Source: Eledone cirrhosa
Taxonomy: Eukaryota
DNA: 64,000 bases
Assembly (NCBI GenBank): GCA_964016885.1
Contig: OZ024742.1
Span: forward strand, 12,152,001 to 12,216,000
Direction of reading: 5' to 3'
Made by a program: the position numbers and the translations under genes
Notes under the pieces: generated by a model
Told to the model about the DNA's origin: nothing
The model's database searches: none
The model's input: only the letters and a program-made list of their open reading frames with translations
Shown: piece by piece, positions 1 through 64,000 of the stretch
Numbering within the stretch: the first letter of the stretch is position 1
How the letters are laid out: the number at the start of each line of letters is the position of its first letter

Positions 1-872
1 TCTACTTTAATTGCCCTTTTCAGGGCGAACCACCACCTGTTGTTGACGCCCGCTGCCGTCAACGCCCGCTTAACTAATACGCTAATCCGGTCTCTGAAGG
101 TTTTGCGCGCCGGGAAAGACACGTTCATCTTCCAGTAACCAGGCCATTGTCTATGAAGTCTGTCTATATCGATCTCACAGATCACAAATTTGTGGTCTGT
201 GTAGTCGACTATTTTAAATTGTGGACAACTTATACTAGCCTTATCTAGTTCTTTGCAGAATACCCTATCGAGATTCGATCTGGATGACCCGATGCGGTTT
301 GTCCATGTCCACATTGGCACATTCGGGTGATCCAGTCGATACCTGTCAGACAGTTCAAAACGTCTGAGCAGGTTGGTGAGGCTCTTGCACCATCCTCCCC
401 TATCTACTAGCCCCACACGATCCCAGCGTGCATCCAAGATACCGTTCCAGTCGCCCACTAACACTAAAGAGTGGGACGTTCCAAGAAAGGTCTCTAGACG
501 TCTGAAGAAATCTGGCCGTCCTGCCCCTGTTGGGGCGTACACGGCTATTAGCCTGAAAGCATTGCATTCGCTGCCGGTCACGTACAGTACCACCGACTTA
601 CCTTCTGGGTCCAGGAAGATGGCCCGTATCGCGAGATCCAAGCCTCTCCGAAAAAGGACGGCAACCCCTCCCCCCGATCCTGGACAGCTGGGAGATGCGT
701 ATACATCGTAGCCGCCGAAGATCGGTGCGAAGGCTTGTGCTTCGGAGATTCTGGTTTCACTGATGGCCACCACATCTATGTTTAGTGACCTGAGGTCATT
801 GAGCAGGTGACCCTGCATCCAAGATGAGCCCAGGCCACGTGCATTTATACTGCCTATTCTGAGTACAGCCAT
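1..872 (-). CDS. Tx1/L1-clade LINE ORF2, N-terminal APE endonuclease (runs off the window edge)
   Basis: Manual translation from ATG at 872 is open to the edge: MAVLRIGSINARGL..DVVAISETR..LIAVYAP..GDWN..WTWTN..SNLDR..TDH..GYWKMN; collinear with ORF 37789-38661. Confidence 0.9.
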   Translation of the reverse strand, partial: MAVLRIGSINARGLGSSWMQGHLLNDLRSLNIDVVAISETRISEAQAFAPIFGGYDVYASPSCPGSGGGVAVLFRRGLDLAIRAIFLDPEGKSVVLYVTGSECNAFRLIAVYAPTGAGRPDFFRRLETFLGTSHSLVLVGDWNGILDARWDRVGLVDRGGWCKSLTNLLRRFELSDRYRLDHPNVPMWTWTNRIGSSRSNLDRVFCKELDKASISCPQFKIVDYTDHKFVICEIDIDRLHRQWPGYWKMNVSFPARKTFRDRISVLVKRALTAAGVNNRWWFALKRAIKV

Positions 873-879
873 GTTGGAT

Positions 880-2480
880 GAGAAACGGGACAAGTGAGAA
901 AGGGTCACCTACCTTGTTCGTGTGGTGAAGGGACAGTAGAACCGTCCCTTTCGCTGGTCATGTGTGTTTCCAAGAGGATGTCAGTGTATATCCTCTTTGT
1001 AACCGACCCTCTGAAGTCTCCAACTGCGTTGTGGAATTTTTGTTTTAAAGGTTTGTACTGTTCTATTGAGATTTCGATGATGCTTATGTTTGTCGGGAGA
1101 GTTCTTGGTGTTGGTGGGGTGTAGCAGTTTCTTTCTGTGATGTCTGTGTGCTGCTTTATATATTGTATGAGTTCTTTTTTGCCATGTTTATGGCTGTGTA
1201 CTTTTTGGCGGGAGGGGTGATTTTGTTGCTGTTTGGTGTGTGTGTCTTGTTGTTTTTGCGTTGTTGGTGTTTATGGTGGTGATGGTGGTGGTGTTGCTGC
1301 AAGTTTCCTTGCTGCCTTTACCCCTCTTTGTATGCCTTCGCTTTTGGAGGGTGAATCTAAGGGTTTTTTTTCTTTTTTTCTTTTTTGTGGCAGACCGTTT
1401 GCCACTTCACTCCCGCCTCAAACTCCATGTCGGATTCTGTGGCGTCTGGGAGGAGTATGTGCTCCACGGCTGTTGCTGGTGGTAGTGGAGCCATCTTCGG
1501 CAATTTTGTTGCTGGTGTAGCTACTTCAAATGGAGCTATTGGTGTTGCCGCTACTGATGATGCTGCTTTAGTTGTCCGTGGACTTGGTACGGGTGCTACG
1601 GACGTTTCCCTCCTACTCACCATGGAAGGGGCTTGTTGGTTTTTTTGTTTCCTGCCCTGCTCTTGGTAGCAGCGGACCAGGTATTGGAAGGAGAGGGGCC
1701 TTCTTCGCTGTCTTCTGACCCTTCGACCCACAGAGATAACATTTTGGCCGTCTTCCTTGTACACTTATAGGGAGTTGGAGTCCTTCCTCGATGTCTATGA
1801 TATCGGGGATAGCCTCGATACATTCCTGGTCAGTTTGTATAAGCATTTGCATGCCTATACCTGACCAATTCTCTCTCCCTATGTTTACTACTGGCAGCAG
1901 GGTCGCCCTGTTCTCGATTCCAGCAAGGACAGACGCGGCCAGCCAAGGTATGGGCACGTCGGGTGGGACCTGGGTCACTTTGACTCTCACAATTTTCTGC
2001 CCGCAGTAGGAGGGCACCAAGACTAACTCCTCACTCTTTAGGGTTTCCAAAGAGTGAGACTTTGCTTCCTGGGGGGTGGCGAAAAGTACGTCTACTGTGG
2101 CGTACTTTCTGCCTCGGGTGATGTGGGTTTTGCATGCCCAGACACACCCCAAGGCCTTTGGGATTTGAGCCTCTGTGGCTCTCTCCACTCGATGTGAGAT
2201 TTTGCTTACGGTGCGGTAAGTCACCGGCCGTAGCTGCTGGTCCTTGAAAAAATCGGGAGGAGGTTCCAGGGAACTCTATTTGCGCTTCTTGTCACCATGG
2301 CCCTTGCGACTGCCATCTCCTCCTCTGTGACTAACACTGTCTCGATATTTCGGGCGACACCTGCAAAAGAAGTGGTCCCTTTTTCAGCAGCACCACTATT
2401 GCTGCCGCTACTGGTCTTACTGGTGGTGCTGAGATCGCTATTACAGGTATCGGTTTCGTTGTTGTTTTCGTTGTTACAGT
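880..2480 (-). pseudogene. Tx1-like LINE ORF1 (gag-like, zinc knuckle), disrupted; 5' end lost at the junction with the Dong-like element
   Basis: ORF 1613-2224 aligns by eye with ORF1 36111-37334 (RGRKYATVDVLF/RGRQYGTISVLF; GRRPKCYLCG/GKRPQCFVCG; KAPLLP); has stops and frameshifts. Confidence 0.8.
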
Positions 2481-5400
2481 TGTTGATTTTTACTTATGTA
2501 AAACAACTGTGATAGAATAATTCTTATTACAAATGAAATATAATATTACAGTTTTGACCCTCAGCAGGCGACAACGCATCAAATTACGGCATAGGGCCCT
2601 AATATTTAATATTTAATTTTGGATCAGAAATGTTATAGTCGAAAAAGAGAAAAATGGCTAAGTTGACAGACAGGCAAATAATTTCACCACCAACACCACC
2701 ACCGCCACCATCACCACTATCACGCCAAAAACTCTAGTCAAGTTACCTCAACTTCTATTTCTACTTCAACCTCAACACCATCACTACAGTACTACGATCA
2801 CATCACCACCACAACCACTGCCTCATTATCGCTACCGCCGCTATTCTCTCCCACTACCTCCTGCTAAGTACTACTAGCACATCACCACCACTGCCTCATT
2901 ATCGCTACCGCCGCTATTCTCTCCCACTACCCCCTGCTAAGACAGGCATCATAGTATTCCTACTAAATGAGGAAGGTATCAAAAGATATAGACAGATTTG
3001 ATGACCCGGTCAAAAAATCAAAAATCAAAAATCAAAATCAAAACAGCACAGCAGCAACGAAAAATGCAAAGAAAAGAAAAAAGAAAAGAAAAACAAACAA
3101 ACAGACAGACAAGCAAAAAAACTAAGTCAAACATTCAAACATTACATTACAATGAAACTTATGCTTATTTTTTTGTGGGGGGGGGTTACCTATTTGTTTG
3201 TTTGTTTGTTTATTTATGTTCGCCTACAGCGTGATGGAGCCACGCTAAAATCACCGAGGGTGATCAAATCACCGGTGGTTATGTAACCATACATTCACCA
3301 ATCCTCGATAAGAGTGTTTCAATGTCGAACCTAAACAGTTCGAATAACGATGAAAGGGAGACTGGAATGTCATGTGAAAGACTCTCACCCAGCAGGTGCT
3401 CCCTGGCCCAGCAGAAGGGACCTGGCTGTCAACCAAATACTGCTGGTGTTGGAGGAAGAAGAAGGAAAGGGACAAGAAACAACTGGACGAAAGAATTGAA
3501 TAGAACTGTTATGCAATGTTACCTGAAGAGTAACCCCAAGGAAAAAGGCTATAGGAAACGGATGCATAATGGCTATAGGAAACGGATCTATTTAAATTAG
3601 ATGAACAAAAATTGGCCGGGCAGACTCGGGTAATAAGAACTAATGGGTGGATAAGAGAGCTGGAACAGGAGGAACTCAGCAGAGAGATTAGATTGGAAAT
3701 GGAGGGTGGAGTAGGCCAGGCAAACGAGCCAGTGGGAGATGAAGGAGAAGAGGTTGAGAGAACGGAGGAAGCATCCGAAGCAGACAATGATCTGAATGCT
3801 GAAATAAATAATTGTTTCTACTTTAGGCACAAGGCCAGCAATTACTCAGTGCATTACTGGTACTTTATTTTATCGACCCCGTAAGGATGAAAGGCAAAGT
3901 CAACCTCGGCGGGATTTGAACTCAGATCGTAAAGGGACGTAACTATGCTGGAAAGCATGGCATCCGACCCTCTACCGATACTGCCAATCCACCGCCCAAT
4001 GCTGAAATAAATAATACCTGGAACAAAGAAACGGCCATTGAGGAAATGAATGTTGACGGGCTAGGACAAGATTTGGTTGATATCCTAAACTTAGTGGTAG
4101 ATGAAATGAACAATGATAGTGGGAAACCTATGAACCTAAGATTTGTAGACAGGAAAAAGTTAAAAGAAACAACAGCTAAGGTAAACAAAGTCATCCCATA
4201 CCTTGAGGCGAGGAACCTTCACCAGTGCAACAATATCCTCAAAGCAACAACAAATGCGTTGAGGAAATTACTTGGCATAAAAGCGAGAGGAAACAACAAA
4301 CAAGAAAGATCAGAACCTTGGTGGAAGAAACGACTTAATGGTCAAAACATGGAAATGATAAATGACATTGGAAAGCTTGAGTCCCTACTGAATGGGACAC
4401 TAAAAAATATAGACACTAAAAATAGACTGGAAATAAAGTACAAAACTAGGTGGAAAAAGCTAAATACTATCATAGAGGAACTGAAGCAACGCATTGTAGC
4501 AAAGAGTGCAAAAATTAGGCGATGCGAGAGCAGAGTCAGTCAGTATAGGCAGAACCGCATGTTTGACAACAACCAGAAGATGTTGTTTGGACAGCTTGAA
4601 GGGAAAGAAAGAGGCAACGACTTGATCCCTGAGGCGGAACAAACTAAGACATTCTGGAGAGGAATATGGGAGCAGGATGTTAAACATAATGACCAGGCAG
4701 TGTAGATTGAGACAGTACAAAAGGAGATTAGTGAACAGGCACACCAACAAACTAATTTGAGTATCACAGTTGAAACTCTTAAGGAGCAGGCTAAAAAACT
4801 AACCAACTGGAAACCACCAGGCCCAGATGGTGTGCATGGATATTGGATTAAAAATGTAACATCCCTCCACCCGAAACTGACAACCATGTTCAATGACTGC
4901 TTGATGTCAGGTGAGGTACCAGAGTGGTTGACAAAAGGTACCACAGTTCTGGTAATGAAAGACCGAATCAAGCGTAATGATTTTACCAACTATAGACCTA
5001 TCACATGTCTGTCCGTAATGTGGAAACTGTTGAATTAGTGTCTGAGGAAATCTACCATCACACAAACAACTTGTTACCGGACGAACAGAAAGGATGCCGA
5101 AAGAATTCCCGTGGTACAAAGGACCAGTTACTTATTGATAAGATGGTAATGAGGAATTGCAAAAGGAGACACACTGGCCTTGCCATGGGATGGATAGACT
5201 ACAAAAAGGCATTTGACATGGTGCCGCATTCTTGGATACCAAAACCCTAGAGATCTTCAAGGTGGCAGATAACATCAGACAGTCGTTGGGCAAAAGTATG
5301 AAGTCCTGGGAAATAGAGTTAACATCAGCTGGAGAATCCTTGGGAGGAGTGAAGATCAAGAGAGGTATCTTCTAGGGAGATAGTCTGTCCCCTCTGTTGT

Positions 5401-7014
5401 TTGTCCATGCCCTGATGCCCCTGACCATTATACTGCGAAAAGTGAGAGCAGGATACAAGTTGGGAAAGGGAGAGCTTACCATCAATCACCTCCTCTTCAT
5501 GGACGATCTTAAGCTCTTCGGGAAGAGTGAGAAGGAGTGGGATGTGCTTGTTGACACTGTCCGTATTTTCAGCAATGATATATGTATGCAATTCGGTATT
5601 AGTAAGTGTGGAGTCCTTGTGTTGAAGAGTGGTAAAATGAGCAGAAGCAACGGAATCCAGGTACCAACAGGTGAGATGATAAAGGAAATTGACACTGAAG
5701 AAGGATACAAGTATTTGGGTGTTCTGGAGGCTGATGACACCAAGAACAAAAAAAAATGAAGGAATTGATAAGATCTGAATACATTCGGAGAGTAAGGAGC
5801 GTATTAAAGTCAAATCTGAACAGTAGGAATGCCATAAGTGCAGTAAATTCCCGAGCTGTGTCTATTATTAGGTACAGTGCGGGAATTCTGAGATGGAATG
5901 TTGCTGAACAAAAAGAAATGCATAGGAAGACTAGGAAGCTATTGACTATCTACAACATGTTCCACAAGAGGAGTTATGTCGATAGGCTCTACTTAAGGAG
6001 ATCTGAAGGTGGAAGAGGTCTTATCAGCATAGAGGATTGTGTTCAGATGGAGAAAAACAACCTACACAAATACGTGATCGATAGTAAGGAGCCAATGCTC
6101 AGATTTGTACTGAAGGAGGGGACAATAGGCCAGGGGATGTCCAAGGAGGAAATAACAACGAGGAGAAAGATCAACCTTCATGAAAAATCCCTTCATAGTA
6201 CCTTCTTTGAGGAAACGGAATTCATAGATCCACAGACATGGAACTGGTTGAGAAGAGGAGACCTTAAAAAGGCTACAGAAGGAATGCTAATGGCTGCGCA
6301 AGAGCAGGCCCTCAAAACGAAGTGGCTGAAACGCCATATTTACAAGGAGGAGGGTAGCCCACTGTGCAGGATCTGTGGAGAGAGAGAGGAGACTGTGGCT
6401 CACATTGTATCCGAGTGTAAACACCTAGCCCAGACTCACTATAAGGGCTGGAGACATGATGTGATGGGCAGCGTGATCCACTGGCATCTATGCAAAGTAA
6501 ACAATTTACCACATTCTGAGAAGTGGTATTAGCATAAGCCAGAGTCGGTGATAAAACATGATCAGGTGAAGGTGCTGTGGGATTTTAGGATACGGACGGA
6601 TAAGAAACTGGAACACAATAGGCCTGACCTGGTGGTTTCGGACAAGGAAAAAAGATCGTGCCTGATTGTAGATGTAGCCTGCTCATTTGACATGACAGTG
6701 CAAGAAAAGGAGAGGGAGAAAATTAACCGATACCAGGACCTAAAGTGGGAGGTAAAAAGGATTTGGAACTGCCATGAAGTCAGAGTCGTCCTGATTGTCA
6801 TAGGTGCACTAGGTACTCTCTCAAAGAGTTTCCATAAATGGTTAAAGAAAATTAGTCCAGCCAGGCTTTTTGGAACACTTCGAAAGGCATGCTTGCTGGG
6901 AATAGAAAGAACCCTCCGATACGTCCTGAATGTCTGAGGCTGCAGGTAGCGGCTTGATATTCATTTCAACAAACTTTCCAGTTAAATAACATCAATGACT
7001 GAGACTCAAAGAAC
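2481..7014 (+). mobile_element. R4/Dong-clade RLE non-LTR retrotransposon, copy A1 (near full length, defective)
   Basis: Broken ORF 3322-6937: [54 protein letters not shown] zinc knuckle, RPDLV..KINRYQDL RLE; followed by (AAT)n. Confidence 0.92.
3813..3997 (-). mobile_element. tRNA-derived SINE (Deu/Nin-domain-like) inserted in Dong copy A1 with an 18-bp TSD
   Basis: A box TGGCAGTATCGG, B box GAGTTCAAATCC, central GCCTTTCATCCTTACGGGGTCGATAAAATAAAGTACCAG; TSD aatgctgaaataaataat at 3795-3812 and 3998-4015; empty site present in copy A2 near 34170-34190. Confidence 0.95.
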
Positions 7015-7201
<187 letters not shown>

Positions 7202-7695
7202 CATATATGGATATATGTTTTAAAATGTAGGGAATGACCGGCGAGCATCATTTCGTCTCCAGATCAAAGTGAAGATAAATGAAAAGTTAGATAAACATTA
7301 CTAAGTAAGGGAGATAAATCCATTTTAGATAAACATCACATCAACTAACAAAGACTCGCAGCAAAGTAGCAAAAATAAACAAATAAAAATAAAAACAGGA
7401 ACAACAATTACAACAACAACAACTGTAAAGCGGAAATGGAAACGAAATTGAAGTCTATAAGAGCTGAAAAGTTTTTTTTTTTTATTCGTAAGCGATCTTT
7501 TATAGCCTTCAGTAAACAGAAGACACAAACAGTGCCGCAGTTTACTTATCGAAAATCAATAAAGATAATGCATTCTGATACCATATTGATAATAAAATAC
7601 GTATAATGCATACATTGATAATACATAAGCTCATACAAGCATACAAACATGCATACATGCATATATATACACGCCTACACAAACTGAGGTTTATA

Positions 7696-7814
<119 letters not shown>

Positions 7815-7933
7815 CAGAAATATGGGTGCGCGCGCGTGTCTGTGTGTGTGCGTGTACATATATATTATATATGTATGTGTGTATGTGTTTATTTTTCTTC
7901 GTACAGTGAAACTATAACTGTCTAAACACGGGA

Positions 7934-8013
7934 ATATATGAGTGTATATCAGTTGGCATATACTGAGGCCTATATACATACACACGTATATGTGTGTGTG
8001 GATGTGTTTAAGA

Positions 8014-8045
<32 letters not shown>

Positions 8046-8140
8046 TTGTACGTCTGTGTGTTTAATTCTTAAACACATCCACACACACATATACGTGTAT
8101 ATGTATATGGGCCTCAGTATATGCCAACTGATATACACTC

Positions 8141-8146
<6 letters not shown>
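7934..8146. repeat. Inverted repeat, about 82-bp arms and 49-bp spacer, within microsatellites
   Basis: 7934-8015 is the near-perfect reverse complement of 8065-8146. Confidence 0.9.
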
Positions 8147-8171
<25 letters not shown>

Positions 8172-8392
8172 AAAAATTCGGGACCCAGACGGCTGAGCTC
8201 TGGCCGTTTCAACAGCTAGATCCGAACTATATATATTCTTTCATCTTCTTCATTTCCAAACCTCATTACTGAAGGTCGGAGACCATAGACAATTGCACTA
8301 TTGCTCTAAACTGACTCGTCTCCCCCATCAAGGCTCTCACTCCACGACCTTTCTTCTCGACCAATGCTTGATGATGTGGGTCTTTAAATGTA

Positions 8393-8447
<55 letters not shown>

Positions 8448-8520
8448 GAGCGGAACAAGCAAACATTAAACAATCTTTTAAATAAATTAAAATACGATTT
8501 AAATGTTCACCTGTTCTAGT

Positions 8521-8600
8521 GCTGTGACCGACGGTTTCGCTAATCAAAAGATTGGAAATTCAGAGAATTTCCAATGGAAAGAATCAGCTCTTCAGACAGC
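8521..8600 (-). ncRNA. Type I hammerhead ribozyme (family A)
   Basis: Reverse complement: gctgt-CTGAAGA-gctgatt..attggaaattc/gaatttccaat..gattagc-GAAA-ccgtcgg-TC-acagc. Confidence 0.85.
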
Positions 8601-8981
8601 TATTTCCATACCACAGGGTACAAAGCCTCGTAGTTAGTAAATATGTCGCTTTCTGCCCGATGCATGAGGTCAGGCCGTTAAAGTGACCCACACATAAATA
8701 GGCCGTAAGAAAAAGCGGGAATTATAAATTATAGACTTGTTGATATTTCATGTTACTAAAAATAGCAGCACGATACAACATTGTTTTTCTCTACATAGAA
8801 GGAGAATACATATAAATGATATAAATATTCCAGTAGATACTAAGTACCCACGGAAATATACATGGTGTCTATAACAGTTGTTGTTCAATGGTACTAATTT
8901 GAGATACAGAACTATAAAAATGACCGGAACAAGCAAACATTAAACAATCGTTTAGGCTTTGTACCCTGTGGTATGGAAATA

Positions 8982-9061
8982 GCTGTCTGAAGAGCTGATT
9001 CTTTCCATTGGAAATTCTCTGAATTTCCAATCTTTTGATAAGCGAAACCGTCGGTCACAGC
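8982..9061 (+). ncRNA. Type I hammerhead ribozyme (family A), predicted cleavage after GUC at 9056
   Basis: Stem I gctgt/acagc; CTGAAGA 8987-8993; long stem II; GAAA 9044-9047; stem III ACC/GGT. Confidence 0.85.
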
Positions 9062-9889
9062 ACTAGAACAGGTGCATATTTAAATCGTATTTTAATTCAT
9101 TTAAAAGATTGTTTAATGTTTGCTTGTTCCTCTCATTTTTATAGTTCTGGTATCTCAAATTAGTACCATTGAACAACAACTGTTATAGACACCATGTATA
9201 TTTCCGTGGGTACTTAGTACCTACTGGATTATTTATATCATTTATATATATGTAGAAATATCCGAGACTCCCAGTAGACAACTGATGAGGAAAACTGCGG
9301 CGATCGTACGTGTGTCTTCTTTCTCTCGACCACTCAGTCTCGAACTTAAGTTCTCTTATCGGGTGGTCTTGGATTTCCTACATATCGTTGCTCGCATATT
9401 GCTCGGTTTGTTGTTGTTTTTCGCTGTTTTGTTATTCTTTCCTCTTTTCTTGCCCTTTGCTTTCCTTCCCCTCTTCCTTCGTTTTCCCAATAACTTATCC
9501 AGTTATTGACACCCTGGGGTGAGGTATCTTGTCTTTAAAGCGTAGAAATATCCAAGACCTCCAGTAGACATCTGATGAGGAAAACTCCACCCTTTTGCTT
9601 TCTTCGTATTAACACTTCATTTTAAGTTACCTTAAATAGCAACTACACAGCCATTTCTATTCTCCATATATATATATATATATATATGAAAGTATAATTC
9701 CCACAAACTAGATAAATATACTACTTGATATATAGTAATTTCTATCATAAGTATTTGTGTTGTGGCGATTAGATATTCATATTTTATATATATATATGAA
9801 GTGTTTCCGTAGGAAAGGTAAAGGAAAAAAGAGTGCTCTATGTAGGCTACAGAGCTTTTTAGCTATGTAATAAACAACATAAGATAATT

Positions 9890-10047
9890 ATTTCATTTAC
9901 CAAAGGTTTCAGGAAGACAGACGAGCCTGACACAGAAGACTGACTTCAGTCGTCAGAATGAAATGTAAATAAATTTCATTCTGACGATCGAAGTCATGCG
10001 TCCGTGTCTGGCTTGTCTGTCTTCGTGAAAGCTTTGGTAAATGAAAT
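9890..10047. ncRNA. Divergent pair of type I hammerheads (family B): 9890-9964 minus, 9973-10047 plus
   Basis: atttcatt-CTGACGA-..gaag..cttc..-GAAA-(c/g)ctttgg-TA-aatgaaat; 8-bp stem I in both arms. Confidence 0.8.
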
Positions 10048-10067
10048 AATTATCTTATGTTCTTTAT

Positions 10068-10129
<62 letters not shown>

Positions 10130-10133
<4 letters not shown>

Positions 10134-10755
10134 GTAAGTATGTATGTATACGTACATACATATATGTATACAGACGTACAGTAGCATGTATATATATACA
10201 TACAGGCACACATACATATATGCACGTATCAGTTTACCGAACATTTATTATAATGGTCGGTTTGTTCGTTTGTAAACAAACAAACAGCCTGAATTACGCC
10301 GTACAGTGTTCAGGCAACCACGTCACCTTTTGTTCAACACTGACACAGGAACGATGTACTATTTTCAAGCTTATTAACTATCGTCAGTACCGTATACCTT
10401 TCTGCCAGATGGTTGAACGTCCGAAAGTATATACTTTCCTTATGAAAATTAACGGCTGAGCAGCCTAATTTGCATATCGAGTGAGTTCAGTCGGCCAGGC
10501 GCACCGAAAACGATAAATGGAATAGAATGTACGGCGTAATTCAGGCTGTTTGTTTGTTTACAAACGAACAAACCGAGCATTATAATAAATGTTCGGTAAA
10601 CTGATACGTGCATATATGTATATGTGCCTGTATGTATATATATACATGCTACTGTACGTCTGTATACATATATGTATGTACGTATACATACATACTTACA
10701 TTTAAGTAAGTGCCGTACTAAGAGTGAGAAATGAAATTTCGTTTCATTCTATTCC

Positions 10756-10760
<5 letters not shown>
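10130..10760. repeat. Inverted repeat with about 175-bp arms (10130-10305, 10528-10703) between (TA)n tracts; probable PLE terminus
   Basis: Arms are near-perfect reverse complements; 10745-10760 also inverts 10514-10529. Confidence 0.8.
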
Positions 10761-10816
<56 letters not shown>

Positions 10817-10904
10817 AGCTGTGATCTCTCAATTCGGAGGAGTAGTGGCTCAACCTGGAGTGACACTCTGATCTCTGAACTAGGCAATCTATCGATTAAC
10901 GTTT

Positions 10905-10948
<44 letters not shown>

Positions 10949-10962
10949 CATATATATATACA

Positions 10963-11068
10963 TAACGGCGATGAATTAGTTTTGCGAGGTTTTTGATATG
11001 AAATCGTTTGTTCTGTTATTAATTCTGGCAATATTATTACACAAATATGACCCTCCCCAAGTATAACA

Positions 11069-11070
<2 letters not shown>
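10963..11070 (+). mobile_element. Short inverted terminal fragment of the PLE family also at 43268-43683 and 58340-58900
   Basis: Shared atgaccctccccaagtataacaata and cggcgatgaatt..tttgcgaggtttttgatatgaaatcgt. Confidence 0.75.
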
Positions 11071-11145
<75 letters not shown>

Positions 11146-12198
11146 CAACACCTAAAAGTGATAGGATACATTGTTTTGACTGTATATAAAAAGAGCAGGG
11201 TATAGGCATAACAATACTAATCTATATGTAGAAGCATTGATTAATGTAACTATTGAGGAACATACAAGTGTATGTATTAATACAACAACAATACTGACAT
11301 TAAGTGATGCACTTCATAGTGTTGTGTTTATAAGGAAGGATATCCAGCGAAGAGGAGAGGCAGGTCAGAAATATGAACAACTGATCTCCAAATAACGTAA
11401 ATAGAAATCTCAGCCTTAGACATTTCTCCTGTCTCTTTAATCTTTTCCAAACCAATCATAATTGTACAGAGAAACATCTACTTACATTTACTCAGCTCCT
11501 TACAATTATATTAATGTATATATATGCATATTACCCACTCTACTATCCTAAGTATCGAGTACTCTGGTGCGCTTTGGTCGACCTGGTTTCTTACCACTCT
11601 TTCATTGTGTTATGTATATATATATTTATATATATTAGAGAGAGAGAGAGAGAATGAAAGATATATAGATATATACATTAGTCCCACTTTTCTATTGTTG
11701 AACAATTAAATATTCAATGAATTTTAATTTCCAAATCGTTTCTCTTAGTCTTCACACAAACTACCATAACCTAAATACTCTAGGGTCCCCAATAATGCGA
11801 GGAGGGGGTAATGGGGGGGGGATATGCGGGGATGGGTTGGAAAATCGGTAATTGTTCAAAGTTGCCTCCGTTGATTTAAAAAAAAAACGAATTAGTCTTT
11901 TAATTTACATATTACAGACACCAACACTTCCTATTTAATTTATAATATATGGGATTTCCAGTATGTTCTTTTTCTGTCATGTTTAATGTTTTAATATATA
12001 AAGAAACATCTCGCTGGAGATAAGATAAGCGAGGGGGGGGGGTCTGCTTTGAACCTACAATACCCCAATTATAATTACAAATCTTTAGAATCAATTTACA
12101 ATTGATTATTTTACTGAGTGCTTAAATAATAATCCGATAAAGATGGGTATAGGAAGGCAACATTGATACTGAACTACAGGATTTCTCAACCAGGGAAA

Positions 12199-12214
12199 CA
12201 GCGCCCCCTAGTGG
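12199..12214 (-). promoter_or_regulatory. CTCF-consensus motif inside a hAT-like TIR relic
   Basis: Reverse complement CCACTAGGGGGCGCTG; preceded by caggatttctcaacc, which resembles hAT termini. Confidence 0.4.
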
Positions 12215-13479
12215 ACGATATCAACAGTTGGTGGGGTGGGCGAGATGAGCAACTGAACAGATAATTGTGTAAGATTGGAAATCTTGGTGGACGATGTAAG
12301 ATTTTAAATATGATTGACTCACTTGTCATTTTACCACACATTTATGAGACTGAAATCCAGCCAACTTAAGGTGTAGAGTCTGTCGTGCACACACCGCATT
12401 TCCCTTACTTCCGATATCTATCCTTTGTAATTGAAATTTGTTGAATAAAAATCAACATTAAAAATCAACAAAGAAGTAATCCCGGAACAAAACAATAAAC
12501 ACAACAAAAAATTACTAACTTTGATGAAAATCTTGAAAGAAACATGAAAGTTTGCTGAATGTCAGAAAAAGACACTAATCTGTTAGATTTTAAATAATAA
12601 GGAAGTATTTCAACATATGCTACTGAAAAACAAATCTTTAATAAAGATATACAAAGAAGATATACAAGAACCTGTATAAAAGACCAGGAGACTAAATAGG
12701 ATCAAGGAACCGGTAACAAACATTTACCAAACATTTTTGGTGTGAATGTGAATAATTACTATAAAGGAGGATGGCTGAAAGTTATTCCATGTGAAAGTTG
12801 GTGATGAGGGAAAACACGTTGTAAGTGAAACTGTGGAAATGTGCAACTTTCGCCTAACATTCAAAATGAGAGCTTTTATTCATATGAGCTATTGCATAAG
12901 CACCACTCATATGTACATACACACACAACACATACACCACATTCACACACACGTACGCAAACACACACAGTATGTAGTATCATTACTGATATTCTAAATC
13001 TTACACGAAAACAAAAACTTAAAATTTTTATTACAAACAAATAGAGAACTTGCATTTTTTTCAGTTTTCTGTTATGAAAGGTTTTAGTTTCACTTTCCTT
13101 TTACATGTCAGATAATTCTGCTTCAACCCTAATGTGTTGGTCAATAGTGATTAGATACACACAGACATTTCTTAATTATGGAGAGATTACCTGTCAGACC
13201 ACTGATAGCTTCATCAGCAGGTACGAGTTTTGAAACAAAAGAAATGTTATTACAAAAATAAAGCAGAATATATTTCGTTGGTTGACGAAATATGGAATTA
13301 TTCCCTGACTAAATATTTTGATAGAAGGGGGGGGGGGGTGAATGAGGCTGAACAAAACACAGATACACACACCCACACGTGCACACACACACACGTGCAC
13401 ACACAGACACAAGTATTCTTCTTTAAACACTTCGCTAGAATAAAGAAAGGAAAGACACAGAAATATCCACCCTAAAATA

Positions 13480-13606
13480 ATAGAGAGAGAGAGAGAGGAA
13501 GAGCGTGAGAGAAAGAGAGAGGGTGGAAGAGAGAGAGAGGAAGATACGGATGTGATTACACAAGTATTCCACCATTAAATACTACGAGAGGGAGAGAGAG
13601 ATAGAT

Positions 13607-13663
<57 letters not shown>

Positions 13664-13783
13664 GAGAGAGAGATGTAATTATACAAGTATTCCACAACTA
13701 AATACTACGAGAGGGAGAGAGTGGGAGAGGGAGAGAGAGAGAGAGGGAGGGAGAAAGAGGAAGAGAGAAAGAGAGAGAGGGGG

Positions 13784-13817
<34 letters not shown>

Positions 13818-13930
13818 GAGAGAGAGAGATGTAATTATACAAGTATTCCACAACGAAACACTACGAGAGAGAGGGGGGAGGAGAGAGAGAGGGCGAAAGA
13901 GAGAGAGAGAGGGAGGGGGGGAGAGAGATT
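13480..13930. repeat. (GA)n-rich tandem repeat with three copies of gatgt(a/g)atta(t/c)acaagtattcc..tacgaga
   Basis: Units start near 13549, 13672 and 13828. Confidence 0.85.
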
Positions 13931-14187
13931 CTCCAATAAGTAGTGACAATCAATTCTAATAAAATCTATCATTTCTTCCAAGAGTGAAATCAAAATACAT
14001 AATTTAAATTTAATGTCTACAATTATGTAAAATGGAGCATGTAAGTTTCCGCATCGCTAGGTTAATATAATGTCTGGAAACAACCGGACTTTAGAAAACG
14101 TTTAATAATAATTATTATTATTTAACTACAAGTCCATATTGATCTAGGAGTTGTATGATAAAGGCTTTCCTTCTATATTTTTATTGG

Positions 14188-14998
14188 AATACCAGCAGCA
14201 ATACGCAGCGTTGACTGGGTAGGTAAATTAATATCTACTTTGATGAAAAGGTGTTGATCTTAGCGACAGCTTCTCGATGACTCATCTATGGCCACACACA
14301 GGCCATGCGGGAGAGGGTGGTGATGACCTCTATCACTGTGAAACGCCGGTGCCTGACGAAGGGGCATGCTGGGGAAGGGAGTTTCGAATTTGAACGAAAT
14401 CGGTTGAAAAATATGGGAGCTAGAGCCGAAAAGGCGGAAATTTGAGCGAAAAGGTGGTATTTTCGAATATTTAAGCGGCTGCCACGCCGTTCCTGAACAA
14501 ACAATCCAAAATGTAAAACCACTTTTAAGACGTGAAATAATCAGATCTAGCGTAGTGTAAAATTTGAACAAAGTAGGTTGATTAATGTGGGAGCTAGAGC
14601 CGAAAAAGTGGAAATTTGAGTCTAAAAGTGGTATTTTTGAATATTTAAGCGGCTGCCACGCCCTCATTTAACAACGAATGAAAAATGTAAAGCCGTTTCA
14701 GGATGTGCAATGCAATGATAAATTCTATTTGGCTTTAAAATTTGAACGAAATCGGTGGCAAAATGTGGGAACTAGAGCCAAAAACCTTATTTTTCGATTC
14801 CTAAAAAAAGGTGCCCCCCCTATCGATTTTTATCTACAGAATGACCCTGGAATAAAAAAAAACATACGCTGATATATAGAAAACATTCCCCAATGACTAA
14901 TCTATGAGTCTGTAAAGTTTCATGAAAATCGGTCGAGAGATGTAGGCCCCTACGGACAGACAGACAGAGAAATTGTTGGTTATGTATTATAAGGAGAT
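14188..14998 (+). mobile_element. Non-autonomous Helitron/Helentron-like (Lep1/DINE-type) element with 2.3 internal units of about 175 bp
   Basis: 5' taccagcagcaatacgcagcgttgactggg; 3' aagtttcatgaaaatcgg..(GACA)n..tattataag; tandem units at about 14387, 14561 and 14739. Confidence 0.55.
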
Positions 14999-15047
14999 AA
15001 TATATCTAGTGAAGGTATTGTTCTTTTTTAAAACATTATTTCTTGTT

Positions 15048-15392
15048 GGTGGTTTGGTAGTATCGGTAGAGCGTCAGACACCATGCTTTAACGCATTGAG
15101 TTACGGCCCTTTGCTTTCTGGGTTCAAATCCCGCCGAGGTTAGCTTTGCTTGTCATCCTTACGGGGTCGATAAAATAAAGTACCAGTCATGCAATGTGGT
15201 GATATTAATTGATTTCCCCTCCCCCAAAATCAGAAAGCAATATCAACCACGGAAATGTGGTGGTTTGGTAGTATCAATAGAGAGTCGGATAACATGCTTT
15301 ATGGCATAGAGTTATGTCTCTTTACGTTCTGAGTTCAACTCCCGCCGAGGTTAGGTTTGCCTTTCATCGTATCGGGGGCGTGAAATAAAGTA
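15048..15392 (+). mobile_element. Two tandem SINE copies
   Basis: Same A/B boxes and central domain as 3813-3997. Confidence 0.85.
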
Positions 15393-15921
15393 TCTAAATC
15401 ATGAACCAATATTAACCAATGTTGACACAAAACGATAAATAAAATTAAAAACTGTGTTGCAGAAAACACTTGGATACAATTTCAAAACCGTTGTGAGATT
15501 CCATTCGTAAAATAAACGAAAAGCAGCTCGCATTGAGTGACTGTTTAATATTGAAAAAAGACACAAGGGAAGTTTGATAAAGATATATTTACAAATACAT
15601 AAAAAAAAACTGCTAGATGCACAATTAAAGAAGAAATAACATAACTGAATTAATTACGTTGCATTGTAATGGATGAAAGTGGGGTATATAGCAAATTGAA
15701 GGTAATATGTAACAACACTCTATCTACTCTGGTATTAATATAGTTATATAATATTCCTAACTGAAAGATAACTGAATTAGTAAAAGGAGAATAGGAAAAC
15801 TAGAAAATTAATGACACTTTTGGGAATACACCATTATTAGGTGGCACAGAAAATATTATATTATGAATACATTCAAGTAGAGTTTTTTACAACTAGAAAG
15901 TTATTAGGAGACCTAGAGATA

Positions 15922-16272
15922 TATGAGGATCTGCTGAAAAGTTTATAGGCTGACCAAGATACTCACATGGATTGACCAAATGAGGTTTATTTTTCAATAC
16001 AGTCCATGTAACGAAACAAGGCAGTTAGTTATGAATAAGAATAGTTGAAATTAATGCATCCAAGATTTCACAGCTCTAGCGTCACTCTTTCATAGGCTAA
16101 CCAAGATATTTTCATGGAATGACCAAATGAGGTTTTTTTTTTCAACATAGTCCCTGGAAAGAAACAAGACAGTTATTAATAAGAAAAGTTGAAATTAACA
16201 CATGTACGATTTCACAGCTCTAGCGTCACACCTTCATAGTCAGTCCATAAACTTTTCAGCCGACACTGAATG
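15922..16272. mobile_element. Tc1/mariner-type MITE with an internal tandem duplication of about 147 bp
   Basis: Imperfect TIRs tatgaggatctgctgaaaagtttat / ataaacttttcagccgacac; direct repeat 15945-16091 and 16092-16240. Confidence 0.6.
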
Positions 16273-16452
16273 ATTAAAAATACAAAATAAATAACTACAA
16301 AACATTAAGAAATTAAAAAGAAACAAGTGTTCTTGTCTGATGACCCTGTGATAAATAGGCGAAACTCCAGAGTAACAAGACTCATTATTTAGCCTTATAT
16401 TTAAACTCCACTTCGGTATTGAGTACGCTTTTTCTTCAACCTTCAACTACAC

Positions 16453-16502
<50 letters not shown>

Positions 16503-16505
<3 letters not shown>

Positions 16506-16689
16506 TTTATCCCGGGTTCAATCGGGGTAACCACAGTAAGTAAGCCACTCAATACATAGCAGAGTATAAATATTTAATAAAAAAAGGCTTCTACAGGACT
16601 AGAACTGTTTCATTCGGTAGAAATCATCAGGAAGCCTAATGATTTCTACCGAATGAAACACTTCTAGTCTTGTAGAAGCCTTTCTATAT

Positions 16690-16693
<4 letters not shown>
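16503..16693. mobile_element. PLE pseudo-LTR foldback (family C) in (TA)n; intact HHR at 16586-16636 on the minus strand
   Basis: Reverse complement: ggcttc-CTGATGA-tttctaccgaat-GAAA-cagttctagtcctg-TA-gaagcc; the plus arm has a mutated core (ctaatga). Confidence 0.85.
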
Positions 16694-16735
<42 letters not shown>

Positions 16736-18210
16736 TGAATATGTTTGGTGTATTGTGAAATGTCTTTTGCACATAATTGTATATATTCTTACACTTTTGT
16801 CGTCACTAGCGTATTTATATATTTCGCATTTATTCTCTCTTGTGGCAAATACAAAACCAAATCGTTTTTTTTTTAACTATTATTATGTGTTGGCTTTGAA
16901 TTCTAGCGCGTAAACGCTCGCTATTCAAACAGTTCCCGTTTTGGCTTGTTACGATGTTTGTTTTCTCCAACTTAAGATGTGTTGTGTTTACTTTGCTATT
17001 GTTATCTAAAGGTAGAAAACGAGAGTTTAATTTTTATATTTTTACAAATTTATGAAAATAATTTGTTTATTTGCCATATACATCGAGATATATATTTTTT
17101 CAAAATGGCTACGCTAGTGGTGGGTGGCTAGATTTCAGAAAATTGTGGTAACAAACACCCTCCTTCTAAAGATGTGAAAGAAAATGAAAATCTTTTGTGT
17201 ATTGGGAACATTTGTCCAAATAGCATTAATAATTCCAGCATTGAAAACAACGCTAACAATGATATTATGAAAAATAAATCAAAAATATTTTTTAAATTTT
17301 TATTCTTGATACAAGCGCATATGAATATGACGGCAAGAACTGCAAGTTATAGCAGTAATAATGGTAATTTCTGTCAAGAAATATTGGAAAAATAACAATA
17401 GTAATGAAAAAGGCAGAATCGAGAACCAAACATATTTATATTTTGTGTATATATTTCTATGTTTATGCAGGATGTAGAATAGGAAGAAAAACAGTACCAC
17501 ATCAACAACCTCGGCAGCGTGAGACATCATGAAAACCCACCAAAAATAAACTTTATATATATATTATTAAATCATTAAAGACCTCAAGCCTCACATAATC
17601 CATATTTTATATAAGAAACGGTTTCTCGTTAGACAAATTATGGTTTTGTTGCTATTGCTGATGTTGTTTAACCCCTGATCAATCTACAATCTAACAGAGG
17701 TTCAAATACATGTCAAACACGAACCCTTTATCTTTTATGTAATTATTGTATCGAACACCGTGGAACATTTGTGAGTTGAACGTTTTATACGATTGTCATA
17801 TCTCTGAAACAGTTATATATTCTTACTTTAATAGTTTGGTTTCTATTCTATATGTATATATTTATATATATTTTAATAGTTTATCAAATGCATATTTGAG
17901 AAAAATATCCAGCGGGCTCATCAGTTAATATTGAATATATCGCCGTAAGGGGGCTATATGACAAATATGATGCATTTATCCCTCGGGTGAAGGTAATTTT
18001 ACTACGCCAATTGCTAAATATGACACCCAACACGTAAAATTAAAGAAAATTCCGAATGAAAAGCAAAGTAATCAGGATAATACAGAGTGATGAATATATG
18101 AGAATTAACATTTCATATAGGAATAGATTAATTGGACTTATTTAATATCTTCAACTAATAAACATATAGGAATTATTTTTTATAAAATATGTCTATATAT
18201 ATATATATAC

Positions 18211-18305
<95 letters not shown>

Positions 18306-18459
18306 GCAGAACTCTAGCTGACAAAATCAATTAGGGTCTGAATGAAGAATTATGCATGAAAATGTGTACAAAAATATCATTTATATAAATGTGTGTGCGC
18401 GTAGATGTATGTGTACATACACACACAACCATACACACACACACACACACAACCATACA

Positions 18460-18549
<90 letters not shown>

Positions 18550-18910
18550 GAAATACGTTCCTTCACGCACAAGGCGCCAAGGTACGCATGTATTGTCCAA
18601 CCAAATGCCAGTGTGGTTCAATGGCTGGTTAATAAATTAACGAGCCAGAACAAATATAAACAAGGTTTAGTAAATAATGAAAAAGTTTCAAAATAAATTT
18701 TTAAAAATTGACTTTACCTACTATAGTTACCTTTACCGATCGGTTTCGAATCCCAAAAATAAAACGGAGACCATACGGCCTTCGTTGCAAAGAAAGATTC
18801 TCGTCAGAAGGTTCTTTTCATTCAAAGAATATAAAATTCCTGAATTTAAATCACAAACTAGCGCTATCAAAAACTGTTCCTGGGATGAGAGTGGATGATG
18901 TAGAACAGGT

Positions 18911-19130
18911 TTATCAAGGGCCGTAGCAAAGATAGAGGCAAAAGGAGGTAGGTCAAACTAGCCACAGCTATTACTAGCAGCAGTCAGAATGACCAAGTTT
19001 GTTCTCAACGTTAGTGGAGGTAGTAGTAAACGCTGAGAACAAACTTGGTCATTCCGACTGCTGCTAGTAATAGCTGTGGCTAGTTTGACCTACCTCCTTT
19101 TGCCTCTATCTTTGCTACGGCCCTTGATAA
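18911..19130. mobile_element. Hairpin element (MITE-like): 102-bp arms, 16-nt loop, 2 mismatches
   Basis: 18911-19012 versus 19029-19130; TA at both ends. Confidence 0.7.
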
Positions 19131-19219
19131 CCAACATGGCGCCAACGTGGCGCCAACGTGGTATGTTTGGCTACCCAAAGCTTCGCTGCTCACCAGGGCG
19201 AAGAGGGCAAACTGTCAAA

Positions 19220-19426
19220 GTTTTGGCAGTATTGGTAAAGCATCAGACACTATGCTTTGCAGCATAGAGTTATGGCCCATTACTTTCTGACTTTAAATCT
19301 CGCCGAGGTTAACTTTGCCTTTCATCCTTACGGGGTCGATAAAATAGAGTACCAGTAATACACTGGGGTCGATTTAATCGATTCCCCGCCCCTTAAATTG
19401 CTGGCCTTGTGCCTAAATCAGAAACA
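19220..19426 (+). mobile_element. SINE copy abutting the left end of the Chapaev-like transposon
   Basis: A/B boxes, central domain, ends gcctaaatcagaaaca. Confidence 0.85.
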
Positions 19427-21389
19427 TTTTTTGTTCCCCGGTTCTAAGTGTCATTTCATGGTTTGTTATATCCCATTATTATTTAAAAAAACACTATTAT
19501 TTACTCAGAAGTTTGGGTTTGTGGTCAGGAGTTTGATATTTCGAAATTTTCATATTTTTCAAGAAAAAACACAATTTTTAAAAATTTAGCAGTTCATATA
19601 ATTAAATCAACAGAGTATATATTTATTTTATTACACAAGCTTATCAAAAGCAAACAAGTAAAAACAAATAACACTTATAAAGCAACTTATACACGTCAGA
19701 AATGACTGGATTTCCTGGATTTGCGGTTGTAGTCCAGGTCGCATTCCCGCACTAGCCCCCAGATAGAGTCCCCCATCATGTTTTCATTGTAGTGGCCCTG
19801 GTACCTCCACTCAATCTCTTTCACATCTTGGTGGAATCGTTCGCCTTGTTCTTCTGAGTAGGTGCCCATATTGTCCTTGAATTTTTCCAGGTGAGCGCCC
19901 AGCATATGGAGTTTAAGCGACACCCTGCATCCCATGGCGCCAAAAGCCTTTATCAAATCCTGCACCAGTTGATGGTAGTTTTCAGCTCTGTAGTTGCCCA
20001 GGAAGCCCTTAACAACTGCCCTGAAACAGTTCCATACTGTTCTCTCAATCCTATTGAGCTTATTGGAGAACTCGGTAGACTCAAACACCTTCTTTATCTG
20101 AGGCCCAACAAAAATTCCACCTTTGATTTTGGCCTCAGATAACTTGGGGAAGAACTCAAGAAGGTACTTAAAAGCAGCTGATTCTTGGTTGACAGCCTTC
20201 ACAAATTGCTTCATCAACCCCAACTTAATGTGCAGTGGCGGCATGAGCACAATCCTGGGATCAACCAGTGGCTCCCACATGACGTTCCGGGTCCCAACTA
20301 CACATTCTGTTCGCTGCTCCCATTTCTTTCTTTTGTAGTGGTCAGAGGTGGCTCTACTGTCCCAAAGGCAGAGGAAGCGTTGGAATTTGATAAAGCCTCC
20401 TTGAAGTCCAAGCAGGAAAGCCACCATCTTGAAGTCTCCAATGATTTCCCAATTGTACTGGTCGTATTGCAGAGCTTCCAAGAGGACTTTCACACAGTAG
20501 TAATTTTCCTTCAGGCAGACTGAATGAGCTAGGAGGAGTGTCGGGAACTTGTTTCCATTGTGGAGGAGGACAGCCTTCAAACTTGTGGTGGAGCTGTCTA
20601 TAAATAGCCGCCACTCCTTGGGCACAAACGGCACCCCAATAACGTCAAACAGTCTAGGCACGTCATGGCTGAAGCAGAGGCCATCCCTAGGAGTGTAAAA
20701 GCCTGAGAAAGGTTCGTGTCGACTTCTCTGACTTGTCACCTGCACTTCCTCCTTGACTAAGTTCCACTGATTCATCCTGGAGACGAATAGCTCTGCATTG
20801 GACTTGGTCAGACCCATATCCCTGACCAAGTCATTGACTTCTTTTTGGTTTGGGAAGTGAGGAACTTTTTCTGGTCCCTTAGGGAGGTAATCCAAGTCCT
20901 CAGCATCCATCTCCACCTCTTCATCAGAATACTTGTCTTGGAAAAAAAATTTGATATGCAATAGGAAATAAATATTGGAAAGGGAAATACATATTTAAAT
21001 AGTATAAAAGAACACTAATCATACTAATGAAAATTCGTGCTTAAAACACAACTTACCCTTTATTCAGGGTGCGAAAATCCAGTATCAATAAATCTCTTTA
21101 ATCCACTTTTTAACAATTTTATACTTTATTGCACTTTTATAATTTTCTTTATTTTATAATTTTAATTTAACCTGAAACATATATAAAAAAAAATCATTTA
21201 ACATAAGCAAATTAAACATACAACGTAAAATCCAGCATACAAATAATTCTAGTGAATAGCTTAGAATTTTTACAAACCCAAACTTTTAACTGTTTAATAG
21301 CACTTTTTTAATATTTATTTGGGACCTAAGCAACACAAAAGGGTGATTACAAGCCAGGAACAGAGAACAAATTTTTTTTTTAGACGGTG
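19427..21389 (-). mobile_element. Chapaev3-like (CMC superfamily) DNA transposon
   Basis: Minus-strand terminus CACCGTCTAAAAA at 21389 flanked by TTA; imperfect subterminal inverted blocks (tttgttc, a few bp to gttc; ctatta; agtttgggtttgt) at both ends; left tip missing. Confidence 0.75.
19696..20961 (-). CDS. Chapaev3-like DDE transposase core, stop-free for 421 codons, lacking the N-terminal Zn-binding region
   Basis: Motifs WRLFIDSS, LKAVLLHNGN, GDFKM, CLWDSR, PPLHIKLGLMKQFVKA, SEEQGERFHQD. Confidence 0.85.
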   Translation of the reverse strand: MHIKFFFQDKYSDEEVEMDAEDLDYLPKGPEKVPHFPNQKEVNDLVRDMGLTKSNAELFVSRMNQWNLVKEEVQVTSQRSRHEPFSGFYTPRDGLCFSHDVPRLFDVIGVPFVPKEWRLFIDSSTTSLKAVLLHNGNKFPTLLLAHSVCLKENYYCVKVLLEALQYDQYNWEIIGDFKMVAFLLGLQGGFIKFQRFLCLWDSRATSDHYKRKKWEQRTECVVGTRNVMWEPLVDPRIVLMPPLHIKLGLMKQFVKAVNQESAAFKYLLEFFPKLSEAKIKGGIFVGPQIKKVFESTEFSNKLNRIERTVWNCFRAVVKGFLGNYRAENYHQLVQDLIKAFGAMGCRVSLKLHMLGAHLEKFKDNMGTYSEEQGERFHQDVKEIEWRYQGHYNENMMGDSIWGLVRECDLDYNRKSRKSSHF

Positions 21390-21405
21390 TTATATTATAT
21401 TATTT

Positions 21406-21586
21406 AGTGATTTGGCAGTATCGGTAGAAGGTCGGACGCCATGCTTTCCAGCATAGTTACGTCCCTTTACGGTCTGAGTTCAAATCCCGTCGAGGTTAAC
21501 TTTGCCTTTCATCCTTACGGGGTCGATAAAATAAAGTACCAGTAATGTACTGCGTAATTGCTGGCCTTGTGCCAAAAGTAGAAACA
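21406..21586 (+). mobile_element. SINE copy
   Basis: A/B boxes and central domain. Confidence 0.9.
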
Positions 21587-21667
21587 ATTATTTAATTATG
21601 TTAACACGCGGAAAAAGGCGCCACCCGAGGGTGCATGGCCCAATGAATATTGCTACACACACACACA

Positions 21668-21768
<101 letters not shown>

Positions 21769-21789
21769 GCGTGTATGTGTGTTTGTATA

Positions 21790-22500
21790 TCCGTAAAGAA
21801 GGACTGGACATACAGTTACCACACTCCGGCCCTTCACTGCGTGGACACTTGTCTCAAAAGCAATCCAGAGACAACAACAACCAATGCTCGCTGACCAACT
21901 GCCCAATCCGCGATACAGGTATGTACCAGCGGACACATGTGGTATACCGGATTGAATGCAACAAATGTTCTACATTGATAACATGACTCGAGCATTCCAC
22001 ACTCGCATTAAAGAACACCTCAACACATGCATCTTCATAAAAAAAAAATACATTGACAAATGTAGAAACATCAACAAACATATTACTGTTACTATTAAAG
22101 CCAGTGATAGAAATGTGGGCAACTTAAGAATTAAGGAAGCCTTGCTTATACGTAGACTCAACCTGGAAATAAATAATAGATTAGAACTCAGTACACAGTA
22201 CTTGATATAAAACGACACACCCACAGGTACACAAACTAAACATCTCATATAAAAAAGAAATTGATTTCGTGAAATACTATATTGACAATTGACGTCATTC
22301 ACGTGGAAAGCGAAATATCCATTGAAAAACGCTTGAAAACGACTTAGAAAAATTTAAATAAAAATTAGAATTTAATCCCAAAGAGTGGAAATTGGAACAT
22401 TATCCACTGAAAGTTCCTTAAACCTTGAAGAAGGGACTTTTAGGTCCCGAAATATTAGACAGATAAAACAACAACAAGAACAAAACAAAACAAAGATTAC
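21790..22500 (+). mobile_element. 5'-truncated Penelope-like element: degenerate GIY-YIG endonuclease, 3' UTR and decayed HHR near 22420-22460
   Basis: CSLTNCPI..HVVYRIECNKC / FYIDNMTRAFHTRIKEH..LRIKEALLI..IN; ttgaaga-a-gggac..gtccc-GAAA. Confidence 0.75.
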
Positions 22501-22577
22501 CAGGTAACTTTTACTTTTCGTTACCTCATCTTACAGTCCATCTTGCATTGTTTAGCCTTCTACCTCTTTCAACAATT

Positions 22578-22748
22578 GGCAAAATTGGTAGAAAGGTCGG
22601 ACATGCTTTCCAGCGTAGTTACGTCCCTTTACGATCTGAGTTCAAATCCCGCCGAGGTTAACTTTGCCTTTCATCCTTACGAGGTCGATAAAATAAAGTA
22701 CCAGTAATATACTGGTGAGTTGCTGGCCTTGTGCCTAAAATAGAAACA
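22578..22748 (+). mobile_element. SINE copy
   Basis: B box and central domain. Confidence 0.85.
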
Positions 22749-22751
22749 GTT

Positions 22752-22815
<64 letters not shown>

Positions 22816-23123
22816 TTTGTATTCTATCGGTAGTTGTCAATCACTTTCTGTATCTCTCACAGTTCTGAAAGAAAGGAAAACAAAATAAAACAAAGGTAAA
22901 GGTGCGAGACGTAATCCTAGGTTTAAGACCCGGATATATGACTGAAGCTCTAGTAGATCTTCAGGAAACCACCAATAATATCCACTTTCTTTATTCTCTA
23001 TTCTTCTTATTGTTATTATTAATATTTTTGTTGTTGTTGTTATACACACAAACACATACCCACACATACTCATATGTATAAAGATATAAATATATATATA
23101 TATATATATACATATTTATATAA

Positions 23124-23216
<93 letters not shown>

Positions 23217-23222
23217 CATATT

Positions 23223-23300
<78 letters not shown>

Positions 23301-23339
23301 TGTATATATATATATATATTTATATATATAAATATGTAT

Positions 23340-23397
<58 letters not shown>

Positions 23398-23399
<2 letters not shown>

Positions 23400-23480
23400 G
23401 AAAAAGTATGACCCCGACGGCAGAGCTCAACCCGTTTCGACGGCTATTTCCGGACTAAATTTGAATTTTTAGCCTGGTGA
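23398..23480 (-). mobile_element. Family I fragment (3' half of an HHR, GAGCTC loop)
   Basis: accccgacggcagagctcaa.ccgtttcgacggctatttccggact, shared with 41620, 42537, 49825 and 50376. Confidence 0.75.
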
Positions 23481-23482
23481 AC

Positions 23483-23550
<68 letters not shown>

Positions 23551-24276
23551 ATTAAATATATACATATATATATATGTCTGTGTGTGTGTATCAGTATTCG
23601 TATGTATGTGAGTTTGTGCGCCTCGATGCTACCTGTTTGAAGAAATTGCCTTCGCAATTTCTCATATAAGTATATATATTCTCTCCCTCTCTCTCCATCT
23701 TTCTCCCCCTCTCTCTCCTTCTCTTTCCCTCTCTCTCCCTCTCTCTCCCTCTATTTCCATCTTTCTCCCCCTCTCTCTCCTTCTCTTTCCCTCTCTCTCC
23801 CTCTCTCTCCCTCATCTCTCTATCTCTCTCCCCCCTCTCACACACACACTGGCAAACGCCAGGTATATGACAAGTATTGATTACTTTATAAATAGCTAGA
23901 AGAAAATACTTATTAAATTCCTATTGGTTTGTGTTGAGAATCTAGCGATGTTCAAACAACGAATTTTCATTTATTGAAGATTAAATTGTCTTCCTCATTT
24001 CATCATTCAGATTGTTTTATTTTTGTTTTCTCTCCTTTCTTCTCCAAAACATTTCCTGTTATTTGTAACTGCATTAGCCTTCTCGTTTCTGTATCAATCA
24101 TCGAGAGTTGAATATCGAATCATCTATTACTATTTGTTTGTCCCTATATATTTAGAATATAACCCATTAAAAAAACGAAATTAATATAAAAGATCTATTA
24201 CCACACTTATCAATGTCTCCTCTCCTATCTTCTTGCATTAATAGAACACATTTTTTAAAAATAACTATCCTGCTTT

Positions 24277-24380
<104 letters not shown>

Positions 24381-24438
24381 TTATATTTATATTTATTAAA
24401 ATTATATATATATATATATATATAAATATATATATATA

Positions 24439-24599
24439 GTAATAATAATAAATTTGAAGACTAAAATCTTCCTCCGGTTGCAACGTTTTTTGAAATATCC
24501 ACTTCTGCGTTTACAGATTGACTTTGTTAGTTTCAGAAGATCCCGTTAAGGGTGAAAGCAGCGATTCTTTGCTTAAACTTTAATCTGTTATTTTAATAA

Positions 24600-24600
<1 letters not shown>
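24439..24600 (+). mobile_element. Internally deleted mini-copy of the 44.6-47.0 kb PLE; CAGAAGA-core HHR at 24529-24579
   Basis: 5' cap gtaataataataaatttgaagactaaaat fused to cttcctccggttgc..ttttaataa; (TA)n on both sides. Confidence 0.85.
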
Positions 24601-24657
<57 letters not shown>

Positions 24658-24670
24658 TTATTTATATATA

Positions 24671-24716
<46 letters not shown>

Positions 24717-25164
24717 CTCTCTATTCCTATCTCTATTGCCCCTGTCTCTATCTCCCCCCCCCCCTCTCGCTCCAGTAGTGGGGTCAGCTTTTATCAGTTT
24801 TTAAAGTTTTTATAGTTTCATGAAAATGTATGGTTCTTACAAGACATATCATTGTTTCATTGTTTAACAATAAAGCAACTATAATTTTATTCTTTTAAAG
24901 GTTTCAGTATTTTAAATGCGACCATATTTTGCATGGGTAAAATTTCAATATACTTTTCAATATTTACGAAATTGCTAACTTCTACTTCTCTGTGAAATAC
25001 AGTCCTTGGCAGTGGAGTTACTAAGCCGCGCTCGATGGATAACGGAACGAAATTCTTGTTGAGAAAGAGATATCCTTTTTCCATCTTAGGATACATTACT
25101 GGCTTGCATTTTACGCAACTTGGTGCCTTCTGATTCCCAGAAACCAATCGAAGATATTTATAAT

Positions 25165-25553
25165 TGTTTCTACTATTGGCACAAGGTCAGCAATTAACCA
25201 GTGTATTACTGGTACTTTAGTTTATCTACCCCGTAAGGATGAAAGGCAAAGTTAACCTCGGCGGGATTTGAACTCAGAATGGCAAGGGCCGTAACTCCAT
25301 GCGTCAAAGCATGGCGTCCGACCCTCTACCGATACTGCCAATTCACCGCCCTTGATATTTATATAACTGTTTCTACTTTTGGCACAAGGCCAGCAATTAC
25401 CCAGTGTATTACTGGTACTTTATTTTATCGACCCCGTAAGGATGAATGGCAAAGTTAACCTCGTCGGGATTTGAACTCAGAATGGAAAGGGCTGCAACTC
25501 TTTGCGTCAAAGCATCGCGTCCGACCCTCTACCGATACTGCCAATCCACCACC
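25165..25553 (-). mobile_element. Tandem SINE pair (25165-25351, 25368-25553) bounded by three gatatttat(at)aa repeats
   Basis: Seen directly. Confidence 0.9.
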
Positions 25554-25830
25554 TTTAGATATTTATATAATATCTATCGATCTGATGCAAGTTCGTATTT
25601 AACCTGTTTGTATTTTCGTTGTGGTAGTGGTAAGGTGGCAACATGTCTCCGGTCGCAATTTTCACTGTCATACCCTAACGTATTGCTATTACTCTGAGCT
25701 ATAATTTATCGATTTATCGATATCACCTCATTGAGTGCTTCGTGTCAGCCTCGGAAGATTGATTTCGAAACTGCTAATCGCAGCTGTAACTTCGATTTTA
25801 CTCACTATTATTATTATTACTATTATTGTT

Positions 25831-26057
25831 GTTGCTACTTTTGGCACAAGGCCAGCAATTACTCAGTGTATTACTGGTGGATTGGCAGTATCGGTAGAGG
25901 GTCGGACGCCATGTTTGACACATAGAGTTACGGCCCTGCCATTCTGAGTTCAAATCACGCCGAGGTTAACTTTGTCTTTCATCCTTACGGGGTCGATAAA
26001 ATAAAGTACCAGTAATGCACTGGGATAATTGCTGGCCTTGTGCCAAAAGTAGAAACA

Positions 26058-26104
<47 letters not shown>
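25831..26104 (+). mobile_element. SINE (25876-26057) with an inverted 3' fragment upstream and a (TTA)n tail
   Basis: 25831-25877 is the reverse complement of the SINE 3' end; tail 26058-26104. Confidence 0.9.
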
Positions 26105-26105
<1 letters not shown>

Positions 26106-29100
26106 TGCATTTATCTTGCTTTATGTTTATACGAGTTATCACCAAGTCACAACCAGTGACCTCAAGAGACAACAAGGTCCGCTATGTTCAAGAAAGAACA
26201 CACATACACACATGCATCTTTAGGTGTTTAGACTTGTGATGTACTTATATTGACATAATCTTCCTTAGTATATGGGCAGTTCCCATTAGTACTATCTTTT
26301 GTATTTCTCCTACACGTGGGTTTCCTGGGATTTGTGATAAGTAATCATTAGACCCCTTAGGTATCATTCCTAGAGCGCCTACAACCACTGGTATTGTTCT
26401 AGTTCTCAATTTCCACATTTTTCCAATTTCTATCTCCAGGTCCTTATACTTGCTCAATTTTTCAAATGTCTTTTTAGATACATTCTTGTCTATTGGAACG
26501 GACATATCAATTAGCGGCATTCCCTCTTTTTAAAGTCCTTCAGTATTATATCACGTCTATTTGCATATATTTTTCGGTCTGTTTGGATGCTAAAGTTCCA
26601 TAAGATTGAGATGTGATCTTTTTCAAGTACGAGAGGTGGTTGATGCTCCCACCAATTCTTTTGATGGGGCAGGTCAAAATGCTTACACATTATCCAATGT
26701 ATGTATTGTGCAGCCTTGTCGTGCCTATTTAGGTATTCGGTTGGAGCTATAGGACTGCACATTGAAATTATATGATCAATAGTTTCTGGTTGTTTTTTAC
26801 ATACACGACATAATGGGTTGTATCCATTTTTTATTATGTTGGCTTGGTAATTTTTTGTTGGCAGACACTGATCTTGTGCTGATATAATCAGTCCTTCAGT
26901 CTCCGATTTCAGTCCAGAAGATGCCAACCACTGATGGGTTAAAGTTTTGTCAACATCAGGATTGTTAGCTCTTTCTGGTTATTTTCCATACAGATGCTTT
27001 TCTTGCCATTTCTTAGCCAGTTTCTGTAGCAGTTCTTTCTTTGCAGTTACTTTTACCTGCTTTGCTTTTTCTGTGATTTTCATTTCAGCAGTAAATGGAA
27101 CTTCTGAAATTTGTAGTCCATTACTGTATCTTTGTGCATCTTTTGTAATGGAGTATGATCTTTTGATGCTTTCGTGTTTCAAAACGAGTTTGATCATCCA
27201 ATTGTTGCAGTTTTCAACGCAATGTCTAACCGGATTAACCCACGTCCTCCTTCTTTCCTAGGGAGATATATTCTATCTATGTCTGCCTTAGGGTGATGCA
27301 TTCTGTGCATGGTTAAGAATGTTCTAATTTTTGTATCGATTCTACGGATCTTTGTGCTTGACCAGTTAATGACATTGTAACTGTAGGTTACTACTGGTAT
27401 GGCAAGCGAGTTTATGGCATCGATCCTATTCCTTGCATTCAATTCCATTCTTAAGATTGCTCTTACTCTGCGGTAACATTCCTTCCTTATCCTTTCCCTC
27501 ATTGTCGAGTGCTTGATTCCGTCTCCTTCACAAACACCTAGATACTTGTAAGTTTCCTCTTGATCAAGTTCTATTATCACAGTCCCCCGATCAAGATTAA
27601 TATCTGAACTTTTCAGCAGCTTTCCTCTGGTGAACGTTGCTTTGGCGCATTTATCTAGTCCAAACTCCATTTTAATGTCTTCACTGAACTGCTTCACAGT
27701 GGATAATAGCCCTTGCAATTGTTCATCATTTTTTGCAAATAGTTTCAGGTCATCCATGTAGAACATGTGATTAATGGTTTTGTCATAGACTGTATATCCA
27801 TGTTTTTTTTCATTGAGCATTTTACTTAATGGTATAAGTGCGATGCAGAATAAAAGCGGTGATAAAGAGTCACCCTGAAAAAATCCACAATTAATATTAA
27901 CTTCTCCAGCTTCCAGTGATTTTGTTTCACTATTCAAAAGGAGTGTCGTTTTCCATGTCTTCATACTGAATGACAGGAACCTCGTGACAGCGGGAGATAT
28001 TTTGAAAATCTCTAAACATTTTTCAATCCAATTGTGTGGCAAACTATCGAATGCTTTTTTATAATCTATCCAAGCAATTCTGATAATTATGACAATCTTC
28101 CAGTATCATTTTGTTAACCAAAAGCTGATTTTAACAGCCATATGAGCTTCGTTTACACCCTTTCTGCTCATTGGGAAATAGATCATTTGTTATCAGGTGG
28201 TCATATGTATATTCAATTAAGACTGATGTTATATTTTCCCATGTTTGTTCCTCAAGGTGAGCTGTATCTTTCATTTGTCTGTCTATCCATGGGGCATGTA
28301 TATTATGAACTTTTTCTTCGGCCCAGATCTTTTCCCAGAATTCTTGCACTTCCTCCTTGGGTGGTATTGATTTAGCAGTTATTCTTGACTTGCTAATTTT
28401 TCTGTAGAAGTTTCTTTGGTTGTTTTTTAACATATTATTGTCCTTATAGAATCTAGATCGTTTTTCAAAGCGCCTTATACGAGCAGCTTTGGCCGACACA
28501 TTTTGCTTGATTATTTCTATCAGCATGTCTATGTCACTTGTTGATTTTATACTGTATTTTCTTTTTAATTTTCTAAATTTATTTTGTTTAATATGTTCAC
28601 CTACTTTGTAGTTTGTTAAAATTTCTATGTCAGATCGGAGAAGGTTTATTTGGCGATTGATGTTCTCTTTATTTTGTCATTTTCACTCCACATAAGTGAG
28701 TGGTGACTTTAGCCGATGCATAATAGAGATGATTTAGATCAGTAATGTTTAGTTTGTTTGTGATGATAATGTTTTTAAGAATTATGTTAGTCTTGTGTAT
28801 TATCTTTTTGTTCTGTTTGGAGTTCTGGATCTTAGGGAGAAGGTCTCGTTCCCCCCCAGTCAGATTCTTTCATTTTCATCCATTCGATCATAATTTCATC
28901 CTTCAAGTTGGCAAGTTTATTCTCATTCATTTCTTTATCATTTACAATCTCATTGTTTTCATTTTGAGTTTCATCTTGAGCATGCACTCCCTCCACTTTT
29001 TCGATCCTTTCTTTAATTTGTTCTGTTGTCAGTGATTCCGCCCTAATCCTGGGATTCGAAGTGTTACAATTTACCTCGTTTTCACTGACACATGTTTCAT

Positions 29101-30695
29101 TTTCCCTTCGCTGACTTTGTGCTAATAGCTTGATCTGATCAATTTCTATATCAGTTAGTAACTTTTTTTAACAATATTTCTTCGTATATTGGCTAGTTTG
29201 TTACTGTCAATATAGCCTCTGTTTTCGGGATGTTTCTTTTTCCAGTTGATATATGTCTGTTCTGTATTCGATGTATTTGATGGGTAGTACATGGCAGTGT
29301 AGAAAACCTCAAGGACTTCTTTATTATCTTCCCTTGACCATTTTTCTCTCTTTTTCTTTGGATTTCTTGGTGGTGAGCATGGAGGACCAACAGTGGGAGT
29401 ATTCCGGTTATGGGAGGTCTCCAGCTCCGAAGTGATGGGAAGGTTTGAAGCATTAGCTGATTTTTTTACCCCAGTCTGGTTCCTCTCTGAGGGACGCGGC
29501 CCTTTTTGACCCGGGTGACGGCGGATCCGGTATGAGATTTTATCATTTGACATTTACTTTATTTTGTCGCGTTATATCCTTAACCGCCAAGGGGCAATCA
29601 TTTCGTGTTACCACTTCTAGGACGAGTGTCAACCAAGACTAGAAGGGTCGTCCTCCCCTAGAGACACGGCTATTCCCCGCGGCCGCCATCCCGGTATTTC
29701 TTGGTCACGGGGTTTACTTTTTTTGTTGTTTTTTAAATTGTTATTATTATTAGTGGTTCCTTAATGTGAGCATTGCGTGGCTTAAGAATGAAATTATTAT
29801 TAATAATATAATATACTTTTTGTTGAAATTGCCTGTTATTGTTGTTGGCTATGTCGGTGGTGGTGCTGGGGCTTTTTCTATTGTTGGTGGGGAAGGGAGA
29901 GCTAGCAGTTCCATAGTCGTTGACGTTTGACCGGTCATTAAGTCAGTCTATTTATATCTTTTCCAAGCCTCTCCCTTATCTAGTGATACCGCGACCTTCC
30001 CCTTTCTTAAGTTAACAGAAGGTAGTGGGGGAATAGTGGTGGTAGCAATGAAGGAGTGGTGGCGGCGGTGATGGGATAGTGGTAGCAATGATGGAGTGGT
30101 GGCGGCGGTGACTATAGTGATGGCGTTGTCGTTACTGAGTTCTGTTGAATAGACTGTAGTAGTATGCGTTTGTTTGATCTGTATATCTATGCGGTTTGTC
30201 GCGTATGTTTAATATATGTGGAGATATTTGAATTATGTGGTAATATTTGAATTAAACATTTTGAGAAAATTTGAGATACAATAATAGTAATTATTATTAT
30301 TATGCTGGGATTGGTGGTGGTGGTGGTGGTGAAATTGCCGTTATCTGGCTGTTGTATTTAGTGTACACAGAGGGATGATGGGATAGGTGGTGTATCTAGG
30401 TTGTGGCGTTGGTGAAATTGCTGTTATTTGGCTGTTCTATATAGTGTAGACAGAGGGGTTTTCTTCCATTTATAACCATTTTCTTTTTCGAATATAAAAT
30501 TTACAATACAATATTGAATATTTGAGCGATATAACAGGATATTATGGGTCTCATTTCCTGAGAGCTAAGCCTGGTGCTTCATGTCCCATTTGTACTACGA
30601 ATTGTTATATCACAATTATTTTAAATATGTTAAAAATCAAAAACCTACGGGAGCGATTCCATAACACTCTATCCACCACGTGCGTCTTCTTCCTT
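26105..30695 (-). mobile_element. R4/Dong-clade RLE LINE, family B (defective, internal deletion near 28210)
   Basis: Broken ORF 29553 to 26245: [58 protein letters not shown]; (TAA)n at both ends on its own strand. Confidence 0.92.
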
Positions 30696-30712
30696 TATTC
30701 TTCTTCTTCTTC

Positions 30713-30748
<36 letters not shown>

Positions 30749-30779
30749 GACGACCTTGATTTCATGGTAGTTCCAAATC

Positions 30780-31166
30780 CATTTTATTCCAATTTAATTT
30801 GAAAAGGAAAATCAGGGTTGAGAGGGAAGTGCTCTCTTTCCAGCTCTTTGTTGAAAGATGGGTGAGAGAGGCAAGAATGGTCCGAGTGAATGGACCTACT
30901 CTGAGTATATGCCTGTAAATTGAAGGTGGAAAACTGGGAGAGGACACTCGCCCTGGTGGTCGGGGTCACTGTGGCCTTTTTTTTAATGGGCTTTCTCCAC
31001 GATGGCCCTCGGAGGTCTCCCCCCATTGGGGAATTTTTCATTGTTCTTTTATTACATCCTCTGTTTTTTTTTACGCGCAGAAATGCCCATGTGTACCGTC
31101 CTCTATTGTCCTGTACTGTCCTTAATGTCTACTTTGTGTAAACCCTTGTGGTTAATAAAGAAAGCA
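30780..31166 (+). mobile_element. Tx1-like LINE 3' end fragment
   Basis: Closely matches 54340-54740 (LKRKIRVEREVL.. plus 3' UTR ending aataaagaaagca then (TTA)n). Confidence 0.9.
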
Positions 31167-31189
31167 TTATTATTATTATTATTATTATT

Positions 31190-34100
31190 GTTCTTTGAGT
31201 CTCAGTCATTGATGTTAGTTAACTGGAAACTTTATTGAAATGAATATCAAGCCACTACCTGCAGCCTCAGATATTCAGGACGTATCGGAGGGTTCATGCT
31301 GATCCCAGCAAGCATGCCTTTTGAAGTGTTCCAAAAAGCGGGGCGGGGCCAATTTTCCTTAACCATCCCTGGAAACTTTTTGAGATAGTACCTAGTGCGC
31401 CTATGACAATCGGGACCACTTTGACTTCATGGCAGTTCCAAATCCTTTTTACCTCCCACTTTAAGTCCTGATATCGGGTAATTTTCTCCCTCTCCTTCTC
31501 TTGCACTCTCGTGTCTAATGGGCAGGCCACATCCACAATCAGGCACGATCTTTTTTCCTTGTCCAAAACCACCAGGTCAGGTTTATTGTGTTCCAGTTTC
31601 TTGTCCGTCTGTATCCTAAAATCCCATAGCACCTTCACCTGATCGTTTTCTATCACCGACTCTGGCTTATGCTCATACCACTTCTCAGAATGTGGTAAAT
31701 TGTTTACTTTGCATAGATGCCAGTGGATCATCCTGCCCATCACATCACTTTATAGTGAGTCTGGGTTAGGTGTTTACACTCGGATACAATGTGAGCCACA
31801 GTCTCCTCTCTCTCTCTCCACAGACCCTGCACAGTGGGCTAGCCTCCTCCTTGTAAATATGGTGTTTCAGCCACTTCGTTTTGAGGGCCTGCTCTTGCGC
31901 AGCCATTAGCATTCCTTCTGTAGCCTTTTTAAGGTCTCCTCTTCTCAACCAGTTCCATGTCTGTGGATCTCTGAATTCCATTTTCTCAATGAAGGTACTA
32001 TGAAGGGATTTTTCATGAAGGCTGCTCTCTCTCCTCGTTGTTATTTCCTCCTTGGACATCCCCTGGTCTATTGTCCTCTCCTTCAGTACAATTCTGAGTA
32101 TTGGTTCCTTACTATCGGTCACGTATTTGTGTAGGTTGTTTTTCTCCATTTGAACACAGTCCTCTATGCTGATAAGACCTCTTCATCTTCAGATCTCCTT
32201 AAGTAGACATAACTCCTCTTGTGGAACATGTTGTAGATAGTCAATAGCTTCCTAGTCTTCCTATCCAGTTCTTTTTGTTCAGCAACATTCCATCTCAGAA
32301 ATCCCGCACTGTACCTAATAATAGACACAGCTCGGGAATTTACTGCACTTATGGCATTCCTACTGTTCAGATGTGACTTTAATATGCTCCTTATTCTCCG
32401 AATGTATTCAGATCTTATCAATTCCTTCATTCTTTTGTTCTTCATGTCATCAGCCTCCAGAATACCCAAATACTTGTATCCTTCTTCAGTGTCAATTTCC
32501 TTTATCATCTCACCTGTTGGTACCTGGATTCCGTTGCTTCTGCGCAATTTGCCCCTCTTCATCACAAGGACTCCACACTTACTAATATCAAATTGCATAC
32601 ATATATCATTGCTGAAAATACGGACAGTGTCAACAAGCACATCCAACTCCTTCTCACTCTTCTCGAAGAACTTAAGATCCTCCATGAAGAGGAGGTGATT
32701 GATGGTAAGCTCTCCCTCTCCCAACTTGTATCCTGCTCTCACTTTTCGCAGTATAATGGTCAGGGGCATCAGGGCAAGGACAAACAACAGAGGGGACAGA
32801 CTATCTCCCTGGAAGATACCTCTCTTGATCTTCACGCCTCCCAAGGATTCTCCAGCCGATGTTAACTCTGTTTCCCAGGACTTCATACTTTTTCTCAACA
32901 ATTGTCTGATGTTATCTGCCACCTTGAAGATCTCTAGGCTTTTGGTGATCCAAGAATGAGGCAACATGTCAAATGCCTTTTTGTAGTCTATACATCCCAT
33001 GGCAATATAAGTGTGTCTCCTCTTGCAATTCCTCATTACCATCTTATCAATAAGTAACTGGTCCTTTGTACCACGGGACTTCTCTCGGCATCCTTTCTGT
33101 TCGTCCGGTAACAAGTTGTTTATGTGGAGGTGATGGTAGATTTCCTCAGACACAATGCTTGTTAACAGTTTCCACATTACGGACAGACATATGATAGGTC
33201 AATAGTTGGTAACATCATTACCCTTGATTCGGTCTTTCATTACCAGAACTGTGGTACCTTTTGTCAACCGCTCTGTAACCTCACCTGACATCAAGCAGAC
33301 ATTGAACATGGTTGTCAGTTTCGGATGGAGGGATGTTATATTTTTAGTCCAATACCCCTGCACACCATCTGGGCCTGGTGATTTCCAGATGGTTACTTTT
33401 TTGGCCTGCTCCTTAAGAGTTTCAACTGTGATACTCAAATCAGTTTGTTGGTGTGCCTGTTCACTAATCTCCCTTTGTACTGTCTCAATCTACACTGCCT
33501 GGTCATTATGTTTAACATCCTGCTCCCATATTCCTCTCCAGAATGTCTTAGTTTGTTCCGTCCCAGGGATCAAGTCGTTGCCTCTTTCTTTCCCTTCAAG
33601 CTGTCCAAACAACATCTTCTGGTTGTTGTCAAACATGCTGTTCTGCCTATACTGACTGACTCTGCTCTCACATCGCCTAATTTTTGCACTCTTTGCTACA
33701 ATGCGTTGCTTCAGTTCCTCTATGATAATATTTAGCTTTTTCCACCTAGTTTTGTACTTTATTTCCAGTCTATTTTTAGTGTCTATATTTTTTAGTGTCC
33801 CATTCAGTAGGGACTCAAGCTTTCCAATGTCATTTATCATTTCCATGATTTGACCATTAAGTCGTTTCTTCCACCAAGGTTCTGATCTTTCTTGTTTGTT
33901 GTTTCCTCTCGCTTTTATACCAAGTAATTTCCTCACCGCATTTGTTGTTGCTTTGAGGATATTGTTGCACTGGTGAAGGCTCCTCGCCTCAAGGTATGGG
34001 ATGACTTTGTCTACCTTAGCCGTTGTTTCTTTTAACTTTTTCCTGTCTACAAATCTTAGGTTTCCCACTATCATTGTTCATTTCATCTACCACTAAGTTT

Positions 34101-35567
34101 AGGATATCAACCAAATCTTGTCCTAGCCCGTCAACATTCATTTCCTCAATGGCCATTTCTTTGTTCCAGGTATTATTTATTTCAGCATTCAGATCATTGT
34201 CTGCTTCGGATGCTTCCTCCGTTCTCTCAACCTCTTCTCCTTCATCTCCCACTGGCTCGTTTGCCTGGCCTACTCCACTCTCCATTTCCAATCTAATCTC
34301 TCTGCTGAGTTCCTTCAGTTCCAGCTCTCTTATCCACCCATTAGTTCTTATTACACGAGCCTACCCGGCCAATTTTTGTTCATCTAATTTAAGTAGATCC
34401 GTTTCCTATAGCCTTTATGCATCCGTTTCCTATAGCCTTTTTCCTTGGGGTTACTCTTCAGGTAACATTGCATAACAGTTCTATTCAATTCTTTCGTCCA
34501 GTTGGTTCTGGTCCCTTTCCTTCTTCTTCTTCCTCCAACACCAGCAGTATTTGGGTGACAGCCAGGTCCCTGCTGCTGGGCCAGGGAGCACCTGCTTGGT
34601 GAGAGTATGTCACATGACATTCCAGTCTCTTCTTCACCGTTATTCGAACTGTTTAGGTTCGACGTTTAAACACTCATATCGAGGATTGGTGAATGTATGG
34701 GTTACATAACCACCGGTGATTTCATCACCCCCAGTGATTTGATCACCCTCGGTGATTTTAGCGTGGCACTATCACGCTGTAGACGAACATAAATAAACAA
34801 ACAAACAAACAGGTAAAAACCTAAAAAAATAAGCATAAGTTTCATTGTAATGTAATGTTTGAATGTCTGACTTAGTTTTTTGTTTGTTTGTCTGTTTATT
34901 TGTTTTTCTTTTCTTTTTTCTTTTCTTTGCGTTTTTCGTTGCTGCTGTGCTGTTTTGATTTTGATTTTTGATTTTTTGATTTTTCGACCGGGTCATCAAA
35001 TCAGTCTATTTATATCTTTTGATACCTTCCTCACTTAGTAGGAATACTATGATGCCTGTCTTAGCAGGGGGTAGTGGGAGAGAATAGCGGCGGTAGCGAT
35101 AATGAGGCAGTGGTGGTGATGTGCTAGTAGTACTTAGCAGGAGGTAGTGGGAGAGAATAGCGGCGGTAGCGATAATGAGGCAGTGGTTGTGGTGGTGATG
35201 TGATCGTAGTACTGTAGTGATGGTGTTGAAGTTGAAGTAGAAATAGAAGTTGAGGTAACTTGACTAGAGTGTTTGGTGTGGTAGTGGTGATGGTGGTGGT
35301 GGTGGTGTTGGTGGTGAAATTGCCTGTCTGTCCACGTAGCCATTTTCCTCTTTTTTTACTATAACATTTCTGATCCAAAATTAAATATTAAATATTGGGG
35401 CCCTATGCCATAATGTGATGCGTTGTCGCCTGCTGAGGGTTAAAACTGTAATATTATGCTTCATTTGTAATAAGAATTATACTATCACAGTTGTTTTAAA
35501 TATGTAAATATCAAAAACATAAGGAGCGATTCCAGAAGGATATATATACCATGTGCGTTTCTTCCCT
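31190..35567 (-). mobile_element. R4/Dong-clade LINE, copy A2 (full-length termini, defective)
   Basis: High-identity reverse complement of 2481-7014 minus the SINE; (TTA)n on both sides. Confidence 0.93.
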
Positions 35568-36110
35568 TATTATTATTATTATTATTGGTCTAATCGGACG
35601 TATTTTGCCTGTTAAAATTTATTTGCCTGTTAAAATTATTTGTTGTTAAATATTTCTTCTTGTGTAAGGGATATAAGCCCTTAGACTTTGCCCTGTGAAG
35701 GGGAAAGTATAATATTTGAGCCTTTTGGCCCAAATATTTGAACTTTTTTTTACATGTTAAAAAATTTACGGAGAACCCCCCCCCCCCCAAAAAAAAAACA
35801 TGGCTGAACCACGCCCCCCAGCGATATGTCGGCTGTCGTGCGACAACGACGTGGAAGTTGAGAGGAGCGCTACAGCGAAATTAACACAAATTGATAACAC
35901 AAACACCACCACAAACAATGTAAACAAAGACACCAATGATATCAATGAGATCTCTAATTTGAAAAAAATGACAGTAACAACCTAAACGAAAATACAGATA
36001 ACAAAGAAAAAATTACAAATGCAACAACAATATAAACACCACTCACATGAAAACAAATAGCAACAATACCAACACCAACAGCAACAATACCAACTGCACC
36101 GAGAACAACG

Positions 36111-37334
36111 GTGGCAAGAAAGACAACAATGATAACAGCGACAGTGATAACAACAACACCTAACAAGAACAACGACAACAACGCCCCCAATGAAAACAAG
36201 AACACTTTCGCTGCGGCAGCAGCCAAAAAGAGTCCATGCTTCAACATGGACCTCTCAAACAAAGATGAAAAGTTGGCCCAGGCATGGAAGCTCATCAATC
36301 AAGAGCAAACCTGGGCCAACTTAACTGCCCCGGTAGAAGCTATTAAGGCAGTGGAGCGCAAAACGGTGCATTATAGATGCATCTCAGCACAAACCAAAAG
36401 GGCAGCTTTAATCCCACAAGAAGATGTCGAAGACGCGCTGAGGTGCATCAGAGAAGACACCCAGTACATAGAGAGGGGCAGACAGTACGGCACCATTTCG
36501 GTGTTGTTCAAGTCAGAAGCCCTCGCTATGAAACACGCTATGACTCCATGCAAAACCAGCAAGGTCATAATGTACCCCTCCCACATGGGAAAAAGAACGG
36601 CCCGTCTCCGCATTCCCAGAATCCCACCAGGACTTGACATGTGGTGGCTTCTGGGATGTGTGATTGTGGAGGGGACAGATACCGTCCCTATAGAAGTTAC
36701 CAGAACGGCCAGAGAGGACTGGTCCGGGGTTGACCTGGAGATGCTTCTCCAGATCAGGCCCGAGAATGTGAAGACAATCTCGGACCACATCCGCCTTCAG
36801 AATGGGACGGTCATTCACATTATAACCGAAGGCAAAAGGCCGCAGTGTTTTGTTTGTGGGGAAAAAACCCATTTGCGAGCCTTCTGCCCTCAACTGCCGA
36901 AAGAGACAAGGGGTCGAAAGGCTCCACTGCTGCCGACGCCGGGGCGAGGACCACAACCAACACCAGTACCGGCAAAACCACCAACAACAACACCAATAGA
37001 AAGACCACCACCAACATTGATCACCCAGAGGGGAAACGAGGAAAGCTGTCAAATTCCCCCTCCCCCCAAAAATACACACACCAATAAAACCATAAACATA
37101 CATACAGACACACTTACAGACACAGACCCCTCATCTACCAGTAGTGAAGGTGAGGGAAAACCAAAATCCCCCAAAATACAAAAAGGGAAACACAAAAAGA
37201 AAAAAAACTCAATAAAACACAAAATCACCCACAATAAAAAACGCAGACACCACCCACGCAAACATCTCTCCAATAACACCAACATCAACACCACCATCAC
37301 TATCACCAGAATCCCCCAAACGCACACCATCTAA
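36111..37334 (+). CDS. Tx1-like ORF1 (gag-like) with CCHC zinc knuckle; true start probably upstream and disrupted
   Basis: TFAAAA motif; CFVCGEKTHLRAFC (C-x2-C-x4-H-x4-C). Confidence 0.8.
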   Translation: MARKTTMITATVITTTPNKNNDNNAPNENKNTFAAAAAKKSPCFNMDLSNKDEKLAQAWKLINQEQTWANLTAPVEAIKAVERKTVHYRCISAQTKRAALIPQEDVEDALRCIREDTQYIERGRQYGTISVLFKSEALAMKHAMTPCKTSKVIMYPSHMGKRTARLRIPRIPPGLDMWWLLGCVIVEGTDTVPIEVTRTAREDWSGVDLEMLLQIRPENVKTISDHIRLQNGTVIHIITEGKRPQCFVCGEKTHLRAFCPQLPKETRGRKAPLLPTPGRGPQPTPVPAKPPTTTPIERPPPTLITQRGNEESCQIPPPPKNTHTNKTINIHTDTLTDTDPSSTSSEGEGKPKSPKIQKGKHKKKKNSIKHKITHNKKRRHHPRKHLSNNTNINTTITITRIPQTHTI

Positions 37335-37788
37335 ACAGACGCAAGAACAAATATACACACAAACATCTGAAACCACAGACACCGCACTCACTACAAACAC
37401 AACCGAAACAATACCACCAAAACCATCACCACGACAGCCACGCAAACAAATAAAATCACACCAACAAAACTTACAAAAGTTTCCTGCTCGTCAGGAGGGC
37501 CAACAAGGAACTGATGTGAAAATATACAAAAAGTGGGGGAAATTTTGAAATCGAGCACATTTCGCATGCCGTAAGATTTGGTTCTGGTGCGAATGTCAGT
37601 CGAATTATACAAAGAAATACGAGACAGCTTTCCTCGGGACGTGGCAAACCGAACGTAAAACCAACTTCAAGACTTTTAAGGGGGTTCCCAAAGGAAACCC
37701 CACCAACTATGGAGGTCGAACAACCCGACCTTCACAAGAGCCCGGAAGGTAAGTAAACCTTTCCTCTCTCTCTTTTTAACCTGCCAAC

Positions 37789-38648
37789 ATGGCCGTATTA
37801 AGAGTAGGATGTTTAAATGTTCGAGGCCTGGGATCGTCCTGGAAGCAGGGTCACCTGCTCAATGACCTCAGATCTCTAGAAATGGATGTAATTGCCGTCA
37901 GCGAGACCAGGATTTCCGACACGCGCGAACTAGCCTACATTTTCGACGACTATCAGATCTTTGCATCTGTTAGCCGGCCGGGAATGGGAGGCGGGGTGGC
38001 AGTGCTGTTTAGGAAACGCTTGGATCTCGAGGTAAGGTCCATCTTCCGGGAACCGGACGGGAAGTTGGTGGTCCTGGACGTGAACAATAACGAAGGTGGT
38101 GCCTTTAGACTGGTGGCCGTCTATGCTCCTACTGGGGAAGTGAGGCCGGACTTCTTTAGACGCCTGGAAGCCTTTCTGGGCATGTCTTGCCCTTTACTGT
38201 TAGCGGGGGACTGGAACGCCATCTTAGACGCACGCTGGGACTGTGTGGGAGTATCCGATAGGAGCGAGGGGTGCAAAAGCCTAAAGAACCTGATCAGCCA
38301 GTTCCAACTGTCTGACAGGTACCGACTAGATTTCCTTAATGCGCCAGTGTGGACCTGGGCTAACCGCATAGGGTCATCTAGATCGTATATAGACAGGATA
38401 TTCATTAGGAAAATAGACAGAAATAGTATAAGCTGTCCACGTTTTGAAACAGTCGCCTATTCAGATCACAAGTTTGTGATCTGTATGGTCGACCTAGATA
38501 AGACGCGTAGGTTAGGACCTGGTTACTGGAAGCTAAACATGTCATTTCCGGCACGTAAGGCTTACAGGGACCAGGTCAACAATTTAGTTAAGAAAAAGTT
38601 GACAAGGGGAGTCGTCAACAATAGATGGTGGGGGGCTCTCACAAGAGT
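37789..38648 (+). CDS. Tx1-like ORF2 APE endonuclease, truncated
   Basis: LNVRGL, SETR, VYAP, GDWN, SYIDR, SDH, GYWKLN. Confidence 0.9.
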
Positions 38649-38902
38649 ATATATATATTAGAGAGAATCGGTGGGGCGGGGCAAGAGCTCAACAGTCGGG
38701 CCCCGACCCTCTCTCTAATATTGTTACACTCTACTATCCCAAGTACCGAGTACTCTGTCTTACTAGTTTAAAACTGGTAAAATCTCGATCTATATATATG
38801 TATATTTATATATGTGTGCGTGTGTGTATATATATTCATATGTGTTTGTATTTATATATATTTGTATGTATGTGTGTATATATACTCATTTATATATATG
38901 GG

Positions 38903-38982
<80 letters not shown>

Positions 38983-40844
38983 TGTGTGTGTGTTTGTGTG
39001 TATACATATATTTGTATCTAAGCATGTATGTATGTATGCATGTATGTATATATGTATGTATATGTAAGTAGGTAGGTAGAAAGACAGTCTAAGCTGCTGC
39101 CACGCAGATTCCATGTACCACATGTCAAACACAACTCGTTTCTAAATTCCAAACTATAGCAGAAATCACATTTAAATGGTAAAACGCTGTAGAAGAGACT
39201 CTAAAAAATGAACTCAAGTGAAGCGAACTACTTCAACACACATAATTCTAGTTCTTTATGAGAATTGCCAAAATATAAAATGAATGGAACATATTTTTAA
39301 CTCTATAGACTTAAGACGGAAAAGTTTAAACGGAAATAGATTGCGAATTATGAAAATCATATTCAACCGAAAAAGATCAGAAAAAAAAATCCAGTTATTT
39401 TCAACGTTTTGAAATTCAAATGGAAAATCAAATTTGCAAAATATTATGGCTTTCTAACCTTAGTTGATTTTAAGATTTACGTTTGCTTAATGAAGGATAA
39501 AGAGTTTCAAATTTTATTCCCCTGTAATATATTATTGAATGTACAAGCATACAATTATATTTTATAGTTTCTACAAAAATTCTAGTTTCTAATAATATTT
39601 AAAGAGCCTTGAAAAAATAACAAGAATCAAAAAGAAAACTGAATATTAAAAAAAGAGAAAAACACACATTGACATATATCAATAAATGTGTAGAGTAATA
39701 TAGAAGTTTGAATCAATATATCTCTTTACCATACTTAGCCTTAAGAATAATTCCCGATTACACAAAAACAAATACCATATTATGTCAGATCTGATTTGCT
39801 TGAGTTTACGTTCATTACGAGAATTTATTTGGAAATCATTGTATATAAGAGAAGTTCTATAACTAACCTTGAACGGGTAAAAATTATTTAAAGCCGTATT
39901 CATTGATCTACATTTTAGTTTTTGTTTTTGTTAAAAGATTTTGTTTGGATGAAATTCTCAATTGATATTGGTGGGACTTGAAACACGTAACGACTGACGT
40001 TCGTATATTACAAGCTTGTAACTGGTATAAATATCCCCATGACTACATGACTAGCTAATAGAAATTGTAAAAACACACTATGGAGGGATGGTGAAAGAGA
40101 CGGCACTGTTTTTTTAAACTTTTATAATCCATTTAAATAAAGTTGAAATAAACATCAGCAACAATATTGAATTCGAATGATGTTTTAAAATTGCTGTTAA
40201 TAAATTTACGACAAGTTGAGTGACTAATAGTTTGTTATACCGAGCATTTTATGAAGAATAGTTATAAATCTTAATTCCCAACGGACAAATCACTAATTCT
40301 CTGCATTTCCGATGGTGAGTGTCTGTATAAATCGGGTGGAAGAAATAGCACAAATTAATTGTGTGCAAAGCAAAGATTTATGGGCAATTTCTCGTTGAAA
40401 TATGGCTTTCGTCGATATACATATACACATATTAATCAAATCAAATCAAGAAAGTTGTAATGGTGTCTATGCTGTTTGTCTCATAGTAAATAATAGCTCA
40501 TGTGACGATCATCAGTTTAATTAAATGACCAAAGTGTCGTGAACACCAGTGGCGTCACAGATGATATACTGTTAGTTCGACAATGGGTTGACACAACTGC
40601 TCCAATTAGCGAGAAAATATGAGTATGTAAATGTGGCATAAATGTGTATATATTTCAACCAATAGAAAAAGCAAAATGTTTCACCTTCCATGGAGTACGC
40701 CAATACTCATCTTTTTCCATTTCTCCGAGGATTCTTAACCCCACTATCAGGCTAAATAATTTCTTTAATTTCTTTAGTCAAAATACGGCGATAGCTAACA
40801 TTTCTAATAATTTCAAATTAACTCGCTGTTTCGAAAATATTCTT

Positions 40845-40918
<74 letters not shown>

Positions 40919-41131
40919 TATATTAATAAATGTAAACTATATTTATAAAACCATATTTATTTTATTATACATATTTCAAGAGCAGCCAAGGCAAATTATG
41001 GTGCGCTTTCATCAGATAAATATATTTATATTTATTAATATATTGTGTATTTCCATTTATTAATATATTGTGTATTTACTCCACTAAATTGTTGAGTGCT
41101 TTATATCAGTTATAAAAATGTTTAATTTGTT

Positions 41132-41201
<70 letters not shown>

Positions 41202-41619
41202 CATATGTATATATACATATCAGTTATATAAACTCATTGAATACTATCTAGGATGTGGAAAGAACTGAGACGGTAGATATAAGTATCTTATGTCGAATCA
41301 AGATAAACAAACAACAAACAGCATGTTATTAATTGAAGAAAACCTTTTCCGCAGACTAAAATAATTATCAAAAACAACCAATTTTAAAACCAACAATCCG
41401 CCATTTTCAGAATTTTTCTATTTAAATCTCTTCCGATTGTTTCTTTAACTACAGGACCACAGCTGTAACGTAAAAATGAATGATTCTACCCGTACATGGG
41501 CGTATTTAAGAATAAACAACATATATGTATATATATGTGTGTCTGTGTGTGTGTGTATAATATTAGTATATACATATATATATGTCCGTATATATATATC
41601 AATATATATATATATATAT

Positions 41620-41760
41620 ATAACGAAGGAAATGTGGTAAGGAAACAGATGGACCCTAACGCACCAAAGTACTCAATACTTAGGGTAGTAGAGTGGGTAA
41701 TACGAACAAGTATGACCCCGACGGCAGAGCTCAAGCTGTTTCGACGGCTACTTCATTCCA
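41620..41760 (-). mobile_element. Family I repeat (3' half-HHR plus downstream pLTR)
   Basis: Homologous to 42537-42730, 49825-50025, 50376-50510 and 11526-11612. Confidence 0.8.
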
Positions 41761-41769
41761 GAATTATAC

Positions 41770-41855
<86 letters not shown>

Positions 41856-42149
41856 GTATGTATTTATGTATATATGTACATTTCATTACAAACGAAATTA
41901 TGATACAGATATATATTTATATATATATATATATATATAGAATCGAAAACGAAAAATCAGTGATGCATCTGAACTAAATTTATTGTGTGTTACAATTGTT
42001 TCGCCGGCGGACAGCTCGAGACGCGATCATTGTGTGGATCTGTCTGATTCTGGACCCGCAGGTTCGACGGACACGTCTAATATATATACTGTATATATAT
42101 ATATGTATATATATATATGTGTGTATGTATATATATATATATATATAAA

Positions 42150-42478
42150 TATAAAGAAAAAAAGATGAAATCGAAAATGCAACTGGAGTCTTATTTTAAA
42201 AAAATTATATATATTTATTTGGTTCCTTTACATACACAAACATGCACTCTCCAGATGTGAGAAAAACCACAGACCCTCCATCTCAACTCTACTTTTGAAA
42301 AGCAGAAGAACTGCGAAACCGGTAAAGGAATCAAATAAATATAGATATATTTTTTAAAATAAGACTCCAGTTGCTTTTTCGATTTCATCTTTTTTTCTTT
42401 ATACTTTGACTCGTGTAGGACACCTCGGTTATTTTTCATTTTGTAAAAAAAAACCTCACTTTCTAATATATATATATA

Positions 42479-42539
<61 letters not shown>

Positions 42540-42953
42540 CGAAAGAAGTGTGGTAAGGAACCAGATGGACCATAACGCACCAGAGTACTAAATACTAGGG
42601 TAGTAGAGTGGGTAATAGGAAAATGTTTATCCCCGACGGCAGAGCTCAAGCCGTTTCGACGGCTATTTCTGGACTAAGAAATAGCCGTCGAAATGGCTTG
42701 AGCTCTGCCGTCGGGGTTAAACATTTTCATATATATATATATATGTGAGAAAAACCACAGACCCTCCATCTCAACTCTACTTTTGAAAGGCAGAAGAACT
42801 GCGAAACCGGTAAAGGAACCAAATAAATATATATAAATATTTTAAAATAAGACTCCAGTTGCATTTTCGATTTCATCTTGTTTTCTTCATACTTTCACTC
42901 GTGTAGGACTCCTCGGTTATTTTTCATTCTGTAAAAAAGAAAACAACCTCACG

Positions 42954-42960
<7 letters not shown>
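42150..42960 (+). mobile_element. Family J pLTR copies (inverted piece 42150-42228; direct copies 42257-42465 and 42745-42960) with decayed HHR, enclosing a family I foldback (42537-42730)
   Basis: ctt-ttgaaa(a/g)-gcag aagaa ctgc-GAAA-ccgg-TA-aag; (TA)n boundaries. Confidence 0.75.
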
Positions 42961-43012
<52 letters not shown>

Positions 43013-43267
43013 CAAGCAATGCCTGTGCATTGTTACATATCTGTCATAATGTTACGAGTATATTCGAGGTTGTGTTTATTCAGATGTGGACACATGTTGA
43101 AACAAGATAATCTGTTTTGGAGACTGCATATGATCAAGAGATAAGTGTAAAATATATATATATGTAAATATACATACACAAACATGCACACACACATAAG
43201 CACACACGCACGTAAACACACACACACACACGCATCATATATATATATATATATATAAATATATATA

Positions 43268-43683
43268 ACGGCGATGAATTTGTTTTGCGAGGTTTTTGAT
43301 ATGAAATCGTGTGTCGAAACAAATATTGTTATACTTGGGGAGGGTCATATTTGTGTAATATTGCCAGAATTAATAACAGATCACACTCACTGTTTGGTTG
43401 GTTTTCGCTTTTCGCTTCTGTGTCTTTTATATCGGTAATCTAATTTATTCGGTCCTCAATGTTACCATTGACTGACCAACGGTAAAAAATAATACAGATA
43501 CAATATAGACACAAACACATATATATAGTTTATCAAAGTTCTTTCGTTACACATCTGCAAATTAGATTACCGATATAAAAGACACAGAAGCGAAAAGCGA
43601 ATACCAACCAAACAGTGAGTGTGTTCTGTTATTAATTCTGGCAATATTATTACACAAATATGACCCTCCCCAAGTATAACAAT
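43268..43683. mobile_element. Foldback PLE terminus of the 58340-58900 family
   Basis: 43323-43443 is inverted relative to 43561-43683; matches 58605-58900. Confidence 0.8.
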
Positions 43684-43702
43684 ATATATATATATATTGA
43701 CA

Positions 43703-43758
<56 letters not shown>

Positions 43759-43976
43759 GTGTATGTATAATTATATATATCATTGAATGTGATTTACATA
43801 TAATCAGATATGTAACAACAAAAGGCAACCTGAGAAACGACGGTAAAGATGTAGAGCTGTTGTCGCTGAGTATAGATGTTATCGCTCAAGTATGAGGTTG
43901 GTAATGATCCATTTGTTGGCTTCTATTCCATTTTGTTATGTGTTCCATACATGCGCATACATTCATATATATATAT

Positions 43977-44046
<70 letters not shown>

Positions 44047-44157
44047 CAGTGTGTGTGTGTATTATAAGAACAGATTAAAGTTTAAGGAAAGGATTGCTGC
44101 TTTCACCCTTAACGGGACCTTTAGAAGATCCCGTTAAGCGTGAAAACAGTGATTCTC

Positions 44158-44321
44158 GGTGAGCGACAGACGCCATGCTTTGCAGCATAGAGTTATGACC
44201 CTTTGCTTTCTGAGTTCAAACCCCACCGAGGTTAGCTTTTCCTTTCATCCTTACGGAGTCGATAAAATAAAGTACCAGGAATACACTGGTATTTGCTGGC
44301 CTTGTGCCAAAAGAAGAAACA
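44158..44321 (+). mobile_element. SINE copy, preceded by a family D foldback fragment (44060-44156)
   Basis: B box and central domain. Confidence 0.8.
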
Positions 44322-44424
44322 ATTATTTATTACAACTATATATATGAGGATCCGAATAAGGTAAAACATTTGTTCCCGTTATGGTGAACTAACTATTGTG
44401 GAACTACTTCTATATATATATATA

Positions 44425-44577
44425 CGTTATTCCGGGTTGAATCGGAGATAACCACAGTAAGTAAGGTACTCAATACATTGCAGAGTATAAAAGTTTTAAT
44501 ATAGATGAATCATCAGGAATCTCATGATTCCTGATGATTTCTAAAGAATGAAACAGTTCTAGTCCTGTAGAATCTCA

Positions 44578-44585
<8 letters not shown>
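44425..44585 (+). ncRNA. Family C-related pLTR foldback with intact type I HHR at 44526-44574
   Basis: gattc-CTGATGA-tttctaaagaat-GAAA-cagttctagtcctg-TA-gaatc. Confidence 0.85.
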
Positions 44586-44633
<48 letters not shown>

Positions 44634-44645
44634 ATAATAATAAAA

Positions 44646-45980
44646 TTGAAGACTAAAATCCAAAGAGGGCTCGATAAGGAAAATATACCACTTCTCCTTA
44701 GAGCTATCAATTTCGCTAAAACACTCACAGTGGTTAAGGATTTTGAAGTTGATGTCATCCTTAATGCCCGAAAGTCGGTGATTAATTTCGACGACTCTAT
44801 TTGGATTAAAAAATCAAATAGTACCCCATTCGATGTGAGTATGGGCGCCAGTGACTCTGCGGAGGTTACTGATCTTATTGGCCTTTTCCTTCTTTTCTCT
44901 ATCAAGGACGAATTCCCCAACGCGGGCGGTGGTTTGTACCGTGACGATGGTCTTTTGACCATGACTAAGTGCGGACCTCGTGCTTGCGACAGATTCAGAA
45001 AAGAACTCACAGCCTTCTTTAAAGGCTTCAACCTCTCTATACAGGTTGAGGCCAATCTCTCGGTCGTTAATTACCTCGACGTTACCCTCAATTTACTGAA
45101 TGGGTTGTATTACCCGTATAGAAAGCCGAATGATACGCTTAATTACATAAGTAAGCATTCCAACCATCCTGCCAGCATAACCAAGAACCTGGTAAGAAAC
45201 GTTTCGTTGAGGCTTTCCCGTCTTTCCACCAACAAGCGCATTTTCAACGACCATTCCACTTATTACAATGAAGCTCTTGCGCGAAGTGGATTTGTCGATA
45301 AGGTAGCATATACAGAGTACGAAAATAGACCTAGAAGAAATAGATCCCGTCGCATTTGTTGGTTTAAAACACCATATAATATGGAGGTGGCCACACCATT
45401 AGCTAAGATCTTTCTTTCATTTATTACGAAGCATTTTCCCCCTACACATAAACATAGTAAAATTTTTAATAGAAATACTATTAAAATTTCTTACTCTACG
45501 ACTCCTAACCTTGCACATAACATCACAGCTTCAAATTTGGCTAAACTACCTAGCCGTAGGAACACGTGCAACCCTGTAGTTAGTACTAACTGTAATTGTA
45601 GGAATCGGGCTGATTGCCCCCTATCCGGGAAATGCCTCTCTAATAACATTGTCTACAAATGTAAGGTTGTAACACCCACGTCCCGTAGGGCCTACATAGG
45701 GTTAACCGCCAATAGTTTCAAGCAGCGTCTTTACATGCATACCCATTCTTTTCGTTACCCTCTGAGAAGGAATATGACGTCACTTTCAGCTTATATCTGG
45801 AGTCTAAAAGACAACCACACCCAATATAAGTTACACTGGCAGATCCTAGCTAGGGCTAGATCGTATAACGGAAATAAAAGACCATGTGACCTCTGCGCCG
45901 CTGAGGCCCTGGAAATACTCTCCGCCACAGACCACATCTTAAACAAAAAATTTGAGGCAATTTCGGCTTGTAAACATTAA
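44646..45980 (+). CDS. PLE reverse transcriptase C-half plus GIY-YIG endonuclease, stop-free; the first 13-14 codons come from the cap, not RT
   Basis: MGASDSAE, LYRDD, NYLDVTL, SNHP, CNC-x5-CPL-x3-C linker, VYKC..YIG, CDLC, LNK..CKH. Confidence 0.9.
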   Translation: MKTKIQRGLDKENIPLLLRAINFAKTLTVVKDFEVDVILNARKSVINFDDSIWIKKSNSTPFDVSMGASDSAEVTDLIGLFLLFSIKDEFPNAGGGLYRDDGLLTMTKCGPRACDRFRKELTAFFKGFNLSIQVEANLSVVNYLDVTLNLLNGLYYPYRKPNDTLNYISKHSNHPASITKNLVRNVSLRLSRLSTNKRIFNDHSTYYNEALARSGFVDKVAYTEYENRPRRNRSRRICWFKTPYNMEVATPLAKIFLSFITKHFPPTHKHSKIFNRNTIKISYSTTPNLAHNITASNLAKLPSRRNTCNPVVSTNCNCRNRADCPLSGKCLSNNIVYKCKVVTPTSRRAYIGLTANSFKQRLYMHTHSFRYPLRRNMTSLSAYIWSLKDNHTQYKLHWQILARARSYNGNKRPCDLCAAEALEILSATDHILNKKFEAISACKH

Positions 45981-46959
45981 TTGCACAAAACTTTCCTGTA
46001 TTACAGCCCCACGTTTTACCCTAACGGATAGCACGATCTATACGTGGATATTTTACGTCTTGATGTGGGAGCTAAGTATATGTTTTGTTTATTCCTTTAC
46101 TTATTTGCATAGGTAAGTATATATTACCCGTATATTTTGTGAAGGTATGTATACCTTCTCGTACGTATATTTGACTGTTATAGCGTATAATTTTTACATA
46201 TTCTGGTATTTAGGGTTTGGCTATGTGTATACGGGAATTTTGCGTCCGCGTGAGTGTGCAGGTTCGTACGTATGGTGGGTGTGTGTATATGTGTACTTCT
46301 TGTTTTAGTTGACTTACGTCTCCGAACATTCGTGTATTTATATGTAGGTATGCGTGTGCGCTTGTTATATACGTATTTATTTACTTATATACGTTTATAT
46401 AATTATTTATTTATTTGTACACAAGCATACACACACACACATATTTATATGTGCGTGGTTTTGTATACCCATGGTAAGGTTTTGCTTATGCTTGTGTATG
46501 TACGTATCTGTTTGCGTGTATGTATTTATTTGTTTCTATTACTTCTGTATTGTATTTATTTACTTTGTTCTTAACTCTGTAGCGGAGATTCATTTGGTCT
46601 CCTAGTTAGAATTTTAGTCTACGATTTCTGCTATACCATTTACGTGGTTTTGTCTTTGCGTGCTATTGTTCTCCACGCTCCACATATGACTTATTATCTT
46701 CGTTTTTTCGTTCATTGCCAGAGAACGTCTCTATGCACCACCTAAGAGAACATTAGTCTACGACCTCTTTTATACCATAATCGTGGTTTTGTCTTTGCGC
46801 GTAATTGTTTTTCACCGCTCCTATTAATGACGTATAATTCGTTTTTTCCCGTTCTTTGCCAGCGAATGTTTCCACGAACCAAAGTATCGTCTTCCTGTCT
46901 TCCTCCGGTTGCAACGTTTTTTGAAATATCCAGTTCTGCGTTTACAGATTGACTTTGTT

Positions 46960-47010
46960 AGTTTCAGAAGATCCCGTTAAGGGTGAAAGCAGCGATTCTT
47001 TGCTTAAACT
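46960..47010 (+). ncRNA. Type I hammerhead-like motif with variant core CAGAAGA (family D)
   Basis: agttt-CAGAAGA-t ccc gttaa ggg t-GAAA-gcag cgattct ttgc-TT-aaact; distal stem I acagattga/ttaatctgt. Confidence 0.75.
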
Positions 47011-47026
47011 TTAATCTGTTATTTTA

Positions 47027-47062
<36 letters not shown>

Positions 47063-47063
<1 letters not shown>

Positions 47064-47206
47064 TAATAATAATAAAATTGAAGACTAAAATCCAAAGAGG
47101 GCTCGATAAGGAAAATATATATCAAATATATGTTAGTTTCAGAAGATCCCGTTAAGGGTGAAAGCAGCGATTCTTTGCTTAAACTTTAATCTGTTATTTT
47201 AATAAA
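47063..47206 (+). mobile_element. Mini-copy of family D (cap plus HHR end)
   Basis: Cap 47063-47131 fused to gttagtttcagaaga..aataaa. Confidence 0.85.
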
Positions 47207-47231
47207 TATATATATAATATATATATATACA

Positions 47232-47287
<56 letters not shown>

Positions 47288-47348
47288 ATATATGTATATA
47301 TATATTCATAGTTAGTAAATGAAACAAAATTACATAGTTATATTATAT

Positions 47349-47423
<75 letters not shown>

Positions 47424-47824
47424 TATATGTATATGTGTGTGTGTGTGTGTGTGTGATATATATGATTTCGCTGTATGCATATGTTTAGTAAAAACTATTT
47501 CTGCGTATTTGACAATAACAGACAAAGACTGGATTCTCGTCTAATACCGTCCATTTCAAGGCCTTTTCAATGAGAGTCAGTGTTGAAATGGTAAGTAGTG
47601 ATCTATAATAGAGGCCTTAACACTTCAAAGGATTCCAGAAATGCTATTAGATTAGTGAGCTTTTAAGTGATGTTTTACTGCAGGAGTAAACTGTAAAAGA
47701 TAACTAAATTGAAGACGCGTGGACCAATGAAACATATAATGGATTCTGTAAGTCACTAAATGTTCCATTAGAGAAACTGTTGAGGCAGAATAGAAACACT
47801 GCTGTGATTCCTACTTCCTCTTCC

Positions 47825-48610
47825 ATACAGACATAGATAGACACACATAGACATACATAGACATATAGAGACATATATAGACATATAGACACACATAGAC
47901 ATACATAGATACACATAGATACACATAGATACACATAGATACACATAGACACACATAGACACACACATAGAGACACACATATGGATACACAGATAGATAC
48001 ACACAGACACACATATAGATACACACATAGACACACACATAGATACACACATAGACACACACAGACACACATAGACAAACACATAGACACACATAGACAA
48101 ACACAGACACACACATAGACACACACACGGACAAACACATAGACAAACATACAAACACACACCGACAAACACACACAAACACAGACAAACACAGAAACAC
48201 ACACAAACACACAGACAAACACACACACACAGAAACACAGAAACACAGACAAACACAAATACACACAGACAAACGCACACACACACAGACAAACATACAC
48301 ACACACACAGACAAACATACACACACACAGACAAACACAGAAACACACACACACACAAACACACAGACAAACATACACACACACAGACAAACACAGAAAC
48401 ACTCACACAAAATCACATACACACACAGACAACCATATAAACAACAAAAAAAAACACAGACAAACATAGAGACACACACAGACAAACACATTCTCCCTCT
48501 CATATATACGCACTCTCTCTATCTCATAAACACACACACTCACACACACACTCATATACACACACATGTACACATACACACAGACATTCGTATACATATG
48601 TACTCAGACA
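47825..48610. repeat. Degenerate CA-rich minisatellite (ACACATAG/ACAGACAA)
   Basis: Seen directly; explains the CV-rich ORFs. Confidence 0.95.
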
Positions 48611-48731
48611 CATATTTCAATTTACGACTCTTTTCCTCTCTTCTGTGGTATATGTTTGTGAATGTGAGTATATGTGTGTATGTGTCGTGTGTGTGTACAC
48701 ATACATAATTGCATATATATATATATATATA

Positions 48732-49268
48732 TAAAATAAAGTTAAATAAAAGTCAAATGATTAAAATTTAGCTTCGTTTATTACTGCTATATATATTTCA
48801 GTGACAGCCATCTTTGGCTGTGACCTCTTCAGGCAGTTTGAATTAGTATGGTATAGACAAGTACATATGTTGTTTAGGTGTATGATATTGTCAATACTCT
48901 GATATGCCCAGTTCCTTGCTGGGTTGTTAATTCACTGGGGAACTGGAGTCATATGACTCCAGTTCCCCAGTGAATTAACAACCCAGCAAGGAACTGGGCA
49001 TATCAGAGTATTGACAATATCATACACCTAAACAACATATGTACTTGTCTATACCATACTAATTCAAACTGCCTGAAGAGGTCACAGCCAAAGATGGCTG
49101 TCACTGAAATATATATAGCAGTAATAAACGAAGCTAAATTTTAATCATTTGACTTTTATTTAACTTTATTTTACACTACTCCGGAGTAACCAAACCAACC
49201 TGCGCACTTCGTCGAGTGCTCCAGCCTGCATACTGAGGTGTTGGTATACAACCAACATAAACTCAAAA

Positions 49269-49270
<2 letters not shown>
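48732..49270. mobile_element. Spacerless 442-bp palindrome (48732-49173) plus 3' extension; family E HHRs at 48783-48837 (-) and 49068-49122 (+)
   Basis: actgc-CTGAAGA-ggtcacagcca aaga tggctgtcact-GAAA-tatata-TA-gcagt then aataaa. Confidence 0.9.
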
Positions 49271-49321
<51 letters not shown>

Positions 49322-49330
<9 letters not shown>

Positions 49331-49706
49331 TAAAAGGAATTCCAACTTTGTCTGATTTACTCGTTTTATTTACAATCCTTCAAAATTTATAATGGTATTA
49401 TAATGAAATAGTATGGTAGAATATTAAATGTTAATTGAACAAGTACTTTCATGCTTTCGCAATCTTCAGGTTCATAATATGTGGTGACAGTCAAGTTTGC
49501 AATTTTCAACTGTTGAAAATTGCAAACTTGACTGTCACCACATATTATGAACCTGAAGATTGCGAAAGCATGAAAGTACTTGTTCAATTAACACTTAACA
49601 TTTAATATTCTACCATACTATTTCATTATAATACCATTATAAATTTTAAAGGATTGTAAATAAAACGAGTAAATCAGACAAAGTTGGAATTCCTTTTATT
49701 AATATA
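49322..49706. mobile_element. Palindrome centred at 49511; family F minimal HHRs at 49436-49474 (-) and 49548-49586 (+)
   Basis: tgaac-CTGAAGA-t tgc gaaa gca t-GAAA-gtac-TT-gttca. Confidence 0.9.
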
Positions 49707-49824
49707 ATCTTCTATACACAATCATACACACCCGTGTATATTTATATATATATATATATATATCCCACCCTTGCAAGCAGGGAAAAGCGGACGTAAAATG
49801 GTGATGATGATGATATATATATAT

Positions 49825-50025
49825 AGGAAAAAGTATGACACCGTCGGCAGAGCTCAAGCCGTTTCGATGACTATTTCTGGACTTGTGTCCAGAAATAGCC
49901 GTCGAAACTGCTTCAGCTCTGCCGTCGGGGTCATACTTTTTCCTATTACCCACTCTACTACCCTAAGTATTGAGTACTCTGGTGTGTTATGGTCCATCTG
50001 GTTCCTTACCACAATTCCTTTGTTA
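49825..50025 (+). mobile_element. Family I foldback, folded inside HHR stem II
   Basis: 49825-49883 is inverted relative to 49887-49945. Confidence 0.8.
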
Positions 50026-50229
50026 AATATATATATATATATATATATGCAAAGATATATATATACACGCGAACATACATATATGTGTATGTGTGTATGT
50101 ACGTGTGTGTATGCGTGTGTGTATGTGTGCGTGTATGTTTAAATGTTTTTTTTTTCAATTTGGTCTATTTCTGCATTACCATAAGTTTCATGGACATATA
50201 TAGTATTTGAGATATAACTCACACTATTA

Positions 50230-50281
<52 letters not shown>

Positions 50282-50300
50282 TTGTGTGTGTGTATGTATG

Positions 50301-50335
<35 letters not shown>

Positions 50336-50375
50336 ATGTGTTTGTATGTATGTATGTATCTATATATATATATTT

Positions 50376-50510
50376 AACGAAGGAGTTTTGGTAAGGAACC
50401 AGATCGACCTTAACGCACCAGAGTACTCAATACGTAGAGTGGGTAATAGGAAAATGTATGACCCCTGACGGCAGAGCTCAAGCCGTTTCGACGGCTATTT
50501 GTGGACTACA
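50376..50510 (-). mobile_element. Family I copy
   Basis: Homologous to 41620-41760. Confidence 0.8.
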
Positions 50511-50577
50511 TTTTCCTATATATATATAGGATGATGATGATATATATATGAAGATCTATATATATGTATGAAGATCT

Positions 50578-51560
50578 TACAGGCTTATGGAATCCCCAAC
50601 ACCAAAGCCCAAGTCTTACACCTGATGGGATGACAGAGTCCTTTGAGATACTGGCTGGAGTGCTCCAGGGAGATTCATTGGCTCCCCACCTTTTTATCAT
50701 CGTATTGTATGCGCCTTGCACTGGAGAAGCACCAGGACTCTGGCTTTACTGTAGCACCGGCTCAGAGCAGGAGAGTTAAGGCGAAAAAGGTATCAGATGC
50801 TGAATTTGCCGACGACATAGTTTTGGTGACAGATACAGTGAAGGAGGCAGAGGATTTGATGCAGGAGGCTGAGACTGTGTCGATGAGTGTGGGGCTGAGA
50901 ATGAATGAGACTAAAACAAAATATCTGGTAGAGAATGTTGAGAAGCCAGAGGGGATCACTAATGTAGGCGGGAAGCCGCTAGAATTGGTTGAGGACTTCC
51001 TGTATTTGGGAGCAAAGATTGGGAATACGGAAGATGATGTGGTTGAGAGGAAGAGCAAAGCCTGGGCGGCGTGCCACAGCTTGTGATCGGTGTGGAAGTC
51101 GGACGATCGTAAAGACCTGAAAACCCGCCTCTTCATTGCTGTAGTGGAGTCTGTGCTGTTGTACGGGTCTGAGACTTGGACACTGACCAAGAAACTCACT
51201 CAGATGGTGGATGAGTGCTACACAAGAATGCTGAGGATGGCTGTGAACATTAATCAGTATACACTGAGGATGAAAAACTCAGAGCTGTATGGGGGCCTCT
51301 CAAAAGTCAGCTCAAAAGTGACACAGAGGAGACTGAGGTTAGCTGGACATGCTCACCGACATCCAGAGTTGACATTGCACTCAGTGCTCCTGTGGGAGCC
51401 CCTACATGGATACACTGGAAGAGGAAGACCAAGGTTAACGTATGTTGATGCCCTAAGGACAGACACTGGTCTGTTGGAGACGCAGGACATGGCAGCGATA
51501 ATGAGGGACAGAGACCGCTGGAGAGAACTTGTCCATGGATCTCTGGAATTTTACCCGCCC
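50578..51560 (+). mobile_element. RTE-clade LINE, 5'-truncated and defective
   Basis: GVLQGDSLAP, EFADD, FLYLG, VLLYGSETW, RRLRLAGH, GRGRP, DRDRWR. Confidence 0.88.
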
Positions 51561-51839
51561 TATATATGTATATATATATATATATATAAATGCGTGTGTG
51601 TCTGCCAGTGTGTGTATGTGTATGCGTATCTGTGTGTGTCAGTGATAGTATTTCTCGGTGTTAGTGTTTATATAATGACCAACATATATAAGTAGACGTG
51701 TCTCACAACGATTACCATTAAACTTACAGACTGCTTGTCGTCTGCCGTGAATACCCCGTCTATCTGTAATTAAATCCCTTACCTTTTAACTGTGTCTCAT
51801 AAATGATATGTTGGATTTACTGCCTTTAAAATATTTCTA

Positions 51840-52175
51840 AGGCCGATGGATTAGCAGAATCGGTAGAAAGTCGGGCATCATGCTTTGCAGCATATAGTTA
51901 ACTCCCTTTACGTTCTCAGTTCAAATACCGCCGAGGCTAGCTTTACCTTTCATCCTTACGGGGTTGTGGTTAGGAGGTAGAATCGTTAGAGCGTCGCACA
52001 TCATGCTTTACGGCTTATAGTTAGGGTCCTTTACTTTCTGAGTTCGAATCACACCGGTGTTAGCTTTGCCTTTCATGCTTATGGGGTCAATAAAATAAAG
52101 TCGATATAAGCGACTCACCCCTCCCCTTTCCCACAAAATATAACATTGTTGGCCTTGTGCCTAAATCAGAAACCA
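51840..52175 (+). mobile_element. Two tandem diverged SINE copies
   Basis: A/B boxes and central domain. Confidence 0.8.
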
Positions 52176-52447
52176 TTATTATTTATTTCTAAATATTTCA
52201 GTCGTTTCAGAATTTGGTTACACCTTAATTCTTCTCTGCAATCTCAAAGATAAAACTACAATTTTGATATTATTAATACATCCTTCGTTACACAAATCTT
52301 CAGTATTTTCTGTAAAGATTTTAAAACAGTTAATAAAATAACACACTTTTGATAGCTTCAAATTTTGGCACAAAACCAATAATTTAGATTATGGACTAGT
52401 GGCCAACTTGACTTGTCCATTATTTTATCATAAGAGGGAGGATATAA

Positions 52448-52700
52448 TTGTTTCTACTTTTGGCACAAGGCCAGCAATTACACAATACATTACTGGTACT
52501 TTATTTTATCGACCCCGTAAGGATGAAAGGCGAATTTAACCTCGGCAGGATTTGAACTTAGAATGGCCAGGGCCTTAACTCTATGCGTCAAAGCATAGGG
52601 AAGATATAATGCAATGCTAACTTTGCCGTGATTTGAACTCAGAACGTGAAAATGGCAAAGTATTTTGTCCGACGCTCTACTCGTTCAACTAATCCATTTC
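52448..52700 (-). mobile_element. SINE copy plus an older SINE relic
   Basis: Reverse complement of the central domain and B box. Confidence 0.75.
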
Positions 52701-52846
52701 CCCCTAACACATAATGGAGGAATATTTCCACATCTGGCAATGAGAGATTTCACAGCTTAATACCATTTAATTCTTGTATTACATACCCCAGGGGAAAAAA
52801 TTAACATGATGCAAATTATTTGCTAATGAACATCATCGGAATTTCA

Positions 52847-52959
<113 letters not shown>

Positions 52960-52965
52960 TTCTAT

Positions 52966-53019
<54 letters not shown>

Positions 53020-53027
53020 ATATATAT

Positions 53028-53092
<65 letters not shown>

Positions 53093-53194
53093 TGCGTTTA
53101 CACACTGATGGTTTGCTCTTCTTTATATATAGATTACCCCTTTCTCTCTCTCATTTTCTCACTCTATCTACTTATTTCTCTCTATCTATTTATC

Positions 53195-53232
<38 letters not shown>

Positions 53233-53235
<3 letters not shown>

Positions 53236-53385
53236 ATAATAATAAATTTAAAGACTAAAATCCAAAGAGGGCTCGATAAGGATAAATATATATCAAATAT
53301 ATAAGAATCGTAGAGGAAATATTTATTAAAATAACAGATTAAAGATTAATTCCGTTCATTGCCAGAGAACGTCTCTATGAACCAC
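53233..53385 (+). mobile_element. Rearranged family D fragment: cap, inverted 3' tip and 3' UTR piece
   Basis: Cap matches 47063-47131; tttattaaaataacagattaaag inverts the 3' tip; cgttcattgccagagaacgtctctatg matches 46709-46735. Confidence 0.8.
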
Positions 53386-53471
53386 TTACGACTTCTTTTG
53401 TTTTGAAAAAGATAAATTAAATGATAGGCGCCACAAAGAAAGCTTTAAGCGATACTCTGACCAACTCCAAG

Positions 53472-54740
53472 GACCGTCGTACCTTGTACTAAGCCCCGCC
53501 TGACTGCGCTGGAGCGTTTGCTCTTTCGCTTTTTGTGGAATGGACGCGCTCCGATGGTCAGGCGGTCCATCTGCTGTCAACACCCGCTATGTGGAGGGCT
53601 GGGTATGCCGTGACTGATGATGCGCAGACACGCGCTCAAGCTACGACATCTCCACCTCTTCCTCGACGGTACTCAGGTGTGGTCGCCGTTTGTTAGACGC
53701 TTCTTTCCCCAGCTCGTCTCCTTGACGGAGTTGCAGTACTGGGTCAAGCGAAGACCGAGAGGGAGCGCTCGGAGACTGGACTGTCTTCAGGCGCTCACAG
53801 CCCTCGACTAATCGGGCAGTGTGATCGGTGGAAACTCCACCTTGGCGTTCTATAGAGGATTAGTGGGAGAGCGACGACGTACTTGGGGAAACTCTAGGCG
53901 TCGACGAAAGTCAACTAGCCAATCTGTTCGGCAGAACTTTCGGGCCGGGGCCTATGGACAACTTCCAGAAATCCCTGGCCTGGCAGTGCTACCAAGGAGC
54001 TTTGCCAGTTCGGGATAAACTCTACAGACATGGAGGTGCCGTCAGCCGGGCATGTCCAAGATACGCGCAGAGCGACGAGACCGTCCTGCACGCACTCGTC
54101 CAGTGTCCGAAAATTGCTGACTTGTGGGTTTATGTCGAACACCTGCTGTCGCGTGTAGGACGGATCCAGCTATCAGCTGAGTCCATCGTGAGGATTGCCC
54201 CGCCCTCTTCCTTTAGCCGGGAAGTGCAGGCAGTTTTTATCTGTCTGGTGGCCATGGCGAAAGAGATAGTATGGTGGACACGTTTGAAAGGGCTGAAGAC
54301 GAGCACTTACCTCTTCGGCGATGTCCTGATTAACTTTTTCAAATTTCATTTGAAAAGGAAAATCAGGGTAGAGAGGGAAGTGCTCTCTTCCCAGCATTTT
54401 GTTGAAAGATGGGTGAGAGAAGCAAGTATGGCCCGAGTGAATGGGCCTACTCTGAGTATGTGTCTGTAAATTAAATGTGGAAAACTGGGAGAGGGCACTT
54501 GCCCTGGTGGTCAGGGTAACTGTGGCTTTTTAATGGGCTTTTTCCACGTTGTCCCTCGGAAGTCTCCCCCCTATTGGGGAATTTTTTCATTGTTCTATTA
54601 TTACATCCTCTGTTTTTTGTTTTTTTTACACGCAGAAATGCCCTTTACACGCAGAAATGCCCTTTTGTACCGTCCTGTATTGTCCTGTACTGTCCTTAAT
54701 GTCTACTTTGTGTAAACCCTTGTGGTTAATAAAGAAAGCA
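53472..54740 (+). mobile_element. Tx1-like LINE 3' half (post-RT ORF2, zinc-binding region, 3' UTR), followed by (TTA)n(TAG)n
   Basis: TVVPC..FRFLWNG..GGLGMP; ALPVRD..CPRY..ETVLHALVQC. Confidence 0.9.
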
Positions 54741-54771
54741 TTATTATTGTTATTATTATTATTATTATTAT

Positions 54772-54815
<44 letters not shown>

Positions 54816-55019
54816 ATAACATGTTTCAAATTTTACAAATGACACATCGTTATGATAGAGACATGTATCGTAATATTTGTTCCTCTCCTGGCAGAGATCT
54901 CAGTAAATGTTAAATACGTAAAACAAATAGTGTTTCTTGTGGCTGTTAGGAATATTTCATGAAGGAAGAATGTTACGTATTCCGTATACGCAATTCTACA
55001 TGTCATCAGGATATACAAT

Positions 55020-55925
55020 AAATATGTGTGGACGTGTGAATGGGAATGTGTTTGTGTATGTGTATGAATGTGTGAGTTTGTGAATGTGTATGTGTATGAA
55101 TGTGGGAGTGTGTGTGTGTGTGTGTGTATATATGAATGTGTATAAATGTGTGACTGTGAGGAGTGCGTATGTGTATGAATGTGTAACAATATGTTTGTGT
55201 GAGTGTGTATGACTATGAATGCGTAGAAACGTGTATGTGAAAGTGGGTATGTATATTAATGTGTAGCAATATGTATGTGTGTCTATGTGTGTGAATAGGT
55301 AGCAATATGAATGTGTCTATGTGTGGGCATGTTTAGCAATATGTATGTGTTTGTGAATGTGTGAGTGTGTGGATGTTTGTGTAAGTCTAAGTATGTATGG
55401 ATGTTTTGAAGGTTGGAAACGCGAGTGTGCACTTGTGTGTATGTGTGTGTATGTGTATGTGTGTGTATGTGTATGTGTGTGTATGTGTGTGTATGTGTGG
55501 TTATATGTGTGTTATGTGTGTAACTGGGGGAGTAATATAAACAGGATTGTTTGTGTGATAAATCTTGTTGGAGGGTGGGGTGGTCGGTGTGATGGTGTGG
55601 AGTGGGGTGGAGTGAGCAGGGGTGTAGTAAAGTAGGTGGGGTGGAGTGAGGAGGGTGGAGTGACGTAGGGTGGGTGGAGTGAAGAGGGTTGGAGTGGAAA
55701 GGGATGGGGCGGATTAGAGGGGTGGAGTGAAGTGGGGTGGGTGGTGTGAGAGGCTGGAGTGAAGTTGGGTGGGGTGGAGTGAGGAGGGTGTAGTGGGGTG
55801 GAGTGGAGTGGGGTAGATTGGAGTGAGGAGGGGTGGAGTGAAGGGGTTGGAGTGGAGTGAAGTGGGGTGGAGTGAGGAGGGGTGGAATGAAGTGGGGTGG
55901 GAGTGTGGTGCGATGGGTGTGGGGT
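55020..55925. repeat. TG-rich low-complexity tract followed by a G-rich (GGAGT/GGGGT)n tract (55572-55925)
   Basis: Seen directly. Confidence 0.9.
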
Positions 55926-56048
55926 GACGCAGGGCAATCTTTTACGATCACAAAATTCTATGTGAGCATTGTAATAGTTTTATAGGATGTAAAGGAAGAC
56001 AACTATGTGAAGGTATGTATGGTTTTAACAGAGAGATAGACAGATAGA

Positions 56049-56084
<36 letters not shown>

Positions 56085-56104
56085 TCTATCTATCTATCTA
56101 TTTA

Positions 56105-56198
<94 letters not shown>

Positions 56199-56714
56199 AT
56201 ATATATATGTATATATATATCGAATTATTCTCACACTTTGAAATTGCCAGCCAAAAACCGGGGGTTACTTCCCTTGTTGGAAATAACACGTGACAAGAAA
56301 GACAGAATGCTGTCTATTGTAGTAGTCGTCCATAGTTGCAGTTCAAACCGGCTTGAGGCATAGAACGTAATACCCGTCAATGGCGTGAATCCCCTGTTCG
56401 ATTATAGAATACCACAAGTATTACGTAAGTTGGATTGATGATATCGGATTTCAAATAAACATATCGGACCTATTGCAGAATATCGTTCGATTTGTCCAGA
56501 TCTGTTGTTTAATCTGATTAGTTTTTTCGTTGTTTTGGTATTGTATGGCTGGGTTTTACCTCCCGCAATTTTCAATTTGTCAAGCTGTCTAAACGTATGT
56601 TATTACTCAAAGGCCCTACCTTATTGAGTGCTTCGATTTTACTAAGCTTATATATATATATATATATATATATTTCGTTTCTGAATTTGTTTAGCAAGAT
56701 TCTTTATCTGAAAA

Positions 56715-57890
56715 CGTGTGTTGAAACCGATATTGTTATACTTTGGGAGGGTCATGTTGCCAATAAGAAACACACGCACCAGTGTTTCACTTCAATTTAT
56801 TATAAATTAAATTTATAAATTTAGGAATTTATAAATTTCCGGTTGGTTGGTTCCACAACCAGACGATTGTTCATATATTATCAAAGTTCTTATATAGAAA
56901 GAACTAGGAATAAGGTTAATAGAATAAACTCATGGTATGATAGCAATAAATACCAAAGTGAATGTTCATCGATACAACCCCTAGAGGTGAATTAGCTTAC
57001 ACATTTAGAAGGGCCCTAGATAAACATAAACTCAATATTAAGATAGTAGAAAGACCAGGTACCGCCATAAAAACACTTATTAGCAATATATACCCTTTTC
57101 AAAGACCTCTCTGTATAGATAAGAAATGTATAATCTGTAAATTAAGGCCCCATATTAACTGTAAAACTAGAAATGTAGTATATAGCATAAGATCTACTGA
57201 AGGACAATATAGAGATAAGAATATAGTGTAGATAGGTGAGACAGCTCTTAGTATAGGGGAACGGATAAATGAAAACTGGCGAGAGCTTCAAGATAGTAAA
57301 GAATCATCTGTACTCCACCAACATGCTAAAATAGAACATAGGTGTAAATTAGAGAACAGAAATAAAAATAGAATCAAGACACAGTAAAGGCGCGATGTTT
57401 AGACAAATCACAGAGGCAATAAACATAAATGAACTCCAACCAAAATTAAATAGAAAACATGAATGGAACAGCAACATCACAACTTACAATTACGGACAAA
57501 ATGAAAACACACACACACATAGAACAAACAACCAACCAGTAACATGTAAATAAACAAATAAATAAACAAATATAAACACACACAGACACCCGGATGTAAC
57601 ACATGCGCAAACTAAGCACACAACACACACAAAAACAAGATGGCGTAGGACAGAACAAAGGAGAGGCACAAAAATAAAGAAAAGAATAGCCAGTCACTGA
57701 AGAGGTCACAGAATGTGTGACGAAATAATTTTGACAATATATGAACAATCGTCTGGTTGTGGAACCAACCAACCAACCGGAAATTTATAAATTCCTAAAT
57801 TTATAAATTTAATTTATAATAAATTGAAGTGAAAGCGATTGGTGCGTGTGTTTCTTATTGACAACATGACCCTCCCAAAGCATAACAATA
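56715..57890 (+). mobile_element. Penelope-like element (Cys-linker GIY-YIG type), 5'-truncated with inverted pLTR; HHR at 57693-57735
   Basis: FIDTTPRGEL, VERPG, CIDKKCIIC..CKTRNVVY, IGET; 56730-56885 inverts 57730-57890; gtca-CTGAAGA-g gtcaca gaatg tgtgac-GAAA-taat-TT-tgac. Confidence 0.85.
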
Positions 57891-58900
57891 TATGGTTGTC
57901 GTACCATGATGTGGCTTTCCCTATCTTATGTCTAGCCCTATCTAAGCTATTCCATGATTTGCTCCTGTATAGTGGGCAAATTCCTTTCATGTCTAGTTCT
58001 ATGAGGGTTTTATACTTTTCCATGGCTCCTTCGTATACTCTGACTCTGTCTCTTTGGTTGTAGCCAGAGAACTGCATGCGGTTGATGAAATGTTGGATGT
58101 GTCTTTCCATTTCTGTTGGGTCGCACATGCTGGACACATTCTTCATCACTCGTACCAAATCTGCGATCAGAATATTAAACTTAGCACTACTGGACATTGC
58201 TGAGTTTTTGAGTATCAGGTATTTGGAGGCCATGGGTTTAGCATAGTGTGAGTGGAGAATTTGGGCTCCCTCGTCTATAGTGTTAATCCAGAGTTCTGTG
58301 TCTAATACAGGTAGTCTATTGTTAGGGTGTTTGGAAGGGATAAAATAAAATAAAATAAGATAAATAAATACATACACAAGCACAATAACAACAAGCACAT
58401 AAACACACACTAGTCACCCAGCAGACACAACACTATACACACTAGTCACACAACACACACAACACTGTACACACACGCAAACGCATGCGCAAACGCATGC
58501 GCAAACAAACAAGCAAATAAATAAATAAATATATAGACAGACTGAATAAAAAATGGCGTAGACATACAACACAACAGGAGAAAAAATATAACACCACTGA
58601 CGATGTTGCAGATGTGCAACGAAAGATTTATGTAAATTATGTAAACTATATATATGCGTTTGTGTCTATATTGTATCTGTATTATTTTTGACCGTCGGTC
58701 AGTGAATGGCAACATTGAGGACCGATTAAGTTAGATCGCATATATAAAAGACAGCGAGAAGCGAAAACCAACCAAACAGTGAGTGTGTTCTGTTATTAAT
58801 TCTGGCAATATTACACAAATATGACCCTCCCCAAGTATAACAATATTTGTTTCGACACACGATTTCATATAAAAAACCTCGCTAAACTAATTCATCGCCG
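57891..58900. mobile_element. Second related PLE: inverted RT-thumb segment (57891-58340, minus) plus 3' pLTR (58340-58900, plus) with decayed HHR near 58593-58634
   Basis: LPVLDTELW..HYAKPMAS..SAMS..MQFSGY..PLYR; CTGACGA-t gttgca gatg tgcaac-GAAA. Confidence 0.8.
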
Positions 58901-58933
<33 letters not shown>

Positions 58934-58938
<5 letters not shown>

Positions 58939-59170
58939 TAAAATAACAGATTAAAGTTTAAGCAAACAATCGCTGCTTTCACCCTTAACGGGATCTTCTG
59001 AAACTAACAAAGTTAATCTGTGAACACAGAAGTGAATATTTCAAAAAACGTTGCAACCGGAGGAAGACAGGAAGACGATACTTTGGTTCGTGCAAACGTT
59101 CCCTGGCAAAGAACGGGAAAAAACGAATATAATACGTCATTATTTGGAGCGGTGACAAAAGACAAAACCT
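58934..59170 (-). mobile_element. Family D 3' end; CAGAAGA HHR at 58955-59005
   Basis: Reverse complement of 46785-47030. Confidence 0.88.
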
Positions 59171-59174
59171 CGTT

Positions 59175-62100
59175 ATATGTATTATATCTATTTATATGTT
59201 ACACACTTTATTGTGTTGTATCAGATGAAAGAATGGTATTTAACTAATGTATTGGTACGCGATGGGGCCCACCCACAGCCCCGGCGGACAGAATGGAGAA
59301 GGCATTTCCCGGGAGGACGGCAAGGGAGACGCGCTGGAAAAGCCACTCCAACTCGCGGGGTTCACACCTACGGCTGGCCAGTTCAGCGCCTATGGTGGTG
59401 AGTAAGGAGGTAGCCCTGGGGTCGAGGACACCAGAAGTTTCCACTGCCAGGGGAACGACCTCAAACCTGGCGGAGAGCGACCGGTATTTGAGGAGTTTGG
59501 CCCCCTCAGCTCGACGAGCAGCAGGTTGCGGCTGCAAAAAGTGTCGGTGCAAGTGGCATCCCAGACGAGAGGTTTGCCACCGCAAACGGGAAGATGGTCA
59601 TGCCATCTGGCCTTTTGCCGTCCCCTCGATCCAGCCCCACCGGCTCGAGCTGGGAAGGGAATCCTGCAGCGTCCAAGCCATGCTTAATGACCTCGTTGAG
59701 GGCAGTATGGCGTGGAATGCGGCTGGCACTGTGGGGACAGGAAAGCGGGTGGAGGCCGAAAGAGTCCACGGTGAAACCGCAGCGACATTGGTGTGGTTGG
59801 CAAATCCGGAGGCCGAGCCTCAGGGAAACGCCGATTCGCAGGCTATGGTTGTCTAGCTGCGTGCCAGTGGAGAAGGAGGGCAGAGCATGGAGCCAGGCAC
59901 CACTTTGGGGTTTGGATGCCGCACGAAAACAATCGAGGCGGTGCTGGTCGAGCTGGCGCGTGAGCCTGTCTGAGGCCAGGCTGCACAGGATGGCACCCTA
60001 AGTGCGTTTGGGAGACTTGAGGTCAACAGGGAGAGAAGGAGGAGGGACGTCTACTGGGCTAAGTCCCAGCCGGTCCCACGTCTCACAGGCGGCCTCACGT
60101 TCTCTGAACACAGAGGGTTCTGTTGTGTTTTGAAGAACCCTGCTGACGAGGACGCGGCACGAGGTTACCGACGAAAGTTACGCCGGCAAAGCTAGTGAGA
60201 TCGGGGACCGGAGGCCTAGGCCACCATACCTGACCGGTAAAGTGGCCTGTTGCCACCCTATGTCGTCAAACTTGACGTTGCATATCCCCTCGGCTGCTGC
60301 TCGGATACAAGTATCGAGGTCAGCGAGGAAAGATGTCTGGGTGTAGCATGGAGCGCTGCGGGGTGTATAGAGGAGCTTCGGCATGGCGAAACAGTTCCTC
60401 AGCAGAAAGAGAGCTGGGTGGCCGTCAATCAAGCCCAGTCGGCTCGTGAGAGGCTGGAGCTGTTGAAGCCTGGACCTGATGGTGGAGCGGATGGCCGGCG
60501 AGTGCATCGGTGACCCGAGGATGAGGACATCCTCTTTGGGGGTCACCTGAACCTGTCGGAGAATGGACCGCACGTCCAAGACGGAGGCTGCAAAGCTCGC
60601 AGCATCGAGGCTGACGTTCACCATCTCCGACTTGGCCGAGTTGACCTGAAGGCCGATTCCCGCCAGGGCAGGAATCACCGATTGAAGGTCTTGGCAGACT
60701 GTCCGTACGGGCCCGCCCAACGTAGCATCATCCAGATACCAGACGTTGAGAGGGGCCATGATACTCCGGGCGATGTGTTCAATACCAAGGGCGAACAGGA
60801 GGGGTCCTAAAGGGTCGCCCTGTTGGACCCCAGTAGCCAAGGGTATGACCGTATCAGCAGCTAGGAGCATGCTGGGGGCTCCATATGACAGGTAGGCCAG
60901 CGGGTAGGCAGAGGGGGCTCGGCTGAAGCAGACCTCGAGCAGATGATCCCGGCGTAAAGAGTTAAAGGCATTCCTCATGTCAAGCTTGACAATGAGGTGC
61001 CTGGAGTCCCTGGATGCCGGTACCGATTGGCAGCTGCTGAAGAACTGCCTGATTGCATGAGAGGCTCCCTCACAGCCACCGGACACGCCGACACCCAGTT
61101 GCACCGGACTAAACTCCTCACCCAGTTCGTGTGTGACGGACTTGCAGATCACCTTGGCAGCCAGCCTCCGGAAGACATTGCCCAAAGAAATGGGGCGTAT
61201 GCCACCCTCTTTCTTCCTGAGAGCGGTGAGTCTGGCCGAAAAAAAGAGACCTAAGGCGTAAGGGTCGAGGGCACCACGAATGCGCCTATTGGTGAGCACC
61301 ACAATTGCACTCAGAAGGCGGCGCCCGGCCTCAGCGGTGAGGGGGATGTCAACTCCTTGAGGTGGCTTGTTCTGAGACCATCAACACCTCCACAGCTGCT
61401 AGCTGGGAAGGACCTGATGGCGGACATGATATCTGCATCAGTAGCTACAAGGAGCAGGTGGGGGTCGGGTGGGGGTATGGGTCTGAGATCAGTGGGAAGC
61501 TCGGGGTGTTTGAGCTGCAGAGCAGCCAGGATCTCCTCGGTGGGTTGGAGGACAGTGTCCTCTGAGGCAACACCTCTGACTGCGGCCAATACATCACCCA
61601 TGATAAGCTTTGTGTTTACCTGGTCACGCAAACGCTTGGCGTCGGCCTCGGGGGTGGAAGATAGGGGGTACCTGAGGGTGGGGTGTGTGGCGTCCCTGGG
61701 CACGCTTGTAATGGGCGCTCGCCCAAATGACGAGACATTGTCCTTGACGAAGGCTGCTGTTGACCGGCCGCCCCGGTCAGAGCCAGAGCTGGGGAGGCCG
61801 AGGGCTAGTGGAGCGAAATAGAACAGCCGCTCCCAGTCACTGGCTCGATTGGAGTCAAGGGCGCTTTCAATCGAGGAAGCGAGGGTATCGGTTACCGGCA
61901 CCCGTGCCGCTCTCGGGATCCTGAGTGAGATCTTCCGGAGCCGCCTAAGCCAAGCGATGTTGACCAGCGAGGCTCGGGTGTCAGGCAAGCTCGCTGTCCC
62001 ATCTGGTGGTGTGCCAGACGGCCGTGGCTGGGAAGACGTGGGGAAGAGGCAGCTCCTGCACCTCCACGCTGCGAGGACATTGGAAGCTCGACGAGCCAAG

Positions 62101-62320
62101 CCAACGCAGGTGAGATGGTGGAAGCAGCCGCACCACAAACAGTTCCGGCCCCTCTTCCGTTTGCTAGTGGTGCCGCAAATGCTGCAGGTGTCGATTTGGA
62201 AGGGTGGGGGATGGGGCGTGGGGCCGGGGACTGGGGCACCGAGCGGCATCAGGGGTGGGTGGCTGGTGTGTGTGGTTGGAAGGGAAAGTGGTGGTAAGAG
62301 GGCAGCATAGCTCACCTATA
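59175..62320 (-). mobile_element. CRE-clade-like RLE non-LTR retrotransposon with N-terminal PHD finger; GC-rich, few lesions
   Basis: GGVDGLR, KKEGGIRPI, QLGVG, LDMRNAFN, GVQQGDPLGPLLF, WYLDD, GGLGL, C..GLHPLSC..RH, RPDG, KYRSL..PLAVETSG. Confidence 0.88.
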
Positions 62321-62809
62321 TATATGGAGGTGCCAGAAAACGAGAGCGAAAAGGGGCTGCATGGAGGGGGAGACACAGGAAGGTAGAATGGCAGTAAATG
62401 AATGAGTTAATGGATGGATGTACACACAAAAAAAAGGAGGGGGGGGGGAACAAGGGGTTGTTTCCAGCGCAAAGACCCAGAGTTCAGCACACCCACATGC
62501 GAGCAGTTTGTCAAAGACGATATTCTCAATGGACGCGCTTACAATATTTGAATATAACTGAACCGTCTTGTCATTTAATTTGAAAAGTGGAGCAAAGTAA
62601 AAGGAATATAGTGAATTTGGAGTGTCAATCCCTTGAGATTTTTTTTTTTTTTTTTTTTTTTCCAATACCGAACTTACAGTTTTCCAGGATTTGTACTCAT
62701 TCTTTTTTTTTTTCCTTCAAAAGGATGGAGGCGTTTTATCTCCTCATGAAACTGCCATTACTTAATGATGTTCGTCATCTATGGCTTATTCATATGTATT
62801 ATTTCATAA

Positions 62810-62912
62810 AAATCCCGCCGATTAACTTTGCCTTTCATCCTTGTGGGGTCGATAAAATAAAGTACCAGTAATGTACTGGGTAATTGCTAGCCTTGTGCCT
62901 AACGTAGAAACA
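62810..62912 (+). mobile_element. SINE 3' half
   Basis: Central domain and 3' end. Confidence 0.85.
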
Positions 62913-63233
62913 ATTATTTCATAACTCTATAGAATGTTTGTGCAGTGTTCTGTGTCCAGCCAGGTTTGTACAACAGGTAAGAAAAATGATGATTCGGTGA
63001 CGGTTTCTTCTGATAGGAACCTCTTCCACGTCGGAAGATCGAAGTGTGTTTTCTTGTCTTCTTCAATACTTTCATAAACGGCTTCGGAGATTTAAAACTT
63101 GTTTCAATTGGTGCTTCCATTTCCACACGGTTCTATTGTCTTATTTACAAAAATATATATTTCTATATATTTCTTTATTTATTTCTCTTCTTTTAGTATA
63201 ATATAGCGAGTTGTCACCAGTGATGTTTGAAGT

Positions 63234-64000
63234 TCAGGCGATAGTAGATGACAGACGCGATGTACGCGTTAGCCACCTCCGCTCGACCTTTCAGGGATAG
63301 CTTCCCCTCCGCCCATTTCTGGGTGAGAGAAACCACACTGCTCGTCACTTCGTCCCAGTTTTTGGCCGCCTGGAGGTCCGGAGCGAACCAGACCCCTAGC
63401 AATTTAACCGGTCCATCCGTCCAGCGCCCGACCACGCTGTTGGATGGCATGGACCTGCCTCTCCAGGTGCCGAGCTGCAGGCCCACTGACTTTTCCTGGT
63501 TGATCATTGCTCCTGTCACCGCTTCGTATTCTCTTAGTGTAGTGCCGATCACCTCGATGTGTTTGGCGTTCGACACCACTACGGTGAAATCGTCCGCATA
63601 TGCTGACACGGATCTTCCGCATCCTAGTTCGCGCGGGACCCCCCTCAAAGTCTCCAGATTGTACAGTAATGGCTCGAGAGTCAATACGTACTAGAGGGAC
63701 GAGAGGGGACATCCTTGGCGGACCGAGCGCATGATGTTGAACGGTTCCGAAAGGTGACCGTTCACTCTCACCACAGAGCAGATGTCGCTGTGCATGGCAG
63801 CGATCCAGCCTCTGAAGACCGGCCCAAAGCCAGCCACCCTCAGGACTGCGGCTAGCTAACTATGGTCGACACTATCGAAAGCTTTCGACTGATCTAAATT
63901 GATCAAGGACCCACTCGTGCCAGATTCCCTAGCTACCCTCTCTACGATGTATCGCATGAGGTGGAGGTTGTCGTGGATGGATCTGTCGGGAATGGCGCAC
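63234..64000 (-). mobile_element. Tx1-like LINE RT domain fragment (defective), continuing beyond the window
   Basis: LDQSKAFD, SVRQGCP, SAYADD, VKLLGV, LSLKGR..IYYRL. Confidence 0.9.

What the first reader, a model, noticed from the sequence alone, without database searches (positions are those of the whole stretch)
44631..47206. PLE copies keep a fixed 5' cap after (TA)n and show internal deletion, not simple 5' truncation
Seen: four insertions (24439, 44631, 47063, 53233) begin at the same base after (TA)n with GTAATAATAATAAA(A/T)TT(G/A)AAGACTAAAATC. Each runs 30-85 nt, then jumps to a different downstream point: mid-RT at 44688, pLTR at 24468, HHR at 47132, inverted tip at 53320. Three end at the same TTTTAATAA-(TA)n. 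Established: non-LTR copies normally truncate randomly at the 5' end. Inference: both target ends may prime on a tandem or circular template that contains its own (UA)n, giving cap-plus-tail mini-elements of about 150 bp.
Basis: partly seen in the sequence, partly recalled or inferred. Interest (0 to 1): 0.75.

Follow-up and report, generated by a model that had tools for sequence, protein, structure and literature searches.

The report
Head-to-head Penelope insertions with one-sided tail
The shared "cap" is the upside-down end piece (the known "tail") of a Penelope-like jumping gene, so these insertions are two truncated copies joined head to head inside TA repeats, an architecture already described for this class and likely made by copying the element's RNA from both cut DNA ends.

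Summary
The 30-nt cap occurs 4 times in the window (0 expected) and 16,814 times in the 3.0-Gb genome. The reading as a sense-strand 5' cap plus internal deletion does not hold.

In full-length copies the reverse complement of the cap is the first 88 nt after the pLTR end, 45 nt before the ATG. At insertion ends the cap is therefore antisense to the adjoining ORF.

In 96 of the first 100 genomic caps it abuts (TA)n or TA-rich sequence. All run 88->1 and then back into the inverted 3' end.

Each insertion is two 5'-truncated arms joined head to head. One arm starts at the tail end, the other at the canonical end TTTTAATAAA; this held in 62 of 63 copies with both ends visible.

This is the published Penelope-like-element unit of inverted copy plus one-sided tail (PMC3846280, PMC8557442). 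Its in vitro basis is also published: both DNA strands are cut and extended, and two internal RT start sites bracket the tail (PMC11167929).

The ORF shows Hydra-clade motifs and a TERT-like fold. The "HHR" has a non-canonical core and no Rfam match. It is a new member of a known kind, of low interest.

The parts
24439..24468 (-). Tail arm of a mini insertion: antisense copy of reference positions U 88->59 (30 nt), directly after (TA)n
24467..24600 (+). Forward arm U 3110->3243, ending TTTTAATAAA-(TA)n; overlaps the tail arm by 2 nt at the junction
   Evidence: 99% identity to the reference copy
44582..44630 (.). (TA)n target tract on the left of the long copy
44631..44687 (-).
   Evidence: 100% identity
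44686..47031 (+). Forward 5'-truncated arm U 917->3243: C-terminal 430 codons of the RT-EN ORF (44688-45980, stop included), then 3'UTR/pLTR with two ~130-nt internal repeats, ending TTTTAATAAA
   Evidence: 97% identity to the reference copy
46965..46988 (+). HHR-like motif CAGAAGA-T-CCC-GTTAA-GGG-T-GAAA (U 3177-3200), with A where the hammerhead core has U4; the same motif lies at 24534-24557 and 47140-47163
   Evidence: only relaxed-regex match; no Rfam match
47032..47062 (.). (TA)n tract between the two neighbouring insertions
47063..47131 (-). Tail arm: antisense copy of U 88->20 (69 nt)
   Evidence: 100% identity
47131..47206 (+). Forward arm U 3168->3243, ending TTTTAATAAA-(TA)n; its start falls in the family-wide hot spot U 3166-3180
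53233..53349 (-). Tail arm: whole tail U 88->1 plus the inverted 3' tip U 3243->3216 (117 nt)
   Evidence: 95% identity
53353..53385 (+). Short forward fragment U 2921->2953 after 3 nt of filler; the copy then breaks off into unrelated sequence
58931..59159 (-). Same family, single arm without tail and without cap (U 3243->3020): (TA)n on the 3'-end side, non-TA sequence at the truncated end; a simple 5' truncation
44060..44156 (.). Older (about 90% identity) fold-back remnant of the same family, arms U 3241->3180 and 3178->3211, no tail, cut off by a tRNA-like SINE

Best explanation
The cap is the reverse complement of the 88-nt 'tail' of a Hydra-clade Penelope-like retrotransposon, so each insertion is two 5'-truncated copies joined head to head in a (TA)n tract. 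This likely arose because both cut DNA ends primed reverse transcription at two start sites 88 nt apart on the element's RNA.

Shown here:
- In tandem or full-length copies the unit reads ...TTTTAATAAA | 88-nt tail | TATTTGGCTCC...ATG.
- At insertion ends one arm begins at the tail end (U 88) and runs antisense. The other arm ends at the canonical end (U 3243).
- Both arms stop at variable points and meet with 0-8 nt of overlap or a few filler bases.

Inferred by analogy with the in vitro work on an Anolis Poseidon element (PMC11167929):
- The RT-EN nicks both strands of the TA repeat.
- Each 3'-OH primes cDNA synthesis internally on a multi-unit RNA, at either of the two start sites.
- Both cDNAs abort early, and host repair joins them through microhomology.
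For: Orientation and origin.
- In L009, whose longest open frame is 713 codons with an ATG-to-stop ORF of 709 aa, the reverse complement of the cap lies directly after the upstream pLTR end and 45 nt before the ATG.
- 4 of the first 100 genomic caps sit in this internal context. The other 96 are terminal: 92 next to (TA)n and 4 next to TA-ish sequence.

Arms.
- All 96 terminal caps run U 88->1 and then 3243->downwards.
- The tail arm is under 88 nt in 26 copies, 88-170 nt in 34 and over 170 nt in 36, up to 3268 nt.
- 68 of the 96 have an adjoining forward arm.
- Those 68 show 65 distinct junction pairs, so the junctions were made anew at each insertion.
- Junction overlap is 1-8 nt in 38 copies and 0 in 13; 17 have filler.

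One tail per insertion.
- Cap-anchored sample: the other end is the tail-less U 3243 in 51 copies, carries a tail in 0, and was not seen in 17. L075 was re-read by hand: its adjoining arm ends at U 3238.
- ORF-anchored sample: 11 of 12 two-armed copies with both ends visible have exactly one tail. L023 has two.
- Among long arms, 14 end with the tail and 12 without.

Genome-wide exact counts fit roughly equal use of the two ends: 16,814 cap starts, 13,898 tail-less ends on (TA)n and 13,581 read-throughs of the 3243|1 junction.

Single arms that end in the tail next to (TA)n and are truncated against non-TA sequence (L019, L022) show that the tail end is a priming end.

The two start sites lie in similar ~65-nt modules. 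Only 13 of 19,106 random window pairs and 2 of 5000 shuffles score as high. The 18 nt after each site are TATTTGCTCTACGGTT and TATTTGGCTCCTTCGGTT; 3 of 5000 random pairs score as high.

A second, unrelated-looking family at window 44426-44581 has the same build, with a ~75-nt tail on one arm only.

Literature.
- A 30-40-bp tail is often present at only one end, and the Hydra clade inserts in (TA)n (PMC8557442, passages and section 11).
- Both strands are cleaved and extended, there are two internal RT start sites, and the tail is the stretch between them (PMC11167929, main text).
Against: - There is no RNA or biochemical evidence for this family, and no RNA run was available.
- In vitro the two start sites were used alike on both strands (PMC11167929). 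The near-obligatory pairing of one tailed and one tail-less arm (62 of 63) is therefore not predicted by independent priming and needs an extra, untested coupling.
- In many copies both arms contain the same 3' sequence. One example is L114, with arms U 88->1395 and 2257->3243. This requires a multi-unit RNA, two RNAs or strand displacement.
- A test for a shared template was inconclusive. Arms of one insertion differ at 79 of 2597 sites (3.0%), arms of different insertions at 598 of 16,130 (3.7%), and 252 of 2000 permutations were as low.
- Target-site duplications cannot be read in (TA)n.
- Only 100 of the 16,814 caps were examined, all from the first 42 Mb of one contig.
Confidence: 0.8

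Rival explanations
1. First reader's model. The cap is the sense-strand 5' end of the element, kept while internal sequence is deleted. Copies would be made on a tandem or circular template that carries its own (UA)n between the HHR end and the cap.
For: The cap and the 3' end are adjacent in tandem units, and copies longer than one unit exist (L009, L020, L026, L030).
Against: The cap is antisense to the adjoining ORF. In 70 of 96 terminal caps it continues into the inverted 3' end. All 9 tandem junctions hold a single TA and no (TA)n.
Confidence: 0.02
2. Fold-back self-priming. One cDNA snaps back on itself at its 3' end and copies itself, giving the inverted arm. This is the self-priming idea discussed for Adineta vaga Penelope elements.
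For: 8 of 68 two-armed copies are symmetric to within 4 nt (L040, L067, L071, L074, L096, L099, L109, L110). The hot spot lies at the near-palindrome TTCAGAA. PMC3846280 discusses palindromes at inverted junctions as signs of self-priming (passage).
Against: 60 of 68 junctions are asymmetric, for example inverted arm to U 3169 joined to forward arm from U 700 in L050. A fold-back copy would give both arms the same outer end, but 62 of 63 differ by the 88-nt tail.
Confidence: 0.07
3. One continuous cDNA that switches from the sense RNA to an antisense transcript. The cap would then mark the fixed 5' end of that antisense RNA (run-off), not a priming site.
For: It would explain a fixed outer end and exactly one tail per insertion. 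PMC3846280 raises antisense templates and bidirectional promoter motifs in pLTRs (passage).
Against: Single arms that end in the tail next to (TA)n and are truncated against non-TA flanks (L019, L022) look like arms primed at the tail end. Tailed and tail-less ends are about equally common among long arms (14 against 12). No antisense transcript is known here.
Confidence: 0.08
4. The ~150-bp cap-plus-end units are a separate non-autonomous family (SINE-like or retrozyme-like) that amplifies as a unit.
For: They are very numerous: 26 of 48 complete two-armed copies are 200 bp or shorter. A 2026 preprint argues that animal retrozymes derive from PLE pLTRs (10.64898/2026.07.22.740005, abstract only).
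Against: 65 distinct junction pairs among 68 copies mean there is no shared master junction. There are no tandem HHR monomers and no canonical HHR.
Confidence: 0.03

Closest known systems
Insertion unit of endonuclease-positive Penelope-like elements: pLTR, adjoining inverted 5'-truncated copy, one-sided 'tail' (Arkhipova et al. 2013, PMC3846280; Craig et al. 2021, PMC8557442)
   Same: Tandem pLTR-body-pLTR copies. A head-to-head inverted truncated copy. A tail that continues the body sequence after the pLTR end and sits on only one of the two inverted ends. Microhomology at the inner junction. An AT-rich or (TA)n target.
   Different: The tail is 88 nt, against the 30-40 nt (31 bp in Adineta vaga) reported. 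Many inverted arms stop inside the tail, so only a 30-85-nt 'cap' is left, and that invited the misreading.
Internal initiation of reverse transcription at two adjacent sites by the Anolis Poseidon PLE in vitro (Frangieh et al. 2024, PMC11167929)
   Same: Two cDNA start points with the tail between them. Both DNA strands serve as primers. The template is a multi-unit RNA. The hammerhead is not needed for insertion.
   Different: A different clade (Hydra, not Penelope/Poseidon). The start sites here are each followed by TA and lie in two similar ~65-nt modules, whereas the paper reports an AC-rich stem-loop with no homology to the target. In this genome the two sites are almost always used as a pair (62 of 63), which the paper does not report.
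Hydra clade of C-terminal EN+ PLEs (Craig et al. 2021, section 11)
   Same: (TA)n insertion, one ORF with a C-terminal GIY-YIG endonuclease, a CxCX5C linker, a DKT motif, RW(K/R), CxxC near E, CxH near N, and no CCHH.
   Different: The unit is 3243 nt, whereas the clade is described as generally under 3 kb. No canonical hammerhead was found, whereas the paper says they were readily detected in Hydra families. Phylogenetic placement was not tested.
Twin priming of human L1, which gives 5' inversions (Ostertag and Kazazian 2001; recalled, not read here)
   Same: Two target 3'-OH ends prime two cDNAs, which are joined head to head through microhomology.
   Different: In L1 the second priming site is internal and variable, and the inverted piece comes from upstream RNA. 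Here both arms start at fixed sites near the 3' end and usually contain the same 3' sequence.

Membership tests
Penelope-like elements, EN+ (canonical insertion architecture) | Telomerase-like reverse transcriptase | tested here: met
   AlphaFold2 model of the 709-aa ORF has pLDDT 89.3 and pTM 0.85. The best Foldseek PDB hits are TERT chains (3du5_A at E 1.2e-08, also 6zdq_A and 6usr_A), followed by retron, DRT, group II and LINE-1 RTs. LYRDDG and F.QFD are invariant in 29 relatives. Sequence libraries gave nothing: Pfam, NCBIfam, and PDB by sequence and by profile.
Penelope-like elements, EN+ (canonical insertion architecture) | C-terminal GIY-YIG endonuclease in the same ORF | tested here: met
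   The motifs VYKC...YIG, FK.R...H, E and N are conserved at the C terminus. Relative P0103 (40% identity, 98% coverage) matches Pfam GIY-YIG PF01541 at 26.1 bits, cut-off 22.6. The window protein itself has no Pfam hit.
Penelope-like elements, EN+ (canonical insertion architecture) | Partial tandem copies forming pseudo-LTRs | tested here: met
   L009, L020, L026 and L030 carry a truncated upstream 3' region joined to the body. The junction reads TTTTAATAAATATTTGCTCTA in 9 instances from 6 loci.
Penelope-like elements, EN+ (canonical insertion architecture) | Adjoining inverted 5'-truncated copy, with the tail on one end only | tested here: met
   68 of 96 terminal caps have an adjoining forward arm. 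62 of 63 two-armed copies with both ends seen have exactly one tail.
Penelope-like elements, EN+ (canonical insertion architecture) | Hammerhead ribozyme motif in the pLTR | tested here: not met
   No Rfam hit at gathering score or at E <= 10. No CTGANGA...GAAA on either strand. Only CAGAAGA-U-CCC-GUUAA-GGG-U-GAAA is present; it has the PLE min-HHR layout with a bulged base after A9 (PMC4209133 passages) but A at core position 4. Cleavage activity is untested.
Hydra clade of PLEs | Insertion into (TA)n | tested here: met
   92 of 100 caps are preceded by (TA)n and 4 more by TA-ish sequence. 41 of 48 complete two-armed copies also have a TA-rich far flank.
Hydra clade of PLEs | Linker CxCX5C in place of CX2-5CxxC; no CCHH in the EN; CxxC and CxH beside the conserved E and N | tested here: met
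   CNCRNRADC, PCDLCAAE and N...CKH are present and conserved in 29 relatives. No conserved C/C/H/H set lies inside the EN. This was judged against the paper's description, not against reference sequences.
Hydra clade of PLEs | DKG changed to DKT; RWK motif | tested here: met
   DKT is invariant at residues 115-117 of L010 (L009 has NKT). R37 is invariant and W38 is present in at least 90%. This family has RWR where the paper names RWK.
Hydra clade of PLEs | Groups with Hydra reference families in an RT/EN phylogeny | not tested
   No Repbase or supplement sequences were used. The closest database proteins are unnamed, 38-57% identical.
Non-LTR retrozymes / circular hammerhead RNAs | Tandem monomers each bearing an active hammerhead; circular RNA | tested here: not met
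   No canonical HHR. The mini copies are inverted pairs, not tandem monomers. Circular RNA could not be tested with these tools.

The most novel reading that the evidence does not exclude
The two reverse-transcription start sites are used as an obligatory pair. In one insertion event a dimeric RT-endonuclease would sit on a single RNA, with each protomer docked on one of two duplicated ~65-nt modules. One protomer would prime from each strand of the symmetric (TA)n break. Every two-armed insertion would then carry exactly one tail (62 of 63 here), a coupling not reported in the in vitro work.
Probability: 0.25. Interest if true: 0.55.

Novelty: new member of a known kind. Interest (0 to 1): 0.25.

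Why it matters
The main value is a corrected annotation. A repeat that looks like a conserved 5' cap with internal deletions is in fact the inverted, tailed arm of ordinary Penelope-like insertions. Repeat annotators should model this family as two arms, not as a deletion series.

The family is very young and very large:
- The 98 scored ORF copies are 95-100% identical to the query.
- The cap occurs 16,814 times.
- The ORF search returned 89,053 first-look candidates.

That makes it a convenient natural data set for the still poorly understood PLE integration step. The near-perfect rule of one tailed arm and one tail-less arm, and the duplicated module around the two start sites, are small additions that an in vitro system could test directly.

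Tried and rejected
- Hammerhead. Rfam gave no hit for the whole window at gathering score and none for the 3' end at E <= 10. The regex for the hammerhead core gave no canonical match.
- DNA search of the genome with the 65-nt cap returned only 7 scored places. That is a lower bound, so I replaced it with the pattern search.
- RNA evidence. No RNA holder was listed by the look-up of sequencing runs, and read laying was not used. Transcript ends and circular RNA are therefore untested.
- Shared-template test, arm against arm: inconclusive (3.0% against 3.7%; 252 of 2000 permutations as low).
- Arm-length asymmetry. The tail arm reaches less far upstream than the other arm in 34 copies against 15 (Wilcoxon p about 0.001). 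Counting the tail, however, it is the longer arm in 34 of 50. This decides between no models.
- Protein libraries. Pfam gave nothing for the 430-aa remnant. For the 709-aa ORF its only match was far below threshold (E 0.25; 11.8 bits against a cut-off of 27) to an unrelated family. NCBIfam and PDB by sequence gave no match, and PDB by profile gave only two matches at E 0.31 and 0.83 to unrelated proteins.
- Notes of this scan. There are none for this genome. Notes from other genomes describe the same architecture in shark and ray genomes.
- The idea that the hot spot of arm ends at U 3166-3180 is the ribozyme cut site is rejected. By the usual hammerhead numbering (recalled) the cut would fall about 40 nt further downstream, near U 3217/3218.
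- Supplement of PMC8557442. I only searched it by terms and did not take its sequences. I did not see the supplementary figures of PMC11167929, which map genomic tail ends.
Full report
**Observation**

The 30-nt pattern GTAATAATAATAAAWTTRAAGACTAAAATC matches exactly at window 24439, 44631, 47063 and 53233. All four are on the + strand and each follows (TA)n. No match occurred in 100 dinucleotide shuffles (sequence read).

The shared stretch runs 30, 57, 69 and 88 nt before the sequence jumps elsewhere. Three copies end at the same TTTTAATAAA-(TA)n.

**What the cap is**

The window lies in a 3.0-Gb genome (G000, contig C3). A search with the 430-aa ORF remnant (window 44688-45977) returned 89,053 first-look candidates. 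The 98 scored copies were 95-100% identical to the query, and many have open frames of 713 codons.

I used one natural full-length copy as a coordinate reference, U, of 3243 nt (L009, reverse complement). In that copy the reverse complement of the cap is the first 88 nt after the end of the upstream pLTR:

...TTTTAATAAA | TATTTGCTCTACGG...TTATTATTATTAC | TATTTGGCTCC...

The ATG follows 45 nt later, and the ORF is 709 aa. The cap sequence belongs to the element. At the four window sites, however, it lies antisense to the adjoining ORF or 3' region.

**Genome-wide sample**

The pattern has 16,814 exact matches in the genome and 0 in the reversed control. I parsed the first 100, all on contig C1 (30 loci, 70 fetched; parsed).

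- 92 are preceded by (TA)n, 4 by TA-ish sequence, and 4 by the element's own 5'UTR (internal context).
- All 96 terminal caps run antisense U 88->1 and, if long enough, continue 3243->downwards into the inverted 3' end.
- This tail arm is under 88 nt in 26 copies, 88-170 nt in 34 and longer in 36, up to 3268 nt.
- 68 have a forward arm directly adjoining.
- The other 28 have none. In 10 the arm is followed by (TA)n, in 16 by other sequence, and 2 run off the fetched piece.
- Junctions overlap by 1-8 nt in 38 copies, are blunt in 13 and carry filler in 17.
- The 68 junctions make 65 distinct coordinate pairs, so they were made anew at each insertion.
- The median complete two-armed insertion is 191 bp (n = 48), and 26 are 200 bp or shorter.
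- 41 of 48 also have TA-rich sequence on the far side.

The window's four copies are short-armed examples in which the inverted arm stops inside, or just beyond, the tail.

**One tail per insertion**

- Cap-anchored sample: the far end of the forward arm is the tail-less U 3243 in 51 copies, carries a tail in 0, and was not visible in 17. L075 had been flagged because of a separate downstream copy. I re-read it, and its adjoining arm ends at U 3238.
- ORF-anchored sample, 29 loci: long arms end with the tail in 14 and without it in 12. One has a partial tail, and two ends were not seen.
- In that sample, 12 two-armed copies show both ends. Five have the tail on the short inverted arm, six have it on the long forward arm, one (L023) has two tails, and none has no tail.

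Together, 62 of 63 two-armed copies have exactly one tail.

Simple single-arm truncations also exist: L014, L018, L028, and window 58931-59159.

Whole-genome exact counts agree with roughly equal use of the two ends:

| Feature | Exact matches |
|---|---|
| Cap starts | 16,814 |
| Tail-less ends on (TA)n | 13,898 |
| Read-throughs of the 3243\|1 junction | 13,581 |

**Template**

Copies longer than one unit exist (L009, L020, L026, L030). The unit junction reads TTTTAATAAATATTTGCTCTA in all 9 instances found in 6 loci, so it holds a single TA and no (TA)n.

Both cDNA start points are followed by TA and by similar sequence: TATTTGCTCTACGGTT and TATTTGGCTCCTTCGGTT. Only 3 of 5000 random pairs score as high. 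The similarity extends over about 65 nt around each site; 13 of 19,106 random window pairs and 2 of 5000 shuffles score as high.

**The element**

- The ORF has no hit above threshold in Pfam, NCBIfam or PDB by sequence or profile.
- An AlphaFold2 model built on 29 relatives is confident (pLDDT 89.3). Its best structural matches are telomerase catalytic subunits, followed by other reverse transcriptases.
- A 40%-identical relative matches Pfam GIY-YIG above the cut-off.
- The motifs given for the Hydra clade in PMC8557442 (section 11) are present and conserved in the alignment: DKT, RW(K/R), CxCX5C, CxxC by the E, CxH by the N, and no CCHH. The (TA)n target fits as well.
- Two points differ from that description. 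The unit is 3.2 kb, not under 3 kb, and there is no canonical hammerhead.
It has the layout of PLE mini-hammerheads (PMC4209133 passages) but A at core position 4.
- It has no Rfam match at E <= 10, and its activity is unknown.

**Comparison with what is known**

- PMC8557442 (passages) describes inverted 5'-truncated copies and a 30-40-bp tail, often at only one end.
- PMC11167929 (main text) shows with purified protein that a PLE cleaves and extends both DNA strands. Reverse transcription starts internally at two adjacent sites, the tail is the stretch between them, the hammerhead is dispensable in vitro, and the likely template is a multi-copy RNA.

The structure found here is this known unit. 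The most likely mechanism is the published one, here inferred by analogy.

Notes of this scan from other genomes report the same architecture in shark and ray genomes. They also report a clustering of arm ends just upstream of the hammerhead motif. The same clustering appears here:

- 17 of 68 forward starts fall in U 3166-3180.
- 12 of 96 tail-arm ends fall in the same interval.
- The motif begins at U 3177.

**What remains open**

- The near-obligatory pairing of a tailed with a tail-less arm is not explained by independent use of two start sites.
- A test of whether both arms come from one template was inconclusive.
- No RNA data were available.
- The sample is 100 of 16,814 caps from one chromosome end, plus 29 ORF-anchored loci.

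**Verdict**

Priming from both ends on a template longer than one unit fits. The sense-strand cap, the internal deletion, the internal (UA)n and the canonical HHR do not.

This is a new, very abundant member of a known kind of element with a known insertion architecture. Interest is low.

Noticed in passing
window 44426-44581: A second, different (TA)n-inserting family has the same build. An inverted arm begins with a ~75-nt tail (TACGTTATTCCGGG...). It is joined head to head to a forward arm that carries a canonical-core motif, CCTGATGA-T-TTC-TAAA-GAA-T-GAAAC, and ends CATCTATATTA-(TA)n. A 31-nt stretch of it has 7717 exact genomic matches, many as close inverted pairs. Other copies end either short or with the ~75-nt tail. 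The Rfam Hammerhead_3 match is only 14.3 bits at E 1.8.
   Followed up: partly
reference copy U 3166-3180 (window 46954-46968 and 47131-47143): The 5' ends of arms cluster here: 17 of 68 forward-arm starts and 12 of 96 tail-arm ends. That is just upstream of the HHR-like motif, at the near-palindrome TTCAGAA, and not at the predicted ribozyme cut site. 8 of 68 copies are symmetric fold-backs, most of them at this point.
   Followed up: partly
reference copy U 3199-3243 plus 1-20, against U 44-108 (L009): The two cDNA start sites sit in two similar ~65-nt modules 88 nt apart, so the tail looks like a degenerate duplicate of the element's 3' end region.
   Followed up: partly
window 45978-45980: The window copy's ORF stops at ...ISACKH*. 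Five full-length copies (L009, L010, L011, L031, L032) read on for 17 more codons to give 709 aa, so the window copy carries a premature stop near the end.
   Followed up: no
window 44157-44230 and 25200-25340: tRNA-like SINE copies (ggtgagcgacagacgccatgc...gagttcaaaccccaccgag). One of them cuts off the older fold-back remnant at 44060-44156.
   Followed up: no
(runs X5, X6): Runs labelled as two other organisms hold 37% and 27% of the element's sampled 31-mers. Near-identical copies of this family may therefore occur in related species.
   Followed up: no
G000 genome-wide: The 31-nt motif of the second family was counted 4992 times forward and 2725 times reverse. This strand imbalance is unexplained; the first family's patterns are balanced.
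   Followed up: no

Follow-up and report, generated by a model that had tools for sequence, protein, structure and literature searches.

Locus and architecture of the motif

The window analysed in this work is a stretch of 64,000 nucleotides from Eledone cirrhosa (contig OZ024742.1, positions 12,152,001 to 12,216,000 of the forward strand), and the size of the host genome is 3.0 Gb. The window contains a truncated copy of a Penelope-like element (PLE) that carries a hammerhead-shaped motif, together with shorter copies of the element. The features are listed below by their positions in the window.

44628..44687, minus strand: 3' tail of the element, inverted, at the 5' junction of the main copy
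44686-47034, plus strand: main window copy of the element, 5'-truncated, with the inverted tail at its front
44686..45980, plus strand: truncated element ORF, with the C-terminal half of the reverse transcriptase (RT), the CxCX5C linker, and the GIY-YIG endonuclease
45981..46959, plus strand: 3' UTR, or upstream part of the pseudo-LTR
46944..47019, plus strand: complete type I hammerhead-shaped motif, with distal stem I, bulge, proximal stem I, core, and stems II and III
46944-46952 with 47011-47019, plus strand: distal stem I, 9/9 pairs, one G-U among them
46960-46964 with 47006-47010, plus strand: proximal stem I, 5/5 pairs
46965..46971, plus strand: core C3-A4-G5-A6-A7-G8-A9, with the variant base A4 at 46966
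46972..46984, plus strand: U10.1-U11.1 mismatch, 3-bp stem II, and 5-nt loop II
46973-46975 with 46981-46983, plus strand: stem II, CCC/GGG
46985..47005, plus strand: GAAA core (46985-46988), 5-bp stem III, 7-nt loop, and CUU triplet
46988-46992 with 47000-47004, plus strand: stem III
47003-47005, plus strand: CUU triplet
47026..47031, plus strand: AATAAA word; the 3' end of one class of copies, which continue into (TA)n
47060..47209, plus strand: mini fold-back insertion (inverted tail 47060-47131, forward copy 47131-47209)
24467..24602, plus strand: short copy of the 3' end, motif complete, core 24534-24540
58931..59159, minus strand: short copy of the 3' end, motif complete, core 59000-58994
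44060..44156, no single strand: fifth copy, a decayed fold-back, forward arm TAGAAGA at 44122-44128
53230..53349, minus strand: tail-only fragment of the element, starting near the predicted cut site

The pairing was read in the main copy, where a three-helix junction (stems I, II, and III) is present around the core. The bases C3, G5, A6, G8, A9, G12, A13, A14, A15.1, U16.1, and H17 are all present, and the U4 of the CUGA turn is absent, with A instead. At the core positions other than 4, the majority base is the same in old copies that were retrieved by their flank only. Across 23 aligned copies, 89.7% of the cells are paired, compared to 27-48% when the alignment is slid. Stem II opens on the U10.1-U11.1 mismatch, which was not mentioned in the initial annotation. 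The motif fails the strict hammerhead consensus (PMC3088659), and it is therefore filed as a variant and not as a canonical member. Hammerhead numbering places the predicted cut between 47005 and 47006.

The four copies that had been reported to read CAGAAGA do so, with C3 at 24534, 46965, and 47140 on the plus strand and at 59000 on the minus strand. Their stems, GAAA, CUU triplet, and bulged distal stem I had also been described as intact. This is right for the main copy and wrong for the forward copy of the mini fold-back insertion (47131-47209, core 47140-47146), which is without the 5' strand of distal stem I and starts at 47131 and not at 47135 as noted. The bare 7-mer CAGAAGA is weakly above chance in the window (15 occurrences for 7.5 expected, a count reached in 2 of 100 shuffles). 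The Rfam hammerhead models gave no match at E<=10 over 46900-47040, and likewise none at the gathering score for four natural T4 loci. Over the whole window, the Rfam matches were repeat-driven and of miRNA type only, among 150 of 191 matches listed.

Other repeat families also carry hammerhead-type motifs. Canonical CUGA motifs of such families lie at 16337 (+), 16630 (-), 44531 (+), 10387 (-), and 57697 (+), and about eight CUGA hammerhead families were seen in the 1.12 Mb of genome sequence scanned. A perfect 221-bp hairpin at 48732-49173 has CUGAAGA...GAAA in each arm (49073 +, 48832 -) and probably arose when another PLE family inserted as a fold-back. Elsewhere in the genome (G000:C3:354881724-354881993), a tandem array with 35-base spacing is built of hammerhead core and stem II. 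The window also holds an inverted pair of an RT-bearing non-LTR element (2479-7038 and 31166-35518, 92-97% alike), further RT/endonuclease frames at 26511-28676, 37780-38661, and 59506-62315, and a 432-codon open frame (19696-20994, minus strand) that by eye resembles a transposase-derived or other mobile gene.

The host element

The sequence identifies the host as a Hydra-clade PLE with RT, C-terminal GIY-YIG, and a unit of 3.25 kb. The clade was assigned by the protein-motif definition given in PMC8557442 (RWK-type motif, DKT, CxCX5C linker, CxxC, and CxH), and the element protein contains, by eye, RWR, CNCRNRADC, CDLC, and CKH, with DKT in three of four copies. Intact genomic copies have a single 713-codon open frame with RT motifs and a C-terminal YIG stretch (by eye), and the ORF identity among them is 97.5-98.6% (5 copies vs L061). 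The Pfam search of the element protein returned no family match, and the genome search with the closest outside protein (57%) returned the same family only. Aligned over 2,378 columns, the window element and an intact genomic copy are 97% identical, and the window ORF ends about 18 codons short of the stop of the intact copies. The 3' UTR of the element also contains a diverged direct repeat of 135 bases (46608-46740 and 46747-46881, about 77% identical).

The motif lies about 205 bases before the first ATG of intact copies and occurs again about 3.25 kb on. Among 14 long loci, the motif was found at both ends, about 3.25 kb apart, in three, and an inverted upstream copy was found in four. The 3' ends of the element fall into two classes and have (TA)n flanks. 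The motif had been placed at the 3' end of a Penelope element. The element is indeed Penelope-like, but the placement is incomplete, as the pseudo-LTR motif is also the 5' start of the next unit.

Position 4 across the genome and in older subfamilies

Core position 4 was counted by genome-wide pattern matching with the 30-base context held constant. A is present in 18,557 of the 18,744 exact matches (the reversed control of the 30-mer with A4 gave 0), T in 74, and C or G in 113, with about 40 C and about 60 G among 100 matches of the latter class listed (by eye). Among the non-A matches, the share of T is not clearly above one third (p 0.07). Seven of 10 fetched T4 loci are broken directly upstream of the core, compared to two of 20 A4 copies (by eye). 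The T, C, and G copies look like sporadic changes after or during insertion, and fold-back repair may be the source of the T4 copies, since the start of the core is near-palindromic.

These counts bear out the initial annotation, which held that the change was in the master element and is not post-insertion decay: A4 is found in 99.0% of the matches genome-wide and in the older subfamilies too. The genome-wide count of CAGA versus CTGA that it proposed (A 18,557 vs T 74) gives A4 as the consensus and not as a mutation of a local subfamily. Contigs from eight of the 20 sequencing runs that contain the sequence, with eight different organism labels, were compared over 46850-47035 and have no other letter at 46966. 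Their depth is low and they may be traces of the same organism, so they are not counted as evidence across species.

A second young subfamily, with an ORF that is 90% identical, has 3,590 matches, with A in 99 of the 100 listed. Older subfamilies were sought with positions 4 and 7 left free, which gave 520 matches, young copies included. From 69 fetched loci, 52 old copies were left after removing duplicates and copies with the young loop II, and 48 of these have A, two have T, and two have C. The older subfamilies have different loop II sequences and lengths, and their N7 is A or U. One old copy has an ORF that is 72% identical to the young ORF, decay counted. As this pattern fixed much of the core, the search was repeated with the 3' flank alone (172 matches, 30 fetched). 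Twelve of these loci keep C3-N4 forward and all 12 have A (by eye). In the remaining 18, the sequence is interrupted in the core or downstream of it, or cannot be read.

A relaxed pattern that admitted only U4 (181 matches, control 84) had suggested an older U4 subfamily. This candidate was rejected as a selection effect, because the same subfamilies were returned with A4 when position 4 was left free.

The Hydra-clade hammerhead rows in file S2 of PMC8557442 read ctga in 26 of 26, and relatives at about 40% protein identity (L294-L297, four metagenome contigs) have one common CUGA motif. Hammerhead matches of other families in 1.12 Mb of genome sequence, found with position 4 free, have U in 37, C in one, and A in none (n=38). 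A4 is fixed, old, lineage-specific, and derived, the last two because U4 is the state in all of those Hydra-clade rows and in 37 of the 38 other genomic hammerheads.

Constraint on the motif

The young copy was compared with the majority of 21 old copies, with stem positions taken only where the search pattern had left them free and with loop III omitted, since it was used for copy selection. The two differ at 2 of 36 stem positions, whereas the bulge, loop II, and N7 together have 6 differences over 14 positions (p 0.004). Further upstream, where the alignment is sparse, they differ at 28 of 50 and 24 of 50 positions. Read from the alignment, this is the pattern of change of a maintained hammerhead. 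Covariation is not above shuffles, as the score was reached by 78 of 500 shuffles, and five pairs have two-sided change, a number as high in 114 of 500. The stems are conserved in sequence, so a constraint at the DNA level or from protein binding would give the same pattern. One unchanged base alone cannot show selection for A4.

The main rival reading, for which our confidence is low, is that the motif is a catalytically dead relic, in which U4A abolished cleavage long ago and the sequence is preserved because it overlaps an internal promoter (+1 to +50) or a binding site of the element protein. The branch of 243 exact copies (L175-L194), in which two of the three stem II pairs are broken, has its own 3' end and yet was amplified. 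Against a relic, the changes in N7, loop II, and the bulge fall in places that a hammerhead leaves free. Both strands of four helices are spared, including the strand that lies 9-16 bases upstream of the predicted transcription start and its partner 53-60 bases downstream of that start. The outer distal pair is U-A in 11 and C-G in four of 23 copies, which points the same way but is not above shuffles. No subfamily with a variant stem III was found among 100 of 808 matches listed.

Predicted transcript start and cut-site junctions

The 5' junctions of copies were counted under a two-base exclusion filter. A start exactly at 46960 is shared by 1,261 copies, compared to 75 at -4 (main subfamily only) and 267 at +8. 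The base before the 46960 junction is G in 53 of 100 listed, compared to 19 of 100 at -2 (p 8e-7), and reverse transcriptases add a G when they copy a cap. Of 30 fetched loci with the 46960 junction, three are complete hairpins whose fold has one additional C-G pair. The word TCAGT/TTAGT around 46960 is one that we take to be an initiator (Inr). From these junctions, we infer a capped transcription start at 46960, the first base of stem I. Such a start would explain the copy ends there and predicts that cleavage would remove the cap. The molecules with 5' ends at 46960 were copied uncut.

No pile-up of 5' ends was found at the predicted cut site among 809 matches (30 fetched). The junctions are spread from -4 to +8, and many of those near the cut site are internal deletions. 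The RNA reads of the lizard element likewise have no pile-up at the cut site (PMC11167929). In many thousands of copies, the 3' UTR is followed by the uncut motif and then by the tail, so their template was uncut or re-ligated.

Possible function of the variant

With modest confidence, we favour the reading that the U4A motif, placed at the predicted capped start of the RNA, is a self-cleaving ribozyme that is slowed or is gated by a protein. Transcription from 46960 would give a leader form with the 5-bp stem I only, and the read-through 3' form would add the distal helix and the bulge, which could dock with loop II. A4 would remove the contact of U4 to the A6-N7 phosphate, and an A4-U11.1 pair would favour a competing helix that hides G12, so that cutting would be slow. 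With slow cutting, the capped RNA would last for translation and would be reverse-transcribed uncut. Cleavage would come late or would be aided by the protein of the element.

U4 contacts the phosphate between A6 and N7 (PMC3088659), and CUGA mutants of a type III hammerhead have low activity with no rescue (PMC9901934). A4 should therefore cost activity. In the A4 window copy, the competing helix is favoured over the hammerhead fold at 37 C by 1.5 kcal/mol in the long form and 2.2 kcal/mol in the short form, and in the natural T4 copy L010 its advantage is -0.7 (long) and -0.1 (short) kcal/mol. The competing helix is likely (probability >0.5, 37 C) in two of the eight old copies tried, and the hammerhead fold is never the dominant or minimum-energy prediction with either A4 or T4. 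A slow ribozyme would suit the element, since cutting of the leader would take off the cap, and the template for new copies is uncut RNA. A viroid U4C variant has been reported to be much slower in vitro and sufficient in vivo (PMC3088659). The lizard PLE hammerhead has been reported to cut only with the protein of the element and to be dispensable for insertion in vitro, and the unprocessed RNA is the main insertion substrate (PMC11167929). The two readings proposed in the initial annotation, a natural functional core variant and a deliberately attenuated ribozyme, are both hypothetical, and the evidence leans towards an attenuated or conditional ribozyme over a fully active one.

An extension of this reading, which we regard as unlikely, is that the motif is a two-state switch. 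The leader form would be off, with no distal helix and with G12 hidden by the A4-U11.1 helix, and the 3' form would cut with the distal helix or the protein. If this is true, one sequence would protect the start of the mRNA and process its end.

Full activity is improbable. It would require the long distal stem I, the U-rich bulge, and loop II to compensate for A4, with only the capped short form being slow. In its favour, stem III is 5 bp long and the distal helix 9 bp, which sets the motif apart from the minimal Hydra-clade hammerheads. Tertiary contacts can lift rates about 1,000-fold (PMC2553840) and have been proposed to offset variant cores (PMC3088659). However, many thousands of copies span the uncut motif, and among CUGA double mutants only the C3/G8 swap rescued activity (PMC9901934).

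It is very improbable that A4 is held as part of a C3-A4-G5 3' splice acceptor (pyrimidine tract and CAG), with splicing dropping the front of the ribozyme: a pyrimidine-rich run that ends in CAG does precede the core, donor-like words occur at 46113 and 46474, and an intron ends where helix I begins in Drosophila Penelope (PMC4209133), but the predicted capped start six bases upstream would leave no intron in the main transcript, and the two donor-acceptor joins have 0 and 0 genomic matches, which is a weak test because PLE copies keep introns.

Comparison with known hammerheads

The Hydra-clade PLE hammerheads (Craig et al. 2021, PMC8557442), including Hydra-1_Obim, are similar in arrangement, as they come from the same clade of elements and are likewise type I, on the sense strand, and near the 3' end. 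Several of the rows given there share the U after A9 and the U before G12, which make up the common U/U opening of stem II, and the U at H17. Those rows have ctga, a short stem III, and a loop of 1-3 nt, whereas the motif in this work has A4, a 5-bp stem III, a 7-nt loop, and a bulged distal stem I. A canonical hammerhead near the 3' end is described in that paper as a trait of the clade and is not part of the protein definition; the element in this work has a hammerhead with A4.

The minimal PLE hammerheads (Cervera and de la Pena 2014, PMC4209133) are similarly present in both pseudo-LTRs, and low intrinsic activity is expected of them. The U4A motif has a stem III of its own and so need not dimerise, unlike the minimal PLE hammerheads. 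The U3-A8 core variant in that paper keeps a base pair, whereas U4A is without a known change in a partner.

Perreault et al. 2011 (PMC3088659) described natural variants of the core, among them the viroid U4C, A6C, U15.1-A16.1, and insertions. Position 4 has thus varied before, as U4C, and the U10.1-U11.1 mismatch is known and tolerated. Those variants are rare cases, whereas U4A is the fixed state in several subfamilies and in more than 18,000 copies. U4A is absent from the text and the supplement text of that paper, and no earlier case of a natural U4A hammerhead was found in the literature searched, which comprised text without figures and few subscription papers.

The Anolis Poseidon hammerhead (Frangieh et al. 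2024, PMC11167929) is also in a PLE pseudo-LTR, with uncut RNA being copied and with two kinds of 3' end. No position-4 change is described in the available part of that paper, and the activity was assayed there, whereas here the motif is known from sequence. In the full-length type I hammerheads of the Schistosoma type (PMC2553840), an A-U Hoogsteen contact is conserved, which the U-rich bulge and the A-ending loop II of the motif could form. Stem II here has three pairs on a U/U mismatch, unlike the Schistosoma type, and docking is putative.

U4 has been treated as invariant, and searches discard matches without it. The expectation that CUGANGA descriptors would miss the motif agrees with the search methods described in PMC3088659 and PMC8557442, which demand U4. 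If the two-state switch is true, a whole class of ribozymes would have escaped searches restricted to CUGA. The natural A4 and U4 copies, each in the long and the capped short form, offer a four-way comparison that bears on the open question of the purpose of PLE hammerheads. A4 has been kept through several expansions with the rest of the motif intact, which is a natural test of how much damage to the core is tolerable. Judged by these comparisons, the motif is a real, lineage-wide, and evolutionarily stable U4A variant of the PLE hammerhead.

Follow-up and report, generated by a model that had tools for sequence, protein, structure and literature searches.

Human chromosomal inversions provide the closest described parallels to the rearrangement considered here. 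In the available parts of one Pettersson-type series, 8 of 13 resolved inversions carry NHEJ/MMEJ signatures, with blunt or short-microhomology joins, and one of them, inv(1)(p13q25) of P4855_207, combines a 0-bp deletion with 2-bp microhomology at both junctions (PMC7702065). The 9.76-kb inversion described here resembles these balanced human NHEJ/MMEJ inversions, and P4855_207 in particular, in its reciprocal junctions, 0-bp deletion and 2-bp microhomology, and also in that a break falls inside a retrotransposon, which in P4855_207 is an L2b remnant (PMC7702065). Unlike the inversions of that series, as far as its accessible text describes them, the present one is 9.76 kb long and not cytogenetically visible, affects no known gene and was deduced by comparison with paralogous repeats, not from a reference allele (PMC7702065). 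A similar likeness extends to TEMR-NHE events (PMC9675761) and to L1-associated, non-recombination inversions between human and chimpanzee (PMC2603318), for which the sections available likewise report breaks in retrotransposons and microhomology of less than 5 bp, and propose a two-break repair; the median microhomology in non-homologous TE-breakpoint events is given as 1 bp (PMC9675761). Those cases concern L1 or Alu, usually with both ends in one family or with an element at one end only, whereas here a Tx1-like element is joined to a CRE-like one of a different group (PMC9675761, PMC2603318). A search of the octopus literature for retrotransposon inversions with microhomology returned no match.

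The window (G000:C3:12152001-12216000; the whole 64,000-nucleotide stretch that was analysed, to which all coordinates refer) comes from an animal genome assembly of 3.0 Gb in 1796 contigs; it is crowded with microsatellites and retrotransposon remnants, and contains no N. In it a minus-strand RT frame reaches IYYRL and then runs into unrelated sequence, while a plus-strand frame past 53473 opens with TVVPC. From these two frames a first-pass annotation had proposed a 9.76-kb inversion, with a GA shared by both breakpoints that it took as consistent with end joining. The letters are as it had reported them, namely GA at 53472-53473, TC at 63234-63235, the IYYRL end and the TVVPC start. To see if the halves adjoin each other in intact copies, we searched the genome with each half and aligned each separately, building no join. 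The features concerned are:

53474..63233: inverted segment, 9,760 bp; reciprocal contiguity in paralogues, no N in the window
53472..53473, plus strand: breakpoint 1, GA overlap
63234..63235, minus strand: breakpoint 2, with an overlap that reads GA on this strand (TC on the plus strand)
63236..64000, minus strand: 5' part of the Tx1-like LINE (RT), extended for 3.7 kb past the window by the APE endonuclease and then ORF1, up to a complete 5' end that lies within (ATT)n near L041:4712
53474..54739, plus strand: 3' part of the Tx1-like LINE, comprising the ORF2 end with zf-RVT and the 3' UTR; stops and a frameshift
54740..54815, plus strand: (ATT)n(TAG)n tract next to the 3' end of the Tx1-like LINE
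53398..53473, plus strand: 5' non-coding leader stub (76 bp) of a 5'-truncated CRE-like copy, left of breakpoint 1
59180..63233, minus strand: CRE-like body, with the rest of the leader (63233-62316), a broken PHD-RT-RLE ORF (62315 to about 59250) and AATAAA (59212-59207)
62810-62918, minus strand: SINE piece in the CRE-like leader
53251..53399, plus strand: left-hand piece of R3, a small interspersed repeat, with 53251-53349 an arm from the repeat's far end in reversed orientation and 53350-53399 lying ahead of the CRE-like insertion
58930..59180, minus strand: right part of R3, resuming past the CRE-like 3' end
54825..55034: 210 bp, the only sizeable stretch inside the inversion for which the search found no further copy (the 1 candidate of 1 was itself)
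55035..56195: simple repeats
56649..58932: presumed Penelope-like RT/endonuclease remnant with reversed arms; no Pfam hit, 40 scored of 6679 candidates

The Tx1-like halves follow directly on each other in all 38 paralogue loci (19 found by the 5' half and 19 by the 3' half, the locus itself being excluded both times), and the continuous IYYRLTVVPC that the annotation had obtained by flipping the segment is read naturally in an intact neighbour copy (locus L043). At the two junction bases 24 of these paralogues have GA and 14 have AA. Halves belonging to different subfamilies had been named beforehand as grounds against an inversion; both sort with the GA group, which the 5' half matches at 3/4 diagnostic sites and the 3' half at 18/23, an imperfect sorting in that the AA-group state is seen at the other 1/4 and 5/23. 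Furthermore, divergence from the GA-group majority state is 26/764 (3.4%) against 35/996 (3.5%), with no asymmetry between the halves. These comparisons support the assignment of both halves to the same apparent subfamily. Read across the break, the LINE is full length, with ORF1, APE and RT in order, and is damaged by stops and frameshifts. The label Tx1, which the first-pass annotation had used as well, is a putative one. It fits the anatomy, an ORF1 followed by an ORF2 with APE, RT and a C-terminal zinc-binding domain, and the (ATT)n flanks, which suggest a microsatellite target preference: the 3' end could be found in 35 of the 38 paralogue loci, with ATT runs next to it in nearly all, and here such a run also precedes the 5' end. 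Among Tx1-clade elements, Kibi in (TC)n and Koshi in (TTC)n are likewise APE-RT copies lying in a simple repeat; the tract here differs in being (ATT)n, whether as target or as tail, and the likeness is one of anatomy, as judged against the available text (PMC4494074).

The reciprocal join tells the same story for an unrelated element. Of 19 second-element loci that were fetched, two matched a flanking repeat only; among the remaining 17, 15 are contiguous across the reciprocal break (14 with GA and 1 with AA), and in the other two the site is affected by small deletions, after which the same downstream sequence follows. To the right of the join, 5 of 10 extended paralogues align for about 4 kb to window positions 63235-59220. 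Together with the Tx1-like loci, these counts bear out the size and breakpoints first proposed, and the comparison with paralogues confirms that, as assembled, 9.76 kb of repeat DNA lies flipped, halving two unrelated retrotransposons. The ORF of the second element has a Pfam RVT_1 match over the cut-off and a PHD match below it, and its closest named homologue is an annotated SLACS protein (45% identity, E 1.7e-97, rank 15 among 120 listed). Its RLE gave no Pfam hit, and we take it to be present from a reading by eye of C/H and PD motifs. On that reading the element has the CRE-group organisation of one ORF with a non-LTR RT and a C-terminal RLE, and no APE. The paralogues are variably 5'-truncated; AATAAA and a mostly A-rich tail are found at all 19 paralogous 3' ends, the 3' flanks differ among the 19 with no common target seen, and a search for a target-site duplication of the copy at this locus found none. 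The evidence supports its identification as a putative CRE/SLACS-like PHD-RT-RLE non-LTR retrotransposon. RLE elements of the CRE group, to which SLACS belongs, share with it the single ORF, the RT, the C-terminal RLE-like region and the lack of an APE; differences from the group, as it is described in the part of the source available, are the non-coding leader of about 1.5 kb, the weak PHD finger and an apparent absence of a common target at the 19 paralogous 3' ends (PMC4640811). Projected onto an intact copy of 4.5 kb, the break falls about 650 nt inside the 5' end, and alignment to paralogues places the reciprocal join in the non-coding 5' leader.

This placement runs against the decayed BEL/Pao integrase that the first-pass annotation had inferred at the reciprocal join. 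The read-through on which it relied exists as a stop-bounded frame of 35 codons, but no other copy shares its ATG, which is present in 0 of the 16 paralogues where the site could be located. We rejected an integrase frame, given that Pfam and PDB searches at E 10 gave nothing for the natural frame of the paralogues, that this frame is stop-bounded and that the ATG is a private mutation. A BEL/Pao LTR element was rejected as well: no terminal repeat appears in the pairwise alignments shown, and the variable 5' truncation, AATAAA and A-rich tails are those described above. Neither an integrase-coding frame at the join nor long terminal repeats with a gag-pol order were found, and the one match from a family search of the genome for BEL/Pao was weak, to a Pao peptidase, and lay on a different contig.

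A third repeat is split in the same manner. The two parts of R3 (53350-53399 on the plus strand and about 59180-58930 on the minus strand) are contiguous in 13 of 14 paralogues, which indicates that the CRE-like copy was inserted into R3; the parts line up only once the inversion is undone. An Rfam search of R3 and both flanks found no ribozyme, the only matches being to low-complexity miRNAs below gathering scores. It could be argued that there was no inversion at all, and that two independent insertions or truncations merely look reciprocal by accident, with a BEL/Pao fragment at one join; a 26-residue peptide that the first-pass annotation took as loosely like an integrase helix speaks for this. 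That peptide is the stop-bounded one with the private ATG, unmatched in Pfam and PDB at E 10, and three separate repeats (Tx1-like, CRE-like and R3) rejoin on flipping the segment, so that we regard the argument as hardly credible. Likewise, the abutting halves in paralogues, each half having been aligned separately, show that the reciprocal appearance is not due to chance.

The junctions resemble those of balanced end-joining inversions in several respects: two reciprocal novel junctions accompany the flipped orientation, the microhomology lies within 0-4 bp with no long homology at the breaks, and insertion, deletion and duplication are absent relative to GA-type paralogues. Measured against these paralogues (24/38 for Tx1, 14/15 for the CRE-like element), the number of bases added, lost or duplicated at the junctions is 0, and hence apparently no base was lost at the breaks. 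If the parental Tx1 copy had AA, the overlap would be 1 bp plus one changed base. The shared GA widens the interval that may have been inverted from 53474-63233 up to 53472-63235. We infer both the polarity and the balance of the inversion from the paralogues, no uninverted allele of the locus having been seen.

The overlap itself was found as first described, and is consistent with end joining, as was said then, but it weighs little as evidence. An apparent overlap of at least 2 bp occurs in 15.8% of random position pairs drawn from both elements and in 13.2% near the breaks; random joins overlap by 0-3 bp in 56, 28, 11 and 4% of cases, respectively. Given that an overlap of this kind is expected by chance in 13-16% of joins, GA says little on mechanism and is compatible with blunt joining too. 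One junction pair cannot identify the repair pathway, and the overlap cannot separate blunt joining from the use of microhomology. We think it likely that the inversion goes back to two double-strand breaks whose ends were exchanged and then sealed by non-homologous end joining.

Replication template switching (FoSTeS/MMBIR), in which a fork jumps strands at a 2-bp match, copies backwards and returns, would also account for short microhomology at both junctions, and MMBIR was assigned to 5 of the 13 resolved human inversions in the available account of that series (PMC7702065). No templated insertion or copy-number change is seen at either junction; templated insertions, duplications and deletions, all lacking here, are what that series uses as its criteria for MMBIR (PMC7702065), and two switches would be needed at exactly reciprocal bases. 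We consider template switching improbable. Somewhat less probable still are two Spo11-type meiotic cuts with a 2-nt stagger and the same overhang, 9.76 kb apart, whose ends were ligated in swapped orientation. Two identical 2-nt overhangs would give precisely the observed footprint, and SPO11 leaves 2-nt 5' overhangs; in mouse germ lines, end joining takes place between cuts made at pairs of hotspots separated by 5 and 15 kb (PMC13532658). However, exactly 2 bp of overlap already occurs in 10.6% of random joins, and a single event cannot show staggered cutting. Moreover, in the mouse experiments, as far as the available text relates, unresected ends were joined with little microhomology and gave rise to deletions, whereas an insert in inverted orientation required resection (PMC13532658).

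The location of both breaks within retrotransposons might suggest that inverted repeats recombined ectopically through their homology, or that an element-encoded site is cut recurrently, and inversions mediated by L1 and Alu are described as common in primates in the sections seen of two surveys (PMC2603318, PMC9675761). The two elements here are unrelated, and homologous inverted repeats are missing from the breaks: within 300 bp, nothing in inverted orientation scored above AT-repeat matches at E 0.27. This lack of inverted homology excludes ectopic recombination in our assessment. As for a recurrent cut site, the breaks lie outside the (ATT)n that Tx1-like copies target and neither junction recurs in the genome searches, the left being found once among 27 matches and the right once among 40 scored of 52 candidates (both lower bounds). 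Taken together, the two possibilities are assigned a very slight probability.

An assembly artefact, in which the assembler or chimeric reads turned the segment round, has to be weighed in a region that is nearly all repeats. Of the public runs, 17 were listed, none of them with half of the query words and no RNA run among them. The two junction read checks together covered 6 different runs of the 17, and no bridging read or contig was among the pieces listed for these: against four runs each, there was no bridge among the 24 pieces shown of 41,321 for the right junction or the 24 shown of 848 for the left. Runs X1 and X3 are, however, without the private letters of this copy at 62755, 63019, 63332 and 63383, and depth was zero in all four left-junction runs at the older insertion boundary, 53396-53402. 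With these other private marks of the locus missing too, the sampled runs seem not to contain the locus, and they neither confirm nor refute the junctions. The assembly has two reciprocal, base-exact joins in unrelated repeats, without a gap, and no inverted repeat that could confuse an assembler. A chimeric read yields one novel junction, not a reciprocal pair. Judged by structure alone, an artefact is very unlikely.

The remaining content of the segment is also repetitive. About 78% of it matched repeats (among the fetched loci) or simple repeats, and much of the remainder (56670-57720) is the high-copy remnant that we call Penelope-like, a label presumed from its peptides. No host gene was recognised among 10 window ORFs run against Pfam (of 71 of at least 120 aa), which gave transposable-element domains or nothing, a search that short exons or a long intron would escape. 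PDB and Atlas searches gave generic RT matches only, and long ORFs across 30 kb of fetched neighbours look retrotransposon-like. Because almost all local DNA is repeats, the retrotransposons were probably merely the substrate of the breaks. The inversion is likely to be neutral.

Under the end-joining explanation that we prefer, the order of events may be reconstructed as follows. R3 would have inserted first and the CRE-like copy then into R3, while a Tx1-like copy presumably inserted independently 9.8 kb away on the other strand. The inversion would be the last event, occurring between a break in the Tx1-like ORF2 and a break in the CRE-like 5' leader; it may have arisen once, in a germ line. 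Both parent elements probably carried GA, which would have made the exchange loss-free, and blunt or 2-nt compatible ends could have been ligated with little processing.

One consequence is a new arrangement of the minus strand, which now reads from the Tx1 promoter through ORF1, APE and RT into the CRE-like leader, the RT-RLE ORF and its 3' end. Dualen/RandI elements, which combine APE and RLE in one element, are superficially similar in that an APE-RT followed by an RT-RLE and a 3' end lies here in one orientation; in contrast to them, as described in the text available, the present arrangement consists of two broken ORFs parted by a 0.9-kb leader, exists in one copy and has no sign of mobility (PMC4640811).

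The inversion is likely an ordinary break-repair accident of an already described kind, and on its own a short inversion within repeats that is probably neutral matters little. What the locus illustrates is that high-copy repeats act as an internal outgroup, giving base-exact breakpoints, polarity and the order of events without a second genome. Used genome-wide, this could measure the rates of small inversions and the lengths of their overlaps in a repeat-rich animal, and would thereby put 2-nt staggered cuts to the test. If cuts of the Spo11 type did produce the inversion, split retrotransposons would reveal germ-line inversions, their polarity and the overhang length from one assembly, and the placing of an APE-type and an RLE-type LINE in one transcription direction would be a possible raw step towards dual-endonuclease elements.

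Examination of the CRE-like retrotransposon, the second of the two elements split by the inversion, reveals a SINE-like repeat in its non-coding leader, which is among the further features of the window:

62810-62918: SINE-like repeat in the CRE-like leader
53251-53399 and 58930-59180; also 46676-47236 and 24411-24710: repeat R3, the small interspersed repeat that at the first two intervals flanks the CRE-like insertion
19696-20994, minus strand: open frame of 432 amino acids

The SINE-like repeat occupies the same leader position in many CRE-like paralogues (L022-L024, L026, L028, L033, L035 and L039), where its length varies and where two or three copies are in some cases arranged in tandem. 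It is missing from that site in the paralogues L025, L029-L032, L036 and L037: either insertion has recurred at this specific sequence, or the repeat belonged to one subfamily from the start. The small public read run X4 (88 million letters) yields an unbroken 470-nt contig of the leader without the SINE.

In the loci L044-L053 and L090-L108, the CRE-like family displays an unusually long leader of about 1.5 kb and short sequences of varied kind between the AATAAA and the A-rich tail, with neither a target site nor a TSD seen. Candidate 3' ends of the family number in the thousands across the genome (3563). R3 has one arm reversed and is surrounded by (TA)n tracts, thereby resembling the two-armed Penelope-type insertions of the same genome; an Rfam search of it found no ribozyme.

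The 432-residue frame, which had no match in a Pfam search, is presumably a DNA-transposon-derived protein. Within the inversion, 210 bp of single-copy DNA (54825-55034), in which no function was seen, could serve as a PCR anchor.

Tx1-like copies are clustered (window 63236-64000; 4712-10000 of L041, which continues the window rightward; L043; window 1-2275), and several of them are found left of the window. A second copy lies head to tail past the 5' end of the split Tx1-like LINE and shares its (ATT)n tract; an (ATT)n context appears to be common to two related families. Contigs of intact Tx1-like sequence are also present in X4. Among L002-L020, the paralogues with AA at the junction are near-identical copies, whose 5' half differs by about 1% from the majority state; they form a young subfamily, possibly with recent activity.
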